Below are positions 1-64,000 of a stretch of DNA of 64,000 nt, one piece after another. The stretch comes from an uncultured bacterium (GTDB lineage Bacteria > Omnitrophota > Omnitrophia > Omnitrophales > Aquincolibacteriaceae): contig CAYJSI010000003.1 of the NCBI GenBank assembly GCA_964373045.1, positions 9,030 to 73,029 on the forward strand, in the 5' to 3' direction. Position 1 is the stretch's first letter, and every line of letters begins with the position of its first letter. Under the pieces are notes generated by a model. It was not told the DNA's origin. It worked only from the letters and a program-made list of their open reading frames with translations, and searched no databases. The translations under genes were made by a program, and so were the position numbers.

Positions 1-1
1 T

Positions 2-3000
2 TTGAGGGTGTTGGATGCAGATGATTCCGACACGGCGTCTTCTTCCTTTAATTTTGGATCGAACAAGCAATTTGAACTGGCCGGGGCGCTTGACCTGACA
101 GTCTTAGATAGTGCAGACGCTATCTATAAAGTAGGCACCTATGCGAGCGGCCGCGGGGCCCGGATTACATGGACCAAAAAAGGTATCAATAATGACCAGA
201 TTTTCCGGTTGGTGAATATTCAGTACACCAATACTACTACCGACCCCAATTTTACTTCACCCACAAATGCCGGAACCAGCGTCGTGATCAACAGCACAGG
301 GACGGTTTGTGACGGCAGCGGCAACTGTACTTACGATTGGGACATTCCGACCAATGCCGCCTTAAGCACAACGGCGGTTTATAAATTCCGTGTGATCGAT
401 GCTCAAAATTCGGATTCTTACAATATTTCGACCAATAAATTCAAACTGCGCGGTGATTTCTCAAGTCTCAATGCGGCCAATACACCTTGGGCTGTGGCTT
501 CCGAACCGACCTTCAGCTGGACAACCACCGGTCCTATCAGCAACGTCAGGATGTCCTTTTCGCGATTGGGCACTTTCAGCAGCGATGAAAAGTTTTTCAA
601 GGTCGATCCGAGTAACAAACTTGTCTATGATTCGAGCGCAAGCAGTTTTGCGACGGCCCAGAATATTACGGGTAATGCCAACGGCAGTAAAACCTACACA
701 GTCATCGTGCCCGATTTTATTACGACGGACGGGGCTGCCTCCTTCAAGATCCGCGTTTACGACGCCAATGATCAAGGCATTGCTGTCGACTCTTCGGGAT
801 TTAAAGTTTACGGGAAATTCTCACTCTCCGAGCCCGGTTTGTCGCAGAATCAGAAAAAGAAGGCCGGGGCGAGCACCACCGTGTCCTGGAGTATTAACGG
901 TAACGCCACAGTCACCAAAGCCAAGCTTGAATACACGGCCGACGGGTCGAGCTGGTCCCCGATTGTGCAAGCTACCATTACGGATGCTAACGGCATTACG
1001 CTCATTAACCCAAGCACGACAACCTCTTTCAATTGGACTATTCCGTCTGTGAAATCGAATAATGATTTCCTGGCGCAAGTTCGCATTCGTTCCGCCGCTA
1101 GTGACAACACTCCGGATAGCGACAGTATCGGAATTTCCGCGAATCCTTTCAAGATTTCGGCTTCGATTTCAGTTTCCGAACCGTTCAATGGCCAAAGCCC
1201 GACATGGAAAGTGAATGATACGGGTAAAGTGATCAAATGGGCCACGGTACCGACCGATCTGAATGGCGCGAGCGCTGGAAACGGTTTGGTGAATGTCTAT
1301 TACCGCAAGAATGCCCAAGATTCATGGCATCAAATTTTGACGACAGCAGGTGAATCCAATGACACGCAAGAAGGTTGGTCGCCCATTCCGAATGTTGTGA
1401 GTAATCAAACCCAGGTTCGTGTGGTGGATCGTGCGGATTGCGCTAACGTGGATACTGATTGCGACTCGTCAGGGGACACCGCGGGCACATTTGATATCTC
1501 GGGAAGCATTTATTTTGAAAGCGCTCCCAACGCTCCGATGGGGGGTGAGCCCTGGGCTGTTTATAAAGCCACACCGGCGCAACTTCAAAAGACCTATTCC
1601 ATTAATTGGACCTCGTACGGTTCTGATATGAGTCAGGTGAATATCCATGCCATTAACGCGGGACTTAGCCAAGATGTAACCTTGGCTTCGGGAATTTCAA
1701 GCGTTCAGCAGGTCATTGATTCAAACCTAGGTAAATATCGAAGTTCATGGTCATGGCAGATCAAAGACACGGGTGTGGCGCCCGTGACGCCCATTGGGCC
1801 GGATTGGCGCATCCAGATTGTCAACAGCACCAGCAATACCCCTGCGGTATCAACCCTCTCCGAGGAATTTGACATCTTAGCCGGTTTCTACATGTCGTCT
1901 CACAATAGTTCGACGAATACTTGCGAAATCGGCAACTCCAGCAAGTGTCAGATTACCTGGAATACGGCGGGCTCCGTGAGTGATGCGATTCTAGAATATT
2001 CCACGGATGGCTTCGCATGGTTTAAGGTGCACGGAACGCCGACGCTCGGATCAAACCCTGGGTCCTACAACTGGTCGGTGCCCAGTGATAAAACCCCGAG
2101 CGCAACCATTCGTTATCATGTGATCGATGCGGTCACAGGACATACTCCTGCCGCGAGCGACGTCACGGGTGATCCGAATCCTCCGGACGGTGTTTCCAAA
2201 TTGGTAGCTTCTTTTCCTAAAGATGACATTAAATGGGATGCCAGCGTCCCTCAATATGGAGGCACGGCTCTGGGCGGAGGACAGATCATGGCGGTCGGGC
2301 AGACGGCTAAAGTTAATTACAAATATTACGGCAATATCAGCTCGATTGCGGTTCAGTATACGCTGGATCAGGACAACAATCCCGCGACCTTTAACGATCC
2401 TGTGGATATGACCATCAGTAATCCGATTCCTCCGAGCGGCGGAACGGGACAGTTTCAATACACCTTTCCCGATCTTCTTGCCGGCGGAGCCGATACGACC
2501 CGAATGCAATTCCGCATCCTGGACGGCAACGCAGCGGTTCAAGATAACTTGCCTGCCAACACTGAAAACGGTGTGACAGGTTCCTTTAAACTTCGCGGCA
2601 AGATCCTCATTGATAATCCCACCCTAGGGACCGAGCGCTGGATCGCGGGTGATCAGGCCTCCATTCAATGGACAACGACAGGCTCTGTCACAAGCGTTAA
2701 CATTTATTACGACGTCTACAACAATGATGACAGTTTTGTCGTAACGGGGACCCTCGCGGGCGGGCCCTTTACAAGTAACGCAAATACCCAAACGACGAAA
2801 ACATTTACGATTAACACAACCAACCTCACAGATCTCGATAGCCGGCCTCTCTACTATAAAAAGATTTTTGTTCGGGTGACAGATGCTCAAAGCGAGGGAG
2901 GCAATCCGATTCACGGCAACTCTTCTTACACCACCCTGAAGGCGCATAAGATTTCAGGTAAGTTATCCTTAATTGAGGGGAGCTCGAGCCCGCAAGCCGG

Positions 3001-6000
3001 TGCGAAGTGGCCGGTGGGAAGCTCGCAGACCATTACGTGGACAACCTACGGTAAAGTTCCTCTTGTTGATGTTTACTACTCGGCAAACGGAACCTTCTCG
3101 GACCAGGTGAAAATTAATTCGAGTGCTGTGGCGAATAATCAGGGAACGAATGCTACGGGAGCGACAACGAACCTTCCGTGGACACCTCCCGTGACGCTGG
3201 CGTTAACCTCGACTTATAAGATTCGAGTTGTGGATACCGGAAATAATACTACGCCTGATGCTCCGACCTTTGTCTTAGACAGCAGTTATTCTACCAATCG
3301 GGATTCCGGAGCATTTAAGATTCACGGCGTCATTGATAATGTGGTCCTGACTTCGCCCACCGGTACCACGAAACACAAGTCCTCCGATGCGGCCACCGTG
3401 ACCTGGGATACCACAGGCGACAACCTGAATAGTGTGGATATTGAATACCGGGATGTGACGGGCGCTTACCTTGCGGGCGCTTGGCAGCCGATTCAACTTG
3501 TCCATACCAATACGGGTGTCAATCGCGGAACCAAGAGCTGGACTATCCCGGAAACTTTCCGATCGAGTAATGTTGAAATCCGAGTCAAGCCTGCGGATGG
3601 GACGACAGATGGTTACGATTCAAGCGTTGCCTTGAAGGTCATGCCGAAGATCACTGTGACAACGCCCGTTGCCGCAGAACCTCTCAGTATTGGTACGGCT
3701 TATGATATTAAATGGGATATTCGCGGTGTGACTTCGTCCATCGGTATCCGTTATAAAACAGACGGCAATGCGACCACGAATAATTATCCGTCAGGCGACC
3801 CTTATGAAATTAAAACCGCCGGAGCGCCCTTGGTGCTGGACGGGACAAACTACACCAAAACCGGTACGAATGCGAAATTTCAATGGATCGATGCCGGAAC
3901 AGGCGGCGTGGCCGATACGCCTACGGCTCTTGCTCGTATGATGGTTTACGATCCTCTTGATGACCCTGCTTCGGGCGGTGACGTGTACGGTGTTTCCGCT
4001 AACAACGCCGGTAATTTTGAAATCCGCGGTTTCATCAATGCGAATAACTTCTCCTATTTAGGCGTAACTTACACCGACGATGCAGAATTTGAGGTGTATG
4101 GTGCCACTTTGAATCCAAATCCTGCTGTCATTAATTGGAATGGCGGAGGTACGATTCCGGATGCCATTATCGAATTTTCGACTACGTATGATGGAAGCGA
4201 CCCGACCTCCTTTAATGCAGGTAGAAAATGTCTTGATGGTACGACCGCCAGTCCCTGCCCGACGGTTCCGAACTGGAGCGGTTCAAGTGGCACCAAAACA
4301 TATGACTGGCACGTCCCGGATGTGATTTCCCGCAATACAAGCCCCTACTACATTCGTATCAAGGATCCCAATAACGCCAACGTTTTCGATATCTTCCCGC
4401 GTGGAGCAAGTAACGGTTTCAAAATTAAGTCCAAGCTTGATATAACTTCGCCCGATGGCGGGAACGAATTGCTCGTGGGAAATAAATCTTACAATATTAA
4501 CTGGACCAATACCGGAACAGTCCCGACGGTGGCGCTCGAGTATTCAGGGGACAATTGGCGGCATGAAGATACCAATAACAACAACATCATGGACCCGGGT
4601 GAAGATACCGATCTGGATGGATTCTTAGATCGAGTTCTTTGCGTGGCCGGTGGGACTTATCCAAACTGCAACGCCATTGCCAATGATGGTTCCTTTAATG
4701 GATTCGGCGCCGAAGGGTCCACGAACGGCCCTTGGAAGATTGCAGACGACGGCAAACTGATTCCTTGGAATTGCAACACGCTGCCTGATAACGATCCTAC
4801 TGATGCGAATCATCCTTGCAAAGTTCAAACCGCGAAGGTTCGCGTGCGTGATGGTGGAGATTTGCCGGTGATGAATGCCTCGGCAAGTAATTTTACGGCT
4901 CGTTATGTGGCTAAGAAATGGTATCTCAGAAACTCGGTGACCGGTGCCGATTTAGACAGTATTACGATGTATGAAAACACCATCCATAAAGTGCGGGCCA
5001 ATGGAAGTTTTGCAACACCCGGTATTGTTTCGCCCTATATTATTTGGAGTCCTGCCGGAACCAATTATACGATCGCCTTCTCCAAAGTTGGATTTACCGA
5101 TTATTATGATGCGGCTCAAACGACCACTTTGACGGATCAGGTGACCGGAGCCACGGTTGATCCCATTGAGCCTAATCACGCCATGTTAGATGAACGCCAA
5201 ACGGTTTACTTGAGTGATATCGTGGCCCATAACGACGTGATCAACACGTCTTATCAATATACGACTTCTTCCGGGTCTACCCCTGACAGCATTACCTTTA
5301 AGGTCTGGTACACTCGCGATGGTTTGAACGTGGTCACGACCACCCAAGCTCAACTTCTGGTTTACAATGGAGAGACGCTGCTTTCCAATATGAATTTAAC
5401 CTCCGCCACCCAAAATCCTGCGGGATCCGGCGTTTATACCTTTACCATTAGCAACACAGGTCTTCAAAAGAGTACGAACTACGATGCACGCAATAAGATT
5501 CGATTACCGACGGGAACCGATCTTCAGGGTTTCACGGTTGTGAATATCGGCCAGGCCTCTGATACGCAGACGACTAATGCCAATGTTGCGGTTATCACGC
5601 CCATTATTACCACCAATATTGATGGCAAAATTTCCGATGTCAAAAACGCAATCAGCGATGTCAAAAATGCGCTCGGTGTGACAGGAACCGATACCATTGT
5701 TAGTAAACTCAATAGTGTCCAGCAGGCCATTGAAAACAAAATCGGAACCGATTCTCAAGGTAGAACCTTGATGAAAAAGATGGATGACCAAACTGAAACT
5801 ATTAACACTGCAATCACCGACTTCACTAAAAAATCCGACAAAGCTGTCTTTAAGATGCAAGATGCTATTGCAAGATCTGCGGTTCGGCTGATTATTCCTC
5901 AGACTACCAAGGTTGGAACTAAAGAGACTATCCGTGTAGGGACCGAAGCAAGCGTGACCCCGACCATTGATATCATTTGCCCTAACGGAACGGCGATTGT

Positions 6001-7417
6001 GAGTGGAATGTCATTGACGGCAACCGCAACGCCCGGACTTTACGCGGCAGATATTACCTTTAATGCCAATACTTATAAATGCGCTGTGGCGAAGGCTGTG
6101 ACGATCATTGCAAACGTCACGATTCCCAGTAAGGATTCTGCCGAGCCTCCCGTGACGGGAACCGCGGTCGGCAGCATCTTTCTTGTGACATCCACGACCG
6201 ATGACGTCTTGGCGGCAGCTTCCTCGGGTATGGGCGCTGAAAGAGCGGCCAAGGATGCCAAAGAAGCGGTCAATAAAGTGGCCCAGGCCCTGGCCGGCAA
6301 AGGAAACGTCTTTGAATCCCTTGATCAATTGCAGGCAAGCATTGAACGCATCCCTTCTTCCCTTGAAAGCGGAGAAAAAGGTGTATCTCAAATGAAAAGC
6401 ACGCTTGATGAAGTGGCGGACCGTATCGCGGGGTTTGTGGGCCGCGAGGGTTATGATATGCGCACCATTCTCAAACAGGAAATTGGGGAGGGCATGAAAG
6501 GGGTGCGCAATAAAGTGGATCGCACCCTTACCGCCGCCCGCGTCATGAAAGATATTATGGAGCGCAAGGTCGGGCGAAGTGACGAGCCCATTATTCAGTC
6601 CTTCTACGAAATTGGAAGCGTGAAGCTCAGGGTGGTGGCCGTCAATCCTTCGCCCGAAAAACCGCAGACCATTCCCATCAAGATCTTCCTTCCGAAGGAG
6701 ATCATCCCGGACGATATTATCAATATGGGTGAACTGAAAGTGGGCTATGATTCTGAAAAGAGCCTCTATTTCGCCTACAGTGACGGCGTTGAGCTTGGAG
6801 CCCAGGAGACGCGCGTCTTTGAAGTTCACCTCGAAGACGTGTGGAAAGTCAAGAATGAAGAACTCGATAAGCTTCAAACTCAAAGCGACCGCGCCTTCAA
6901 GCATCTTGAAGTAACGGAATTCTCGCAGGACGCAAAAGCGGTTGTGGACTCGATCCATGCCCGGTTGAGTGACATCAAGAAAAAGCAGGAAGATGAGACC
7001 GTCTCGCGCGAAATTCATATCGGGATCTACCGCACTAACTTAAATGTCATGGAAGGGGTCAAAGAAGATATCCGGATGCTCGAAAAGATGCTGCAACGGA
7101 CTGGATCCCCCGCCTCTATCGAATTTCTGAAGGATACGGTTTTTGAAAAGAAAGACCATATCGACCGCATCACGGCCTGGAAACTCATCATGGCCATCCT
7201 CGGATTTCTGGGTCTCCTGGGCGCCGGGTTTTACGCCCGCTGGTTTTTGATGATCAAGGCCCATCGGGGGGCGCAGGCCAGTGAGCTGCTTGATCCTGCA
7301 GCCGATATCGATGAACACGTGGATGCGGTCAAACCCGGGTCAGGCGCTGCGGAAGAAATCGATATCTCGAAAATTCTCGGACAAGGTCAGGATAAAGATA
7401 AACAAAAGGCGGGGTAA
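2..7417 (+). CDS. Giant repetitive surface protein, C-terminal 2471 aa (5' end outside window). Contains more than 20 tandem ~95-aa beta-sandwich/Ig-like modules, then a helical/coiled-coil region and a single C-terminal transmembrane tail anchor.
   Basis: Continuous ORF to TAA at 7415-7417. Recurring module signature W-x-T...V-x-I-x-Y...W-x-[IP] (e.g. ITWTTYGKVPLVDVYYSANG, IQWTTTGSVTSVNIYY, VTWDTTGDNLNSVDIEYR). C-terminal hydrophobic helix WKLIMAILGFLGLLGAGFYARWFLMI followed by a short charged tail. Tandem 21-nt ISDVKNA duplication near 5630-5671. The overlapping small ORFs in the track are treated as spurious. Confidence 0.8.
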   Translation: MRVLDADDSDTASSSFNFGSNKQFELAGALDLTVLDSADAIYKVGTYASGRGARITWTKKGINNDQIFRLVNIQYTNTTTDPNFTSPTNAGTSVVINSTGTVCDGSGNCTYDWDIPTNAALSTTAVYKFRVIDAQNSDSYNISTNKFKLRGDFSSLNAANTPWAVASEPTFSWTTTGPISNVRMSFSRLGTFSSDEKFFKVDPSNKLVYDSSASSFATAQNITGNANGSKTYTVIVPDFITTDGAASFKIRVYDANDQGIAVDSSGFKVYGKFSLSEPGLSQNQKKKAGASTTVSWSINGNATVTKAKLEYTADGSSWSPIVQATITDANGITLINPSTTTSFNWTIPSVKSNNDFLAQVRIRSAASDNTPDSDSIGISANPFKISASISVSEPFNGQSPTWKVNDTGKVIKWATVPTDLNGASAGNGLVNVYYRKNAQDSWHQILTTAGESNDTQEGWSPIPNVVSNQTQVRVVDRADCANVDTDCDSSGDTAGTFDISGSIYFESAPNAPMGGEPWAVYKATPAQLQKTYSINWTSYGSDMSQVNIHAINAGLSQDVTLASGISSVQQVIDSNLGKYRSSWSWQIKDTGVAPVTPIGPDWRIQIVNSTSNTPAVSTLSEEFDILAGFYMSSHNSSTNTCEIGNSSKCQITWNTAGSVSDAILEYSTDGFAWFKVHGTPTLGSNPGSYNWSVPSDKTPSATIRYHVIDAVTGHTPAASDVTGDPNPPDGVSKLVASFPKDDIKWDASVPQYGGTALGGGQIMAVGQTAKVNYKYYGNISSIAVQYTLDQDNNPATFNDPVDMTISNPIPPSGGTGQFQYTFPDLLAGGADTTRMQFRILDGNAAVQDNLPANTENGVTGSFKLRGKILIDNPTLGTERWIAGDQASIQWTTTGSVTSVNIYYDVYNNDDSFVVTGTLAGGPFTSNANTQTTKTFTINTTNLTDLDSRPLYYKKIFVRVTDAQSEGGNPIHGNSSYTTLKAHKISGKLSLIEGSSSPQAGAKWPVGSSQTITWTTYGKVPLVDVYYSANGTFSDQVKINSSAVANNQGTNATGATTNLPWTPPVTLALTSTYKIRVVDTGNNTTPDAPTFVLDSSYSTNRDSGAFKIHGVIDNVVLTSPTGTTKHKSSDAATVTWDTTGDNLNSVDIEYRDVTGAYLAGAWQPIQLVHTNTGVNRGTKSWTIPETFRSSNVEIRVKPADGTTDGYDSSVALKVMPKITVTTPVAAEPLSIGTAYDIKWDIRGVTSSIGIRYKTDGNATTNNYPSGDPYEIKTAGAPLVLDGTNYTKTGTNAKFQWIDAGTGGVADTPTALARMMVYDPLDDPASGGDVYGVSANNAGNFEIRGFINANNFSYLGVTYTDDAEFEVYGATLNPNPAVINWNGGGTIPDAIIEFSTTYDGSDPTSFNAGRKCLDGTTASPCPTVPNWSGSSGTKTYDWHVPDVISRNTSPYYIRIKDPNNANVFDIFPRGASNGFKIKSKLDITSPDGGNELLVGNKSYNINWTNTGTVPTVALEYSGDNWRHEDTNNNNIMDPGEDTDLDGFLDRVLCVAGGTYPNCNAIANDGSFNGFGAEGSTNGPWKIADDGKLIPWNCNTLPDNDPTDANHPCKVQTAKVRVRDGGDLPVMNASASNFTARYVAKKWYLRNSVTGADLDSITMYENTIHKVRANGSFATPGIVSPYIIWSPAGTNYTIAFSKVGFTDYYDAAQTTTLTDQVTGATVDPIEPNHAMLDERQTVYLSDIVAHNDVINTSYQYTTSSGSTPDSITFKVWYTRDGLNVVTTTQAQLLVYNGETLLSNMNLTSATQNPAGSGVYTFTISNTGLQKSTNYDARNKIRLPTGTDLQGFTVVNIGQASDTQTTNANVAVITPIITTNIDGKISDVKNAISDVKNALGVTGTDTIVSKLNSVQQAIENKIGTDSQGRTLMKKMDDQTETINTAITDFTKKSDKAVFKMQDAIARSAVRLIIPQTTKVGTKETIRVGTEASVTPTIDIICPNGTAIVSGMSLTATATPGLYAADITFNANTYKCAVAKAVTIIANVTIPSKDSAEPPVTGTAVGSIFLVTSTTDDVLAAASSGMGAERAAKDAKEAVNKVAQALAGKGNVFESLDQLQASIERIPSSLESGEKGVSQMKSTLDEVADRIAGFVGREGYDMRTILKQEIGEGMKGVRNKVDRTLTAARVMKDIMERKVGRSDEPIIQSFYEIGSVKLRVVAVNPSPEKPQTIPIKIFLPKEIIPDDIINMGELKVGYDSEKSLYFAYSDGVELGAQETRVFEVHLEDVWKVKNEELDKLQTQSDRAFKHLEVTEFSQDAKAVVDSIHARLSDIKKKQEDETVSREIHIGIYRTNLNVMEGVKEDIRMLEKMLQRTGSPASIEFLKDTVFEKKDHIDRITAWKLIMAILGFLGLLGAGFYARWFLMIKAHRGAQASELLDPAADIDEHVDAVKPGSGAAEEIDISKILGQGQDKDKQKAG
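5630..5671 (+). repeat. Perfect-frame tandem duplication of a 21-nt unit (encodes ISDVKNA twice) inside the giant surface protein gene
   Basis: atttccgatgtcaaaaacgca / atcagcgatgtcaaaaatgcg are adjacent and in frame. Confidence 0.6.
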
Positions 7418-7476
7418 CCAACCGTGTCTTGCCTCCCGACCTTTCTCACCCGCAAGCCTCAATAAGTCTCACGGCC

Positions 7477-7722
7477 ATGTTTCACGTCCTCATTATCAAC
7501 GCTCAAATAAAAACCCGGGAAGAAATTCTTTTTGAGGGTCAGGCCAAAAGCGTTGTCCTCCCCGGACAGGATGGTGAATTTGAGGTACTTGATTTCCATA
7601 AACCCATTATCAGCCGACTGAAAAAGGGGGTCATTACGGTCGATAATAAGGACGAATTCCGTATTCGGGACGGGATCGCAAAAATGGATCATCAGGACCT
7701 TGTCATCATGGTCGAGGTATGA
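7477..7722 (+). CDS. atpC: F-type ATP synthase epsilon subunit, short form (beta-sandwich domain only, no C-terminal helical hairpin)
   Basis: ATG at 7477. MFHVLIINAQIKTREEILFEGQAKSVVLPGQDGEFEVLDFHKPIISRLKKGVITV matches the epsilon N-terminal domain pattern (V..PG..GE.GIL..H.P). The 81-aa product lacks the usual ~50-aa inhibitory helices. Stop overlaps the next start (ATGA). Confidence 0.75.
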   Translation: MFHVLIINAQIKTREEILFEGQAKSVVLPGQDGEFEVLDFHKPIISRLKKGVITVDNKDEFRIRDGIAKMDHQDLVIMVEV

Positions 7723-7931
7723 AAAATTTAATCATTATCCTGATTATGGCGCTTGGGATCTTGGGACCCTCCCTCGTGATTGCGGCGGTGGGTTTTTCAA
7801 GCATCATGGCCCTCGGCCGGAACCCTTCTTCGGCTCCCAAGATTATGCTGGCCATGATCATCGCCCTTATTTTTGCGGAGGCCATCGCCGTGATTGCACT
7901 CTTAGTTGTGTTTCAGGTGTTTACGCCATAA
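7719..7931 (+). CDS. atpE: F-type ATP synthase c subunit (proteolipid)
   Basis: 70-aa two-helix hairpin. GRNP loop and conserved carboxylate in helix 2 (ALIFAEAIAVIALL). Confidence 0.85.
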   Translation: MKNLIIILIMALGILGPSLVIAAVGFSSIMALGRNPSSAPKIMLAMIIALIFAEAIAVIALLVVFQVFTP

Positions 7932-7944
7932 AGAGAGGGAAACG

Positions 7945-8694
7945 ATGGTCTTAACCATTATCATTTTTCAGGGGCTGGTTTTTCTCGCCCTCATTCTGAT
8001 CCTGCGGCATTTCATGAAGGGGCATGTGAGCGGAGCCGTGGGCCATCTTCAGAGATTAAACGATGAACTGGTCAAGCAGCAGGTAACCCTTAAAGAAAAG
8101 ATTGCCGCTGCGGAAAAAGAATATGAAACCAAAATGGTCAAGCTCCAACAGGAAGTGACGGCCCGCCAGGCCGAGTCGCGGCAGGCGGCGACCAAGGCCC
8201 TTGAAGAGGCCCGTCAGCGCGCCCTGCAGGAGCGTGAAAAGATTATCAATGAAGCGGTGGAGACGCGGGAGAAGATGCGTCAAGAAATCATGGCAGAAAT
8301 GGAAGAGAAGGCCGTCCAGCATTCCAAGGAAATCATTGTAAGCTCGCTTACCCCACAGGCGCGTCAGGCCATTCATGAGATTTTGGTGCGAGAAGTGGCG
8401 GAGGGGATTCGGGGGGAATCAAAAATGGATCACTTTCAGATTGCCTCCGAGACCGCCGAACTTCGCACCGCGGAGCCGCTTACCAATGAGTGCAAGCAGC
8501 AGATTCAAAAGGCGTTAAAAGAAAAGATTCGCAAAGAGTTTCATTTCAAAGAAGCCTCTGATCCCTCCCTCATTGCCGGTGTGATCCTAAAATTCGGCTC
8601 CTTCGTCATCGATGGCAGTTTGCTTCATCGCCTCGAGGGGGCTTCTGCGCGCGTAAGGCAGGAGACGGTTCGAAAATATCAGGGAAAGGTCTAG
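7945..8694 (+). CDS. atpF: ATP synthase b subunit fused to a C-terminal delta (OSCP) domain
   Basis: ATG 7945 with RBS agagaggga upstream. N-terminal TM helix VLTIIIFQGLVFLALILIL and a long charged coiled coil. C-terminus DPSLIAGVILKFGSFVIDGSLLHRLEG matches the delta-subunit C-terminal signature (..LIGG..I..GD.VIDGSV..RL). The N-terminal delta helical bundle is absent. Confidence 0.8.
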   Translation: MVLTIIIFQGLVFLALILILRHFMKGHVSGAVGHLQRLNDELVKQQVTLKEKIAAAEKEYETKMVKLQQEVTARQAESRQAATKALEEARQRALQEREKIINEAVETREKMRQEIMAEMEEKAVQHSKEIIVSSLTPQARQAIHEILVREVAEGIRGESKMDHFQIASETAELRTAEPLTNECKQQIQKALKEKIRKEFHFKEASDPSLIAGVILKFGSFVIDGSLLHRLEGASARVRQETVRKYQGKV

Positions 8695-8700
8695 CCCCGA

Positions 8701-10227
8701 GTGAATCAGGAATCGTTGATCGTTAATAGTAGTCGTCCCCGCCTCGAGATTCGCGAAGTCGGAGTGGTGAGAGAAATCCGCGAATCCATCGCCCGCGTCG
8801 AGGGGTTACCCTCCGTTTTAAATGGCCAAATCGTTCACTTTGGCTATGAAAACAAAGGGATGGTGATGGGGTTCACCGAAAAAGAAGTTTTGATTTTGAT
8901 GTTTGGCGGGAAAGAAAAAATTAAGGCGGGGGATGAAGTGTGGAGCCGGGGAGAACCCTTTACGCTTCCGGTAGGCGAAAAATTCTTAGGCCGGATTGTC
9001 AATGCCCTGGGTGATCCCGCCGACGGAAAGCAAGCCATTATCCCGGACGCCTACCTTCCGGCCTTTAGTGTTGCCCCGGGGGTGATGGAGCGAAAACCCG
9101 TTTGCCAGCCGCTGGATACCGGGATCAAGATTTTGGATGCCATTATCCCGGTGGCCAAAGGCCAGAGACAGCTTTTGATCGGGGATCGCATGACGGGCAA
9201 GACCACCATTGCTGTCGATACGATCTTGAACCAAGCGACAAGAAATGTAGTCTGCATTTATTGCTGCATCGGAAGGAGCTATTCCAACCTTCTTAAGACG
9301 CTCGAGATCTTGAAAGAAAAAGGCGCGTTAGGCTATACCATTATCGTGGCGGGCATTGCCTCTGCGTCCGTAGGAGAACAGTTTCTTGCTCCCTACACGG
9401 CCTGCTCGCTTGGAGAATATTTTATGCAGCGCGGGCGCCATGTCTTTGTTACCTTCGATGATCTGACCAAGCACGCCTGGGTTTACCGCCAGCTTTCCCT
9501 CCTCCTGGAGCGTCCTCCCGGCCGCGAGGCCTATCCCGGTGATATCTTTTATATTCACTCTCAGCTTGTGGAACGGGCCGGGCAACTGAGTGATCAAAAT
9601 GGCGGCGGGTCGATGACCTTTTTTCCCATTTGCGATACCTTGCAGGGCGATGTGACGGGCTACATTCAAACGAACCTCATTTCCATGACCGACGGGCAAA
9701 CCGTGGTAAGTTCTGCCCTGTTTAACCAGGGGATCAAGCCGGCCATTGATTTCGGCCTCTCGGTTTCTCGTATTGGGAACAAGGTGAGCGTGCCGGCCAT
9801 GAAAAAATTGGCGGGGAAACTCCGCCTTGAATACCTGCAATATAAAGAACTTGTTCGCATGACACAGCTTAAGACCACGGTCTCAGATGAGGCCTCGGCC
9901 CGAATCCGCCGCGGGGAAGTCATTACCGAACTTCTCATGCAAAACAAGCAGGAACCCTCGCCCATCGAGGAACAAATTCTTCATTTATATGCCTTGAAGC
10001 AAGGCATTTTAGATCCCTTATCCGGCCAGGCCCTTAAAAAATTTAAAAGAGAGATCCTTTCTTACGCCCGGCAGGAATTTCCAAATTTAATCAAGGAACT
10101 TTGCACGTCTTGGGATCTCACGGATAGCGTCAAAAAAGGGATCGAGGATCTGTTTCAAAGTTATTTTGCAGCTCCGAAGGGAGGCGCCCAGGAAAGTACG
10201 GTTAAGGCCGATCGGGCCGCTTCGTAA
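8701..10227 (+). CDS. atpA: F-type ATP synthase alpha subunit
   Basis: GTG start. P-loop GDRMTGKTTIAVDTILNQ. Alpha-type signature throughout. 508 aa. Confidence 0.9.
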   Translation: MNQESLIVNSSRPRLEIREVGVVREIRESIARVEGLPSVLNGQIVHFGYENKGMVMGFTEKEVLILMFGGKEKIKAGDEVWSRGEPFTLPVGEKFLGRIVNALGDPADGKQAIIPDAYLPAFSVAPGVMERKPVCQPLDTGIKILDAIIPVAKGQRQLLIGDRMTGKTTIAVDTILNQATRNVVCIYCCIGRSYSNLLKTLEILKEKGALGYTIIVAGIASASVGEQFLAPYTACSLGEYFMQRGRHVFVTFDDLTKHAWVYRQLSLLLERPPGREAYPGDIFYIHSQLVERAGQLSDQNGGGSMTFFPICDTLQGDVTGYIQTNLISMTDGQTVVSSALFNQGIKPAIDFGLSVSRIGNKVSVPAMKKLAGKLRLEYLQYKELVRMTQLKTTVSDEASARIRRGEVITELLMQNKQEPSPIEEQILHLYALKQGILDPLSGQALKKFKREILSYARQEFPNLIKELCTSWDLTDSVKKGIEDLFQSYFAAPKGGAQESTVKADRAAS

Positions 10228-10229
10228 CG

Positions 10230-12517
<2,288 letters not shown>

Positions 12518-12524
12518 GGAAAAA

Positions 12525-12962
12525 ATGGCCGAACGATTAGGAGAAACGTTTATACGGAAAAAGCTGGTGACGGCGGAGCAGCTTGAGGCGGCGTTGCAGG
12601 AGCAAAGTTATACCGGCGAATTTCTGGGCCAAATTTTAGTGAGGCTTGGTTTTGCCCAGGAAGAAGAATTATTGAAGGTCTTGGCGGAGCAATTCAATAC
12701 AAAATTTGTAAGCCTGGAGAAAGTGCCTGTGAATCCCACGGTGATCAAGCTTGTTCCGGGGAGTCTTGTCTTTGAACACGGATTTCTTCCCATTGAAATG
12801 CGCTCAGGAGTGCTTTTGGTGGCGATATCGAATCCGCTGGATGTGTGGCCTTTAAGTGTTCTTCAGGAAAAGCTGGGCCTCATCGAGGTTAGGACCGTTC
12901 TCGCCAAAAAATCCGATATCCAACAAGCCATTAAAAAATATTACGGCCCGAACCCCCTTTAA
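12525..12962 (+). CDS. Stand-alone GspE/PilB N-terminal (N1, GSPII_E_N-like) domain protein, 145 aa
   Basis: ATG 12525 with gagga RBS. Sequence parallels the N1 domain of the downstream ATPase (LGEFLGQILVRLGF.QEEEL vs IGKILVRKGYLREEDL; ends ..QQAIKKYYG vs ..ANAIRKYYG). No ATPase core. Confidence 0.7.
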   Translation: MAERLGETFIRKKLVTAEQLEAALQEQSYTGEFLGQILVRLGFAQEEELLKVLAEQFNTKFVSLEKVPVNPTVIKLVPGSLVFEHGFLPIEMRSGVLLVAISNPLDVWPLSVLQEKLGLIEVRTVLAKKSDIQQAIKKYYGPNPL

Positions 12963-12977
12963 AGCCTAGGAACGAGA

Positions 12978-14714
12978 ATGACAGACTGGTTTGAAGATGT
13001 CCTTCAAAAAAAGAAATTAGTCAGCGCCGAAAAGGTCCGCGAGGCCCAGGATGAGCAGAAAAAAAGCGGGGAGCCGATCGGGAAAATTTTAGTCCGCAAA
13101 GGTTACCTTCGCGAAGAAGATTTGGCGAGGACGCTCGCCGAAAAATTTCAGATGTCCTTTGTGCGCTTCAGTAAATTTCTCATCGCCAAGGAAGTGGTGG
13201 ATAAAGTCCCCGCCAAATTTGCCCTCCACTACAAAGTGGTTCCCATTAAATTTCACGACAATGTGCTGACTCTGGCCACCTCAGAACCCCAGGATATCCG
13301 GCTCCTCGACGAAGTCCGCATGGCCCTCAAGTCGCAATATCGCGTTCAGGCGGTCGTGGCGACGGAGTCTGACATCGCGAACGCCATTCGAAAATATTAC
13401 GGTCTCGGGGCCGAGACGGTGGAAGGCATGATTGAGCACGCTCAGGATAAAGGGGCCCCTCCCCAAGAAGAGTTGATCGATGAGAAAGTCGAGGACATCG
13501 AGAAGCTTGCGGGCGATGCCTCCATTGTGAAGCTGGTCAATCAAGTGATGCTTGAGGCCAACCGGAAGCGGGCGACCGACATTCATATCGAGCCTTACCG
13601 GGAAAAACTGCAGCTGCGATACCGCGTGGACGGTATCTTGTACCCCTCTGAAATTCCGGAAAGGATTCGCCGCTTTCTCCCCGCCATTATTTCCCGCATC
13701 AAGATCATGTCGAATCTTAACATTGTCGAAAGGCGTCTGCCCCAGGACGGCCGGGCCTCCATCAAAATCGGCCAGCATAAAATGGATCTACGTATCTCGA
13801 TCCTTCCGACGCCCCACGGTGAAAGTGTGGTGATCCGCATCCTTCCCACCTCCATGCTCTTTCGACTGCAGGCGCTGGGCTTAAGCGGCCGCCACTTAAA
13901 AATTTTAGAGGAGCTTATCGAAAAACCCTACGGCATTATTTTTGTGACGGGGCCGACGGGAGCGGGAAAATCGACCACCCTTTATGCCTCGCTTTCTAAA
14001 ATCAATACCTCGGAAAGAAAGATTATTACGATTGAGGATCCGATCGAGTACGAGCTGGAAGGAATCACGCAGATCCAAGTCATGCCCCAGATCGGATTGA
14101 CCTTTTCTCAGGGGCTCCGCAGCATGCTGCGTCATGATCCGTATGTGATGATGGGGGGGGAGGTGCGGGATTTTGAGACCGCGGAACTTGCCATCCGCAT
14201 TGCCTTAACGGGTCATCTGATTTTTTCTACGCTTCATACGAATGATGCGGCTAGCGCGGTGACCCGTCTCCTGGATATGGGTGTTGATCCTTTTCTTATT
14301 GTTTCTTCAGTGGAGTGCTTTATTGCTCAGCGTCTGGTCAGGCTCATCTGCGAGAAATGTAGGCGCGAGGATAAGCGGGGGCTCGCCGATGAGCTCAGGC
14401 GTGAGCTAGAAGAAATACAGAAAGCAGAGGGGATTAAGGAGCTTCAGCTTTCTGTGGGAGAGGGATGCGAAGAATGCAATATGAGCGGGTTTAAAGGCCG
14501 CACCGGTATCCATGAGTTTTTGGTACTCAGCCGCTCGATTAAAGAAATGATCATGAAGAAGGTCTCTGCCGATGACATCAAACGCCTTGCGGTGCAGCAG
14601 GGCATGAAGACGCTTCGCCAGGATGGCTGGAGAATAGTCCTCACGGGCCTGACCACGGTGGATGAAATCCTGCGCGTGACTCAAGTGGCTGCCGAAGAAG
14701 AAAACGTTGCCTAA
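12978..14714 (+). CDS. gspE: Type II secretion / type IV pilus assembly ATPase (GspE/PilB family)
   Basis: N1 domain, Walker A GPTGAGKSTTLYA, Asp/His boxes, tetracysteine zinc motif CEKC...CEEC. 578 aa. Confidence 0.9.
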   Translation: MTDWFEDVLQKKKLVSAEKVREAQDEQKKSGEPIGKILVRKGYLREEDLARTLAEKFQMSFVRFSKFLIAKEVVDKVPAKFALHYKVVPIKFHDNVLTLATSEPQDIRLLDEVRMALKSQYRVQAVVATESDIANAIRKYYGLGAETVEGMIEHAQDKGAPPQEELIDEKVEDIEKLAGDASIVKLVNQVMLEANRKRATDIHIEPYREKLQLRYRVDGILYPSEIPERIRRFLPAIISRIKIMSNLNIVERRLPQDGRASIKIGQHKMDLRISILPTPHGESVVIRILPTSMLFRLQALGLSGRHLKILEELIEKPYGIIFVTGPTGAGKSTTLYASLSKINTSERKIITIEDPIEYELEGITQIQVMPQIGLTFSQGLRSMLRHDPYVMMGGEVRDFETAELAIRIALTGHLIFSTLHTNDAASAVTRLLDMGVDPFLIVSSVECFIAQRLVRLICEKCRREDKRGLADELRRELEEIQKAEGIKELQLSVGEGCEECNMSGFKGRTGIHEFLVLSRSIKEMIMKKVSADDIKRLAVQQGMKTLRQDGWRIVLTGLTTVDEILRVTQVAAEEENVA

Positions 14715-14719
14715 TTACC

Positions 14720-15976
14720 ATGCCCCGGTTTATTTATCGCGCCAAAAAGGGCCCTACGGAGATTGTCGAAGGTGAAATTGAGGCCGAAAATGAGGATGCG
14801 GCGCTTGGAAAAATCGCGGCCCTTGGCCTTGTCCCCGTAAAATTAGAACCCATCTCAAAGGAGTCTCCGAGCCCCTCCGCGGCTCAGCCCACAGAATCAG
14901 AGGAGGGCGTTCGGCTCTCTTTTGCCACGCGGGCGAAACTTCGAATTTCGCATCGGGATTTCACCCTCTTCACACGCCAATTTTCTATCCTGCTCAAGGC
15001 GAATGTCCCGCTCCTAAGAATCTTTCAGGTTCTTCAAACGCAGACGCAAAGCGAAAAATTTAAATTGGCCCTTCGCGATATGCAAACTTCGCTTCGTGAA
15101 GGAGGGAGTCTATCAGAGGTTCTGGGCCAGTATAGCCGTGTTTTCTCCCAAATTTTTATCAGCATGGTTCACGCCGGTGAAGTAAGCGGAACACTCGACA
15201 AAGTCCTCGGCCAGCTTGCCCTCTTTTCAGAAAAAGAAGCAGAAATTCGTTCCCGCGTACAGTCTGCCCTGATTTATCCTTTGTTTTTGCTTCTGGTGGG
15301 GATCGCGACCATTTTTATCCTGCTTACCTTTGTCATGCCGCGGTTGATGGGTCTTTTTACCGATTTGGGGACTGAGCTGCCTTTACCCACACGCTTGATT
15401 ATCCGGGTAAGTAAGTTCTGCCAAGCCTACTGGCTGATTATTTTGGGGGCGGTGGGAGCCCTCAGTGCCTGGTTACGCACCGCCGGGCTCTCGGCAGGTC
15501 AGAAAAAAGCGTTGGATCGCCTGATGCTCCGCCTGCCTTTGGTGGGACGATTGATCGAAAAGGCGGAGGTGGCGCGATTCCTCCGCTCTCTCGAGCTCCT
15601 CTATGAAAACGGAATCCCTCTTTTCCGCGCGGTTGAAGTGGCGGGATACACTATTGCCAACGCGGTCATCCGCGAAGAAATTGAGAAGATTCCTACACGT
15701 TTAGAAGGCGGCTCCTCTCTTGCAAAGAGTCTGGAGGGGGCCTCGTACATCTCAAGCTTTGTGACCAATATGGTGTCTGTGGGAGAGGAATCCGGAGAGT
15801 TAGGGACCGCCGTCCGAGAAGTTGCTTCTTATTATGAGCAAGAGACTGATCAATTTGTCAAGATTGCCACCTCTCTCGTCGAGCCTTTCATGATCCTCGT
15901 GATCGGTGTTATCGTTGGATTTATTGTCATTGCGATGCTCCTTCCTATTTTCGAAATCCATGTCCTCGCGCAGTAA
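14720..15976 (+). CDS. gspF: Inner-membrane platform protein GspF/PilC
   Basis: N-terminus MPRFIYRAK..G...G.IEAENEDAALGKIAALGLVP is typical of GspF. Duplicated T2SSF domains with TM segments. 418 aa. Confidence 0.9.
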   Translation: MPRFIYRAKKGPTEIVEGEIEAENEDAALGKIAALGLVPVKLEPISKESPSPSAAQPTESEEGVRLSFATRAKLRISHRDFTLFTRQFSILLKANVPLLRIFQVLQTQTQSEKFKLALRDMQTSLREGGSLSEVLGQYSRVFSQIFISMVHAGEVSGTLDKVLGQLALFSEKEAEIRSRVQSALIYPLFLLLVGIATIFILLTFVMPRLMGLFTDLGTELPLPTRLIIRVSKFCQAYWLIILGAVGALSAWLRTAGLSAGQKKALDRLMLRLPLVGRLIEKAEVARFLRSLELLYENGIPLFRAVEVAGYTIANAVIREEIEKIPTRLEGGSSLAKSLEGASYISSFVTNMVSVGEESGELGTAVREVASYYEQETDQFVKIATSLVEPFMILVIGVIVGFIVIAMLLPIFEIHVLAQ

Positions 15977-16388
15977 TGAACAGGGCTTTACGCTCCTTGA
16001 AGTTTTAATCGCCATCGTTATTTTTGCGGGCGGTGTCGTGCTTGTCATCGAAGGCATGGGGCGAAGCCAGCAGGCCTTTGCCATCGCGCAGAATCTTATT
16101 AGGGCTGTCGAGATCGGTGAAAGTAAGATTATGGAGTCCAAGCTCAGCCTTTTTCAGGATCACAAGCTCTCGAGCGGCTTAACACGGGGGGATGAAAAAT
16201 GGCTCGGCCGGGAATTTGAATGGACAAAGGAAACGCGTCCTCATCGGGATCTTAAACTCAAAGATACTACGAAATTGAATAAAGTGGATGTGGCCGTCAC
16301 CTGGCGGGAAGGCCAGCGCCATAACGACCTCCTCTTTTCAGCCCTTTTTTTAAATCGCGAAAAAAAGGAAAATCTTCAAAGTTCATGA
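15960..16388 (+). CDS. Minor pseudopilin (prepilin-type N-terminal cleavage/methylation domain)
   Basis: ATG 15960 overlaps the gspF 3' end by 17 nt. Class III signal QGFTLLEVLIAIVIFAGGVVLV (G|FTLxE). Confidence 0.75.
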   Translation: MSSRSNEQGFTLLEVLIAIVIFAGGVVLVIEGMGRSQQAFAIAQNLIRAVEIGESKIMESKLSLFQDHKLSSGLTRGDEKWLGREFEWTKETRPHRDLKLKDTTKLNKVDVAVTWREGQRHNDLLFSALFLNREKKENLQSS

Positions 16389-17029
16389 ACACCCGTCGTT
16401 TTTCAAAAGGGTTTACTTTGATCGAGACCTTGCTCGCAATCACGCTCTTTGCGGTTGTCATGGCGGCAAGTTACCGCGTCTTCGCCATGGGAATTCAAAT
16501 CTGGCAGAGGACGCAGGGTTCCTACACGGCAGAGCGCAAGGCCGTTTTGGCCCTGGAAAAGATGATCCAAAAGGTGCGCGCGGTTACTCGAATTGAAAAA
16601 ATCGACAAATTCTCAGGCAAGGATTCCCTTTATGAAGGCGATCAGGACGGGTTTACGCTGCCGGCGACGGTGGAAAATTCAAATGCCGTTTATAAGCCGA
16701 TTTTGCAATTTGGACGAATCGGGTTCTACTGGGACCGAAACCGCGACCAGCTCTGCGAAACTCAAGAAAGCGCCACCGACCTTTACCTCCGCCGCAAACC
16801 GCCTTGCAGAGTGCTGGCAGAATATGTCAAAAAGGTTGACTTCCGGTACTGGCTTTACAGAAGTCTTGGCGAGAGCTACTCCTGGTATGATGACTGGGAT
16901 TCTTCCGACGGCCTTCCTCAAGCGATTCAGGTAACGCTTGAAATTGAAATACCCGTCGATAAAACCGCAGGTTCTCTGGAACGCCGTTATCAGCGCATGA
17001 TTTGGGTGCCGGTGGGAGGAAAAACGTGA
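16385..17029 (+). CDS. Minor pseudopilin (GspJ/GspI-like)
   Basis: Prepilin motif KGFTLIETLLAITLFAVVMA. ATGA overlap with the upstream gene. Confidence 0.7.
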   Translation: MNTRRFSKGFTLIETLLAITLFAVVMAASYRVFAMGIQIWQRTQGSYTAERKAVLALEKMIQKVRAVTRIEKIDKFSGKDSLYEGDQDGFTLPATVENSNAVYKPILQFGRIGFYWDRNRDQLCETQESATDLYLRRKPPCRVLAEYVKKVDFRYWLYRSLGESYSWYDDWDSSDGLPQAIQVTLEIEIPVDKTAGSLERRYQRMIWVPVGGKT

Positions 17030-18048
17030 AAGAGCGGGGAAGTGTTTTAATTGCCGTGCTCTGGATCCTTGGGATGCTTACGGTTTTTACGGTGGCCGTC
17101 AACCGGCGTGCCTCGGCCGAACTTGTTTTCGGGCAGTGGGTGAAGGATCGTGTCCTTTCGCGGCTTTTAGCCGAAAGCGGAATCGAGCGCGCCCTTTTGG
17201 AACTTCAATCCGATCCCTTTAAGACCTTTGATGCGTGGAATGAGTCTTGGGGTTCGAATCCGGATGCCTTTCAGGAGATTGGGCTCGGGGCGGGGAGCTT
17301 TTCTGTGATCTGCGAAATGGGGCAAAGAGATTCTTCAAAAAAAGAAGCATCCTCTCACCGCTACGGCGTCTGTGATGAGGCCTCGCGCCTGAACATCAAT
17401 ACGGCCTCGGAAGAGACCTTAAGAAATCTTCTCCTGGCCATTTTTCCCAATCTTGATGCCAAAAAAGCAACTGCCATCGTGCAAGCTATCCTCGATTGGC
17501 GGGATCCGGATGACCAGGGGCTTACTTTCGGCGCGGAGGCCCGTTATTACCATGAATTAAAGGATCCCTATGAACCCCGTAACGGTCCTTTTCAGTCGAC
17601 GGACGAACTTTTGATGGTGCGAGGGATTGAAACTGAATTTTTCAATCAAATAAAGGCGTTTGTGACCGTCTATAGCCAGGGCAAGGTGAATTTCAATACT
17701 GCCCCAACGCCTGTTTTACAGGCCTTGGGCCTCAGCCTGGCATTGGCCGAAAAAGTGGCCGCCTTTCGCTTGGGCGCGGACGGAAAGGAAGGGACCAAGG
17801 ACGATGAAGTTTTCCAGCACATTGATGGGATTACCCCCGCCTTGAGCGTGGCCGGCTCATTTTCTTCGGAAGATTTTCAGCAAATCGCAAACGCCATTGC
17901 CAAAGGGTACGTGACGGTGAATTCCTCTGTGTATAGAATTCAATCAATCGGCCGTTTAATTAAGCAGGATAAAGCGCTCGACACGCTGATCCTCTGCGTC
18001 GTTAATCGGGACGGGACCGTCCTTTATTGGCACGAAGGAGAAGATTGA
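17026..18048 (+). CDS. gspK: GspK-like minor pseudopilin
   Basis: GTG 17026 overlapping the previous stop, GGAGG RBS. N-terminus RGSVLIAVLWILGMLTVFTVAV typical of GspK. ~340 aa. Confidence 0.7.
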   Translation: MKERGSVLIAVLWILGMLTVFTVAVNRRASAELVFGQWVKDRVLSRLLAESGIERALLELQSDPFKTFDAWNESWGSNPDAFQEIGLGAGSFSVICEMGQRDSSKKEASSHRYGVCDEASRLNINTASEETLRNLLLAIFPNLDAKKATAIVQAILDWRDPDDQGLTFGAEARYYHELKDPYEPRNGPFQSTDELLMVRGIETEFFNQIKAFVTVYSQGKVNFNTAPTPVLQALGLSLALAEKVAAFRLGADGKEGTKDDEVFQHIDGITPALSVAGSFSSEDFQQIANAIAKGYVTVNSSVYRIQSIGRLIKQDKALDTLILCVVNRDGTVLYWHEGED

Positions 18049-18055
18049 TTTTTCC

Positions 18056-19612
18056 ATGGTAAAATTTTCTATTCCAAAATTTTCATTCCCGAGACTTCCC
18101 TTTCCGACTCCGGGATTGGCGAAGAAGGAAAATGTCCTGATCCTTGAAATTGGCGAGGAATGGATCAAGCTTGCCGGGATCGAGGGGGGGGTTAAGAAAG
18201 AAACGCTGACTTGTCTCGGGGCCGAAGCCGTTCCGGGGCTCTCCGAGCTCGAGAGCAGTCAGAAGATCGGTGCCTTTTTAAAATCGAAATCCTTCAAGCC
18301 GGCTCACGTCGTAATGAGTCATCCGGCGCACCAATTAACGACACGCATCCTCGCCCTTCCTTCCACAGATCCCAAGGAGATCAAAGATATCTTGGACCTT
18401 CAGGCGGTCAAGCAGACTCCCTACGCCAAAGAAGAAATCACGCTTGGTTTCCGCATCCTGGGTAGCGACACGTCCGGTTACTCCCGCGTTTTACTTGCCA
18501 TCTCTCATCGCGATGTTGCCCTCCGGTACTTTCGCATTGCTGAACTCGCCAATCTTCCCGTCGAAAAAATGACCCTTTCCATAGAAGGAACCATCGGCTG
18601 GTATCGGCGCACCAGGGCTAAAGAGGCGGTGGAGGGAGGCCAGGTGGTACTCTTGCTCGATATGGATTGGCTCAGCACTGACTTTCTCATTTTTCGGGGG
18701 GAGAATATACTTTTTACGCGAAGTCTTGGGCTCGGCGCGAAACACCTCAAAGAGGGAGGGGCCACACGCGAAGGAGAACTTCTGCGCGAAATCCAACTTT
18801 CCATGGAGTCCGGCCAAGCGGAATTGAAGGGGGAGTGCATCACCCATGTGGCCTTGGCGGGGATGGGGGAGTCCTTTAAAGATCTTTTGGCCGCGCTCTC
18901 GCGGGAGCTTAATCTTCCCTGTGAAGTCGTGGGGTCGCTACCGGCGATCAAAGAATCACTTTCCTTTGCAAGCGGAGTGGACATTCCTCAGGAAGCTGGC
19001 TCCTTTTCTTCCATCCTCGGCTTAGCCCTCGATCATGCCGCAACACCGATTAACCTTGTTCCCTCCGAAATCGAAGTGCGTCGTGAGCTCGAAGGCAGGG
19101 CGAAGGATCTCGGGTTTTTCGGAACCTTGTTATTGATCTTGATCATGCTCATTTCGGTAAGCAGCTTCATTAAAATTTACAAGCGCAGCCAGTATCTTCA
19201 TACCCTTCGCCGGGAGTATGCCTCCATCGAAAAATCCGCCCTTGAGGTTGAGCGCGTGGTCGCTAAGATGAAATTAGCACAGGAGCAAATGAGCGCCCGA
19301 GCTGGTTTTCTGGATGTTCTGCAAGATGTCAGCCATGTGCTCTCGAACAATACCTACCTTCATTCCATTCAGTTTCAAGATCAAGACAGGGCCGTAACTT
19401 TTCGAGGGGTCTCGGAAGAAATGTCTTCCGTTTTTCAGCTTCTTTCGACTCTGGAGGGAACACCTCACCTTGAGGCTGTCAAAACAAGAAACGTCACCAA
19501 GACCAAAATGGATGAAAAGGATATGTCCGAGTTTGAGATTGTGGCCACGATTACCGAGCCAGCGAATGAGACGGCCATGAAGGCATCGACGGTACCTGCG
19601 GGAATACCATGA
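18056..19612 (+). CDS. GspL-like / PilM-PilN fusion-type assembly protein (cytoplasmic actin-like domain, one TM helix, periplasmic domain)
   Basis: 518 aa. Internal TM LGFFGTLLLILIMLISVSSFI at ~aa 345-365. Cytoplasmic N-terminal region of PilM/GspL length. Gene context. Confidence 0.55.
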   Translation: MVKFSIPKFSFPRLPFPTPGLAKKENVLILEIGEEWIKLAGIEGGVKKETLTCLGAEAVPGLSELESSQKIGAFLKSKSFKPAHVVMSHPAHQLTTRILALPSTDPKEIKDILDLQAVKQTPYAKEEITLGFRILGSDTSGYSRVLLAISHRDVALRYFRIAELANLPVEKMTLSIEGTIGWYRRTRAKEAVEGGQVVLLLDMDWLSTDFLIFRGENILFTRSLGLGAKHLKEGGATREGELLREIQLSMESGQAELKGECITHVALAGMGESFKDLLAALSRELNLPCEVVGSLPAIKESLSFASGVDIPQEAGSFSSILGLALDHAATPINLVPSEIEVRRELEGRAKDLGFFGTLLLILIMLISVSSFIKIYKRSQYLHTLRREYASIEKSALEVERVVAKMKLAQEQMSARAGFLDVLQDVSHVLSNNTYLHSIQFQDQDRAVTFRGVSEEMSSVFQLLSTLEGTPHLEAVKTRNVTKTKMDEKDMSEFEIVATITEPANETAMKASTVPAGIP

Positions 19613-20148
19613 AGATCCTGGACAAACTTTCAGCGCGGGAAAAGAAGATAGCTTATACGGTCGTTGCCCTCCTCATCCTCGTCTTTGGTTATCGGGGAAT
19701 TTGGCGCCCCTTCATCGAAAAATTGACGTCTATGGATGGAGAAATCTTTACGATGCAGCTTAAGCTTCGCAAGGCCAAGACCTTTATCCTCCAGCGTGAG
19801 CAGGTGATGGAGGAGGCCAAGAAATATCCCAACCTCGAGCAAATGGATGCAGGTTCGGACGAGCAGGAGATTGCGCGGCTTTTAAATTTGCTCGAGCAAA
19901 AAGCCCGCCGCCTAGGGGTCTCAATTTCAGATGTGAAGCCGAACCAGCTTTTGTCCGATAAGATATCGAAGCGGTTTATGGTCGAGTTGAATGCAGAATG
20001 TGAACTTGGCCAGCTTGTGGACTTCATCTATGAGCTCCAAAATGCCCCCGAGCGTCTTAAGATTGATCGTATTGAGGTGGCTACCAAAGAGGATAAATCA
20101 GCCGTCCTGCGTTCTTCATTTGTGGTCACGAGAGTTGTGGTTAAATGA
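19609..20148 (+). CDS. GspM/PilO-like bitopic membrane protein
   Basis: N-terminal TM IAYTVVALLILVFGY followed by a periplasmic domain. Position after the GspL-like gene. ATGA overlap. Confidence 0.45.
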   Translation: MKILDKLSAREKKIAYTVVALLILVFGYRGIWRPFIEKLTSMDGEIFTMQLKLRKAKTFILQREQVMEEAKKYPNLEQMDAGSDEQEIARLLNLLEQKARRLGVSISDVKPNQLLSDKISKRFMVELNAECELGQLVDFIYELQNAPERLKIDRIEVATKEDKSAVLRSSFVVTRVVVK

Positions 20149-20164
20149 ACATGAGGAGGTTTCG

Positions 20165-20599
20165 ATGTCACACGACGTGTTAAAAAATTCGGCGAGGGGT
20201 TTCACTCTCATCGAAATTCTTCTTGTGGTTATTATTATAGGCATTCTTGTTTCCCTTGTGGCCCCACGGCTTGCGGGTCGCTCTGAGGAGGCGCGCAAAC
20301 AGGCGACGCGAGCAGATATCGATGGCGGGCTTTCCCTTGCGTTGGACCTCTATGAAGTCGATAACGGACGATATCCCCATCAGTTGGATGATCTTGTGAA
20401 CAAACCTTCCGGTGCCCCCAACTGGAAAGGCCCTTATTTGAAAAAAGGTCTTTCACCAGATCCGTGGGGAGGTGATTATCGTTATCGCATGCCCGGATCA
20501 AATAACACCACCGGCTATGATCTTTATTCCGTAGGACCCGACAAGCAGGAAGGAACACAAGATGACGTGGTGAACTGGAAAGTTGTGGCACCCTATTAA
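20165..20599 (+). CDS. gspG: Major pseudopilin GspG
   Basis: ATG 20165 with gaggagg RBS. RGFTLIEILLVVIIIGILVSLVAPR, LDLYEVDNGRYP, GPYLKK, DPWGGDYRY, YDLYSVGPD all match the GspG family. Confidence 0.9.
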   Translation: MSHDVLKNSARGFTLIEILLVVIIIGILVSLVAPRLAGRSEEARKQATRADIDGGLSLALDLYEVDNGRYPHQLDDLVNKPSGAPNWKGPYLKKGLSPDPWGGDYRYRMPGSNNTTGYDLYSVGPDKQEGTQDDVVNWKVVAPY

Positions 20600-20964
20600 T
20601 GGAAAAGAAAATTTTAGTCATTGATGACGAACTCTCTATTGGGGAACTGATCAAAGATTTCCTGGACGGATCAGGCTATACGACCTTCATTGCCACCAAT
20701 GCGATGCAGGGGATTGAAATTGTCAGGGCGGAAAGGCCCGCGTTGGTCTTGGTGGATATCCTGATGCCGGAGATCAGCGGGCTGGAATGCCTGAAACGGA
20801 TCAAGCAATTGTATCCCGAGACGATCGTCATTATCGTGACGGGGTTGCAGGATGAGCAGGTGGCCAAACAAGCCATCCGGCAAGGGGCCTATGATTACAT
20901 CCTTAAGCCCTTTAACCTTGACTACCTTGAAAAGAGTATCCTCAGCAGGATCTTCCCTTCTTAA
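20599..20964 (+). CDS. Single-domain CheY-like response regulator receiver
   Basis: ILVIDDE...LVLVDILMP...IVTGL...KPF receiver motifs. 121 aa. TAATG overlap with gspG. Confidence 0.85.
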   Translation: MEKKILVIDDELSIGELIKDFLDGSGYTTFIATNAMQGIEIVRAERPALVLVDILMPEISGLECLKRIKQLYPETIVIIVTGLQDEQVAKQAIRQGAYDYILKPFNLDYLEKSILSRIFPS

Positions 20965-20980
20965 GTGAGTGGTTCCGGAA

Positions 20981-21775
20981 TTAAGAGGTGGTGCGGACAA
21001 GGTCTGAGGCCTCGCCGTAAGTGTAATTATCTTCCTGAATCAGATGAAGGATAACCTCGTCCGGACCTGAAGCGCCGGTGATGACACTTTCCGCGTCTTC
21101 TTTCTCGAATCCCGCCTGCACAAGCCGGCTGATCAAAATGGGTTTATCTTCTTCGAACTTCCTTTGATCATCCGGGGCAAAATAAAAGGGGTTGTTGGCG
21201 AGGGAGGGGCGTAGATTTGATTTTGTCTTAGTTTCCTCCTCGGCCACGGGTTTCATGGCCTCCTCCACCTTCTTCTGGGCCTTTTCATCCATTTCCTTGT
21301 ACATTTCCTCAAGCCGCTTTTCATCCTGCGTGGTGAGGTCTCCCTCGATGCGGGATTCCAGCATCCCTTCAAGCCGCGGGGTTTTTTCCTTAGGCTCCTC
21401 AATCCTCCGCTTCTCATAATTACTCGGCAGGACGGATACTCCCGATTCCAATAAATCCTCTTCCTCCGGTCCTGCTGTCAAAAGAGCCTCTTCGGCGTCC
21501 TGCCTTGCAACGGTGCTTCGGGCTGCATCGGTTGTCGTGGTGAGGATAGCATCCAGCTGGGATTGGTAGGTGCCCGAGGAGGTGGTCCCGCCTGTCGCCT
21601 GCCTTAAAAGATTCAGATGTTGAGTACTCTTGACCTCGTCGCGTGCGTAGGCCCATTCCAGAGAAATAACCCCTGCGGAGAAGATGAAAAGAAAAATTCC
21701 TGCCATCACAACGCCGACGCTCTTAAGAGGCATTCTACCGAAGTCTTCATTCATTGAAATGGATTTAATCATACC
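20981..21775 (-). CDS. Hypothetical membrane-anchored protein with an acidic coiled-coil C-terminal region
   Basis: Longest minus-strand ORF in the window. Chosen start MIKSISMNEDFGRMPLKSVGVVMAGIFLFIFSAGVI (signal-anchor). No recognisable family. The start codon choice is uncertain. Confidence 0.45.
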   Translation of the reverse strand, partial: GMIKSISMNEDFGRMPLKSVGVVMAGIFLFIFSAGVISLEWAYARDEVKSTQHLNLLRQATGGTTSSGTYQSQLDAILTTTTDAARSTVARQDAEEALLTAGPEEEDLLESGVSVLPSNYEKRRIEEPKEKTPRLEGMLESRIEGDLTTQDEKRLEEMYKEMDEKAQKKVEEAMKPVAEEETKTKSNLRPSLANNPFYFAPDDQRKFEEDKPILISRLVQAGFEKEDAESVITGASGPDEVILHLIQEDNYTYGEASDLVRTTS

Positions 21776-21905
21776 ATAATCATTATCGCCCTCTTCAAGG
21801 ATTAGTTGATAGGGCTTGTGGGACCCCTGGGTATTCTTAAGATTTGGCCGGAATTCGCCGATGATTAGGGGGAACTCAAGGAAGGAGTGTCTCTTGAAGC
21901 AGAAA

Positions 21906-23129
21906 ATGCGTGACCGAGCGGTTTTAATGGGCTTAGTCCTTGTAGTTGCCCTGGCCTTTTCAAATGCCCTGCGGGCTGAGGAGGCGTCTTCTCGGGATTC
22001 CCTGGTTGACTTACGGAGCGAAGAAATTGAGGCCAAACAAAAGCGCCTGGATGAGGTGTCCAGTCAAGTCGAGGTGATGCATAAGCAGCTCGAGCTGGAG
22101 CGCCGCGACGCCCGTTCCCATCAAGAAAAAATCTGGAAGGAATTTTCGAATTCCCTTGAGGTGGAGCGAAGGGAAATGAAGGAAAAACTTGAAACGGTGG
22201 ACCAGAAGCAGCGGCTTTTTGAGATCGAGCTCGAAAAGAAAAAGCAGCAAGATGAACTTCGTCTTTCTGAAAGGGATGCCGAGATCAGGCGCCTGATGCT
22301 TCAGATGGACCGCCTTCGGACTGAAATTGACATCGACCGTAAAGAACTCGCTCAGTACAAAGAGAGGGCGAAAAGTCAAAAAGCAGATTCCGGCACCTCG
22401 GTGCTGCCGGGATCCGAAACCGGAAGCGAGGTGCTTGAGAATCAAGCGATTCGCATCACGGGGGCCAGCGGCCGCGAACTGATGGGTCAGTCCCCCATGC
22501 AGCCTCGGCAAATTCGCGCCGAATATTATGTCGAGATCGGTGATATTTTTGAAATCAATGTCTGGCGCGTCCCGGACCTTTCGGCGGCTGTCACCGTTCG
22601 CCCGGACGGTCGTATTTCCATGCCGCTCGTGGGTGATTTGGATGTCTTGGGTTTGACGTTGACGCAGGTGCGCGATGAGATGACAAAGCGGCTGGCGGAA
22701 TATGTCCGGGATCCTCAGGTCTCAATTTCGATCCGTCAATTCGGCGGCAGAAAATTTGTCATCCTGGGGCAGATTAAAACACCGGGTGTTTATCGATTCC
22801 AGCAAGAGATGTCACTCCTCGAAGCCCTGGCGCTTGCGGGTGGATTTGCAGACAATGCGAAACGTGGTAAGATCATGATTATTCGAGGGGACATCAAAAA
22901 GAATCCTCAGGTTAAGGTGATTTCGGCCAATGTTGACAACGTTTTGAAGAAAGGCATGTTGACCGAAAACCTGACCATTCTCTCGAATGATATCCTCTAT
23001 GTTGGAAAGGATTTCCTGGGAGACTTTAATGAGGTCATTGATGAGATGGTCAAGCCTGTCTTTAGCACAACCACCGATTTCTTTGTGGTGCGAAGCGCCG
23101 CCCGCGTTTCGTCGCAGAAACGAAATTAA
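21906..23129 (+). CDS. Polysaccharide export outer-membrane protein (Wza/KpsD-like: Poly_export + SLBB) with an unusually long N-terminal coiled coil
   Basis: ATG 21906 with aggaaggag RBS. Signal peptide MRDRAVLMGLVLVVALAFSNALRA. C-terminal YYVEIGDIFEINVW...PDGRISMPLVGDLDVLGLTLTQ...KFVILGQIKTPGVY matches the Poly_export/SLBB pattern. Confidence 0.75.
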   Translation: MRDRAVLMGLVLVVALAFSNALRAEEASSRDSLVDLRSEEIEAKQKRLDEVSSQVEVMHKQLELERRDARSHQEKIWKEFSNSLEVERREMKEKLETVDQKQRLFEIELEKKKQQDELRLSERDAEIRRLMLQMDRLRTEIDIDRKELAQYKERAKSQKADSGTSVLPGSETGSEVLENQAIRITGASGRELMGQSPMQPRQIRAEYYVEIGDIFEINVWRVPDLSAAVTVRPDGRISMPLVGDLDVLGLTLTQVRDEMTKRLAEYVRDPQVSISIRQFGGRKFVILGQIKTPGVYRFQQEMSLLEALALAGGFADNAKRGKIMIIRGDIKKNPQVKVISANVDNVLKKGMLTENLTILSNDILYVGKDFLGDFNEVIDEMVKPVFSTTTDFFVVRSAARVSSQKRN

Positions 23130-23151
23130 TTTCCTCAGGGGATGATGGCCC

Positions 23152-25152
23152 ATGGCTGAAGCGGTTGCGACTCTGCAGAAAAGCATTCCTTCCCAGACCT
23201 ACCATTACGAACTGACCTTAAGCGACTATTGGCGTACGATTGTCAAGCGTAAGGTGGTCGTCTTCGCCACTTTTATCGCTGCTCTCATCAGCGCCATTTC
23301 CTACACTAATGTTCAGATTCCACAATATCAGGCCTCCTCCGCCGTCCGCATCTCCTCGGGGACTCGTGCCTTTGGAGCCGATCAGTCCTTTTTTATGTCG
23401 CAGGTGGCGGACACGATGGCGATTTATTCCAATTCTATTACCAGCCAGGGAGTGATTGAGCGAGTCGTCATCCGCCTCGGTCTTTTGCCTCCGAGTGCTA
23501 CCGCGGCAGACCTCATGGATAAAGTCAATGAAATCAGAGGATCGATCTCGGCTCAGCAGGTGGAAATGACGGATAACATTGCCATCGAAGTCGAATACCC
23601 CAACCCTGAACTTGCCGCCTCCATTGCCAATCAAACCGCAGAAAGTTTTGCCCAGGTCGATTTGCTTCAAAAAACAAAACAGGCGAGGTCTCTTCGCCAA
23701 TTCGTTGAAAAACAGCTACTGTTATTTTCCGAGAAACTTAAGACGACGGAGGACCGCATTCGTTCTTTTCGTCAGACAGGCCGCACCTTTGGCATTGCCT
23801 CCGGGCTCGAACAGCAGCTTTCAGCCCTCGAAAAAGAAAAAAATCTTGCGCTGAAGCAGTTTACGGAAAAGCATCCGGATGTGCAGAAAATTGATGCCCA
23901 GATTGGATCCATTCGCGATCGAATTAAGAAGCTACCGGCGGATGAAATCGAATTGGCGAGGCTCCAGCGCGAACTTGAAATAAGCGACCGGGGTTACCGT
24001 ATGATGAAAGAAAAATATGAACAGGCGCGACTCGCAGAGGCGGAGCAGGTTGGCGATGTAACCGTCGTCGAATACGCCACGGTCCCGGATGCACCCATCT
24101 CGCCTCAAAAGAATCTCAATAAGATCATGGGTGCGATTGCGGGGCTCATTCTAGGGTTAACGCTTGCCTTCGTGGTCGAGAGTCTGGACACCTCCATTGG
24201 AACGATCGAAGACGTCGAGCGGACGGTTCATCTTCCGGTGATAGGTGTCATCCCTTTTTATAATCCTAAACAAGAGGAAACGCCCTGGTGGAGGCCGGAT
24301 AAAGCCATTCTACAATTTATGACGCGGCGCATGGATATGCCGCCAGAGCCGGCTTGTCTTATAATGAATCAAGACAGTTTTTCGACGCTATCCGAGGCCT
24401 ACCGTATTCTCCGGACCTTTCTCGAATTCTTGCTTGAGAAAAAGGTAAAGGAGGGGAAGATTATTGTTATCACCAGCACGGGACCCCAGGAAGGAAAATC
24501 GCTTACGGCGTGCAACCTTGCCATCTCCCTCGCGCAGGCGGGAAAAAGAACCATTTTGATCGACGCCGACTTGCGTCGGCCTGTCATGCACCGCCTCTTT
24601 GGTATTCAGCGCGAACCGGGTCTCGCGGAAGTTCTTTTGGGGACATCTCCCCTTCATGACGTGACGCGAAACATGGGGGATGTGCTTGTGGGGGAGACCT
24701 CCCAATGGGATCAGATGGTTACCAGCAAAATGCTGGACCGTCTTGAGATTGTGACCACGGGCGCTCGAAATCACACCCCAGCCGAACTTTTGGGTTCCGA
24801 TCAGTTAAAGTCTTTTCTCAGTCAGTTAAGGCTTCAATATGATTACATTATTCTGGATACGCCGCCCGTTCTTCCGGTGACGGATGCGAGGACGTTGGGC
24901 GTATTGGCCGATGCCACCTTTTTTGTTTATCGGGCAGGAAAAACGGCTCGCAGGGCGCTCATGCGCGCCAAGGGGGAGCTTGACTTGGCAGGGGTCAGCG
25001 TTAAGGGGATTATCTTGAATCACGCCACGCCTGAGGTCACTCTTACGGATAAATATTATTATCAATACTACGGACCGGATGAACTCAAAGGAAAGAAAAT
25101 CGCCGCCAAGAAAGCTGCAGCATCCAAACTGCCTGTTAAAAACCTGGATTAG
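23152..25152 (+). CDS. Polysaccharide co-polymerase / BY-tyrosine kinase (Wzc/EpsB-like)
   Basis: Two TM segments flanking a periplasmic coiled coil. Walker A IVITSTGPQEGKSLTACNLA, DxD ILIDADLRRP. C-terminal Tyr cluster DKYYYQYYGPDE. Confidence 0.85.
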   Translation: MAEAVATLQKSIPSQTYHYELTLSDYWRTIVKRKVVVFATFIAALISAISYTNVQIPQYQASSAVRISSGTRAFGADQSFFMSQVADTMAIYSNSITSQGVIERVVIRLGLLPPSATAADLMDKVNEIRGSISAQQVEMTDNIAIEVEYPNPELAASIANQTAESFAQVDLLQKTKQARSLRQFVEKQLLLFSEKLKTTEDRIRSFRQTGRTFGIASGLEQQLSALEKEKNLALKQFTEKHPDVQKIDAQIGSIRDRIKKLPADEIELARLQRELEISDRGYRMMKEKYEQARLAEAEQVGDVTVVEYATVPDAPISPQKNLNKIMGAIAGLILGLTLAFVVESLDTSIGTIEDVERTVHLPVIGVIPFYNPKQEETPWWRPDKAILQFMTRRMDMPPEPACLIMNQDSFSTLSEAYRILRTFLEFLLEKKVKEGKIIVITSTGPQEGKSLTACNLAISLAQAGKRTILIDADLRRPVMHRLFGIQREPGLAEVLLGTSPLHDVTRNMGDVLVGETSQWDQMVTSKMLDRLEIVTTGARNHTPAELLGSDQLKSFLSQLRLQYDYIILDTPPVLPVTDARTLGVLADATFFVYRAGKTARRALMRAKGELDLAGVSVKGIILNHATPEVTLTDKYYYQYYGPDELKGKKIAAKKAAASKLPVKNLD

Positions 25153-25171
25153 ACTTCTTCCCAACTAAGTT

Positions 25172-26188
25172 ATGGAAAAAATTTTGGTGACAGGGGGAGC
25201 TGGTTTTATTGGCTCTCATCTCATTGATTATTTCATCCGGCGAGGCGATCAAGTCCTTTGTCTCGACAATGTGACGACCGGCTCGATAGAAAACATTTCC
25301 CACCATCTCAAAAATCGAAGATTTCAGCTGATAAAAGGGAGTATTCTGCAGGAGCGCGTTGTCGACCAAGCGATGAAGCGAGTCGACTTAGTCTTTCACT
25401 TGGCCGCTGCCGTGGGGGTGCGGCACATCGTCGAAAATCCGCTTGAGTCCATCCGAGTGAACGTGGAGGGAACGGCGCTCATTTTAAAAAAGGCCTTTCA
25501 ATATAAGAAGAAAATTGTGATCGCCTCTTCCTCAGAAGTTTATGGGAAAAGCAGTCAGACTCCCTATAAGGAAGACGGAGATCGCCTGCTGGGTCCTACC
25601 ACGATCAACCGCTGGTCCTATGCGGCCAGCAAGTCGATCGACGAACATATCGCCATCAATTATTGGGGGCAGGGGCTTCCCACCGTGATTCTGCGTTTTT
25701 TTAATACCTACGGTCCCCGGATCAATGAGCAGGCTTACGGAACCGTGATCGCCCAATTTATCCGCCAGGCCTTTTTAGGAGAGCCCCTTACGGTTCATGG
25801 GGATGGGAAACAGATCCGGTGTTTTACCTATGTGACGGATACCGTAAGCGGAATTGTCAAATCATCTGAAGTCAAAGAAGCCGAGGGCCAGATTTTTAAT
25901 CTGGGTAATCCTCGGGCCATGACCATCACCGAACTCGCCGAGTGTATTAAGCGCCTTACCAAGAGCCCCTCACCGATTCATCATGTGCCTTACCGCGACT
26001 ATTACGGAATGAGTTATGAAGATACCCCGATTCGAATCCCTGATATTAGCAAGGCCCGCAAGATTCTTGGTTTCGAACCGCGCGTTTCGCTGGAAGAAGG
26101 GTTGAGACGCACCATTACCTGGTGTTTTGAGAATTACAATTCCGCCCGCAAGGCCATGGACGGGGCCATGGCACGAAAGGGTTCCTAG
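25172..26188 (+). CDS. NAD-dependent nucleotide-sugar epimerase/dehydratase (extended SDR; UDP-glucuronate decarboxylase/epimerase-like)
   Basis: TGGAGFIGSHL Rossmann motif. YAASK catalytic motif. 338 aa. Confidence 0.85.
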   Translation: MEKILVTGGAGFIGSHLIDYFIRRGDQVLCLDNVTTGSIENISHHLKNRRFQLIKGSILQERVVDQAMKRVDLVFHLAAAVGVRHIVENPLESIRVNVEGTALILKKAFQYKKKIVIASSSEVYGKSSQTPYKEDGDRLLGPTTINRWSYAASKSIDEHIAINYWGQGLPTVILRFFNTYGPRINEQAYGTVIAQFIRQAFLGEPLTVHGDGKQIRCFTYVTDTVSGIVKSSEVKEAEGQIFNLGNPRAMTITELAECIKRLTKSPSPIHHVPYRDYYGMSYEDTPIRIPDISKARKILGFEPRVSLEEGLRRTITWCFENYNSARKAMDGAMARKGS

Positions 26189-26193
26189 CTGTA

Positions 26194-26222
26194 TTGACAA
26201 GCGGTATCGTGTTTTGTATGAT
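26194..26222 (+). promoter_or_regulatory. Candidate sigma70 promoter (TTGACA-17-TATGAT) overlapped by the palindrome GGTATC-N11-GATACC
   Basis: TTGACA 26194-26199, 17-nt spacer, TATGAT 26217-26222. The inverted repeat ggtatcgtgttttgtatgatacc spans the spacer and -10. Lies 140 nt upstream of the IMPDH-family/guaA pair. Confidence 0.4.
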
Positions 26223-26361
26223 ACCGTAAATGGAAACGTATCTGCCCGTAAAACCCGGCCTTTTAAACCGTTTTATATCAAAAAATACAGCTCACTTGTC
26301 CGCACCTCCCCTGCCTTTCTCGCTTTCCTTTCTTTCAACGCCTGCACGGAGGACTTAGAAG

Positions 26362-27518
26362 ATGTCCGAATTTATCGGTCGTGATCGTAAGGCCCGCAGG
26401 GCTTATGGGTTTGACGAAATTGCCTTAGTCCCCGGAGACATCACGCTTAATCCGGATGAAGTGGATATCACGTTCCGGTTGGGAGCGATGTCTTTCGGAA
26501 TTCCCTTCCTCGCTTCAGCCATGGACGGCGTGGTGGATCCAAAATTTGCCATCGCCATGGGAAAACTAGGCGGCCTTGCCGTCCTTAATCTAGAAGGCAT
26601 TTATACCCGTTACGAGGACGTAGACGCCATCCTTGAAGATATCGCCAAGGCAACCCCCGAAGGGGCGACCAAACTGGTACAGAAGCTTTATGTCGAACCC
26701 ATCAAAGAAAAATTAATCACAAAGCGGATTCAGGAAATCAAAAAAGCAAAAGTTCTCTGCGCGGTAAGCTCCATTCCTCAGCGTGCCGAAAAATTCGGTA
26801 AAATTGCAGAGGAAGCAGGCGCGGATGTGTTTGTGGTTCAGTCCACCGTGACCACCGTACGCCATATTTCAACCTCCTACAAGGTGTTGGATTTCAGGCA
26901 ATTCTGCAAAGGCTTAAAAATCCCCGTCATCCTGGGCAATTGCGTGACTTATAAAATAGCCCTTGAGCTTGCGGAGACGGGGTGTGCCGGGCTCCTGGTT
27001 GGCATTGGACCGGGATCGGCTTGCACCACGCGTGGCGTCTTGGGGCTCGGCGTTCCTCAGGTGACGGCCATAGCGGACTGCGCCGCAGCACGCGAGTACT
27101 ATTATAAGAAGACGAGAAAATACATTGCCATTATTGCCGACGGTGGCATGTCCACCGGCGGCGATATCTGCAAGGCCATTGCCTGCGGGGCGGATGCCGT
27201 CATGGTGGGTTCTGCCTTTGCGCGTACCAAAGAGGCCCCAGGGCGCGGATTTCATTGGGGGATGGCCACGCCGCACGCCAATTTGCCGCGCGGCACCCGT
27301 ATCCGAGTCGGCACGACCGGCACTCTCGAAGAGATTCTTTTCGGCCCCGCTAAGCTGGATGACGGGACTCAAAATCTCGTCGGCGCGCTTCGGACTTGCA
27401 TGGGAAATATCGGGACCCGTAATATTCGAGAAATGCAGCTCACCGAAATTGTCATTGCGCCCGCCATTCGAACTGAGGGTAAACTCTTTCAGGCCGCACA
27501 GCGTGTCGGAATGGGCAA

Positions 27519-27522
<4 letters not shown>
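26362..27522 (+). CDS. IMP dehydrogenase/GMP reductase family protein lacking the CBS subdomain
   Basis: FDEIALVPG...[12 protein letters not shown]...[29 protein letters not shown]-barrel motifs. 386 aa with no CBS pair. Overlaps guaA (ATGA). Confidence 0.8.
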
Positions 27523-29056
<1,534 letters not shown>

Positions 29057-29057
<1 letters not shown>

Positions 29058-32000
29058 TGCCGCACGCTGATTTTGTCCATCTTCATTGCCATACGCAGTA
29101 CAGCCTCTTGGACGCGGCCTCGAAAGTCGGGAACCTGATTCGCCGTGCCGTCGAACTCAAATTTCCCGCCCTGGCCATGACGGACCACGGCAACCTTTTC
29201 GGGGCCATCGAATTCTATTCCCAAGCCATGAAACAGGGGATCAAACCCATTCTCGGCATGGAGGCCTACATCGCCCCCGGTTCGCGCTTTGACAAGCAGG
29301 CGCACGGCATCAAAGAGGCCTCGTTTCACATCACCCTTCTGGCGCGTAATGAAATCGGCTACAAAAATTTAATGAAGCTAACGAGCGCCGGCTATCTCGA
29401 GGGCTTCTATTACCGTCCCCGCATCGATAAAGAAATCCTTAAAAAACATTCCGAAGGACTGCTAGCCCTAAGCGGCTGTCTAAAAGGGGAGGTGCCCTAC
29501 TGTCTTCGTAACGGCCAGAGCGAAGATGCCAAACGGGCGATCGGCGAATTTGTGGAGATTTTTGGCAGGGACAGTTTCTTTTTTGAAATCATGGATCAGG
29601 GGCTTGAGCCGCAGAAAAAATTGACTCAGGAATACCTCAAACTTTCCAAAGAATTTAATATCAAATTGGTGGCCACCAATGACGCTCATTACATCTACCA
29701 GCAGGATGCCAAGGCCCATGACGCCCTTATCTGTATTGGGACAGGTTCGACCTTAGAGGAGCCGAACCGGTTGCGTTATCAGGGCGACGGTTTTTATCTT
29801 CGATCGGCCGAGGAGATGAAGGAGCTCTTTCGGGAGATCCCGGAGGCGATCAAGACCACGTTGGAGATTGCCGAGCGCTGTAACCTGGAGCTTGATTTTA
29901 CCAAGACCCATCTTCCGCATTTTGATCCGCCGCCCGGAAAAAATCATCAGGAGTATCTGGAAGAATTGTGCCGGGCGGGTTTGAACAAAGTTTTTGAGGG
30001 TGCCATTCCCTCCGATTATATTCCAAGGCTGCGTTATGAGATCGATTTGATTCATAAAATGGGGTACGCCGGCTATTTTCTCGTGGTGTGGGATTTTATC
30101 CGCTATGCCAAGGAAAACAAAATTCCGGTGGGGCCGGGCCGCGGGTCGGCGGCGGGAAGCCTTGTGGCCTATGCCCTCGGCATTACCAAAATTGATCCCA
30201 TCAAACACGGACTTATTTTTGAACGGTTTCTCAATCCCGATCGTGTGAGTATGCCCGATATCGATATCGACTTTTGTTATGAGCGCCGCGACGAGGTGAT
30301 TGATTATGTACGAAGAAAGTACGGGATGGAAAACGTGGCTCAGATCATCACCTTTGGGACCATGGCCGCCAAGGCTGTGGTGCGGGACGTCGGTCGGGTG
30401 ATGGGTCTTTCCTATCCGGAAGTGGATCGTCTGGCGAAGCTCATTCCGCTAGAGCTCAATATTACGATTGAAGAAGCCCTTCAGCGCGAACCCAAGCTGA
30501 AGGAGCTTGCCACCACGGACCCCAGGATCGGCCAATTGATAGAAACCTCCAAGGCCTTAGAGGGCCTCTCGCGCCACGCCTCGACCCACGCCGCCGGGGT
30601 CGTGATCTCGGATGCCCCGCTCACCGAGTATGTCCCTCTTTTTAAGGCCGATGAAATGGTTTCGACTCAATACAGCATGAAAGATCTCGAAAAGATCGGC
30701 CTGCTCAAAATGGATTTTCTCGGGCTGAAGACCCTTACCATGATTGATCAGACCATGAAGATCGTCAAAAGGACTCAGGGCATTCAAATCGAAATTGACC
30801 ACATTCCCTTTGATGACCGCACGACCTACGACATACTCGGACGTGCCGAGTCGGCCGGGGTGTTCCAGCTTGAAAGTTCGGGGATGCGCGACCTCTTAAA
30901 AAAAATGAAGCCGACTCACTTTGATCATTTGGTGGCACTCCTTGCCCTCTACCGTCCAGGACCGCTCGGGAGCGGGATGGTGGATGATTTCATACGTCGC
31001 ATGCACAATCCCTCCCTCATCAAATATGACCACCCCGCGCTGGAACCGATCCTCAAAGAGACTTACGGAGTCATCCTTTATCAGGAACAGGTGATGAAGA
31101 TTGTAAGCGAGCTGGCGGGTTTTACGCTAGCCAAAGCCGATTCCCTTCGTCGGGCCATCGGAAAAAAGATCCCTGAGATCATGGACCGCGAAAAAAAGGC
31201 CTTCGTGGACGGGGCTATGAAAAAGGGGGTCCGCGAAACGGTGGCCGAGCGCATCTGGAACCTGATTGATTACTTTTCAGGTTACGGTTTCAATAAGTCC
31301 CATTCCACAGCCTACGCCTTTATTTCCTACCAGACGGCTTATCTGAAGGCCCATTACCCGATTGAGTTTATGACGGCGCTGCTTACTTCCGAAATGGGTA
31401 ACACCAACAAGGTCGTGCTCTATATAGAAGAGTGCAAGAAAATGGGTATTGAGGTCTTGCCCCCCTCCGTGAATGAAAGTTATGCGGAGTTTACCTGTGT
31501 GGGGAAGAACATCCGCTTCGGTTTAAATGCCATTAAAAATGTGGGTTCGACGGCCATCGATTCGATCCTCGCTTCCACTCGCGAAAAAGGACCCTTTAAA
31601 TCCTTTTTTGATTTCACACAGCGAGTCGACCTTCGCGTTTGCAATCGCAAAGTTCTGGAGAGTTTAATCAAATGCGGGGCCTTTGATACGTTCAAGCTCA
31701 GGCGCTCGCAGCTGATGGCCATGGTCGACAAGGCGCTTGAGATGGGCTCGACCATGCAAAAAGATCGCGTCCGGGGACAGATGTCCTTTTTTGGGGCGGG
31801 GGGAGGGGAGGGGTCGAGCGATTTCGCCAAGATGGTTGCGGAGCCCGATATCCCCGAATGGCCGGAGAATCAGCTTTTAGCCTACGAGCGGGAGCTCCTC
31901 GGTTTTTATGTGACCTCGCACCCGCTGTCCAAATTTGAGAAGATTCTCAAAAACTACGCCACGGCGTCAACCAACAACTTGCAGGAATTCCGCGACCAGG

Positions 32001-32497
32001 CTGAGGTGACGATCGGGGGAATCATTGACAGCTTAAAAGAGATCATCACCAAAAAAGGGGACAAAATGGTCTTTGTGACCTTGCAGGATTTGAGCGGGTC
32101 CTGTGAGGTGGTGGTTTTCCCGGATTTATACCGGAGCGCTAACGCACTTATTCAAAAGGATACCGTGATCTTCCTCAAGGGCAAGATCAATGCGCGTGAC
32201 GATGTTCCGAAGGTCATTGCCGAAGAGATTGTGCCCATGGAGGAGGTAAAATCTCGCTTCACTCGCTATATTTCCATCGATCTTCAGACCGCAGGTCTTG
32301 ACCCCGAGCTCCTAAAAGCTATCCGGGATATTCTCACCAGTCACCGGGGAAAAATTCCCGTCTACCTCAACTTCCTGGATCCCAAGGGAAAATCGTCATT
32401 ACTCCATTCAGGAGAAGGACTTAAGGTGGATCCAACAGACGATCTTTTTCACGATCTTGAGTCGATCGTGGGTGAAAACTCAGTCAAAATTCGTTAA
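29057..32497 (+). CDS. dnaE: DNA polymerase III alpha subunit
   Basis: PHP domain FVHLHCHTQYSLLD. Polymerase core, OB-fold region. ~1146 aa from the ATG at 29057 (the track's GTG at 29048 is an alternative start). Confidence 0.95.
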
Positions 32498-32560
32498 TCC
32501 GAGCCACCCTGCCCTCTCTTAGTAACCTCACGTCTTATCACAAGTTATAACAAAATACGC

Positions 32561-32589
32561 TTGACAACCCCTTTGCTATTTGTTATTTT
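32561..32589 (+). promoter_or_regulatory. Candidate sigma70 promoter TTGACA-17-TATTTT upstream of the HU gene
   Basis: TTGACA 32561-32566, 17-nt spacer, TATTTT 32584-32589. Confidence 0.35.
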
Positions 32590-32687
32590 TTACGCATCTT
32601 CAGTCAGCACAATCGGTTGGATCATTTACGGTTGCTCTTAACGAAGGTAACCACTGTACCGAATGTCATCAAGAGGAGGTGAGGAGC

Positions 32688-32960
32688 GTGACCAAGAAGG
32701 ATATCGTGATCAAGGTTTCCAATGAGACGAATCTCACCCAAATCGATGTCAAGAAAATTGTCCAACGCACCTTGGATGTTGTTGTCGAAAGCCTCGAACG
32801 CGGCGAGACAGTCGAATTAAGGAATTTTGGAGTTTTCAAAGTAAAGCATCGGCGCGGTCGTCTGGGGCGAAATCCGCGCACGGGAGATGAGGTTTCTGTT
32901 CCTGAAAAGAAGGTAGTTATCTTTAAGCCTGGCTTGGTTTTGAAGCATAAAGTCAAGTAG
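32688..32960 (+). CDS. HU/IHF-family nucleoid-associated DNA-binding protein
   Basis: GTG 32688 with gaggag RBS. TKKDIVIKVS...LRNFGVFKVKHRRGRLGRNPRTGDEVSVPEKKVVIFKPG matches the HU arm signature. Confidence 0.85.
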   Translation: MTKKDIVIKVSNETNLTQIDVKKIVQRTLDVVVESLERGETVELRNFGVFKVKHRRGRLGRNPRTGDEVSVPEKKVVIFKPGLVLKHKVK

Positions 32961-32990
32961 CGCGAGGGAAGGGCCAGCGTAAGGGAGGGG

Positions 32991-33263
32991 TTGGACATGC
33001 CGGAAAAAGGTAAAGTCAAGTGGTTTTCCAACGTGAAAGGTTATGGTTTCATTGAGAAAGATGGCGGCGGGCAGGATATCTTCGTCCATTACTCTTCCAT
33101 CCAGGGAGAGGGATATAAAAAGCTAGATGAAGGCGAAGAGGTAAGTTTTGACATCGTCACCGGTGAACGCGGCCCTCAGGCCTCCAACGTGGTCCGCTCG
33201 AAAAAGTCCTCTAAGCAAGAGGGAAAGACCCCCGAAACTTCCGGGGAAGGCAAAAAGCAATAA
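32991..33263 (+). CDS. Cold-shock domain protein (CspA family) with a Lys/Glu-rich C-terminal tail
   Basis: [34 protein letters not shown]1/RNP2 motifs. Confidence 0.85.
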
Positions 33264-34049
33264 TTGGCACCAGACTCCCCCCAAGAACGTTACCATCGTT
33301 TTTTCTCTTCCCATCCCCTTAAAAAACTGGGCCAGGTCATCGTGCTTTCCGATGCCGAAAGCCGTCACCTTCGAACCTCGCTTCGTATGGAAGCAGGCGC
33401 TCATTGTCTTGTGGTCGATGGTCTCGGAGCCGAAGCGAGAGCTCGGGTTCATGAGCTCCCAAGGCGGGCAGCGGCCAGGCTTGTGGTCGAGGAAATGATG
33501 GGTTCTCAGTCTTCCGTCCTGCGTGGGCCTGAGCTGGTCGTTTATGTCGGTATCCCTCAGCGGGGGAAGATGGACTCTTTAATTGAAAAGTCGCAAGAGC
33601 TCGGAGTCATGAGCGTTGTCCCTCTTGAAACAGAGAGAACCATGGTGAGAATGAAGGCTGGGGAGTCAGCAAAAGTTCTTTTCCGTTGGGAGAGGATCGC
33701 AAAGGAAGCGGCCAAGCAGTCGGGTGCGCTTAAGCTTCTTCAGATCTATGAACCCATTTCACTTATGAAGGCACTTGATTTAATCCCTCCTACGGCCGTC
33801 ACGGCAATTTTTCATCCTTCGGAAGATGCCCTCCCTTTTCGTCAGTGGGTCGATGATCTTTCCCGTTCACGGGAAAAGAGTATCCCCTCCTTTCACCTTT
33901 TTTTTGGGCCCGAAGGCGGTTTTTCAGAAGGTGAGGTAAGGCTTGTTTTAGAAAGAAAGGTGACTAAGATAGGGCTCGGAAAAACCCTCCTCAAAGTCGA
34001 CACGGCCTTTGTGGGGGTCATCTCCAGCTTAAGGTTTCTTTTTTCATGA
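33264..34049 (+). CDS. rsmE: 16S rRNA (uracil1498-N3)-methyltransferase RsmE
   Basis: RYHRFF...ESRHLRTSLRMEAG...GPEGGFSEGEV pattern. The first in-frame start is TTG at 33264, so the start is uncertain. Confidence 0.7.
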   Translation: MAPDSPQERYHRFFSSHPLKKLGQVIVLSDAESRHLRTSLRMEAGAHCLVVDGLGAEARARVHELPRRAAARLVVEEMMGSQSSVLRGPELVVYVGIPQRGKMDSLIEKSQELGVMSVVPLETERTMVRMKAGESAKVLFRWERIAKEAAKQSGALKLLQIYEPISLMKALDLIPPTAVTAIFHPSEDALPFRQWVDDLSRSREKSIPSFHLFFGPEGGFSEGEVRLVLERKVTKIGLGKTLLKVDTAFVGVISSLRFLFS

Positions 34050-35422
34050 TGAATCAGGGGCAAAAAGTTAAGTTTATTACGCTGGGTTGTAAGGTGAACC
34101 AGTATGAAACTCAGGGCATGCGGGAAATCCTTGCCCGCGAAGGAGTGACGACCTTAGAAGAGGCCTCTCACGCGCTTTCCCATCCTCCCAAGGTTGATTT
34201 TGTGGTCATTAATACGTGTACGGTGACAGAAGATGCCGACCGGACCAATCGCTACTGGATCCGTCGCGCGAAGCGTGACTACCCAAGTGCCCGGATTGTG
34301 GTCACAGGGTGCTGGGTGGGAAAAGATCGCGCCACGATTGCGGCCATCCCTGAGGTGGATCTTGTGCTTGCCAATGAAGAAAAGGCCGACATCGCAAACC
34401 GTCTCGTCGTAGGCTGCGCCAACCCCGCCGTTCAGGATGAAGATGATCCGCCGAGGCGCGTCAGCCGCCGCAATTTTTATACCCCCCTTTCGATTTCGCG
34501 CACTTCGGGCCGCGGCCGCGCCTTCGTTAAAATTCAGGATGGCTGTAATCACGCCTGTTCTTTTTGCAAAGTGGTGCTGGTTCGCGGCCGCTCAAGGAGC
34601 CGCGCCTTTCAGGAGGTGCTTGAAGAGGTGAAACGTTTAAGGGATGCGGGCTACCGCGAAGTGGTTTTTGCCGGCATTCAGCTCGGGGCTTATGGTTTGG
34701 ATTTTGAAAAAAAAACAGAGCCGGGGGAATGGCTCGCCCAGCTTTTGGAATCATCTTCTGAGATTGCGGGCATTGACCGCCTGCGTCTCAGTTCCATTGA
34801 ACCCACCGACGTGCGTCCCGTCTTAATCGATGCCCTGCGCGACATTCCAAAGGTGTGTCACCATCTTCATATTCCCCTTCAAAGTGGCGATGACGAAATC
34901 TTGAAGCGGATGAACCGCCGCTATGCTCGCTCCTTTTATCTGGATCTTGTGGCCCGTCTTAAAGGAGAGCTTTCTGATTTTTCGCTGACGCTCGATGTCA
35001 TGGCCGGGTTTCCAGGAGAAGGGGAAGGGCACTTCCAAAATACGATGGACCTTCTTGAACAGGTCAAGCCCTTAAAATGCCATGTTTTTCCTTACTCTCG
35101 AAGGGAGGGTACCCGGGCCGCTTCCTTTGAGGAAGTCCCGCCTGAATTCGCCCGACGTCGGGTGAATTCACTTATTGAGCTCGGGGATCGAATAGGCCGT
35201 GACATTCGACTCTCTTATCAGGGGCGAGCTTTTTCAGTTTTGGTGGAAGAGGTTAAAAAAGACACTGATCATGCTCTGAGAGGCTCGTGTCTGCTTAAAG
35301 GATTGACTTCCCATTATCTTAAAGTATGCTTCGAGGGAAAATCCGAATGGGTGGGCGAGATCATCCCTGTGAAGTTACTTAGCTTGCAGGGCGACACCTT
35401 TTTAGGTGAGGTTTTAAGGTAA
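34046..35422 (+). CDS. Radical-SAM tRNA methylthiotransferase (MtaB/MiaB family)
   Basis: N-terminal MTTase domain FITLGCKVNQYETQGM. CNHACSFC radical-SAM cysteines. C-terminal TRAM-like region. Confidence 0.8.
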   Translation: MMNQGQKVKFITLGCKVNQYETQGMREILAREGVTTLEEASHALSHPPKVDFVVINTCTVTEDADRTNRYWIRRAKRDYPSARIVVTGCWVGKDRATIAAIPEVDLVLANEEKADIANRLVVGCANPAVQDEDDPPRRVSRRNFYTPLSISRTSGRGRAFVKIQDGCNHACSFCKVVLVRGRSRSRAFQEVLEEVKRLRDAGYREVVFAGIQLGAYGLDFEKKTEPGEWLAQLLESSSEIAGIDRLRLSSIEPTDVRPVLIDALRDIPKVCHHLHIPLQSGDDEILKRMNRRYARSFYLDLVARLKGELSDFSLTLDVMAGFPGEGEGHFQNTMDLLEQVKPLKCHVFPYSRREGTRAASFEEVPPEFARRRVNSLIELGDRIGRDIRLSYQGRAFSVLVEEVKKDTDHALRGSCLLKGLTSHYLKVCFEGKSEWVGEIIPVKLLSLQGDTFLGEVLR

Positions 35423-35427
35423 ATTTT

Positions 35428-36003
35428 ATGGATTGGCTTTTCGGCTGGTTCGGAGGATTATTCGAAAGTCTTGTTTGGAAGACTTTTATCTCTCACTTCA
35501 TCTGGATCGATTGGGTGACCTTTCTCCTATTTGTCATCGGGGTCATTTACGGCGCCAAGAGAGGATTGATGCGTGAAGTGGCGGAGATCCTCGAAGTCAT
35601 TTTGGTAACATGCCTTGTCTTAGAATATTTTCCCACCGTTGGCAACTCGCTGCTTTCTCTTTTTTCGAAAGCCCCGCGATTTATTCCGGATCTTACGGCC
35701 TACCTTTTGACCACGCTCGTTTTTGGTGTCATTATGATTTTAATTGATCAGCGGACTCAAAAATGGGCCAAGGTGCAAATGATTAAGCCCTTAAGGCTTC
35801 TCGGGGGAGCCCTTTTGGGCGGTTTTCATTTTCTTCTCCTCTGGAGTTTTATTTCACAGCCCCTTTCCTTACTTCCGCTCGCCGTCATTCAAAGCGTCTA
35901 TGAACGCGGCAGTTCCTATTCTGGCCGTCCCATTTTGGGCCTAGCCCCTTCGGTGCACGGATGGGTTGCGGATTCGATCCGGGGACTTGCCGGAGGAAGG
36001 TAA
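35428..36003 (+). CDS. cvpA: CvpA-family membrane protein
   Basis: IDWVTFLLFVIGVIYGAKRGLMREVAEILEVIL at the N-terminus. Four TM helices. Confidence 0.7.
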   Translation: MDWLFGWFGGLFESLVWKTFISHFIWIDWVTFLLFVIGVIYGAKRGLMREVAEILEVILVTCLVLEYFPTVGNSLLSLFSKAPRFIPDLTAYLLTTLVFGVIMILIDQRTQKWAKVQMIKPLRLLGGALLGGFHFLLLWSFISQPLSLLPLAVIQSVYERGSSYSGRPILGLAPSVHGWVADSIRGLAGGR

Positions 36004-36015
36004 TCCTTTCACACG

Positions 36016-37788
36016 ATGCGATTTGACGAACGAGTCATTGATCAGGTTCAAGCCGCCAACGATATCGTTGAAGTGATCGGTCAGTTCATTCCGCTTAAGC
36101 GCTCGGGCCGCAACCTCAAGGCCTGCTGCCCTTTTCATCAGGAAAAAACCCCCTCGTTCATGGTTCAGCCGGAAAAGCAAATTTTTCATTGCTTCGGCTG
36201 CGGCGTGGGCGGCAATGTTTTTAGTTTCCTCATGCGCTATGAAAATTCAAATTTTCCCGAGGCGCTGCGGCGTCTCGCAGAGCGTGCCCACATCCAACTC
36301 CCCGAACCGAAGGCCCGTCAAGGGGAGGGGCCGAGTGAAAACGATCAGCTTTACCAGGTCTATCAATGGGCGGCGGAGTATTATCATCAATTTTTTCTCG
36401 ATCCGGTTCAGGGTGAAAACGCAAGGACCTATTTTGAAAAGCGCGGTTTTGATTTGGAAATCGCAAAGGAATTTAAAATTGGCTGGGCGCCCGACGCCTG
36501 GCGAGGGCTGTTTGAGTTTTTAAGCAAGAAAGGTTTCACAGAGAAAGTTTTACTGAAGTCATCCCTGATTCATCGTTCTCCAAAGGGTTCCTGTTACGAC
36601 ATTTTTCGCGGCCGCCTGCTTTTTCCCATCCGTAATCTCCAAGGCAAGATCGTGGCCTTTGGCGGACGATTGCTCGGGGAGGGGGAAGGTCCGAAATATT
36701 TAAACTCTCCCGAAAATCCAATTTTCTATAAGCGCCGCGAACTCTTCGGCTTGGACCTCGCTAAGAAATTTATTGACCGTGATCATCCGCGGCTTCTTGT
36801 GGTGGAAGGATATTTCGATTTCTTGCGCCTCTTTGGTGGAGGGTTCAAAACCACCGTGGCCACGCTCGGGACATCGCTGACCGATGAGCACGTTCAATTG
36901 CTTAAGCGTTTTGCGGAAGAGGCGATCGTTGTCTATGACGGCGACAAAGCGGGAGAGGCGGCTTCACTTCGGGGGCTTGAAGTCTTTCTTGAGGGCGGGA
37001 TGAGCGTTAAAATCGCGCGCGTCCCGACCGGATTTGATCCCGATGATTTTCTCCATAAGGAAGGAGCGGGTGCCTTTCAAAAAATAGTGGACGAGGCACA
37101 TGATTTTTTCGACTACAAACTTGAAATTATGCTGAGCCGCTTCAATCTTCATGATTCCCTTGGCCTCATGCGCATCACGAACGAATTCCTTGAAACCTTT
37201 GCCAAGGTCAAAAGTCCAATCTTGCTGGATCGTTATCTTAAACGGCTTGCGGGCTCGCTCGGCGTCGAGGAGAGGTCGCTTCGAACCGAGCTTTCCAAAC
37301 TTCAAAAGAAGATCCAAGGCCTTGAGCGGGAGAGCAAGACCAAAAGTTCCGTTAAATCGACCGCCGGAAGTGAGGCCCCTGAAGAGGTTTTGCTTTTGGC
37401 GCTGATGCTTGAAGAGGCGTCCTTTCGGGAAGCCGCCTTCAGTCAGTTAGAAGATCAAGATTTTCATGCGCCGCCGCTTGCTTCTTTTTTCAGGATGCTG
37501 CTTGAGCTGGATCGGACAGGAGAAAAAATAAGCTGGCCCAAGATCATGAACCGCCTCCAGGATGAAGCGCTTAAGGAAAAGATCGTGACCTCCTTTTCTT
37601 TTGATTGGACGGCGGAGGCAAAGGCCAAGGCATTCCAGGACTGCCTTGGACATATCCAAAGGAGGCGGCGCGAGAAGCGGTTGATCGAGCTGCGTCAAAA
37701 TATTGCCAAGGCCGAGCACGATGGGGATGAGGTTCGTGTTGGAGGTTTTGTGCGCGAATATCAGAAGCTATTACGCGAAAATCACTGA
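36016..37788 (+). CDS. dnaG: DNA primase
   Basis: CHC2 zinc finger CCPFHQEKTPSFMV...FHCFGCG. TOPRIM EGYFD. Confidence 0.95.
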   Translation: MRFDERVIDQVQAANDIVEVIGQFIPLKRSGRNLKACCPFHQEKTPSFMVQPEKQIFHCFGCGVGGNVFSFLMRYENSNFPEALRRLAERAHIQLPEPKARQGEGPSENDQLYQVYQWAAEYYHQFFLDPVQGENARTYFEKRGFDLEIAKEFKIGWAPDAWRGLFEFLSKKGFTEKVLLKSSLIHRSPKGSCYDIFRGRLLFPIRNLQGKIVAFGGRLLGEGEGPKYLNSPENPIFYKRRELFGLDLAKKFIDRDHPRLLVVEGYFDFLRLFGGGFKTTVATLGTSLTDEHVQLLKRFAEEAIVVYDGDKAGEAASLRGLEVFLEGGMSVKIARVPTGFDPDDFLHKEGAGAFQKIVDEAHDFFDYKLEIMLSRFNLHDSLGLMRITNEFLETFAKVKSPILLDRYLKRLAGSLGVEERSLRTELSKLQKKIQGLERESKTKSSVKSTAGSEAPEEVLLLALMLEEASFREAAFSQLEDQDFHAPPLASFFRMLLELDRTGEKISWPKIMNRLQDEALKEKIVTSFSFDWTAEAKAKAFQDCLGHIQRRRREKRLIELRQNIAKAEHDGDEVRVGGFVREYQKLLRENH

Positions 37789-37946
37789 TCGAAATTAACG
37801 TATCTATCGATATACAAATAAGTTACAGTATGATCGTAAGTTTCCTACCAACCAAGCTGGTTTCCCCCCATCCCCCTTTTCACTGGCAAGAAAGTTCGAA
37901 ATCGATATAATACCTAACTTTCTCTCAATCACCCGAGGAGAACCCT

Positions 37947-39626
37947 TTGATCACGCAGAAGAATAAAAATTCCCGTCCCACGCCCTCTGAACGCACCGCC
38001 CCCAAAAAGTCCGCCAAAGAAACTTCCTCAAAGCTAGGACCGAATATTTCCCAAGCCCTTGAAAAACTTCAATCCCTTGGCCAAAAAAGGGGTTATGTCA
38101 CCTACAAGGAAATCAATGAACTTCTTCCGCCCAACGTAACGCCCGCGGAAAAAATCGAAGAGGTCATCCTTGCCTTAAGTGAGAAGAATATCGAGATCTC
38201 TACTTCCACCGGAAACAAGATTGCGGGAGAGCCAACACTTCCTCCTAAAGATATTATCGAAGACGTCAAGGATGTAGACGCGAAACAGGAGAAGGCGGAA
38301 GAGGAAGAAGCGGGAGCGATTGAGGAATATGGACGCTCCCGGATGGATGATCCCGTTCGGATGTATCTTCGCCAAATGGGACAAATCTCGCTTCTAACCC
38401 GCGAACAAGAAATCGCCCTGGCTAAAAGAATCGAGGATTCGGAGGAGGATTTGATGCGGGCCGTCTACGAAACCCACGCCGCCCGCTTTGAGGTGCTCGA
38501 ACTTGCCCGAAAAATTTTGGCCGGAGAGGTGAATCTCGAGTCCATCATCGATGAAAATGATGAAGCAAAACTTCTTATCATCAAGCGCAAACTCAAAACA
38601 CTCATTCGCCGTCTCCGGGCCTCCAAGAAGAATGCCGATTTGGTCGGCCTTTTAATGGAATTTAAACTGAACGTCGCCATCGTGGAGCAGATTGTTACGG
38701 ATCTTCGCGCGAAACTTGTGGAGCTGAAAACCAATCGTGAAGGCATTGAGAAGCTCAGGCGGAAAGGGGTACGCGGGAAAATCGGTGAACTGGAAGAGAG
38801 GAACCGTCAGATTGCCCAAGAGCTTGGAGAGGCTGAGAAAAAGGTTTACGAGCGTTTTAAGCTCATTCACAAAAGAGAACGGGAGCTTTCGCGGGCCAAG
38901 AAGTATTTGGTAGCGGCCAACCTTCGTCTCGTGGTGAGCATCGCAAAAAAATATACGAACCGCGGACTTTCGTTCCTGGATCTCATCCAAGAAGGCAACA
39001 TTGGTTTGATGAAGGCGGTCGATAAGTTTGAATACAAGCGCGGTTATAAATTCTCAACCTATGCGACCTGGTGGATCCGTCAGGCCATTACCCGTTCGAT
39101 TGCAGATCAAGCGCGCACAATTCGAATTCCTGTCCACATGATCGAAACAATCAATAAGTTTTTCAGGGCCTCTCGTCATCTTGTTCAAGAAACAGGCCGT
39201 GAACCCACCCCGGAAGAAGTGGCCCAGGTCATGAAGATGCCGGTGGAAAAAGTCAAAGGCATCCTCAAGATCGCCCAGGAGCCCATCAGCCTGCAAACAC
39301 CGATTGGGGATGAAGGGGATACAAGTTTTGGCGATTTCATCGAGGATAAGTCGGCGGTGTCGCCTGCCAATGCGACGGCCTATAGCATGCTCAAAGAGCA
39401 GATGGATGACGTCCTTCTGACGCTCACGGAGCGTGAAGAAAAAGTTCTGCGATTGCGGTTTGGAATCGGGGATGGCTATCCCCGAACGTTGGAAGAGGTT
39501 GGGCAGATATTCAATGTGACCCGCGAGCGTGTGCGTCAGATTGAGGCCAAGGCGTTGCGAAAGCTCCGTCACCCGACGCGTTCCCGCAAGCTCAAAAACT
39601 TTCTGGATATCAAGCTAAGCGACTAA
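37947..39626 (+). CDS. rpoD: RNA polymerase primary sigma factor (sigma-70)
   Basis: Regions 2.x ([37 protein letters not shown]) and 4.2 ([30 protein letters not shown]). TTG start with GAGGAG RBS. Confidence 0.95.
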
Positions 39627-39689
39627 ACCTGCCGGCCAAAGCCTTCCTTGACGCGTTTGGAAATCTGAGGGCTCGATCCCTACACCTTG

Positions 39690-39763
39690 GGGCCCGTAGC
39701 TCAGTGGTAGAGCAGGCGACTCATAATCGCTTGGTCGCACGTTCGATCCGTGCCGGGCCCACC
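39690..39763 (+). tRNA. tRNA-Met (anticodon CAU; elongator-type, but tRNA-Ile2/lysidine cannot be excluded)
   Basis: Manual cloverleaf. 7-bp acceptor GGGCCCG/CGGGCCC with a paired 1:72. D-arm GCTC-AGTGGTA-GAGC. Anticodon loop CTCATAA. T-arm GCACG-TTCGATC-CGTGC. Discriminator A. CC partly encoded. Confidence 0.9.
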
Positions 39764-39946
39764 CTGTAGGTTTCCGGAGCCGAAAAAATGGTTAAACCTT
39801 AAACGCCTTTTTGCCGATCCGGTAGGGATGAGTGGCGACCCACAGTAAGCGGTAGAAGGGAAACTAAATTGTCGCTACAAGACAAAAGTGTTGTCGGGAT
39901 GCCCCAGCATTCACCTGGCGCCTCTCGAGAAAGATAAAAATAAATA

Positions 39947-39975
39947 TTGGCATAAGAGTTGTCTATCGTTATAAT
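39947..39975 (+). promoter_or_regulatory. Candidate strong sigma70 promoter TTGGCA-17-TATAAT upstream of the porin-like gene
   Basis: TTGGCA 39947-39952, 17-nt spacer, TATAAT 39970-39975. Confidence 0.45.
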
Positions 39976-40077
39976 ACCCCGCAGTTTGAGGAAGTCATCT
40001 CAAGCTGAGGTTACACTGAATCATTTTTATAACACGGTCATTTAAAACAAGTCATTTATTTAAGGGAGGAATCGGAG

Positions 40078-41415
40078 ATGAAAAAACAAATGGGAACGGT
40101 CGTTGGGTTAGTCTTTGTGATAGCTCTTTCACTGAGCGGTGCTGCTTGGGCCGATGAAAATGAAGTCGTGGCCTTGAAGGGGCAGGTCCAGGATTTGAAT
40201 GGGAAGCTCGAATCGCTTGAAAATCTTGTCCGCTCTCTTCAAAGCAGGGAATCAGCTCCAACCTATGTTGCCCCCACTCCCAGCGGAGACGGCGGCTTTC
40301 TTCGCGCGGCTCAGGATATTCAGGTGAGCGGGTACATTGATACCCAGTACAGCATGGCCCTGAGTGATGGAACCGATCATCGTACAGCGGCCGGCCTACA
40401 GCTTGGCGCAACCAATCCCAGCCGTACTTTCGATACCGATCAAGATTCCTTCTCTGTGAATGCCGTTGAAATCGATTTTGAGAAGGCGGCCAATCCGGAA
40501 GGCGGCGCAGGTTTTCGCTTCGACATCCAATACGGCGAAGATGCTGAGGTGGTTGATTTTGATGCCACGACTGCGGGGGCAGGCGGGACGCAGGACGAGC
40601 TTCATCTTCAACAGGCTTATGTGGAGTACGTGCAGCCTCTCAGCGGCTGGGAAGGCAACACTATCCTGCCAAGCTCGATCAACATTAAAGCCGGTCGTTT
40701 TGTGACTTTAGCCGGGGCGGAAGTCATCGAGGCGAGAGACAATTGGAACCTTTCGCGTTCCTTTGCCTTTGGTCTTGCCATTCCTTTCACCCACACGGGC
40801 TTGCGTACCAATTTTAAGATGTGGAATGATTTCTTTGATGTCTATCTTGGCGTTAATAACGGATGGGATGTGTCTGTTGACAACAACGCCGGAAAGACGG
40901 CCGAGTTAGGTCTTGGGTACAGCCTAGCGAACAGCGTTAACGTGTTCCATTCCATCTATTTTGGCCCTGAACGTAATAATCAAGTCGGCCATAAGCGATT
41001 CTTGCTTGGCAACGTCGTGAGCTATGATGTGAGCGACAAATTAGCCGTTAAAGGAGAAATCAACTACGGCAACGAAAGGCGCGTGGGCTCGGTGGCGCCC
41101 CCCACGGCGGCTCCGTTCGCGGAAGGTCTAATGGAAAATGCCAACTGGTCCAGCTATACGGGATACGCCCGTTACCAATTCACGGATAAGTTTGCGTTTG
41201 CTTATCGTCTTGGGCTCTTTAGGCAGGCGGAGCTTACCCGCACCGTGCTCGACACGACGCTCTTTGAGCAAACCTACACGGCAGAATATCTGCTGGGCAG
41301 TAATCTCACAGGTCGCCTTGAATACCGCTGGGATAAATCCAATAATACGCAGGCCTTTGATACGGATAGCAATCAGCAAACGTTGGGCGCGCAGTTGATT
41401 TATAGCTTCGCCTAA
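40078..41415 (+). CDS. Putative outer-membrane beta-barrel porin with an N-terminal periplasmic coiled coil
   Basis: Signal peptide MKKQMGTVVGLVFVIALSLSGAAWA. 50-aa coiled coil. Then alternating hydrophobic/aromatic beta-strand pattern to the C-terminal ..QLIYSFA. Confidence 0.55.
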   Translation: MKKQMGTVVGLVFVIALSLSGAAWADENEVVALKGQVQDLNGKLESLENLVRSLQSRESAPTYVAPTPSGDGGFLRAAQDIQVSGYIDTQYSMALSDGTDHRTAAGLQLGATNPSRTFDTDQDSFSVNAVEIDFEKAANPEGGAGFRFDIQYGEDAEVVDFDATTAGAGGTQDELHLQQAYVEYVQPLSGWEGNTILPSSINIKAGRFVTLAGAEVIEARDNWNLSRSFAFGLAIPFTHTGLRTNFKMWNDFFDVYLGVNNGWDVSVDNNAGKTAELGLGYSLANSVNVFHSIYFGPERNNQVGHKRFLLGNVVSYDVSDKLAVKGEINYGNERRVGSVAPPTAAPFAEGLMENANWSSYTGYARYQFTDKFAFAYRLGLFRQAELTRTVLDTTLFEQTYTAEYLLGSNLTGRLEYRWDKSNNTQAFDTDSNQQTLGAQLIYSFA

Positions 41416-41443
41416 TCTCCATAGTCAAATATAGTTCTAACAC

Positions 41444-41481
41444 AACCCCGATCTCAAAAGCTGAGATCGGGGTTGTTTTTT
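41444..41481 (+). terminator. Rho-independent terminator
   Basis: Perfect 13-bp stem aaccccgatctca/tgagatcggggtt, 5-nt loop, then GTTTTTT. Confidence 0.75.
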
Positions 41482-41482
41482 C

Positions 41483-41511
41483 TTGACACGCCCCACTCCC
41501 AAAAATAGACT
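41483..41511 (+). promoter_or_regulatory. Candidate sigma70 promoter TTGACA-17-TAGACT
   Basis: TTGACA 41483-41488, 17-nt spacer, TAGACT 41506-41511. Upstream of the lipoprotein gene. Confidence 0.3.
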
Positions 41512-41577
41512 GAAATCCGTTTGGGCCGGAATGTTTATAGCGGGACTCATGACCCATAAATCCTTAGAGTACCCTTC

Positions 41578-41934
41578 ATGAAAACAATAGTACTTTTACT
41601 GGTTTTGGCGGCGGGATTCCTAGGGACTTCTTGTGCGAAGAATCCCGAGGCCTTTTATTTTGGGCCTTATTCTGAAGCAGAGCAGCTCTATAACAAGGAG
41701 GAGTACGCAAAGGCCATCGAAAAGTATCAGGCCTATTCGGATGAAAATCCCGAGGGCAATCTTTCCGTGATCTCTCAGTACTACATTGCAAAAAGTTACC
41801 GGGCCCTTGGACAAGCCGACCAGGCCAAAGATTTGTTTCAAAAGATTATGAGTCAGCACCCTGATTTAGTGTGGGCTCATTTCGCCGAGTCACAGCTTAA
41901 GGAAATGGGCGAGGGGTCGGCGGAAAAAAAGTAG
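41578..41934 (+). CDS. Small lipoprotein with TPR-like helical repeats
   Basis: Signal peptide ending LGTSC (non-canonical lipobox). Pairs of amphipathic helices rich in Y/A/K (EAEQLYNKEEYAKAIEKYQAY; AKSYRALGQADQAKDLFQKI). Confidence 0.5.
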   Translation: MKTIVLLLVLAAGFLGTSCAKNPEAFYFGPYSEAEQLYNKEEYAKAIEKYQAYSDENPEGNLSVISQYYIAKSYRALGQADQAKDLFQKIMSQHPDLVWAHFAESQLKEMGEGSAEKK

Positions 41935-41957
41935 GAATCATTTTTTTGTTCTTTGAA

Positions 41958-42344
41958 TGGGATCTTCTTGGATGATCGCTCTGCATAATGTCGGCGGGCC
42001 TGCCTGCCGCAGGCAGGGAGGAAAGTCCGAGCTTCACAGGCAGCGTAGTGGGTAACACCCATCTCCGCCATGCAACCGACGGCGGACGGATTAGAGCCAC
42101 AGAGACGAGTCCAAGGCGAGCTAACTTCTCGCCCTTGGGGTGAAACGCGGCAATCTCTACGTGAAGAAAGGCTAAATAGGGTGAAGGGCCCTTCGGGGCG
42201 AGAGCGCCTGCTCTCTTTTCGTGCAAACGATTCCTTCATCGGGTCAGCCGCAAGCGGCATCGGGTAACCGATGTCCCAGATAGATGATCATCACCCCGCT
42301 CTTAAAAGGCGGGGGACAGAACTCGGCTTATAGAGAAGATCCCC
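41958..42344 (+). ncRNA. rnpB: RNase P RNA, bacterial type A
   Basis: P1 pairing GGGATCTTCT (41958-41967) with AGAAGATCCC (42334-42343). P4 strands GGGAGGAAAGTCCGAGCTTCACAGG and ACAGAACTCGGCTTAT. GTGGGTAACACCCATCTCC and GGGTGAAGGG conserved blocks. Length ~387 nt. Confidence 0.85.
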
Positions 42345-42473
42345 TTCAAAGACATTTTTCATTTGACAGAATCCCGCCTGTCGGATACACTTCTCACACT
42401 TTTGTACAGTTCATCCTTTTAAGTCGGTGCTGCGACATCGACAAGGGAGTCTTGATGAAACTAAAAAATCTAA

Positions 42474-44043
<1,570 letters not shown>

Positions 44044-44047
<4 letters not shown>

Positions 44048-45318
44048 ATCTTTTAATCCGGGGAGCGCTGCTGATTGATCCGAAGAATCGTCGCGAGGAA
44101 ATTTGTGATCTTCGCATCATGGAGGGACGAATCGCAGAGATGGGTAAGGGTCTTCAGAAGGGTTCAGAAGAAATCCTCGAGGCCAAGGGGGTGTGTCTTT
44201 TTCCCGGGCTTATCGATCTACATACCCACTTTCGCGAGCCTGGGTTTGAGGGCAAAGAAACCATTCTCACGGGGGCGCGCGCGGCTCTCAAAGGCGGATT
44301 CGTGGCTTCGGTTTCGATGCCGAACACAAATCCTCCCTGCGACAACCAGGGAATCATTGACATCATTATTCGAAAGTCGAAGGAAGTGCCTTACCACATC
44401 TTTCCGGCAGGGACGATCTCCAAGGGACGCGAGGGAAAAGAGCTCTCGGAGATGGCGGATCTAAAAAAAGTCGGCATTGTGGCCGTGACTGATGATGGGG
44501 ATTGGGTGGCCGATGCCCTTCTCATGCGTCGTGCCATGGAATATGCCTCCATGCTCGGGCTCATTGTGATGAGCCACTGCGAAGACAGGCGGCTTTCGGG
44601 GGGCGGGGTGATGAATGAAGGTTTGAGCTCCACCAAGCTCGGACTGGGGGGCATCCCGGGCACCAGTGAAGAAATCGCCGTGGCGCGTGACATCGAGCTG
44701 GCGCGTCTTACGGGCGCTCATCTTCACATCTGCCATGTCTCAACGGCGCGCTCTGTCGAGCTCATTCGAAGGGCGAAGGCCGAAAAAATTTTCGTGACGG
44801 CCGAAGTCACACCGCATCACCTCACGCTCCATGACGAAGCCGTCGAAGGCTACAACACCAACTATAAAATAAATCCACCGCTCCGTAGAGAAGAAGACGC
44901 TGGAGCCCTGCGGCAGGCCTTGAGAGAGGGGGTGATCGATTGCGTGGCCACGGATCACGCCCCGCACACCGATGAAGACAAAATGCTTGAGTTTGACGAT
45001 GCCCCCTTCGGGACCATCGGGCTTGAAACCGCGCTTGGTGTTATTTTGACGGAACTTCATCACAAAGAAAAATGGCCGCTTGCGGAAATTGTAAAAATAA
45101 TGTCAACGCGCCCGGCCGAGATTCTGGCTCTCGCGCAAGGATTCGGACAAATTGAAAAAGGGGCGGTGGCGAACCTCACCCTGGTGGACCCTCAAAAAGA
45201 ATGGACCGTGACGCAAAAAGAGCTCGAGTCAAAATCAAGAAACTCGTGCTTTATGAATCAAATCCTCAAGGGAAAAGTGGCGGCGACGATCTGCGCCGGA
45301 AAATTATGGAAATTCTAA
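44044..45318 (+). CDS. pyrC: Dihydroorotase
   Basis: Metal-binding [10 protein letters not shown]. Amidohydrolase fold motifs (VATDHAPH). Confidence 0.9.
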
Positions 45319-45319
45319 G

Positions 45320-46447
45320 ATGAAGGCCACCCTTGCGCTTGAAGACGGACTGGTTTTTGAAGGGGAGGGCTTTGGGGCCCAAGGGGAAATCTTTGGCGAA
45401 GTCGTTTTTAATACCTCGCTTACGGGTTACCAGGAAATCCTGACCGACCCGTCTTACAAAGGGCAGATCGTGGCCATGACCTATCCTCATATCGGCAATT
45501 ACGGGATCAATGCCGAAGACCGGGAGTCCCATCACCCCTGGGTGGAAGGCTTCGTCATTAAAGAATTAAGCCCGGTGGTGAGCAATCATCGATCCGAAGA
45601 AACGCTCGATGCTTACTTGAAGCGCCACGGCAAGATTGGGATTGAGGGCGTGGATACGCGAAAACTGGTGAAGCATCTCAGGGATCAGGGTGCGAAAAAA
45701 GGAATTCTTTCGACTCAAGAAAGCGACTCTAAGCGTCTTATCCAAAAGGCCAAGGATTCCGCCAGCATCGTGGGAATTGATCTCGTCAAAGACGTGACCT
45801 GCCAAAAGTCTTATGAATTTCGGGAAGCGATTCCCGCCGAGTTCGGGTGGGGGGAGCCCTCCAAGGCCGCCAAGCGAAGGAAAATTGTGGCACTCGATTG
45901 CGGCATCAAATTCAACATTCTGCGCAAACTCCACCAGCATGGTTTTGATGTCACGGTGGTTCCCGCTTTTACGGGTGCTAAGGAAATCTTAACGCTAACG
46001 CCAGATGGCGTCTTTCTCTCCAACGGTCCGGGAGACCCCGCCGCTGTCACTTATGTGGTTGAAACGGTGCGCCAATTGATCGGCCAAGTCCCCATCTTTG
46101 GTATTTGTCTCGGACACCAGATGCTCGGGCTTGCCCTCGGCGGGACGACTTCCAAACTCAAATTCGGCCACCGGGGCGGCAACCACCCCGTGATGGATCT
46201 TAAGACGAAAAAAATTGAGATCACCTCTCAAAATCACGGATTTGTTGTCGATCTTGAGTCCCTTTCCAAGGATGAAATTGAACTCACGCATATTAATTTA
46301 AATGACAAAACGCTCGAAGGCTTCAGGCACAAAAAATATCCCATTTTTTCCGTGCAGTATCACCCCGAAAACTCCCCCGGTCCCCATGACAGCGACTACC
46401 TCTTCAAGCGTTTTCATGAATTAATCGAGAAAGGAACGGATGCCTAA
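45320..46447 (+). CDS. carA: Carbamoyl-phosphate synthase small (glutaminase) subunit
   Basis: N-terminal [16 protein letters not shown]. GATase triad region [15 protein letters not shown]...YHPE. Confidence 0.93.
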
Positions 46448-49400
46448 ACGAACCGACCTGAAAAAAATTCTCATCATCGGCTCAGGCCCGATCATCATCG
46501 GCCAGGCCTGTGAATTTGATTATTCCGGGACCCAGGCCTGCAAGGTGCTCCGCGAGGAAGGCTACGAAGTCGTGCTCATCAATTCGAATCCCGCCACCAT
46601 CATGACGGACCCCGAGATGGCCCACCGGACCTACATTGAACCGCTCACGGTTGAATTTCTCGAAAAAATCATTGAAAAAGAACGACCCGACGCTTGTCTT
46701 CCTACGATGGGCGGCCAAACAGGGCTGAACCTAGCGGTCGAGGCCTATGAGAAAGGCATCTTTAAAAAATACAACGTCGAACTCATCGGGGCCAAGTACG
46801 AGGCCATTAAAAAAGCGGAGAACCGAGCGGAATTCAAAAAGGCGATGCAGAAAATCGGCCTCGATCTTCCGCGGAGTGCTTTTGCCTACTCCGTCGAGCA
46901 GGCCATCCAAGCGGCGGAAGAGATCGGTTATCCGGTGATTGTGCGGCCAAGTTTTACCCTCGGCGGCTCCGGGAGCGGCATTTGTTTCAACCGCGAGGAA
47001 CTTGAAAAAACAGCGCGCCCCGGGATCGACTACAGCATGATCCACGAAGTCCTGATTGAAGAATCGGTGGTGGGGTGGAAGGAATTTGAACTTGAGGTCA
47101 TGCGGGATATCAAGGACAACTACGTGGTGATTTGCTCAATCGAGAATTTTGATCCCATGGGGATTCACACGGGTGACTCCATCACGGTGGCCCCGGCCCA
47201 GACGCTTACCGATAAAGAGTATCAGAGGATGCGCGACGCCGGCCGTAAGGTGATTTGTGAGATCGGGGTCGAGACCGGTGGCTCCAACATCCAGTTTGCC
47301 ATTGACCCAAAAACAGGGCGGATGGTGGTGATTGAAATGAATCCGCGCGTCTCGCGATCTTCCGCCTTGGCCTCGAAGGCCACCGGCTTTCCCATCGCAA
47401 AATTTGCCGCCAAGCTGGCCGTCGGCTGCACGCTGGATGAAATTCCAAACGACATTACCAAGTACACACCCGCTTCCTTTGAGCCCTCGATTGATTATTG
47501 CGTGGTCAAAATCCCGCGTTTTGCTTTTGAAAAATTCGAAGGGGTGAACACAACGCTTACCACTCAGATGAAGTCCGTGGGAGAGGCGATGTCCATTGGC
47601 CGCACCTTCAAAGAAGCTCTGCAGAAGGGCTTAAGATCGCTTGAGATCAAGCGCTTCGGCCTTGGGGGCGATGGCCGCGACAAGGTGTTTGGAGAGTCTC
47701 TACCAACGCGCGAAGCCTATTTGGATTTTATGAATAAGGCTTTGCGGGATGAAGAGCTCGGAAGGAAAATCAAAGGTTATATTGCGGTCCCAAAGGAGGA
47801 TCGGATTTTTTATGTGAAGTACGCTTTTCTCGCCGGGATTTCTCAGGATGAAATCTACAACCTGACTCATATTGATCCATGGTTCCTTGTTCAAATCAAA
47901 CAGATCGTTGATTTGGAAAAGGAATTGTTGGACGTAGGGACACGGCGCACCGTGTCCCTACAATTATTGAAACGTGCCAAACAATACGGTTTTTCAGACA
48001 GACAGCTTGCTTTTTACTGGGACAAGTCAGAGAAAGAGATTCGGGATTTGAGAAAAGCGCTCAAAATCCAGCCGGTTTATAAATTGGTGGATACCTGTGC
48101 GGCCGAGTTTAAGGCCTACACGCCTTACTTTTACTCCACCTATGAAGAGGAAAACGAAGCCATTTCGAGTGATCGCAAAAAGATCATGATCTTGGGCGGT
48201 GGACCGAACCGAATCGGGCAGGGCATCGAATTCGATTATTGCTGCGTCCATGCCGCCTTTGCCTTAAAAGAGCTGGGGTTTGAGACGATTATGGTCAATT
48301 CAAATCCCGAGACGGTGAGCACCGACTATGACACCTCGGACAAACTCTTTTTTGAGCCGCTTACCTTGGAGGACGTGCTCCATATTTATGAAAATGAAAA
48401 ACCGATCGGTGTGATCGTGCAGCTCGGCGGTCAGACCCCTCTTAACTTGGCCAAGAGCCTTGAAGCGAACGGAGTCAAAATTCTGGGAACGAGCGCCGAA
48501 GCCATTGATCGGGCCGAGGACCGGGATAAATTCAAACAGCTCCTTGAAAAAATTGATTTGAAACAGCCCGCCAACGGGACGGCGCGGACTTTGGAGGAGG
48601 CCCTGCAGGCGGCCAAGCGGATTGGATACCCGGTGGTGGTGCGGCCCTCGTATGTGCTCGGGGGGCGGGCCATGGAGATCGTTTATGACGAATCTTTCCT
48701 TAAAAAATACATTGCGCCGGCGATGGAGGCGAGCGATGAACACCCTGTGCTCATCGATCAATTTCTCGAGGATGCCATTGAGGTGGATGTCGATTTAATC
48801 GGTGACGGTAAGACCTACGTGGTGGGAGCGGTGATGGAACATATCGAGGAAGCGGGCATTCATTCCGGGGACAGCGCCTCCGTCATCCCCCCATTTTCCT
48901 TAAAAAAATCGATCATCGAGGAGATTATCGCCAAGACCAAAGCCATTGCGAGAGAACTTCACGTCGTGGGCCTTATGAATGTGCAATACGCCGTCAAAAA
49001 TGACATCGTTTATTGTCTTGAGGTCAACCCGCGCGCTTCGCGAACCGTGCCCTTTGTCAGTAAAACGATCGGACACCCTCTGGCCAAGCTTGCTGCTAAA
49101 GTCATGGGCGGGAAATCGCTTGAGGAACTCGGGTTTACCCAAGAGGTGCACCCCGAACACGTGGCGGTCAAAGAATCCGTTTTCCCCTTCATTAAATTTC
49201 CGGGAGTCGATATTATCCTGTCTCCTGAAATGAAATCGACGGGGGAAGTGATGGGGATTGATCGGGATTTCCCGCGCGCCTTCTATAAATCTCAAGACGC
49301 CGCTTCCTGTCACCTTCCTCACGAGGGCAAGGTCTTTATCAGCGTCAAAAATTCCGACAAAGAAAGGATTGTGCCCATTGCAAAAAAATTTCATGAGATG

Positions 49401-49757
49401 GGATATCCTCTCGTGGCCACCAAGGGAACGGGCGAGGTGCTTCAAAGGCATGGCGTTCCTGCCGAAATCGTTTTAAAGATTGTGGAGGGACGTCCGAACG
49501 TCGCAGATCTTATCCGCAACCGCGAGATCGGTCTCATCATCAATACTCCGAGCGGAAAAGGGCCGGTCTTAGATGAAGTCAAGATCCGTTCGCTCGCCGT
49601 TTCCTTCAATATCTCCTGCATTACAACAATCAGCGCCGCAAAGGCCGCTACCGTGGGGCTTGAGGCTGTCCGGGGCAAGGGCCTCGGCGTCAAAGCCATT
49701 CAGGATTATCATCCATGTACGACCCAACCGTCACGATCGACGATAACCGCAAAGTAA
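46440..49757 (+). CDS. carB: Carbamoyl-phosphate synthase large subunit
   Basis: Duplicated ATP-grasp halves ([25 protein letters not shown]... and [25 protein letters not shown]...). MGS-like C-terminal domain. 1105 aa. Confidence 0.95.
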
Positions 49758-50485
49758 ACGGAAAATACTTCAAACTCATTTTCCGCTCGAAGCCTCTTTC
49801 CCGCAAGGTCGAGCCCGGCCAGTTCATGAATGTTCAGTTGAAAGACTCACTCGATCCTTTTTTAAGGCGGCCCTTCAGTTATTACCGTGTTCTGAGGAGT
49901 CAAATCGAAATTCTTTATGAAGTTCTGGGCCACGGCACAAGTATTCTCGCGGGTTTAAAAAAAGGAGACCCCTTAAAAGTTTTAGGACCTTTGGGAAAGC
50001 CTTTTGCCAAAAAAATTCCTAAAGGAAAAAAAAGGGTGCTTGTGGCCGGGGGGGTGGGGGTCCCGCCGCTTGTTTTTTTAGCTGAACGTATTCCGGCCGA
50101 TTACCTTCTGATCGGCACGAAATCCAAACAGGAAGTCCTTCCCAAAAAGGAGCTCTCAAAGGCCAAAGCCGAGATTCTTTACTCCACCAACGATGGCTCT
50201 TACGGAACCAAAGGTTTTGTCACGGCTTTGCTCGAAAAGATCATTAAAGAAAACGGCGCCGGGAATCTTTTCATTCAAACCTGCGGGCCGGATATCATGA
50301 TGCAGGCCGTGATCAAGATTGCGCGCCGTGAGGGGATTGACGGCGAGGCCTCGCTCGATGAAACCATGGCCTGCGGTGTCGGCGCTTGCCTGGGGTGCAT
50401 GGTGAAGACCCAAGATCGCGGCTGGGTGCCCTCCTGCACCGAAGGACCTGTGTTTTCGTTTGGTGAGTTAGACAATAGTCCATAG
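49715..50485 (+). CDS. pyrK: Dihydroorotate dehydrogenase electron-transfer subunit
   Basis: FAD-binding RRPFSY. 2Fe-2S cysteines [11 protein letters not shown]...C at the C-terminus. 43-nt overlap with carB. Its last codons and TAG stop (50483-50485) lie inside a heptamer-repeat array. Confidence 0.85.
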
Positions 50486-50499
50486 ACCATAGTCGATAG
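50477..50499 (+). repeat. Left heptamer array (GTCCATAG-ACCATAG-TCGATAG) bounding the inserted four-helix-bundle element
   Basis: agtccatagaccatagtcgatag. Same heptamer family as the right array 50870-50898 and as the two 117-nt repeats in the giant 3' ORF. Confidence 0.7.
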
Positions 50500-50513
50500 A
50501 AAAGGGCGAAAGC

Positions 50514-50865
50514 ATGGCTTTCAAATTTGAAAATTTAGAAGTTTGGAAAAAGGCTTTAGAGTTGAGCTTTCAAGTGCATCAACTGACTAGGACATTTCCA
50601 AAAGAAGAATTGTATGTATTGAGTTCACAAATCCAACGAGCAGCAGATTCTGCAGTATTGAATATCGCAGAAGGAAGTACAACGCAAAGCAATTCTGAGT
50701 TTAAGCAGTTTCTGAGGTATGCATTGCGTTCCACGGTTGAAGTGGTTGCCTGCCTTTATCTGGGGAAAAAGAAGAAACCTTATCGAACAAGTAGATTTTG
50801 ATCGTCTTTATGTTCAGGCAGAAGAAGTTGCCAAGATGATTCAAGGGTTGCGTAAATCTCTTTAG
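50514..50865 (+). pseudogene. Four-helix-bundle protein gene (TIGR02436 / 23S-rRNA-intervening-sequence-protein family) with a +1 frameshift in an A-run
   Basis: Frame 0 gives MAFKFENLEVWKKALELSFQVHQLTRTFPKEELYVLSSQIQRAADSAVLNIAEGSTTQSNSEFKQFLRYALRSTVEVVACLYLGKKKKPYRTSRF*. After ggggaaaaagaagaaa (~50763-50778) the +1 frame continues NLIEQVDFDRLYVQAEEVAKMIQGLRKSL*, which is the expected family C-terminus. Extra A in the homopolymer, or a sequencing error. Confidence 0.75.
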
Positions 50866-50869
50866 TTTG

Positions 50870-50898
50870 CTATGGACTATGGTCTATCGACTATGGAC
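50870..50898 (+). repeat. Right heptamer array (CTATGGA-CTATGGT-CTATCGA-CTATGGAC), inverted relative to the left array
   Basis: ctatggactatggtctatcgactatggac, immediately before the pyrD ATG (50904). Confidence 0.7.
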
Positions 50899-50903
50899 TC
50901 AAC

Positions 50904-51848
50904 ATGAAAACGGATCTCACGACCACGATCAAGAACCTGACATTTCGAAATCCGATGACGGTGGCCTCGGGGACCTTTGGAACAAAAGGTGAGTTCGAAA
51001 AAGTGGTGAATTATGGGAAATTAGGCGCCATCATCACAAAAACGATTACCGTCAAGCCGCGCGCTGGAAACCCCATGCCCCGTATTTGTGAAACCGCGGG
51101 CGGGATGCTCAATGCCATCGGCCTGCAAAATAAAGGCCTCGATGATTTTATCGAAAACAAAATCCCTTACTTTGCTAAAATCGATACGCCTTTGATCGTG
51201 AACATTGCCGGAGAAACGCTCAAAGATTTTAGAACGCTCACAAAAGCTCTCGATCGAGAAAAGCCGGTCGTAAAAGCGCTTGAGCTGAATCTCTCCTGCC
51301 CGAATGTGGAAAGCGGCGGTGTGAATTCCATGAAAAAGCGGGAGCGCATTCTGGATGTGATCAACACGGTTAAATCCGAAACGGATTTAACCGTGTTTGC
51401 CAAGCTTTCGCCGGAACTTGGAGACGTGGTTGAAATCGCAGGGGATGTCATCAAAGCCGGAGCCGACGGCCTTAGTTTGATCAATACCCTGAAAGGAATT
51501 GCCATTGATGTTCATAAGCGAGTTCCCCGGATTTCGAATATCACAGGAGGATTGAGCGGCCCTGCCATCAAACCCGTGGCGCTTCGTTACGTTTACGAAG
51601 TGAAAAAACATCACAAAGTGCCGGTGATTGCTTCCGGCGGGATCATGAATGCTCAGGATGCAGTCGAATTTCTCATTGCAGGAGCCGATCTCCTTGCGAT
51701 CGGGACTGCCAATTTCGTCAATCCACGCGCAACCCTCGATATTCTGGAGGGGATTCAGGATTATTGCAAAGAAAAGAAGATTTGCGTGATCGACGAGCTT
51801 CGCGGCACACTCAACGTGTCGCACGGTTTCCATGAAGGAGTGATTTAA
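50904..51848 (+). CDS. pyrD: Dihydroorotate dehydrogenase catalytic subunit (class 1B)
   Basis: FRNPMTVASGTFG, NLSCPN, GGI..AQDAVEFLIAGA motifs. Confidence 0.9.
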   Translation: MKTDLTTTIKNLTFRNPMTVASGTFGTKGEFEKVVNYGKLGAIITKTITVKPRAGNPMPRICETAGGMLNAIGLQNKGLDDFIENKIPYFAKIDTPLIVNIAGETLKDFRTLTKALDREKPVVKALELNLSCPNVESGGVNSMKKRERILDVINTVKSETDLTVFAKLSPELGDVVEIAGDVIKAGADGLSLINTLKGIAIDVHKRVPRISNITGGLSGPAIKPVALRYVYEVKKHHKVPVIASGGIMNAQDAVEFLIAGADLLAIGTANFVNPRATLDILEGIQDYCKEKKICVIDELRGTLNVSHGFHEGVI

Positions 51849-52609
51849 TGACAAAGGTGCCAGAATCTCATTCTCAGAACCCGTCACCTGTCACCCGTGA
51901 CCCGAAACCTCAGTCTAAACTAATCGTTGCACTCGATACGGCAAGTCTTGAAGTTGCGAAAGAACTCATCGAGAAATTGAAGGGCGTCGTTTCTTTTTAT
52001 AAAATTGGTTTTGAACTTTTTACCGCACACGGCTGGAAGGCCGTGGAACTTGTGAAGCGCTCGGGCGCCCGCGTTTTTCTCGACCTCAAATTCCATGATA
52101 TTCCGAATACCGTGGCCAAAACGGCGTCTGTGATTGCCGCTCACGAGATTGACATGTTCAATGTGCATGCCCTCGGAGGCTTTGAGATGATGGAAGCGGC
52201 ACGCAAAGCGGTGGACGATGCCGTGAAGGGGAAAAAGAAAAAGCCCATTCTTTTAGCGGTAACGGTTCTTACAAGTCACAGCGAGGAAGATCTTGAAGCG
52301 ATGGGCATTGAAGGCAATCTCAAGGACGAAGTGCTGACCCTCGCCTGGCTTGCTAAAAAAGCCGGAATGGACGGCGTCGTCAGCTCTCCCCAGGAGATCA
52401 CGCTCCTACGCAATGAATTCCCGAAAGACTTCACGATTGTGACGCCTGGGATTCGCCCTGCTTACACCGCAAAAGGGGATCAAAAACGCACCTTCGGACC
52501 CAAAGAGGCCTTTGTCGCCGGGGCCGATTTTATTGTCGTGGGCCGCCCCATTACAGCCGCTCCGGACCCCCGCAGCGAGGCCATAGCGATCCAAAGCACA
52601 CTGAAGTAG
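51848..52609 (+). CDS. pyrF: Orotidine-5'-phosphate decarboxylase
   Basis: LIVALD...FYKIGFELF...VFLDLKFHDIPNTV motifs. Overlaps the pyrD stop. Confidence 0.9.
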   Translation: MTKVPESHSQNPSPVTRDPKPQSKLIVALDTASLEVAKELIEKLKGVVSFYKIGFELFTAHGWKAVELVKRSGARVFLDLKFHDIPNTVAKTASVIAAHEIDMFNVHALGGFEMMEAARKAVDDAVKGKKKKPILLAVTVLTSHSEEDLEAMGIEGNLKDEVLTLAWLAKKAGMDGVVSSPQEITLLRNEFPKDFTIVTPGIRPAYTAKGDQKRTFGPKEAFVAGADFIVVGRPITAAPDPRSEAIAIQSTLK

Positions 52610-52626
52610 GCCCGCGGGGAAGACAA

Positions 52627-52663
52627 CGGGGCCAGGTGGGGGCCAGGCCCCCCCCTGGCCCCG
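52627..52663 (+). terminator. GC-rich hairpin downstream of pyrF (possible terminator or processing site; no U-tract)
   Basis: cggggccagg-[tgggggccaggcccccc]-cctggccccg. 10-bp perfect stem with a structured loop. Confidence 0.35.
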
Positions 52664-52780
52664 ATGGCCTCGAGAGGTTTAATTTTGCTAGTTTGAATTA
52701 GTGATTACTCCAAAAAGGAATCGCTTGATCCAAATTACCCGTTCCCCTTTTTTATTCCTCGTTTTTTTAGGCCCGTTTCC

Positions 52781-52809
52781 TTGAAAAAGTGCAGATTGAA
52801 TGCTACACT
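52781..52809 (+). promoter_or_regulatory. Candidate sigma70 promoter TTGAAA-17-TACACT upstream of the giant 3' ORF
   Basis: TTGAAA 52781-52786, 17-nt spacer, TACACT 52804-52809. ~100 nt upstream of ATG 52908. Confidence 0.35.
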
Positions 52810-52907
52810 TTTTTCGATTTTACCATTCCACTAAAATTTCATTTCGTTAAAGGAAGCGCCGAACAAGGGGGATTGTGTTAGCCTATCTTAAGCCGATTAA
52901 AAAAGAG

Positions 52908-55900
52908 ATGAAAAAACAAATAAAATCCCTCACGGCCTCCCTCACCGTCCTCTGTTTTCTCGTCACTCAAATCGCCTCGGGCGCACCCTTCCTCTTCGCC
53001 TCACCCTATCGTGCCGAAATGGCTGCACAAAGGGAATTGATTCCTTTTCCCACCTTTGGGCTCAGCGTCCCTTCCGATCTGGGCGTGATCGATTATCTTC
53101 ATCGGGGTTCCGGCCCGGTTCTTCTGCATATTCAAACCGCCCACGGCCACTACGACGCTCAGAAAAAAATCGAAGCCCTACTTTACTATCTCAAGAAGGC
53201 CTACGGCATTCAGGATCTTTTCATCGAAGGGACGGCGGTCAAAATCCAGCCGGAACTTCTGCGTTTTTTCCCTGATGACAAGGAGCTCAATCGTGAAGTT
53301 CTTGACGGGCTCACGCGCCGGGCCTTTGTGAAGGGCTCTGAACTTTTTGCCGTGGACGAACCCGAAGCAAATCTCTATGGCATTGAGGAGCTCAAGTCCT
53401 ATCGCGTCAACAAATCCTCCTTTCGAGAGGTGCTCCGCGAGCAGGAGAAAACTGAGCGCTGGGTCAAAGAAATGGAAATGCAGATGGAGCGGCTCACCGG
53501 GCCTTATTTGAATAAGGAACTTCGAGCTTTTCTTAAGCGGATTGAGGACCACGAGGCCAATCGAATCGGCATGATGGACTGGCTCTCGATTCTAAAAGAA
53601 GAGGCCGAGAAACGCCTTGAGATCCGTCTGGCCGACCCCGCCTTTCAGCTTGACTGGCCTATGTTGGTGCGGGTCTTTAAACTCCGCGAACTCGATTCAA
53701 AATTGGATCCTCAGATTTACCCGAAAGAACGGGCCGAATTCCTTCGCTCGATCCGCCGTTTTCTCCCGGGCGCCCTCGCCCTTGAAATTCAAAAGGAGCT
53801 CATGCTCCCCCCCTCCGCTCAATCCCTTTCAGACCCTGGGACGAGTGAGCTCTTCCTTAAAATGGTGGAGCACCTTCCGCCGGGATTCCGTTATGACGCC
53901 TTTCCTCAGGTGAAATATTTCATCGGTCATTTAATTTTACAAAGTGAGCTCAAGGCCGAACGGCTTGTGAAGGAAGTGGAACAGGTTCAAGAGAAGATCC
54001 AAGCCAAGCTCGCCAAAACCCGTGAAGAAAAAGAACTCCTAGTACTTCTTCATGAGAAAAAACTTCTCACACGGCTTCTTCACCTTGAATTGACGCCGGG
54101 GGATTATGAAAAAATACGGGTCCCAGGTGCCGGGTCTCAGGTGCCAGGCTCTGTTCTTTCTGACACCCGACACCCGACACCCGTTACCCGTCACCTTCGT
54201 CCATCTTCCGTCGTTTCCCGTTTCCTTGCCGTGAACCGCGATCAGCGCGTTCGCAACGTCTCCTTCCGCCACTTAGAAGAAATCGACCGGCTTTACGAAA
54301 AGGCGCTTGAGTTTTACCGAGGCGCCAAAGAGCGTGATCAGTTCATGATAGACAATATCCTTCGGCTTATTCGGGATGAAAAGATTTCAAAAGCGGTTGT
54401 GATCACCGGAGGTTTCCACACCAAACCCTTCCAGGATTTTTTCACGAAAGAAAATTACCACTACGCCTCCATTTCTCCCAAGATTACCGAGATCGAACCC
54501 CGCGATGCCTATCTCCACGCCATTCTCCAGGATTCACCACTCACCAAGGCCTCCACACTTGAGGTGGACTCCATCGCAGTTCCAAAGGAGCAGCTTGTTC
54601 TTCACGGCACAAACTTTGAAATAGTGAATGGCATCGTGATGGGGGAACTCGAAACAGCGGCACGCAAAAAAGGAAAATGGAATGATTCAACCATTCAGGC
54701 TTTTGATCAAAGTGCTTATGCCAGGATAAACGGCGTACGGCTCAACCAAAATCTTTCTTTAGTTCCTCAAGCCCTTTCCCGGGCTGAGGTACGGAATATT
54801 GAGACAGAAGCAATTGAAGATGTTCAAGATTTTTATCAACTTCATTTTTTGGCTATGTTTTACGGCCATGAGTTTATACACCCTCAAGGGGATTCTCCGA
54901 GTCCGGCGAGTCTTGAAGATCAGGTTGACGCGTATAACTTTTGGATTACGCATTTTGAGCAGCGTAATTTATTCAACGGCACTCTTGCCGAAACCACTGC
55001 GGGGAGCAGAATAAGCGAAGAGCAATTTAATGCCCTCAAGGAATTTCTCCTGCGGACTTATCCTCGTCAAGGTAGTTTTCCTTCGTTGATTCACCGGTAT
55101 CTTATCGGTTTGGGTCAAAATCGTCTGGAGGAGGTGCTTGCGTTCATTGGCCAGGCAACGGTTCTGGAACAGCCCGAGGGTCGTCCCGGATTTTGGCGTG
55201 TCAATGGCGACTTAAAAAGTCAGAATAAAGCCATTGTTATTTGGGATGAAGGTACATCCATTCATTTCCGTGTGTTTTCGAGAGGGTCAGAACGCGAGAG
55301 TGATCAGGAATTTTTCTTTATTAATCCCGCTCATTTAGATGCTATTCGCAATGCGATAGAAGCAGCTTCTAGAGGAACCGTCCGAATTCCCCGCTCTGAG
55401 GTGAGGAAATTGGGCGAGGAGCAGGAGACGAGGCGGCCGATCAACCTGAGGGATGGCGGCGGTTTATATAGTACTGATAAATGGCTGCAATCCCGATCAT
55501 TACAGAGATTATGGTCATTGCTCCTAAGACTTCAGCCATGGTTTAACGCCCTCCTTTGGGGGGATAAAGAACCCACGCGACAACAAATCCGAGCGGTGGT
55601 TAATGCGAGCGCCGGCGGGAAAGATAATCCAGTAAGAGAATCCCGCCCATTATGGCCATCACAAAAAGAGCTGCACCATACAGCATCCAAATGGGGTGCA
55701 TCTCATCCTCCTTTTTTTGAATTCTTACGGTTAGCATTCAAACGAATAAATAAAAATAATCAGCCCACCCAGCATACAGCAACCGCCGAAAAAAATACTA
55801 GCATTAAATCCATCTCCTCTCAACAAGGGAATTACCAGCCCCGCCAAAATGACGGTATAAGTACTGACGCAAATTTTGACCAAATTTTCTCGGCGCTTGG

Positions 55901-58900
55901 CCGTCAATCTCAGCATCTCTTTTCCCTCATTAAAACCTTAAGTAAGCGTATTCTGAATTTTGTTATAAGTCAATTATTATTTTTAGTTAAATCAAATTTT
56001 AATTTACTGTCTTCGGGAGTGTGGGGGATGAGGACCCCCTTCCTTACCCCCGGCCTCTTACTCCCGGCCCCTGTTTCTTCTCGCTTGGATGCGCGGCGAA
56101 GTGAAGTGCGAACGGAAATTTTGGGGGTTCGGGCTTTAAGTTCGTTGGACCGTAGTGATATTGAGGCAGGACGTAAGGGCGGCGAGATCTTTTTTCTCAG
56201 CCAGCTTCCTCGTCAACAGAGGCCGACGGATCAACAACTCATCAATCAAATCATCTGGGGGTGGCCCGCCTTCCGGGAAAACATTCTTCCTGAAATTCAT
56301 GAGAGGTTTTTAGAGCTCAATCGGTTATTGTGGTCTAACAGAAGTGTCCTTGCAAAGGATCCCGAGTTCCGAGCGTTTCTTGGATATTTTGCGGAGCGCC
56401 TGGCAAGAAGGAATTTTCTCCAAACCCCCCTTGAAGAAATATCCGGTCGAACCGAAAAGCAAGTTCTCAGAGCTTATCATCAATTCGTAACCATCAAAGA
56501 TCGCATCCTTTCGCGCTCAGAAATGCGAACCTCGAGGCAGCTTCAAGGAGAAATTGATTATTTTTTCAGAATGAAGGAAGAAGCCCGGTCTCGTGCGGAT
56601 TTGATGGAACGCATGCTGAGTGAAATTAAAATTATCCTCGAGGGAGGACGCGGGTTAAAACAGGCAGGGCGAACTCAAGAAGCGCTGGATGTCTTAGAAA
56701 TTCTTCGCAGCTACGCCGATAGACTTACGAAGTTTGCCGAAAAAATTGGGCCTGAGAAAAAATACTTTCCTCGTGGAGTCTCTCGGGAAGAGTTGCAAAA
56801 ATGGCGCGCTGAAGAGGAAGCGAGGGACGGGAATATTTTACCCGAAGCAAGCGCCGCCGATTTAAAAGCCCGATCCGCAGATCTCAAAAAACGAATCGAT
56901 GCCTTTCTTCCTCAATTCATAGAGGCCTACCGCCCGGATAATGAGCGGAAACTCGACCGTTTGAATCATCAGGTTCTGGCCCTTCATAAAGCCCGAATCA
57001 AAGTCCAGCTCTTGCAGGCCCGTCATTACCTTTTGAAATCCTCTCCCAACGAAGGAGTTCTCTCTAACCTTTTGAATTCGCTCAGGTCAAGCTACATGCG
57101 GCTGCAACAGGAATATTGGTGGCGCTGGAAGCGCTCAGTCCGTAGCGCTGAGATTCAACAAGTTGCCGTTGTCGGTCACGAAGGCCGTACTGTTCGAACC
57201 TATGATTATTCCCAATTTAAGCTGAGGGTGAAGACTGCAAAAGATGCAGACGAGGATTCCGAAAATGTTTTAATCCAAAATCGGTGGAAATTAATCGTGC
57301 AACCCGATGGTTCAAAAGTGCATCAACTCGTTCCGACCGAAATTCATTTTTCAAGTTTAGATACAACGCTTCGGGCTTCCTTGAATACGCTCATCAGCCA
57401 GGAAGAAGATTACGGACAGGTCTTGTTTAGAGTGACGGCACTTGAATACGTTGTTGAGATCCTCAAAGAAGCCGTCAAGAACGGGACAGAACGTATTTCG
57501 AATTTCCAACAGGAAATTATCAATGCGAATTTAAGAGATGTTTTAGAAGGAAAAGGCGGACTTCGTGCCGGGATCACACCGCAAAAGGAAAATGCAACGG
57601 CCAAAGTCGAGGAAGCGATTGTGCATATGAAGGCCGGAAAATTTTCCAAGGCTAGTGAAGTGCTTGAAGACGCGATCAAAAGACTTCGGAGCCGATTAAC
57701 CGATATCGAGGGGAAAAATAAGGGGATACGCCATATCACGGATTATGTTGCCCATGAACTTCGAAAAGAAGAAACCGGCAGGGCGATTCGGGAAGTTAAA
57801 ACATTAGTGGCCCAGAATGATTTTCCATCAGCCTCAGAACTTTTAACGCAGCTCTACCAAGCCAATTATCGACCGATCGCCTCAAGGCACGGACAATATG
57901 AGTCTCTTAAGCGCGAAGTTTTAGCGCTCAAAATCAATATTACTCAATTGCAACGCTTTCACGGAAAACCATCGGAAGTAGACTTAAGAAAATCCATTTT
58001 CGAAAACATTCGCCGCATTTCAAATATGACGGGTGTTCGTTCCGAGCTGCGGCGGCAGACCAAGCACAGAGCAAAGAGCATGCCTGCCCGCCGAAGCGAA
58101 GCTGCAGGCGGGGAGCGTAGAGTTAACCTTATGCCCTCTGCCAGCCCTCTGCCCGTTTCCCGCTCCAAGTCGCGTGAACGCTCAGAGGTAAGAGTCACTT
58201 CGCCTGATTTTGAGGCCAAAGCGAAGCGTCATGCTGCTGAGTATGCAGTCATGACTACGCACAGATCCTCGGACGATGAAAGTTTTCTCCCCGATTGGCT
58301 GAAGAAACTAGGGGATGTTTTTTTGGTTCGAGATCGAATGCCGCGAAGAGAAGATAAGCAATTAGCAGCGGAGAGGATTAACAGAGTACCGCGTCTATCA
58401 TCCTCCGGTAAGTTCCTCGATCTCCGTAAACCCGCATCGGATTATCTGGATGAGATAGCTTCCCGTCTTTTATTCGGGGATAACACGCCTCCTCAAACCC
58501 GCGAAGGATGGCAGGGCTTGATTTTGGACGTTGCCGCTCCAACGCTCGTCCGTCAAACGGCTTTTGCGGCGTTCGAAAAAGCAAATCCCGATTTATTTCC
58601 TCCGTCCGTGCGCATTGAAATATCGGTCCGGGATATCAATAAAGTTCCAGCCGACGGCATGATTGTGGAAACCGATTCTCATCTTCTCGGAACCCCGGGA
58701 ATGTTCCTTCGCTCGCTCGAGCTTTCTCCGGAAGGCGATGTTCCGAACATTTCCGACTGGCGCGATCAATCTAAGAATCATGAACCGGGATCAGTTGTGA
58801 TTTCTCCGTCTTTAGCTCAAGCGAAGGAGAAAACCATTGCCGGATGGAAATATGCGCTTGGCGCCATTGTGCGTTCCACGGATGAACAGCCTCTTGATGA

Positions 58901-61900
58901 AAAGATTTATAAAGCCGCGCTCAGAAAAGCACTGGAACAAGCCGACCGTTTAGGATTGGAAACCGTCACGCTGAATCATCCCGCAGCTTTGACTTGGGCC
59001 ACTACCGTGATCCGGCAATTTTCAAAGCAAAAGCGTCTTCATTTAAAATCTGTAAACATTGTTTTTTTTACGGAAAAAGATTACAACACCTCCCTTCAAT
59101 TCACTTCCCGTTCCGAGGCGAGAGAAAGGCAGTCGATAGTCGATAGTCGACGGTCCATAGCAAACCCAGTAGTTAATCCATGGGCTATAGACTCTCTTCT
59201 ATTGACTAACCCCCGCTCCGAGCTGCGACGGCCTGAGAAAAACGAAGGCCGCGCAGCCGTCCCGCGTTCAGAAGCGCGGGGCGAGGTGCGGAAGAAGAAT
59301 CAAATCAATTTTGATTTGGAACGTGAGAAGCGGAAAATACAAGAAACAAAAGAACAGTTCGGCTCGACTTTACCTTGGATGGATAAGCAGAATTTTATTC
59401 TGGATTTCTTGGTCCGGGATGCGCTTCCTATTTTTGGAAATGTTTTTCAAGGTGGCCGCCGCGCGGCACTAAGGAGAATTAACGAGGGAAGCAAAAATAA
59501 AGCAGACACGTCTCCCGTTACGAACTACGACCCTTTAATTGAAGGAAAATTTCGGGATGCGGTTGATGGGGCCTTCCCTGGTCACGGTGTCTTGGGGGAA
59601 GAACTTGCTGATCGGAACAGGCTTCGTCCTCAAACGTTTACGTCAGATCCGATTGATGGAACAGTGGACTGGAAAATACTAGGTTCGCACTTTGGAAACC
59701 TGAGCGGATATTACGACAGCATTCATACCAACGGTGAGCCGCAAGTTGCAGTCGGGTATTGGCCTCTTCTGGATATGGATGGTTCGGGCTCCATGCTTTT
59801 TGTCGGCCGCGAAGACCAAGATGGAATTCTTGTTAATGGAAAGAGAGTTGAGCGTGCCGCGATCGAAGCCATCAATCAAAGCCGCACGGTCATTATTGGA
59901 GGCAGAAGCAAGCCCAAGACGCGGCAGCTTTTAAAAGAATATTTTGAAAAACGAGGCATGATGGTGAAATTTACAAGCGCCGGCGGAGGAGAGTCCGCTG
60001 AGATGATGCTTCGTGGCACGGCACGGTTTTATATCCATCTCAATCCCGCGGCAGTCGATGCGCCTATCGGCACTTTTTTTGCTAAAAAACTTGGATTGAA
60101 AGCCACAGATCGCGAAGGCAATCCCGTAAAGGTTCCTTTTAACTATCTTCAAAATGGACTCTATTTTCACCCTTATATCATCGGATCAAACGAATCGCAC
60201 CAGGAAGCGCTAGAAGCCTTTGCCGCCATCGGAGAACCGGAAGAAGACGTCCAATGGACCCCCCTTGAAAGAAAAGCGGCTCCGGCTGATTTGATTGATC
60301 ATTTAACCCAGGAGTCGGCTCAAAGAGCGCGCCGGCTGCTTCCTCAGGATCCGGGAGTTTCCAAGAAAAAAGAAATTAAAAAGCGAGAGCTCAAACAACT
60401 TTTAGAAAGAACGGTAGCTCTAGTCGCCGAGACCGCCAGCTTGGACATGGAACGGCTGCTGAACAGTCTCATTGAAGGAGTCACGTTCAAAAAAGTTATT
60501 CCCCAGGTGGTTAAACGGGCGGTCAGCGCGTACTCCAAGAAAAAAGCGTTAGGGCAGTCGGTGATTGTTGCTCAGGCCGGAACTCCGGGAGCAGGGAAAT
60601 CCGTTGGTGGAAAATATTTAGCCGAAGCCATTGCTCGGGCCATTCAAAAGAAGTTTCCTAAAGAAAAAGTCATCGTTCCTGTTTTGAAAGAAGATAACAT
60701 TGCTTTGATCCAAAGAAATCTTCGCGGCAAAGGCTTGGCCGGAAAATTTAAATGGGCTGAACGTGACCTTGCTCTTGCGGATCTTGTCAGCGGCCAATCG
60801 GTACTTAAAGGCATCTTTGATGATACGAGCGGCGGAAACGTCCTTCTTTCTCTTGACCCGGAAGGCAATGTGGTCATTCATAACGGCAATCGGACCGTGA
60901 CCATTCGGCATAAAGCCGGCAGCGAGGTTTTTTCTTACGACGAAGTTTTGAGTCGTCCAAACGAACCTCCATTGAATCTAACAGAGGAGCAAAAACGCAA
61001 TCATATCAACATTCAGGATAGCGGAATTTTTGAGTGCGGTTCCACAAAAGTACGCATTCGAATCGAAGGAAAAGGTACAAGTGCACGGCTTATTGTTGGT
61101 TTTCAAAGTTTAGAAATCGTATCGCTCAATGAATACGGTGAACTGGAAATGCTGACACAGCTAACCGATCATGAGATTGAACCGGTTACCGGAGGCAGGG
61201 CAACCGTAAAGGCGCGCTCTCCTTTAGGAGATCTCCCTTCCTATTTAAATGAAGCGTCGGTTTTTCAGATCGAAACCGTTCAGAATCCTCAAAAAGTCGA
61301 GGACCTCCGTAAAGCTAAAGAAGCCAGAGAATTTGTCCCTTCCGGTACACCCCTTGTCTTTGACGGCCAGTTTGCATTTTTAAGGCTTAATGAAAAAGGT
61401 GGTTTTTCTCCGGATGTTCATCTCTATGACGTTACGCTGAATTATCGGGCGAATCGAATGACGCGCTGGGCAAGAGATCTTAAGCGAAGTCGTGAGCGCG
61501 GAAGAACAACGGCAGAAGCCAATGAAAACGCTCAACGGTTTTACGAAAGAGCTTTTACGGAAGAAGAACGCTCGAATCGGGCCAACGCGGAATTCGGGAT
61601 TCAGGTCAATACGACAGACCTTGCCGAATCTCTTGAACGTTTGATCCTCTATCATTTTGAACAGCAGTCCGCCTACAGTGAAATCTGGGCTCAGATGGGC
61701 ATTGATCCCAAAACCATTGATGAAGAGCAGCGCCGGGAAAATGATCTTCCCGAAACTTTGAAACTGTTGGCTCTCTGGAAAAATTTGAAATTCAAGCGAA
61801 CATTAAACGGAACCATCGACGAGTATGAAATCGGAGATTTTATCATCCGCGTAGAGAGGAGCGCTCCGTCACTTTCTAAAATCCATCGGGGACAAAATCA

Positions 61901-64000
61901 AAAACTTAAAGAGCGCGGTAATGAAGTGATTGCAAGTAACTCACTGATCGATGTGCGGCAAGCGGGAAAAATTTTGGGAAAACCCATTCGTTTTACGGGC
62001 ATCAAGGGTGGTCAGCTGGGATGGATTTCCGTATGGAACAGAGGCGAGCTTTTGGGAGACCGGCTCAACAAATTAGCAGCTCAGGGAGATGCTGAAAGTC
62101 TGAATGAGGGAATAAAATGGATTGATCATTTTGTTGATCAGGAAGCAGCGCTTCACAAGCGCGGAATTGTGGATGAAGATCCGGATATGATGGAACAGCG
62201 CCGGCTTTTACCGATTCGCGGAGAAGTGAGCGTGGCTGTGGCAAGTCCCGAATCCAACCTTCGGATGGGCGGGGAAGCCCTTCGGCTTTATCGCGAGAAG
62301 TATCTTCCTGCCGCGGATCAAACTAATATCTATCTGCGTCAGGAAAAGTTGGATAAAATTCCCGCAGTATTTCGTGACTATTATAAGAAACGTGTTTCGA
62401 AGAAGTTGCTTCCGCATTCTGTCTCGGATGAAACTTCTCGAAATGAAGCATGGGAAGCTTTTTTCAAGGATGTTTTTGAAACAGCGCTTCCAAATTCCCT
62501 TCGAACTGTACAAAAAGATCTGCCCGCCGTCTTACAAACCGTTTCAAAACGAAAAGATGTCATGCGGGAACACAAAATTCCGCTTCGTAATTGGGGAGTA
62601 GAACACCCCGCCATTTACCACAAGCGGATTGAACATATGCGCGGGTATGTCACTCGCTATTTCATTCGAAGCGCCAAACGACAATATTTCCCCGCCATTC
62701 AAAGCAAATCGGCGACTCCCCAGCTTTTGTGGGTTGCCTTGATGCGCCAAACTTATCCGGATAAATATGCGGATTTTTATCAAATGATCCGGGTTTTAGC
62801 AGATGAAATGTTAGACAAACCCTTTCTCTTAGACGCGACCCGCTACCCAGCTTACAAACAGAATGCGGCGGTGCGCAGCCTTATTAGCGAAAAACTTGCC
62901 GAACCTTACCGTCAGGCGGGAATTGAACCTCCGCCGATTGACGCTGCCGCATGGGCATCCTTTGATTATTTTCTGAATCAAACACGGTCTCTTGCCGCCC
63001 GCTCAGAAGTGCGGAATGCGACATGGATTCCAAGTCCCGATGGCGAAGGACCTGGCCATGTGGTATCAGGCTCAGTTCCTGAGTCGGGGGGAGTGCGCAC
63101 TCCCGGCGAAGATGCCGTTCCTGCTCCTTCGCACGAAACGCAATTATGGCCGGAAGAAAGAAAATCTAAATCCGGACCCGGACACCCTGTGTCTGTTGCA
63201 CCTCTCATTCCAAGTCCTAAAGGACCCTTGGATACCGGTGGCGGCATTGTCTCCAAAGAAGATCTCTCCTCTTCCCGGGCTGAGGTAAGAGACGAGGCGA
63301 GAGAAAGGCAGTCGATAGTCGATAGTCGACGGTCCATGGAAAACCCAGTAGTTAATCCATGGGCTATAGACTCTCTTCTATTGACTAACCCCCGCTCCGA
63401 GCTGCGACGGAATGCCCGCTCGGCAGGGATGACACGCAGAAATTTCCTGATAGGGAGTGGGGCTACGCTTGCACTCACGGGGTTTGCGGCCCCGCAGTCT
63501 GTAGTGAAGTTCGCAGCGGCCAGTTCGCCGCCCAACCAGAAAAAATCTGCAGAGACGGATCAAGAAATCGAAAAGAAATTCATCGAGTGGCGCAAGGCCG
63601 CAGAAAAAGCCTTTCTCGAAAGATTTCCCTTGGATGAAAAAATCGAGAAAAAACAAATGCTGACTGATGACGAAAAGAAACAGTATCTGGAGCTCAGAAA
63701 GAAAACCCGTGAACTCAGTCTCCTGATGATGTACGCCTCCTACCGTCTCCAGGAAAGAGAAGATAAACGGCTTGAAAATAGAATCCTGGAGGATCTGACG
63801 AATTCTCTCGATTTAAAATCAAAGAACAAGCAAAAGCGGTATTACACGGCTGCCACTCTCGAGCAACTGGGGTATTTTTATCACAGTATAAAATTGCGGG
63901 ATTTTCTCATCCGTGTCGCTCAGGATACCAAGCTGGATGCCCTCTATCGTGATAGAGCTGTCGATGGGCTCGCTCTCATGATCGCGACTTATTGGAACAC
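52908..64000 (+). CDS. Giant modular secreted protein, 5' portion (more than 3,697 codons; continues beyond the window). Segments: Sec signal; TraB/GumN/Tiki-like module; low-complexity linkers; macro-like domain; inositol-monophosphatase-fold domain; P-loop kinase-like domain; internal Tat-type signal peptide.
   Basis: Every codon in the frame (positions congruent to 0 mod 3) from 52851 to 64000 was checked by hand and none is TAA, TAG or TGA. The nearest upstream stop is TAA 52848-52850. First ATG is 52908. N-terminus MKKQIKSLTASLTVLCFLVTQIASGA. Motifs seen: LLHIQTAHG / VITGGFHTKPF (TraB-like), VRDINKVPADGMIVETDSHLLGTPG..LGLETVTLNHPAALTWA (macro-like), GVLGEELADRN + DPIDGT (IMPase fold), VIVAQAGTPGAGKS (Walker A). 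Not in the supplied track, presumably because it has no in-window stop. Confidence 0.8.
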   Translation, partial: MKKQIKSLTASLTVLCFLVTQIASGAPFLFASPYRAEMAAQRELIPFPTFGLSVPSDLGVIDYLHRGSGPVLLHIQTAHGHYDAQKKIEALLYYLKKAYGIQDLFIEGTAVKIQPELLRFFPDDKELNREVLDGLTRRAFVKGSELFAVDEPEANLYGIEELKSYRVNKSSFREVLREQEKTERWVKEMEMQMERLTGPYLNKELRAFLKRIEDHEANRIGMMDWLSILKEEAEKRLEIRLADPAFQLDWPMLVRVFKLRELDSKLDPQIYPKERAEFLRSIRRFLPGALALEIQKELMLPPSAQSLSDPGTSELFLKMVEHLPPGFRYDAFPQVKYFIGHLILQSELKAERLVKEVEQVQEKIQAKLAKTREEKELLVLLHEKKLLTRLLHLELTPGDYEKIRVPGAGSQVPGSVLSDTRHPTPVTRHLRPSSVVSRFLAVNRDQRVRNVSFRHLEEIDRLYEKALEFYRGAKERDQFMIDNILRLIRDEKISKAVVITGGFHTKPFQDFFTKENYHYASISPKITEIEPRDAYLHAILQDSPLTKASTLEVDSIAVPKEQLVLHGTNFEIVNGIVMGELETAARKKGKWNDSTIQAFDQSAYARINGVRLNQNLSLVPQALSRAEVRNIETEAIEDVQDFYQLHFLAMFYGHEFIHPQGDSPSPASLEDQVDAYNFWITHFEQRNLFNGTLAETTAGSRISEEQFNALKEFLLRTYPRQGSFPSLIHRYLIGLGQNRLEEVLAFIGQATVLEQPEGRPGFWRVNGDLKSQNKAIVIWDEGTSIHFRVFSRGSERESDQEFFFINPAHLDAIRNAIEAASRGTVRIPRSEVRKLGEEQETRRPINLRDGGGLYSTDKWLQSRSLQRLWSLLLRLQPWFNALLWGDKEPTRQQIRAVVNASAGGKDNPVRESRPLWPSQKELHHTASKWGASHPPFFEFLRLAFKRINKNNQPTQHTATAEKNTSIKSISSQQGNYQPRQNDGISTDANFDQIFSALGRQSQHLFSLIKTLSKRILNFVISQLLFLVKSNFNLLSSGVWGMRTPFLTPGLLLPAPVSSRLDARRSEVRTEILGVRALSSLDRSDIEAGRKGGEIFFLSQLPRQQRPTDQQLINQIIWGWPAFRENILPEIHERFLELNRLLWSNRSVLAKDPEFRAFLGYFAERLARRNFLQTPLEEISGRTEKQVLRAYHQFVTIKDRILSRSEMRTSRQLQGEIDYFFRMKEEARSRADLMERMLSEIKIILEGGRGLKQAGRTQEALDVLEILRSYADRLTKFAEKIGPEKKYFPRGVSREELQKWRAEEEARDGNILPEASAADLKARSADLKKRIDAFLPQFIEAYRPDNERKLDRLNHQVLALHKARIKVQLLQARHYLLKSSPNEGVLSNLLNSLRSSYMRLQQEYWWRWKRSVRSAEIQQVAVVGHEGRTVRTYDYSQFKLRVKTAKDADEDSENVLIQNRWKLIVQPDGSKVHQLVPTEIHFSSLDTTLRASLNTLISQEEDYGQVLFRVTALEYVVEILKEAVKNGTERISNFQQEIINANLRDVLEGKGGLRAGITPQKENATAKVEEAIVHMKAGKFSKASEVLEDAIKRLRSRLTDIEGKNKGIRHITDYVAHELRKEETGRAIREVKTLVAQNDFPSASELLTQLYQANYRPIASRHGQYESLKREVLALKINITQLQRFHGKPSEVDLRKSIFENIRRISNMTGVRSELRRQTKHRAKSMPARRSEAAGGERRVNLMPSASPLPVSRSKSRERSEVRVTSPDFEAKAKRHAAEYAVMTTHRSSDDESFLPDWLKKLGDVFLVRDRMPRREDKQLAAERINRVPRLSSSGKFLDLRKPASDYLDEIASRLLFGDNTPPQTREGWQGLILDVAAPTLVRQTAFAAFEKANPDLFPPSVRIEISVRDINKVPADGMIVETDSHLLGTPGMFLRSLELSPEGDVPNISDWRDQSKNHEPGSVVISPSLAQAKEKTIAGWKYALGAIVRSTDEQPLDEKIYKAALRKALEQADRLGLETVTLNHPAALTWATTVIRQFSKQKRLHLKSVNIVFFTEKDYNTSLQFTSRSEARERQSIVDSRRSIANPVVNPWAIDSLLLTNPRSELRRPEKNEGRAAVPRSEARGEVRKKNQINFDLEREKRKIQETKEQFGSTLPWMDKQNFILDFLVRDALPIFGNVFQGGRRAALRRINEGSKNKADTSPVTNYDPLIEGKFRDAVDGAFPGHGVLGEELADRNRLRPQTFTSDPIDGTVDWKILGSHFGNLSGYYDSIHTNGEPQVAVGYWPLLDMDGSGSMLFVGREDQDGILVNGKRVERAAIEAINQSRTVIIGGRSKPKTRQLLKEYFEKRGMMVKFTSAGGGESAEMMLRGTARFYIHLNPAAVDAPIGTFFAKKLGLKATDREGNPVKVPFNYLQNGLYFHPYIIGSNESHQEALEAFAAIGEPEEDVQWTPLERKAAPADLIDHLTQESAQRARRLLPQDPGVSKKKEIKKRELKQLLERTVALVAETASLDMERLLNSLIEGVTFKKVIPQVVKRAVSAYSKKKALGQSVIVAQAGTPGAGKSVGGKYLAEAIARAIQKKFPKEKVIVPVLKEDNIALIQRNLRGKGLAGKFKWAERDLALADLVSGQSVLKGIFDDTSGGNVLLSLDPEGNVVIHNGNRTVTIRHKAGSEVFSYDEVLSRPNEPPLNLTEEQKRNHINIQDSGIFECGSTKVRIRIEGKGTSARLIVGFQSLEIVSLNEYGELEMLTQLTDHEIEPVTGGRATVKARSPLGDLPSYLNEASVFQIETVQNPQKVEDLRKAKEAREFVPSGTPLVFDGQFAFLRLNEKGGFSPDVHLYDVTLNYRANRMTRWARDLKRSRERGRTTAEANENAQRFYERAFTEEERSNRANAEFGIQVNTTDLAESLERLILYHFEQQSAYSEIWAQMGIDPKTIDEEQRRENDLPETLKLLALWKNLKFKRTLNGTIDEYEIGDFIIRVERSAPSLSKIHRGQNQKLKERGNEVIASNSLIDVRQAGKILGKPIRFTGIKGGQLGWISVWNRGELLGDRLNKLAAQGDAESLNEGIKWIDHFVDQEAALHKRGIVDEDPDMMEQRRLLPIRGEVSVAVASPESNLRMGGEALRLYREKYLPAADQTNIYLRQEKLDKIPAVFRDYYKKRVSKKLLPHSVSDETSRNEAWEAFFKDVFETALPNSLRTVQKDLPAVLQTVSKRKDVMREHKIPLRNWGVEHPAIYHKRIEHMRGYVTRYFIRSAKRQYFPAIQSKSATPQLLWVALMRQTYPDKYADFYQMIRVLADEMLDKPFLLDATRYPAYKQNAAVRSLISEKLAEPYRQAGIEPPPIDAAAWASFDYFLNQTRSLAARSEVRNATWIPSPDGEGPGHVVSGSVPESGGVRTPGEDAVPAPSHETQLWPEERKSKSGPGHPVSVAPLIPSPKGPLDTGGGIVSKEDLSSSRAEVRDEARERQSIVDSRRSMENPVVNPWAIDSLLLTNPRSELRRNARSAGMTRRNFLIGSGATLALTGFAAPQSVVKFAAASSPPNQKKSAETDQEIEKKFIEWRKAAEKAFLERFPLDEKIEKKQMLTDDEKKQYLELRKKTRELSLLMMYASYRLQEREDKRLENRILEDLTNSLDLKSKNKQKRYYTAATLEQLGYFYHSIKLRDFLIRVAQDTKLDALYRDRAVDGLALMIATYWN
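59115..59231 (+). repeat. 117-nt in-frame repeat element, copy 1 (encodes EARERQSIVDSRRSIANPVVNPWAIDSLLLTNPRSELRR)
   Basis: 115/117 identical to copy 2. Contains a direct heptamer array TCGATAG-TCGATAG-TCGACGG-TCCATAG and inverted CTATAGA/CTATTGA units. Flanking sequence is unrelated between copies. Confidence 0.85.
63294..63410 (+). repeat. 117-nt in-frame repeat element, copy 2
   Basis: Same as copy 1 apart from two substitutions (ccatagc to ccatgga). Ends 20 nt before the internal Tat-like signal (ATG 63430). Confidence 0.85.

Follow-up and report, generated by a model that had tools for sequence, protein, structure and literature searches.

Two near-identical in-frame 117-nt units in a giant Omnitrophota gene contain a hairpin with the heptamer-array arms of a four-helix-bundle gene cassette

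Intervening sequences of the 23S rRNA that carry an S23p / PF05635 ORF are known in Leptospira, Coxiella and others. A different kind of insert, the Rickettsia palindromic elements (RPEs; Ogata et al. 2000, 2002), is summarised in PMC10969869 as palindromes of about 100-150 bp that lie in frame in coding genes, add tens of residues at fold-compatible positions and encode no transposase. The Correia/NEMIS elements and other prokaryotic MITEs are small non-autonomous hairpin elements that can be co-transcribed with host genes (PMC10969869). Bacterial heptanucleotide tandem repeats include the cyanobacterial STRR and the TAACTGA repeats (PMC4679880), and the STRR is mentioned as occurring within an RNase P RNA gene (Vioque 1997, as cited in PMC2858038). 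For the giant proteins of Omnitrophota ('Archaeovorins'), post-translational cleavage has been proposed (bioRxiv 10.1101/2023.11.21.568195).

The DNA considered here, referred to as the window, is a 64-kb stretch from an uncultured Omnitrophota bacterium. Its last part is occupied by a giant ORF that contains the two repeated units and the protein motifs bordering them:

52908-63998, forward strand: giant ORF, from the first Met onward (open frame of 3716+ aa from 52851), running off the window end
59109-59123, forward strand: RSEAR motif at the left edge of unit 1, which begins at the third codon of the motif
59115-59231, forward strand: unit copy 1, 117 nt, 39 codons, in frame, peptide EARERQSIVDSRRSIANPVVNPWAIDSLLLTNPRSELRR
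59214-59228, forward strand: RSELR motif inside the right end of unit 1
63276-63290, forward strand: RAEVR motif, 3 nt upstream of unit 2
63294-63410, forward strand: unit copy 2, differing from copy 1 at 63338 and 63340
63393-63407, forward strand: RSELR motif inside the right end of unit 2

The ORF has a Sec-type signal at the first Met. Its conserved N-terminal domain, about 550 aa long and with invariant Q-T-A-H-G, E-G and T-G-G-F-H motifs, is followed by macro-like, inositol-monophosphatase and P-loop kinase-like modules. The N-terminal domain had no Pfam/NCBIfam match beyond a weak one to DUF5694 (E 0.053), and a profile search of the PDB found no sequence relative of it. As homologues have only the N-terminal 15% in common and carry wholly different enzyme modules downstream, module shuffling is rampant in this giant-protein family. 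The motif R-S-E-x-R occurs 12 times in the giant ORF, never in the other two forward-strand frames, and 634 times in 100 homologues. Its codons vary widely (Ser AGT/TCN; Arg AGA/AGG/CGN), hence a motif acting at the DNA or RNA level was rejected; in the protein, R-S-E-x-R presumably marks processing or boundary sites. The macro-like match (aa 1978-2085) precedes unit 1 and the inositol monophosphatase match (aa 2197-2447) follows it; unit 2 comes after a low-complexity Pro/Gly/Ser stretch. This position in inter-domain linkers, between the domain-boundary motifs, would explain why the coding context tolerates the units.

The copies are identical at 115/117 positions, both comprise 39 codons in the frame of the same ORF, and in the alignment the identity drops to the background level directly beyond the unit edges. 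This agrees with the earlier note, which had described near-identical in-frame copies with unrelated flanks; the peptide that it had given for both was also obtained on translation. In the repeat search over the window, the match between the units reached 118 nt at 98%, the next-longest direct repeat being 40 nt at 70%. Both differences (59159/63338 and 59161/63340) are non-synonymous (I/M and A/E, respectively), and just one of the three sense frames of the unit is free of stops. No candidate with three shared 5-residue words was found for the 42-aa unit peptide among 5.8 billion proteins, and there was no Pfam/NCBIfam match over the unit peptides (aa 2089-2127 and 3482-3520). As the 39-aa peptide is without a relative in this protein set, the unit is not a domain repeat, and the earlier claim that an ancient domain duplication is not involved stands. 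The exact 24-mer spanning the loop and the right arm of the unit had 0 matches in the JGI metagenomes. Thus, two copies in 64 kb are known from searches covering these metagenomes (exact 24-mer) and the protein database, and so small a number does not suffice to define the boundaries and the mobility of this unit. An independent Logan assembly (ERR3478686) is 99.94% identical to positions 49227-59143 of the window, and its contig stops 29 nt into unit 1, which is what a genuine multi-copy repeat would give.

Within each unit there is a 76-nt core that is predicted to fold into a hairpin:

59131-59206, forward strand: hairpin core of copy 1, RNA fold -24.0 kcal/mol, z -3.55, 0/200 shuffles
63310-63385, forward strand: hairpin core of copy 2, RNA fold -32.5 kcal/mol, z -5.96, 0/200 shuffles

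In copy 1, the left arm (59131-59165) is a heptamer array with a terminal GCAAAC, and the right arm (about 59184-59206) ends in CTATTGACTAAC at 59209. The arms form an imperfect stem of about 22-25 bp with a 19-nt loop between them. Both substitutions of copy 2 relative to copy 1 are located in the apical stem, where three base pairs are gained. The RNA folding check proposed in the earlier note thus had a divided outcome: the core alone was significant, whereas the full 117-nt unit was not distinguishable from shuffles (z -1.22). Beyond the core, 16 nt on the left and 25 nt on the right are common to both copies, hence what was copied is likely a 117-nt linker block rather than a discrete hairpin transposon.

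The arms of the core have counterparts in the same window, about a four-helix-bundle (4HB) gene between pyrK and pyrD:

50470-50903, forward strand: 4HB cassette, 434 nt, from the junction comparison with the syntenic locus L001
50470-50503, forward strand: left heptamer-array arm of the cassette, from complementarity
50514-50865, forward strand: four-helix-bundle gene (TIGR02436 / PF05635, '23S rRNA IVS protein'; TIGR02436 E 2.4e-24)
50865-50899, forward strand: right heptamer-array arm of the cassette, complementary to the left arm and to 59131-59165

In L001, pyrK and pyrD overlap as GAGTTATGA with no 4HB gene between them, and both syntenic carB-pyrK-pyrD-pyrF-giant loci (L001 and L002) are without the cassette. 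Judged from this comparison of junctions, the cassette is an insertion exactly at the ancestral overlap of the pyrK stop and the pyrD start; the TAG of its left arm (50483-50485) is the present pyrK stop codon. The cassette encodes the 4HB protein alone and no transposase. According to the frame reconstructed from sequence, the gene is frameshifted in an A-rich run near 50775-50790, and two independent Logan contigs carry the same truncated ORF of 95 aa. The only RNAs that Rfam reported in the window are an RNase P RNA and one tRNA, with no rRNA. No Rfam 15 family covered the units or the cassette arms (E up to 1; gathering thresholds), and none was assigned to a further hairpin at 54116-54196 described below.

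The 76-nt core aligns to both ends of the reverse-complemented cassette. The left arm is identical to the cassette end at 30/35 positions, the non-heptamer GCAAAC included. For the right arm (CTATAGACT...CTATTGACTA) the homology is short, with a score of 23 against 22 for the best shuffle, but it exceeds every shuffle (0/300 and 0/1000). Positions 59131-59165 are 86% complementary to 50865-50899 over 35 nt, which bears out the link drawn earlier between the unit heptamers and the arrays at 50477-50499 and 50870-50898; the two arms of the cassette (50470-50503 and 50866-50899) are 85% complementary to each other.

The frequency of these heptamers, which the earlier note had also named as a check, depends on what is counted. 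In the window, the array ATAGWCSATAG is well above the background (8 found, 0 expected), whereas the single heptamer TMSATAG is not (19 found, 13.4 expected). Applied to the window, a strict family pattern of at least three (G[TA]C[CG]A[CT]N) heptamers has four matches and no more, which are both arms of the cassette and both units; 20 shuffles gave 0 arrays. Tandem TCGATAG-type arrays, on the other hand, are generic among bacteria, a scan of a genome collection with AGTCGATAGTCGATAGTCGA retrieving them from >120 species genomes of many phyla. This sequence was discarded as a family marker for being too generic: the >120 loci are plain heptamer microsatellites, none of which adjoins a 4HB gene. 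The third heptamer of the unit is TCGACGG, exactly at the position at which an unbroken TCGATAG array would have a TAG in frame.

Cassettes with the same arms recur in many unrelated metagenomic contexts. Among metagenomic loci with related 4HB proteins, the flanking inverted repeat scored above all shuffles in 48/77, and 39 of these 48 had period 7. The most frequent heptamers at the 4HB loci were GTCCAT (101), GTCGAT (62), GTCCAC (36) and GACCAT (33). The strict pattern was found on at least one flank of 37/76 related 4HB genes and on both flanks at 24/76 loci (0 in 20 shuffled windows). None of the 20 related cassettes tested for rRNA location lay in rRNA (0/20). Gene-less miniatures are present on cassette-bearing contigs (L134:1363-1393 and L144:4571-4647), and an in-frame miniature of the same family is found in another Omnitrophota giant gene (L208:1837-1914), where it is an insertion relative to homologues; its peptide is STVHSRQSTDKTLQPWTMDRGLW, compared with QSIVDSRRSIANPVVNPWAIDSLL in the present unit. 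The unit has the inverted arms of three or more RGTCSAY heptamers that define the cassette, and it has no 4HB gene. As the 19-nt loop takes the place of the gene, the unit would be a gene-less derivative and not a full member of the cassette family. The literature search with the R-S-E-x-R motif strings and for a link between the 4HB gene and heptamer repeats returned nothing relevant.

Of the mobile element that the earlier note had envisaged, the family-level part is upheld, as the cassette is absent from the junction of a relative and recurs elsewhere, and miniatures exist; transposition of the discrete unit is not. The related suggestion of a miniature inverted-repeat element fared similarly. 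The unit does contain a hairpin of the cassette-arm heptamer family and terminal inverted repeats, but the core boundaries carry no identical direct repeats that would form a target-site duplication, the only gene-bearing relative encodes no transposase, and the copies share flanks beyond the core; for want of a target duplication and a transposase it does not qualify as a MITE. A duplication of the R-S-E-x-R codons on insertion was considered and is not supported in the window (flanking codons matching at 9-11/15 positions, background 10.25). We identified no enzyme able to move the cassette or the unit, and the 4HB protein is not known to be a transposase.

The giant genes contain other in-frame hairpins, one of them in the window:

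54116-54196, forward strand: second, unrelated in-frame hairpin with inverted heptamer arrays (GGTGCC.. / GACACCC), fold z -2.89, TRF period 7

It is placed in a loop of the N-terminal domain where it is absent from about 30/40 homologues and where at least 5 have different hairpin inserts; in Rfam, 54111-54196 had only sub-threshold miRNA-like hairpin matches. A syntenic homologue has three in-frame inverted heptamer-array hairpins of quite different sequences, each between R-S-E-x-R motifs. All four of the strongest hairpins in the giant ORF of the window are within 100 nt of R-S-E-x-R (19% expected), whereas in four other giant genes the association is random or nearly so, and most R-S-E-x-R linkers are without a hairpin. 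For one L001 hairpin, the flanking 17-mers match at 16/17 positions, suggestive of target duplication there only.

On balance, we regard the units as probably being gene-less miniature derivatives of the palindromic 4HB cassette family that reside in linkers, the second copy having arisen by recent block copying. The full-length form of the family would consist of a TIGR02436 gene between two inverted arrays of RGTCSAY-type heptamers; the unit would have kept both arms and lost the gene, the hairpin being still able to fold. It would have settled in the disordered, R-S-E-x-R-bounded inter-domain linkers of a secreted multi-enzyme giant protein, where 39 additional residues would disturb no folded domain, and selection on the giant ORF would have kept or filtered the open frame of the insert. 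The second copy would then result from recent non-reciprocal copying of the whole 117-118-nt linker block, including the flanks that encode EARERQ and NPRSELRR. The presumed route of copying is gene conversion or templated recombination between linkers, not transposition of the hairpin, and the unit itself is presumably selfish or neutral.

Differing in-frame hairpins that recur in several homologues, at linkers and in one N-terminal loop, could instead reflect a selected RNA or DNA function rather than passive tolerance. The hairpins would then be structures of the giant gene itself (RNase III sites, stabilising stems or pause sites), with functional constraint keeping the copies nearly identical. 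The high significance of the core hairpins, the location of both inter-copy differences in the stem, the recurrence of dissimilar hairpins in the syntenic homologue and in the N-terminal loop, and the proximity of the strongest window hairpins to the motif are all consistent with this, as is, by analogy, the cutting of Correia elements by RNase III in Neisseria transcripts (PMC10969869). Still, we hold it to be rather unlikely: copy 1 has three stem pairs fewer than copy 2, the linkers are mostly hairpin-free with a near-random association in the other giant genes, and a cut within the ORF would part the downstream modules from any start codon. Moreover, the sequence is shared with the cassette outside the gene and with cassettes of unrelated organisms, which points to an imported element. 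A different rival concerns the 4.2 kb between the units, which could have been imported as a block by one recombination event (Campbell-type integration or unequal exchange) between a resident unit and a donor molecule with one unit, the repeats being left as scars. Direct repeats of 98% identity do bracket self-contained modules (inositol monophosphatase, P-loop kinase-like and others) in a family with rampant module shuffling, and linker sequence beyond the hairpin is included in the copied block. The unrelated outer flanks, however, are equally predicted if the unit alone was copied, neither a donor nor an allele with an empty site was found, and the 4.2-kb block shows no G+C or skew shift relative to the rest of the gene. 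A foreign origin of the block, having no compositional signal, was therefore set aside, and we deem the recombination scars quite improbable.

That the repeats are simply a protein linker or domain repeat that was duplicated and is under selection as protein, with a coincidental likeness to the cassette arms, is already largely refuted and seems very improbable. Although both copies are in frame and end in R-S-E-x-R, and homologues do contain short tandem R-S-E-x-R spacer repeats (e.g., three 20-aa repeats in P0003), the peptide has no relative in the protein set searched, both inter-copy differences change the residue, the hairpin is significant, and the DNA identity to the cassette is to a non-coding arm, on the opposite strand, with the non-repeat bases included. 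It is hardly credible that the assembly misplaced one repeat twice, as the copies differ at two positions and each lies in a continuous open frame with unique flanks; short-read assemblies do break at the unit, but an independent contig break is expected of a genuine two-copy repeat.

A wider scheme, to which we give little credence, is that the 4HB gene with its arms is a 'transcript hitch-hiker' that inserts into transcribed regions (rRNA, operon junctions, giant-gene linkers), the 4HB message being freed by RNase III. Each arm, with its four or five heptamers, might be a binding site for the pentameric 4HB protein, and the hairpin relics together with R-S-E-x-R might serve as recombination joints for giant-gene modules, with the 117-nt copies bracketing a swappable 4.2-kb block.

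The gene-less-derivative reading joins three puzzles that had been dealt with one by one, namely the ubiquitous bacterial heptamer repeats, the no less enigmatic 4HB genes of 23S rRNA intervening sequences, and the assembly and tolerance of giant Omnitrophota genes. If the association between the cassette and the arms holds in a full census, it would represent an insertable element of wide distribution that has no recognisable transposase, and would offer concrete substrates for tests (4HB protein with heptamer arrays; RNase III with the stems). R-S-E-x-R is a candidate, open to test, for the site of the proteolytic processing that has long been suspected in giant proteins, and R-S-E-x-R linkers would explain why selfish palindromes pile up at domain boundaries.

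Compared with the systems described, the host ORF resembles the 'Archaeovorins' as a giant, secreted, multi-enzyme Omnitrophota protein, although at over 3716 aa it is far below their 30,000-aa class, and that paper (bioRxiv 10.1101/2023.11.21.568195) describes no boundary motif of the R-S-E-x-R kind and no palindromes inserted in frame. The stems of Correia elements are RNase III substrates, and by analogy the same fate is plausible for the unit hairpin; unlike these elements and other MITEs, the unit was found with no target-site duplication and no transposase-bearing parent, and its known copies number two in the 64 kb and the collections searched. With the published heptanucleotide repeats the arrays share tandem 7-nt RGTC-type units, a spread over many phyla, an occasional location within genes and an enigmatic function, but the published ones are direct repeats near start codons, whereas here they form inverted arms, are tied to a gene family and are translated in frame. 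The parent cassette resembles the 23S rRNA intervening sequences in having a TIGR02436/PF05635 ORF within long pairable inverted repeats; it differs in being located between pyrK and pyrD and not in rRNA, and the unit has no ORF. Like the RPEs, the unit is an in-frame palindrome in a coding gene and has no transposase, a likeness that is functional only: to our knowledge there is no sequence relationship, and the RPEs have neither tandem heptamers nor a known gene-bearing parent. The unit is set apart from them by the heptamer-array arms shared with the 4HB cassette, by its two known copies, and by its host, a giant modular gene of Omnitrophota.

The two 117-nt repeat units inside the giant ORF (unit 1, 59115-59231; unit 2, 63294-63410) match at 115 of 117 positions, as claimed in the earlier note, and just beyond both of them the identity is at the background level. 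A repeat search in the 64-kb window scored the pair as a 118-nt direct repeat with 98% identity (runner-up direct repeat: 40 nt, 70% identity). Each unit spans precisely 39 codons in frame with one ORF, which is open from 52851 through the window end (3716+ aa) and in which a Sec-type signal comes after the first Met (52908); the unit peptide quoted in the earlier note agrees with the translation. An independent Logan contig from ERR3478686 matches window 49227-59143 with 99.94% identity and ends 29 nt inside unit 1, from which we infer that the assembler hit a true multi-copy repeat sharing the left boundary.

Of its three sense frames, the unit has only one open. A perfect TCGATAG array would be read as S-I-V-D-S-R-stop in any frame; in both units TCGACGG stands as the third heptamer, just where the array stop would fall, and thus the unit frame stays open. 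No relative of the unit peptide was found among 5.8 billion proteins, which excludes an ordinary domain repeat and agrees with the earlier suggestion that the pair does not stem from an ancient domain duplication.

The proposed heptamer link of the units to the insertion between pyrK and pyrD holds, as 59131-59165 is 86% complementary to 50865-50899 over 35 nt; the arms of this cassette, 50470-50503 and 50866-50899, pair at 85%. Single heptamers in the window are at background (19 vs. 13.4 expected), whereas arrays are above it (ATAGWCSATAG, 8 observed vs. 0 expected). Runs of at least three G[TA]C[CG]A[CT]N units occur in exactly four places of the window, namely both cassette arms and both repeat units, and in none of 20 shuffles. 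In a scan of a genome collection, the exact TCGATAG array alone was found in >120 species from many phyla, about a fifth of the arrays being inside long open frames. Four perfect CTATCGA heptamers also lie in frame within pyrK of Candidatus Omnitrophica UBA6233 (L043, 460-492; LLSTIDYRLSTI), where the Fe-S cluster motif comes shortly after them.

Features annotated in the window
39690-39761, tRNA gene
41960-42346, class A bacterial RNase P RNA (184.7 bits)
50514-50865, four-helix-bundle (4HB) gene, with a frameshift in an A-rich run near 50775-50790
54116-54196, second hairpin, unrelated to the units, with inverted GGTGCC/GACACCC heptamers (in frame, z -2.89)

The ORF 50514-50801 encodes a TIGR02436 four-helix-bundle protein ('23S rRNA intervening-sequence protein' family, E 2.4e-24). 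The same truncated 95-aa ORF recurs in two independent Logan assemblies, and hence the gene is a true pseudogene or requires frameshifting. The nearest relative of the giant protein, P0001, is encoded in a syntenic carB-pyrK-pyrD-pyrF-giant locus (L001/L002), where the 4HB gene is absent and pyrK and pyrD overlap (GAGTTATGA). Precisely at this overlap the window has 434 nt inserted (50470-50903). The pyrK stop is now a TAG of the left heptamer array, with four residues gained, and the pyrD ATG is retained; the cassette at the pyrK-pyrD junction is thus an insertion.

Cassettes consisting of a 4HB gene and heptamer arms are a general type. We retrieved 80 metagenomic loci with 4HB proteins 52-69% identical, 77 of them with usable flanks; in 48 of the 77 the upstream flank pairs with the reverse-complemented downstream flank better than all shuffles, and 39 of these 48 have a period-7 arm. 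The flank heptamers are of the window family (GTCCAT, 101 occurrences; GTCGAT, 62; GTCCAC, 36; GACCAT, 33). With a strict pattern, inverted arrays flank the gene on both sides in 24 of 76 cases, and at least one flank carries an array in 37 of 76. A Chitinophagaceae 4HB gene (L079) has 44-nt inverted arms with a related repeat. None of the 20 loci tested places a related cassette in rRNA, and our literature search found no published description of the association between 4HB genes and heptamer arms. Three of these cassettes (L129, L133, L180) have a SAM riboswitch ~1.2 kb upstream, probably one conserved neighbourhood in related Bacteroidota.

The unit core (59131-59206) aligns with the reverse-complemented cassette at both ends: 30 of 35 positions agree in the left arm, the non-repeat GCAAAC included, the score of the right arm (CTATAGACT...CTATTGACTA) is higher than that of any shuffle, though narrowly, and a 19-nt loop stands in place of the 4HB gene. 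Judged by this alignment, the 117-nt unit appears to be a gene-less miniature of the 4HB cassette. No shuffle reached the core hairpins, which fold at -24.0 kcal/mol in copy 1 (z -3.55) and at -32.5 kcal/mol in copy 2 (z -5.96). Both substitutions between the copies fall in the apical stem, where copy 2 has three extra pairs, and thus copy 1 looks slightly decayed. Gene-less hairpins share contigs with full cassettes in other organisms (L134, 1363-1393; L144, 4571-4647) and also occur among the genome matches to TCGATAG arrays (e.g. L012, L037, L092). Another Omnitrophota giant gene, that of P0045 (GCA_009691445.1), contains a hairpin that is in frame and built from this heptamer family (L208, 1837-1914; peptide STVHSRQSTDKTLQPWTMDRGLW vs. 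QSIVDSRRSIANPVVNPWAIDSLL in the window unit); comparison with 23 homologues shows it to be an insertion.

As for the origin of the second copy, beyond the hairpin the copies share 16 nt on the left and 25 nt on the right, encoding EARERQ and NPRSELRR; hence a linker block was copied, and not the palindrome alone. We favour copying from linker to linker by gene conversion or templated recombination. The 4.2-kb block between the repeats may instead have come in along with the second copy, by a Campbell-type or unequal exchange, although the composition of this block is no different. Neither a target-site duplication at the units nor a transposase was found, and the proposed likeness to MITEs fails on both target duplication and transposase parentage. 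The idea of a heptamer-array mobile element is largely right for the element family; that the two copies here have themselves moved is unproven.

The hairpins may also have a role at the RNA level, a reading kept open by their recurrence in frame in Omnitrophota giant genes, where they are common. The second hairpin of the window sits in a loop of the N-terminal domain and is absent there from about 30 of 40 homologues, and four other homologues have different inserts in the same loop; a partial copy of this hairpin (51855-51905, 75% column identity) is found in pyrF, the OMP decarboxylase gene, within its N-terminal extension. In the syntenic homologue there are three hairpins of inverted heptamer arrays with other sequences, each between R-S-E-x-R motifs. 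The association of hairpin and motif is strong in the window giant ORF, where all four of the strongest hairpins are within 100 nt of a motif (19% expected), and weak or absent in four other giant genes. Directly after unit 1, a further strong hairpin (59232-59300, z -4.66 among all 90-nt windows) covers RRPEKNEGRAAVPRSEARGEVRK, another RSEAR motif included. The strongest local RNA structure of the window is inside carB (47871-47963, z -5.67); it holds a perfect 11-bp hairpin, TAGGGACACGG cgca CCGTGTCCCTA, which reads VGTRRTVSL in frame, and may be another in-frame palindromic insert. In P0010, the odd peptide …G[VM]MNHAPT…, repeated in two different variable loops of the N-terminal domain, is another palindrome-like insert present twice in one gene.

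The motif R-[SA]-E-[VLAM]-R (also scored as R-[SA]-E-[VLAMI]-R) has 12 copies in the giant ORF (54780-63407) and no others in the plus-strand frames of the window, the other two frames included. Its codons vary from copy to copy, and hence the motif is selected at the protein level. The 100 homologues retrieved (P0001-P0100), all Omnitrophota-type giants of 2-6 kaa, have only the N-terminal 15% in common, with diverse enzyme modules beyond, and contain 634 motifs in 398 kaa vs. about ten expected by a rough estimate. The first motif regularly follows the conserved N-terminal domain, and others lie between recognisable modules. Both units have the motif on both sides; unit 1 comes after a macro-like match (aa 1978-2085) and before an inositol-monophosphatase match (aa 2197-2447), and unit 2 is preceded by a Pro/Gly/Ser-rich stretch and followed by a weakly Tat-signal-like segment. 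The motif would mark processing or boundary sites, being a candidate polyprotein processing site, and the 39-aa spacer between motifs is presumably dispensable, which would explain how the units can persist within coding sequence. Proteolytic processing of Omnitrophota giant proteins has been proposed (bioRxiv 10.1101/2023.11.21.568195), and we found no mention of the motif in the published giant-gene work.

Straight after RSELRR of unit 2, the segment MTRRNFLIGSGATLALTGFAAP (63432-63500) resembles a twin-arginine signal peptide (PF10518, E 0.097, sub-threshold); it is buried ~3500 residues deep in a protein with an N-terminal Sec signal, and would make sense if the polyprotein were cut at R-S-E-x-R. 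In the P0004 gene (L205, GCA_016179745.1) an identical 15-mer, CGCTCCGAGGCGCGG, encodes six of the 11 R-S-E-A-R motifs, which suggests homogenisation by gene conversion within the gene; unlike there, the codons are diverse in other giant genes. The N-terminal domain (53028-54770, ~550 aa) has Q-T-A-H-G, E-G and T-G-G-F-H invariant across 25 homologues, motifs that recall TIKI/TraB/ChaN-type metallo-enzymes; searches of Pfam, NCBIfam and PDB sequences gave no match except a weak one to DUF5694. The second very long ORF (2-7417, 2471+ aa, running past the window start) has no R-S-E-x-R motifs and no family matches, and hence is a different kind of large protein.

Two results have the most value, namely the association of 4HB genes with heptamer arms and the boundary motif R-S-E-x-R. 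The arms of cassette and unit belong to the bacterial heptanucleotide repeats, a class long known and unexplained (PMC4679880). The parent cassette is similar to those 23S rRNA intervening sequences that carry an S23p ORF, except that it lies outside rRNA. In behaviour the units are like the Rickettsia palindromic elements, which are in-frame palindromes within coding genes (PMC10969869).

Follow-up and report, generated by a model that had tools for sequence, protein, structure and literature searches.

Within a 64,000-nucleotide stretch of DNA (the window), a peptide that reads like the start of an exported protein, a twin-arginine (Tat) signal, is encoded deep inside a giant open reading frame. 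This raises the question of how such a signal could come to stand at an N-terminus, if it does so at all. The original prediction had offered two answers, a processed polyprotein or several independently initiated genes kept in one frame.

Stop codons are absent from 52851, the first codon after a TAA at 52848-52850, to the window end, and translation of this frame gives 3,716 codons. Thus, as had been claimed, no stop lies between the start of the giant ORF and the Tat-like peptide, whose ATG is 3,526 codons into the stop-free frame. Also in agreement with the original prediction, the ORF start at 52908, MKKQIKSLTASLTVLCFLVTQIASGAP, resembles a Sec signal or signal-anchor. The main parts of the ORF are as follows.

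52908..64000, + strand: giant ORF, putatively of polyprotein type, at least 3,697 codons from ATG 52908, running off the window end
52908..52994, + strand: N-terminal signal or signal-anchor MKKQIKSLTASLTVLCFLVTQIASGAPFL; relatives' ORFs start alike
52908..54779, + strand: first module, TIKI/Ere/ChaN/TraB-like hydrolase fold with a large helical insertion
58194..59108, + strand: cargo module with a weak macro-domain (ADP-ribosyl hydrolase) match (NCBIfam NF001662, E 3.4e-5)
59280..62999, + strand: cargo module, inositol-monophosphatase-like (PF00459, E 4e-10), P-loop nucleoside-kinase-like (NCBIfam kinase) and a conserved unknown domain (homologues)
63015..63275, + strand: Pro/Gly/Ser-rich linker without coding-bias signal
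63429..63527, + strand: Tat-type signal peptide MTRRNFLIGSGATLALTGFAAPQSVVKFAAASS, from Tat-model matches and family comparison
63528..64000, + strand: start of a helical module after the Tat-like signal, clipped by the window end
59114..59231, + strand: 118-nt direct repeat copy A, encoding the 35-aa spacer ERQSIVDSRRSIANPVVNPWAIDSLLLTNP-RSELR
63293..63410, + strand: 118-nt direct repeat copy B, 98% identical to copy A

A second assembly, from Logan (L001), matches the window from 49227 to 59143 with 6 mismatches, covering the first 6.2 kb of the giant ORF without a stop and terminating within copy A of the repeat. Independent assembly support is limited to this interval, and 59144-64000 is known from one assembly. 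The ORF adjoins a pyr operon on a bacterial chromosome, and 1.2 kb of it lacks coding bias yet is free of stops. The upkeep of a stop-free frame over more than 11 kb, including this portion, indicates selection for continuous translation.

The nearest named homologue comes from 'Candidatus Omnitrophica bacterium', and the ORF from 52908 is, judged by its sequence, a member of the Omnitrophota multi-enzyme giant genes. Such ORFs have been described previously (West-Roberts et al. 2023, bioRxiv 10.1101/2023.11.21.568195; 2026 preprint 10.64898/2026.06.07.730766). Like the window ORF, they are very long, tiled with unrelated metabolic or regulatory enzymes (HAD, hexokinase, PGM, kinases) and provided with an N-terminal signal or transmembrane segment, and the phylum is probably the same; at 3.7k aa or more, the window ORF lies at the small end of the published 10-147k. 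Cleavage into several products has been suspected for them; the papers give the cleavage points as unknown (10.1101/2023.11.21.568195; 10.64898/2026.06.07.730766), and one of the two suppresses internal signal-peptide calls as artefacts. In this giant-ORF literature we came across no account of a repeated junction peptide, its lineage-specific replacement, whole genes with their own Met, or a TIKI-like first module. The view that such an arrangement is unusual for bacteria therefore needs narrowing: multi-enzyme giant ORFs are already known in Omnitrophota, and it is the junction motif and the signals behind it that appear to be undescribed.

The junction motif recurs throughout the giant ORF, at the following positions.

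54780..54794, + strand: RAEVR
55392..55406, + strand: RSEVR
56097..56111, + strand: RSEVR, Ser codon AGT
56514..56528, + strand: RSEMR
58038..58052, + strand: RSELR
58179..58193, + strand: RSEVR
59109..59123, + strand: RSEAR
59214..59228, + strand: RSELR, within repeat copy A
59265..59279, + strand: RSEAR
63000..63014, + strand: RSEVR; homology to every relative ends exactly at this motif
63276..63290, + strand: RAEVR
63393..63407, + strand: RSELR, 7 codons 5' of the Met of the Tat-like peptide

The pattern R[SA]E[VLAM]R thus occurs 12 times in the giant frame, whereas 20,000 shuffles of the ORF's residues average 0.086 and never exceed 3, and the strict form RSE[VL]R occurs 7 times (0.026 expected). 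All other frames of the 64 kb hold only 2 matches to the broader pattern. The earlier-noted recurrence of RSEVR, RSELR and RAEVR is consequently upheld, and it exceeds that in shuffled sequence, with two copies beyond those listed earlier and with the earlier positions off by 0-6 nt.

Across 30 relatives (51,854 aa in total) we counted 112 junction motifs, compared to 2.2 expected, with the consensus [P/S/A]-R-[S/A]-E-[V/L/A]-R between units, and the junction peptide ranks with the most frequent 4-mers in the majority of the family's larger giants. The same architecture is present in more than 20 independent contigs. Relatives with 38-49% identity in the N-terminal module have RAEVR, RSEAR or RSEVR; in more distant relatives other motifs occupy the same module boundaries, [G/A]ARLA in P0002, P0003 and L029 (15-16 copies, 0.38 expected) and DAAML in P0006. 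These results show that the predicted junction motif is a family trait of the Omnitrophota multi-enzyme giant genes, and in homologous giants the motif is conserved, lies exactly at module boundaries and is replaced in distant lineages. The giants of P0006, P0001 and L028, in which the first module is not at the start or a clear motif is lacking, show that the scheme is not universal.

What lies between the motifs are whole proteins, judging from domain matches and homologues. The block with the inositol-monophosphatase-like and kinase domains occupies residues 2162-3364 of the window protein, between an RSEAR at 2120 and an RSEVR at 3365, and in P0003 (2736-3912) and P0002 (403-1579) the same block has ARLA 11 residues before and 5 after it. 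In an exhaustive search, 17 of 17 matches ended at the RSEVR at 63000. RSEAR borders both the hexokinase and the ACP of L009. CsrA is an intertwined dimer, with its N-terminal strand part of the fold; the CsrA (PF02599) of L005 begins at its own Met directly behind RAEVR and matches from profile position 1. Cargo is almost wholly different among related giants, the divergence beginning at the junctions. For the helical module behind the Tat-like signal (63528..64000), homology searches found no homologue.

The first module is the conserved part. H-I-Q-T-A-H, I-E-G and G-G-F-H are invariant in it, placing an invariant His/Glu/His in the TIKI/Ere-like hydrolase fold, and other lineages encode it in a gene of its own, immediately 5' of the giant gene. 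Because it carries the signal or anchor, it is predicted to face the periplasm.

The Tat-like peptide has T-R-R-N-F-L, a 14-residue G/A/T/L-rich h-region, a c-region Lys and AAA|S, and thus shares with canonical Tat signals (TIGR01409/PF10518) the T-R-R-x-F-L motif, a weakly hydrophobic h-region, a basic c-region residue and an AxA-type site. Unlike these, it begins some 3,500 codons into an ORF rather than at an N-terminus, and its scores fall just under the curated cut-offs: Tat models are its best matches, with 15.1-15.5 bits for TIGR01409 (cut-off 16.7) and 15.6-15.8 for PF10518 (cut-off 22.7). Its description as a textbook Tat signal therefore holds for the sequence elements and not for the scores. 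Likewise the peptide is real and its former position is not, as the ATG is at 63429 and 63430 lies in a closed frame. The window itself showed no tat genes.

The unrelated contigs L008, L019 and L021 likewise place a Tat-like signal behind a junction, far within a giant ORF. In the family, 3 of 4 Tat-pattern signals lie 8-12 residues past a junction (p = 3.6e-4), and the one in L008 leads a PF04349 MdoG/OpgD-type periplasmic protein. A lipoprotein-like signal follows a junction in L009, and Sec-like signals do so in P0018, L007 and P0002. For generic signal-like segments after junctions, the enrichment is modest (9/43, compared to 9.9% expected; p = 0.02). Together with 6 family junctions that have Met at +1 (background Met frequency 1.6%), these cases show that predicted native N-terminal features of captured genes (start Mets; Tat, Sec and lipoprotein-type signals) come directly behind the junctions.

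On balance we lean towards the view that the product of the giant ORF is a polyprotein cut after the junction Arg, so that its units are freed. Behind a signal-anchored TIKI/Ere-like first module comes a string of unrelated, self-contained units that differs between giants; the junction peptide would be a site-specific proteolytic processing site, cut behind its last Arg; and cutting would release the units as separate proteins. The unit starting RNARSAGMTRRNFL... would in this way come to have a true twin-arginine signal at its N-terminus. As the enzyme that cuts, the conserved first module would be the foremost candidate, in a TIKI superfamily that also includes esterases and haem binders. 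P1' is Ser, Ala or Thr in 46% of family junction sites. Of the two answers offered originally, the comparative evidence (motif, whole proteins, post-junction signals) favours the processed precursor, and it is from this evidence that we infer cleavage. Against it stands the location of the first module, which is predicted to be periplasmic, while CsrA, kinases and Tat substrates would need processing in the cytoplasm. The junction peptides are the first concrete candidates for the cut points of such giant proteins.

Known systems offer parallels. MARTX toxins (multifunctional autoprocessing repeats-in-toxin) likewise carry variable, recombining effector modules between more conserved terminal parts, the modules being freed by a protease of the same chain at short inter-module sites, and the MARTX effector RRSP is a TIKI-fold endopeptidase, comparable to the TIKI/Ere-like first module here. 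MARTX are cut after Leu, at a site that is not known to be lineage-specific in the manner of the Omnitrophota junctions. In contrast to MARTX, neither an RTX repeat nor a C80 cysteine-protease domain turned up in the Pfam search, the candidate enzyme is TIKI/Ere-like and N-terminal, and the cargo extends to housekeeping-type proteins and to others that bring export signals of their own. Viral polyproteins (picornavirus, potyvirus 3C/NIa-type) likewise concatenate complete proteins in one frame, with a short consensus and small P1' residue at each boundary, and their consensus varies by lineage along with the cis-encoded enzyme. Unlike these, the giant ORF lies on a cellular bacterial chromosome, its candidate enzyme has an unrelated fold, and its processing is deduced here.

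It is possible, if unlikely, that the chain is never cut and that the junction is punctuation or a linker (a docking motif, translational pause or folding spacer), the Tat-like and other hydrophobic segments serving as internal membrane anchors or surviving as remnants of captured genes, without a part in export today. The general prediction for Omnitrophota giants is membrane anchoring and numerous transmembrane helices within the chain, the Tat scores are sub-threshold, and the GAG-GTG-CGG bias, which resembles a Shine-Dalgarno and includes an Arg codon of rare type, could stem from pauses between domains. However, a passive linker does not explain why five residues stay fixed within each lineage yet are exchanged as a set from one lineage to another, why CsrA retains its own Met right behind the motif, or why Tat-pattern signals cluster just past junctions. 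In addition, positive charges lie N-terminal of both hydrophobic segments of the window ORF, with no further transmembrane segment between them. This predicted layout favours N-in for both, which is impossible for one chain and thus hard to reconcile with an uncleaved product.

A junction that works mainly at the nucleotide level, as a 15-nt cassette-capture or recombination site or scar, or as an RNA-level signal with the peptide incidental, seems decidedly improbable to us. Within single genomes (L011, L005, L012, L015) the 15 nt are near-identical, third codon positions included; in L011, six of the 8 copies share the sequence CGCTCCGAAGTGCGG. Across the family, 61% of sites encode R1 as CGC and 59% encode R5 as CGG, compared to a 22% background. 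The near-identity at synonymous positions hints at an extra nucleotide-level constraint or a copy-paste origin, and the junction-bearing 118-nt cassette duplicated in the window, like the change of cargo from the junctions onward, would fit. In the window, however, the codons vary synonymously (Arg CGN/AGR, Ser TCN/AGT, Glu GAG/GAA), and therefore the peptide is the conserved level in this genome; window and L029 vary freely, even by the two-step swaps AGR/CGN, AGT/TCN and TTG/CTN, with residues unchanged. Selection thus acts at the peptide level, as synonymous codons alternate while the junction residues stay. The 15-mer (up to 2 mismatches) is found exclusively in frame, on the coding strand, of giant ORFs, and is absent from about 190 kb of flanking DNA. 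At 15 nt and with weak dyad symmetry, it is short for the sites of known site-specific recombinases. A nucleotide-level role would also be compatible with one for the peptide.

The second of the original answers, separately initiated cistrons in one frame whose stops were lost, with the Tat protein made from its own ATG 63429, fared poorly, and we regard it as very improbable. An ATG does stand before the Tat motif, Met immediately follows 6 family junctions, and the in-motif GAGGTG resembles a Shine-Dalgarno core. Nevertheless, most junctions are followed by non-start codons (Ser, Ala, Thr), the spacing from GAGGTG to the next ATG would be only 3 nt, no Shine-Dalgarno is consistent (63429 has just 'ggcaggg' abutting the ATG), and promoter-like sites are not enriched. 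Moreover, ribosomes from upstream would read through anyway in the absence of stops, and internal initiation does not account for a frame kept open even where coding bias is lacking. An artefact, either misassembly across the 118-nt repeat, inside which L001 breaks, leaving the Tat module in the singly covered part, or a pseudogene in decay, in either case with a Tat protein that does not truly belong to the ORF, is scarcely credible, because the Tat module joins stop-free sequence in frame whichever repeat copy precedes it, and because the layout recurs in the unrelated contigs and the architecture in the independent ones described above.

Hairpin elements were also observed, in L002 and at window 54105-54225. 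Rickettsia palindromic elements are in-frame selfish DNA in coding genes, and both the hairpin elements and the 118-nt repeat may resemble them in being short, repeated, inserted in frame and translated. Unlike the Rickettsia elements, the 118-nt repeat has no significant DNA self-complementarity and carries junction motifs.

The window ORF, a giant stop-free frame with its ATG at 52908, is open from 52851, right behind a TAA codon, to the final base of the window and comprises at least 3,716 codons. Its N terminus, MKKQIKSLTASLTVLCFLVTQIASGAP from 52908, is a signal or signal-anchor, and the chain behind this anchor holds IMPase, kinase-like and macro-like domains together with unknown modules. 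A very long single ORF that is tiled with unrelated enzyme domains and starts with a signal or TM segment is what characterizes the multi-enzyme giant ORFs of Omnitrophota, and the window ORF shows this layout. The features that precede it are as follows.

Features upstream of the window ORF (window positions)
39690-39763: tRNA-Met (CAT anticodon)
41960-42346: bacterial RNase P RNA, class A (184.7 bits)
42531-52609: pyrimidine biosynthesis-like cluster 5' of the window ORF, with PF10418, PF01180 and PF00215 (pyrK, pyrD, pyrF) from the annotation of a Logan contig
52619-52671: GC-rich hairpin (inverted repeat) at the end of the pyrimidine cluster and before the window ORF, terminator-like in appearance

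Codon-bias scoring backs the frame of the window ORF along most of its length. In none of the six frames does a codon-bias signal appear at 55250-56400, ~58000-58400, 59000-59300 and 62900-63350 (the longest stretch 1.2 kb), and yet the ORF frame is stop-free there, which points to selection for read-through as such. These stretches look like decayed cargo or spacers that are held open only for the translation of downstream units.

The short peptide R[SA]E[VLAM]R (RSEVR, RAEVR, RSEAR, RSELR or RSEMR; a copy between two protein units is called a junction here) was found 12 times in the frame of the window ORF, against 2 occurrences across every other frame of the 64 kb. Shuffling the residues of the ORF gave a mean of 0.086 copies and a maximum of 3, so the recurrence of the motif claimed in the original prediction stands well above what shuffled sequence yields. 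Two of the 12 copies lie in a 118-nt direct repeat, one in each repeat copy (copy A, 59114-59231; copy B, 63293-63410; 98% identical, both in frame). The repeat encodes a 35-aa spacer (ERQSIVDSRRS..NPVVNPWAIDSLLLTNP) with junction motifs on both flanks, and if junctions are cut, it would yield one small peptide, twice. Neither the repeat nor the junctions matched an Rfam family. Folding of the repeat was modest as RNA (z = -2.5) and not significant as DNA (z = +0.8), and we abandoned the view of this repeat as a palindromic mobile element. We also rejected a reading of GAG-GTA-AGA as a splice site or Shine-Dalgarno sequence, because half of the window copies do not have it and start codons rarely come next.

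The motif is shared by a family of giant proteins: 112 copies were present in 30 proteins (51,854 residues), where 2.2 were expected. The residue before it is Pro, Ser or Ala, and the one after it is Ser, Ala or Thr in 46% of cases, followed by acidic residues; the distance from one motif to the next ranges from 16 to 1,537 residues. A metagenome scan with an alignment of homologues of the first module (52908-54779 in the window) returned 24 loci with ORFs that reach 1.5-4 thousand residues or more, and in most of the larger giants from these loci the junction motif ranks with the commonest 4-mers. The dominant form depends on the locus: RAEVR in L005, L012 and L015, RSEAR in L009 and L010, and RSEVR in L008 and L011. 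First-module homologues are 36-49% identical. The sole named relative is a protein from a 'Candidatus Omnitrophica bacterium' MAG (44% identity), which makes Omnitrophota the probable phylum.

The last 1,200 residues of the window protein, searched exhaustively and without a profile, gave 17 proteins, the best being giants of 4,195-7,620 residues. Their homology is limited to the kinase-like block and ends exactly at RSEVR 63000; the linker, the 118-nt repeat and the Tat module in the same 1,200 residues had no match among the relatives. The IMPase-kinase block (residues 2162-3364 of the window protein) is flanked by RSEAR at 2120 and RSEVR at 3365. In the homologous proteins P0003 and P0002, ARLA stands 11 residues before this block and 5 residues after it, and each of these proteins has 15-16 copies of ARLA against 0.38 expected. 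Another homologue, P0006, carries DAAML in place of ARLA; a shorter one, P0004 (1,575 aa), carries the IMPase-kinase block with no junction motif, and no short junction motif was evident in P0001 or in the giant of locus L028. A search of GTDB species genomes turned up neither the IMPase-kinase block nor the 118-nt repeat. The genes around the giant gene differ from subclade to subclade: when a conserved protease was sought among upstream gene neighbours, these were common within subclades only, and none was in common with the window.

Two family ORFs are interrupted, that of L005 by a single in-frame stop (12052-12054) and that of L006 by a frameshift (~1981-2104). In both, junction-bearing sequence carries on past the interruption, which may be a sequencing error, decay or a real gene split.

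Judged by their sequences, the units between junctions are whole proteins. In L005, the profile of CsrA (PF02599, E 7e-21) begins at position 1 with the residue right behind RAEVR, the protein's own Met, and in L009 a hexokinase (1919-2328) and an acyl carrier protein (2353-2417) each have RSEAR on both sides. With full-length CsrA, hexokinase, acyl carrier protein and MdoG units, the relatives hold several self-contained proteins per frame, with a short conserved site wherever two units meet, as in a processed polyprotein. Met stands directly behind the motif in six cases, where the background frequency of Met is 1.6%. Giants with a common first module have almost entirely different cargo, and the window ORF shares none with 20 giants that have the same first module, besides that module itself; a unit that is common to two giants is junction-bounded in both. 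This architecture, in which an Omnitrophota giant-gene family concatenates complete proteins punctuated by a lineage-specific short peptide, is shown by these data.

The original prediction described a textbook Tat signal about 3,500 codons into the frame, starting at ATG 63430. The segment, MTRRNFLIGSGATLALTGFAAPQSVVKFAAASS, is indeed embedded in the stop-free frame, 3,526 codons in; its ATG is at 63429, one base off, whereas 63430 falls in a closed frame. As for its textbook character, the motif, h-region and AxA site bear it out, and the curated HMM thresholds do not. M-T-R-R-N-F-L-I at 63429-63452 is of the S/T-R-R-x-F-L-K type, the uncharged h-region NFLIGSGATLALTGFAAPQSVV is rich in G, A, T and L (best 12-residue Kyte-Doolittle mean 1.61), and the c-region reads K and then AAA|SS, an AxA-type site. 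The top HMM matches of the segment are Tat models, though below their curated cut-offs: TIGR01409 gave 15.1-15.5 bits (cut-off 16.7) and PF10518 gave 15.6-15.8 bits (cut-off 22.7). A Tat signal is N-terminal, and as encoded this one is not; it would become so only through cleavage at RSELR (63393-63407), a few codons before it. No TatA-like motif was found in the 64-kb window or in the retrieved relative loci, and the Tat module that follows the signal had no homologue by word-indexed search, HMMER (1.84 billion representatives), JGI metagenomes or Pfam. A second RRNFL pentapeptide, at ~56400 in an earlier module (protein ...AERLARRNFLQTPLEE...), has no hydrophobic region behind it and is probably a coincidence.

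Scanning the family with the Tat-type pattern RR.[FLVIAM][LIVMF], which the window segment fits, gave four matches, three of which (window, L008 and L021) sit 8-12 residues past a junction (p = 3.6e-4). The L008 signal precedes a periplasmic glucan protein of the MdoG/OpgD type (PF04349, 34.6 bits, cut-off 25), a family that is genuinely exported; OpgD of E. coli travels by the Tat pathway. In L019, the sequence reads RSEFR-NLD-RREFLGASAAAL, and in L009 a lipoprotein-like signal lies five residues past RAEVR. In the 45 residues past junctions, generic signal-like segments are present at about twice the expected frequency (p = 0.02). Because Tat-type signals recur past junctions in the family, the embedded signal of the window is one case of a recurrent layout. 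In the stop-terminated family members (P0018, L007, L010, L012, L017, P0002 and P0003), the last module ends ...SA or ...AA behind an amphipathic stretch, and in P0018, L007 and P0002 it starts, right behind the junction, with a Sec-like signal. The last modules of P0018 and L007 are 76% identical, and the others are weakly similar.

By sequence, the first module matched neither Pfam nor solved structures. A fold search matched it to TraB protein (9.6), the erythromycin esterase EreC (9.3), HopBA1 (9.3), ChaN (9.0) and the MARTX endopeptidase RRSP (7.7), and like the solved members of the TIKI/Ere/ChaN/TraB group it is an alpha/beta fold with a parallel sheet core. HxQxAH, (L/F/V)EG about 30 residues on, and GG(F/Y)H are invariant in 22 first-module homologues, which include the distant ARLA lineage. 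The TIKI family has a His-Glu pair plus a second His (PMC6254334), and the spacing from the first His to the Glu in the first module is that of Bcr135 and RRSP. In L028, L029 and the contig of P0029, the first module is a gene of its own, and a giant multi-enzyme gene begins 18-119 nt behind it (L028, 10001-11587 with the giant from 11605; L029, 1071-3368 with the giant from 3393), and the downstream giants carry their own signal peptide. Since the module is fused in one lineage and adjacent in another, a functional link with the giant gene is indicated, and the module is the leading candidate for a processing enzyme. Two cautions apply to this candidate: the TIKI/Ere-like superfamily has non-protease members too, and the signal-anchor of the module itself predicts a periplasmic location.

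The conserved first module also holds in-frame hairpin-forming insertions (window 54105-54225; L002 5510-5610 and 5950-6050), two of which, from different relatives, share one alignment position. They are reminiscent of palindromic selfish DNA inserted in frame; folding gave z = -6.1 for L002 5510-5610 and z = -1.8 for the window copy.

On balance, we lean towards cleavage after the last Arg of the junction. The site behaves like that of a viral polyprotein, native N termini and targeting signals stand directly behind it, a TIKI-like module is associated with it, and an intact chain would put two N-in hydrophobic segments into one polypeptide, a topological conflict. In the published work on Omnitrophota multi-enzyme giant ORFs, cleavage was suspected with the sites unknown, internal signal-peptide calls were treated as artefacts in one of the two papers, and the junction motif is mentioned in neither (10.1101/2023.11.21.568195; 10.64898/2026.06.07.730766). 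A full-text literature search on RSEVR, RAEVR and bacterial polyproteins gave nothing relevant. Whether these giants act as a single chain or as many products is an explicitly open question, for which the junction peptide, with its overwhelming statistics, its lineage specificity and its place at module boundaries, offers concrete candidate cut sites, and the TIKI-like first module a candidate enzyme. That the chain stays uncleaved and the junction is a linker motif is unlikely but has to be taken seriously. Because the predicted cut is after Arg, ordinary trypsin-based proteomics cannot tell it from digestion.

We consider it improbable that the junction is primarily a nucleotide-level element, although junction DNA is nearly uniform in several relatives. 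Six of the eight copies in L011 are identical (CGCTCCGAAGTGCGG) and two differ at one third-codon position; those of L005, L012 and L015 are mostly CGCGCCGAGGTGCGG. Across the family, the first Arg is CGC in 61% and the last Arg CGG in 59% of junctions, against a background of 22%. Near-identical DNA together with this codon preference is more than selection on the peptide alone predicts, and it suggests that junctions have spread recently by copy-paste or that they have a further role at the DNA or RNA level. Against a purely nucleotide-level function, the window copies vary freely at synonymous sites (first Arg CGC, CGG, CGA or CGT; Ser TCN or AGT; Glu GAG or GAA; last Arg CGN or AGR), so that in this genome the conserved entity is the peptide, and the nine GARLA copies in L029 alternate between AGR and CGN and between TTG and CTN. 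Furthermore, the junction 15-mer (up to 2 mismatches) occurs solely in frame and on the coding strand of these ORFs, with none in about 190 kb of flanks.

The original prediction had also raised the possibility of independently initiated genes kept in one frame, and this finds little room in the data. ATG 63429 has no proper upstream Shine-Dalgarno sequence, a start codon is absent directly after most other junctions, and promoter-like sites are not enriched over shuffles in the window ORF; terminator-like sites are slightly above the shuffle mean. Internal initiation is thus very unlikely. An artefact is hardly credible; an independent Logan assembly matches window 49227-59143 with six mismatches and terminates within repeat copy A, so that independent confirmation covers the first 6 kb of the window ORF and none of the last 5 kb.

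Building on cleavage at the junctions, we tentatively propose, as a possibility that is itself doubtful, that in certain Omnitrophota complete genes are expressed in sets, like those of a virus, as a single chain that a TIKI-fold protease cuts into individually routed fragments. The chain would link CsrA-like regulators with carrier proteins, with sugar kinases and with periplasmic enzymes that bring a Tat, Sec or lipoprotein signal of their own. The protease would be the first module or the product of the upstream gene, it would recognize the lineage-specific five-residue site, and Tat would be among the later routes. Since a secretion signal at the start of the chain is combined with cytoplasmic-type cargo, cutting and routing could even occur inside a prey or host cell, and the giant could then be an injected effector cocktail that exploits the export machinery of its victim. 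MARTX toxins and viral polyproteins are the closest functional analogues of the family; however, MARTX toxins have RTX-type glycine-rich repeats and a C80 cysteine protease, and no such Pfam or NCBIfam match was present in the window ORF, L005, L009 or L012. Confirmed cleavage would make this a polyprotein strategy of a cell, encoded on its chromosome, with Tat, Sec and lipoprotein targeting after the cut; comparable cases come mainly from viruses and a small number of toxins. For annotation and structure prediction, the junctions also give a rule by which giants can be divided into units.

At 2-7417 (+) lies another very long ORF, which runs past the left end of the window and does not contain the junction motif. 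It encodes at least 2,471 aa and looks like a surface adhesin; beta-type units rich in Thr, Ser and Asn are repeated along it, parts of the chain are coiled-coil-like, and a TM helix lies at the C terminus.
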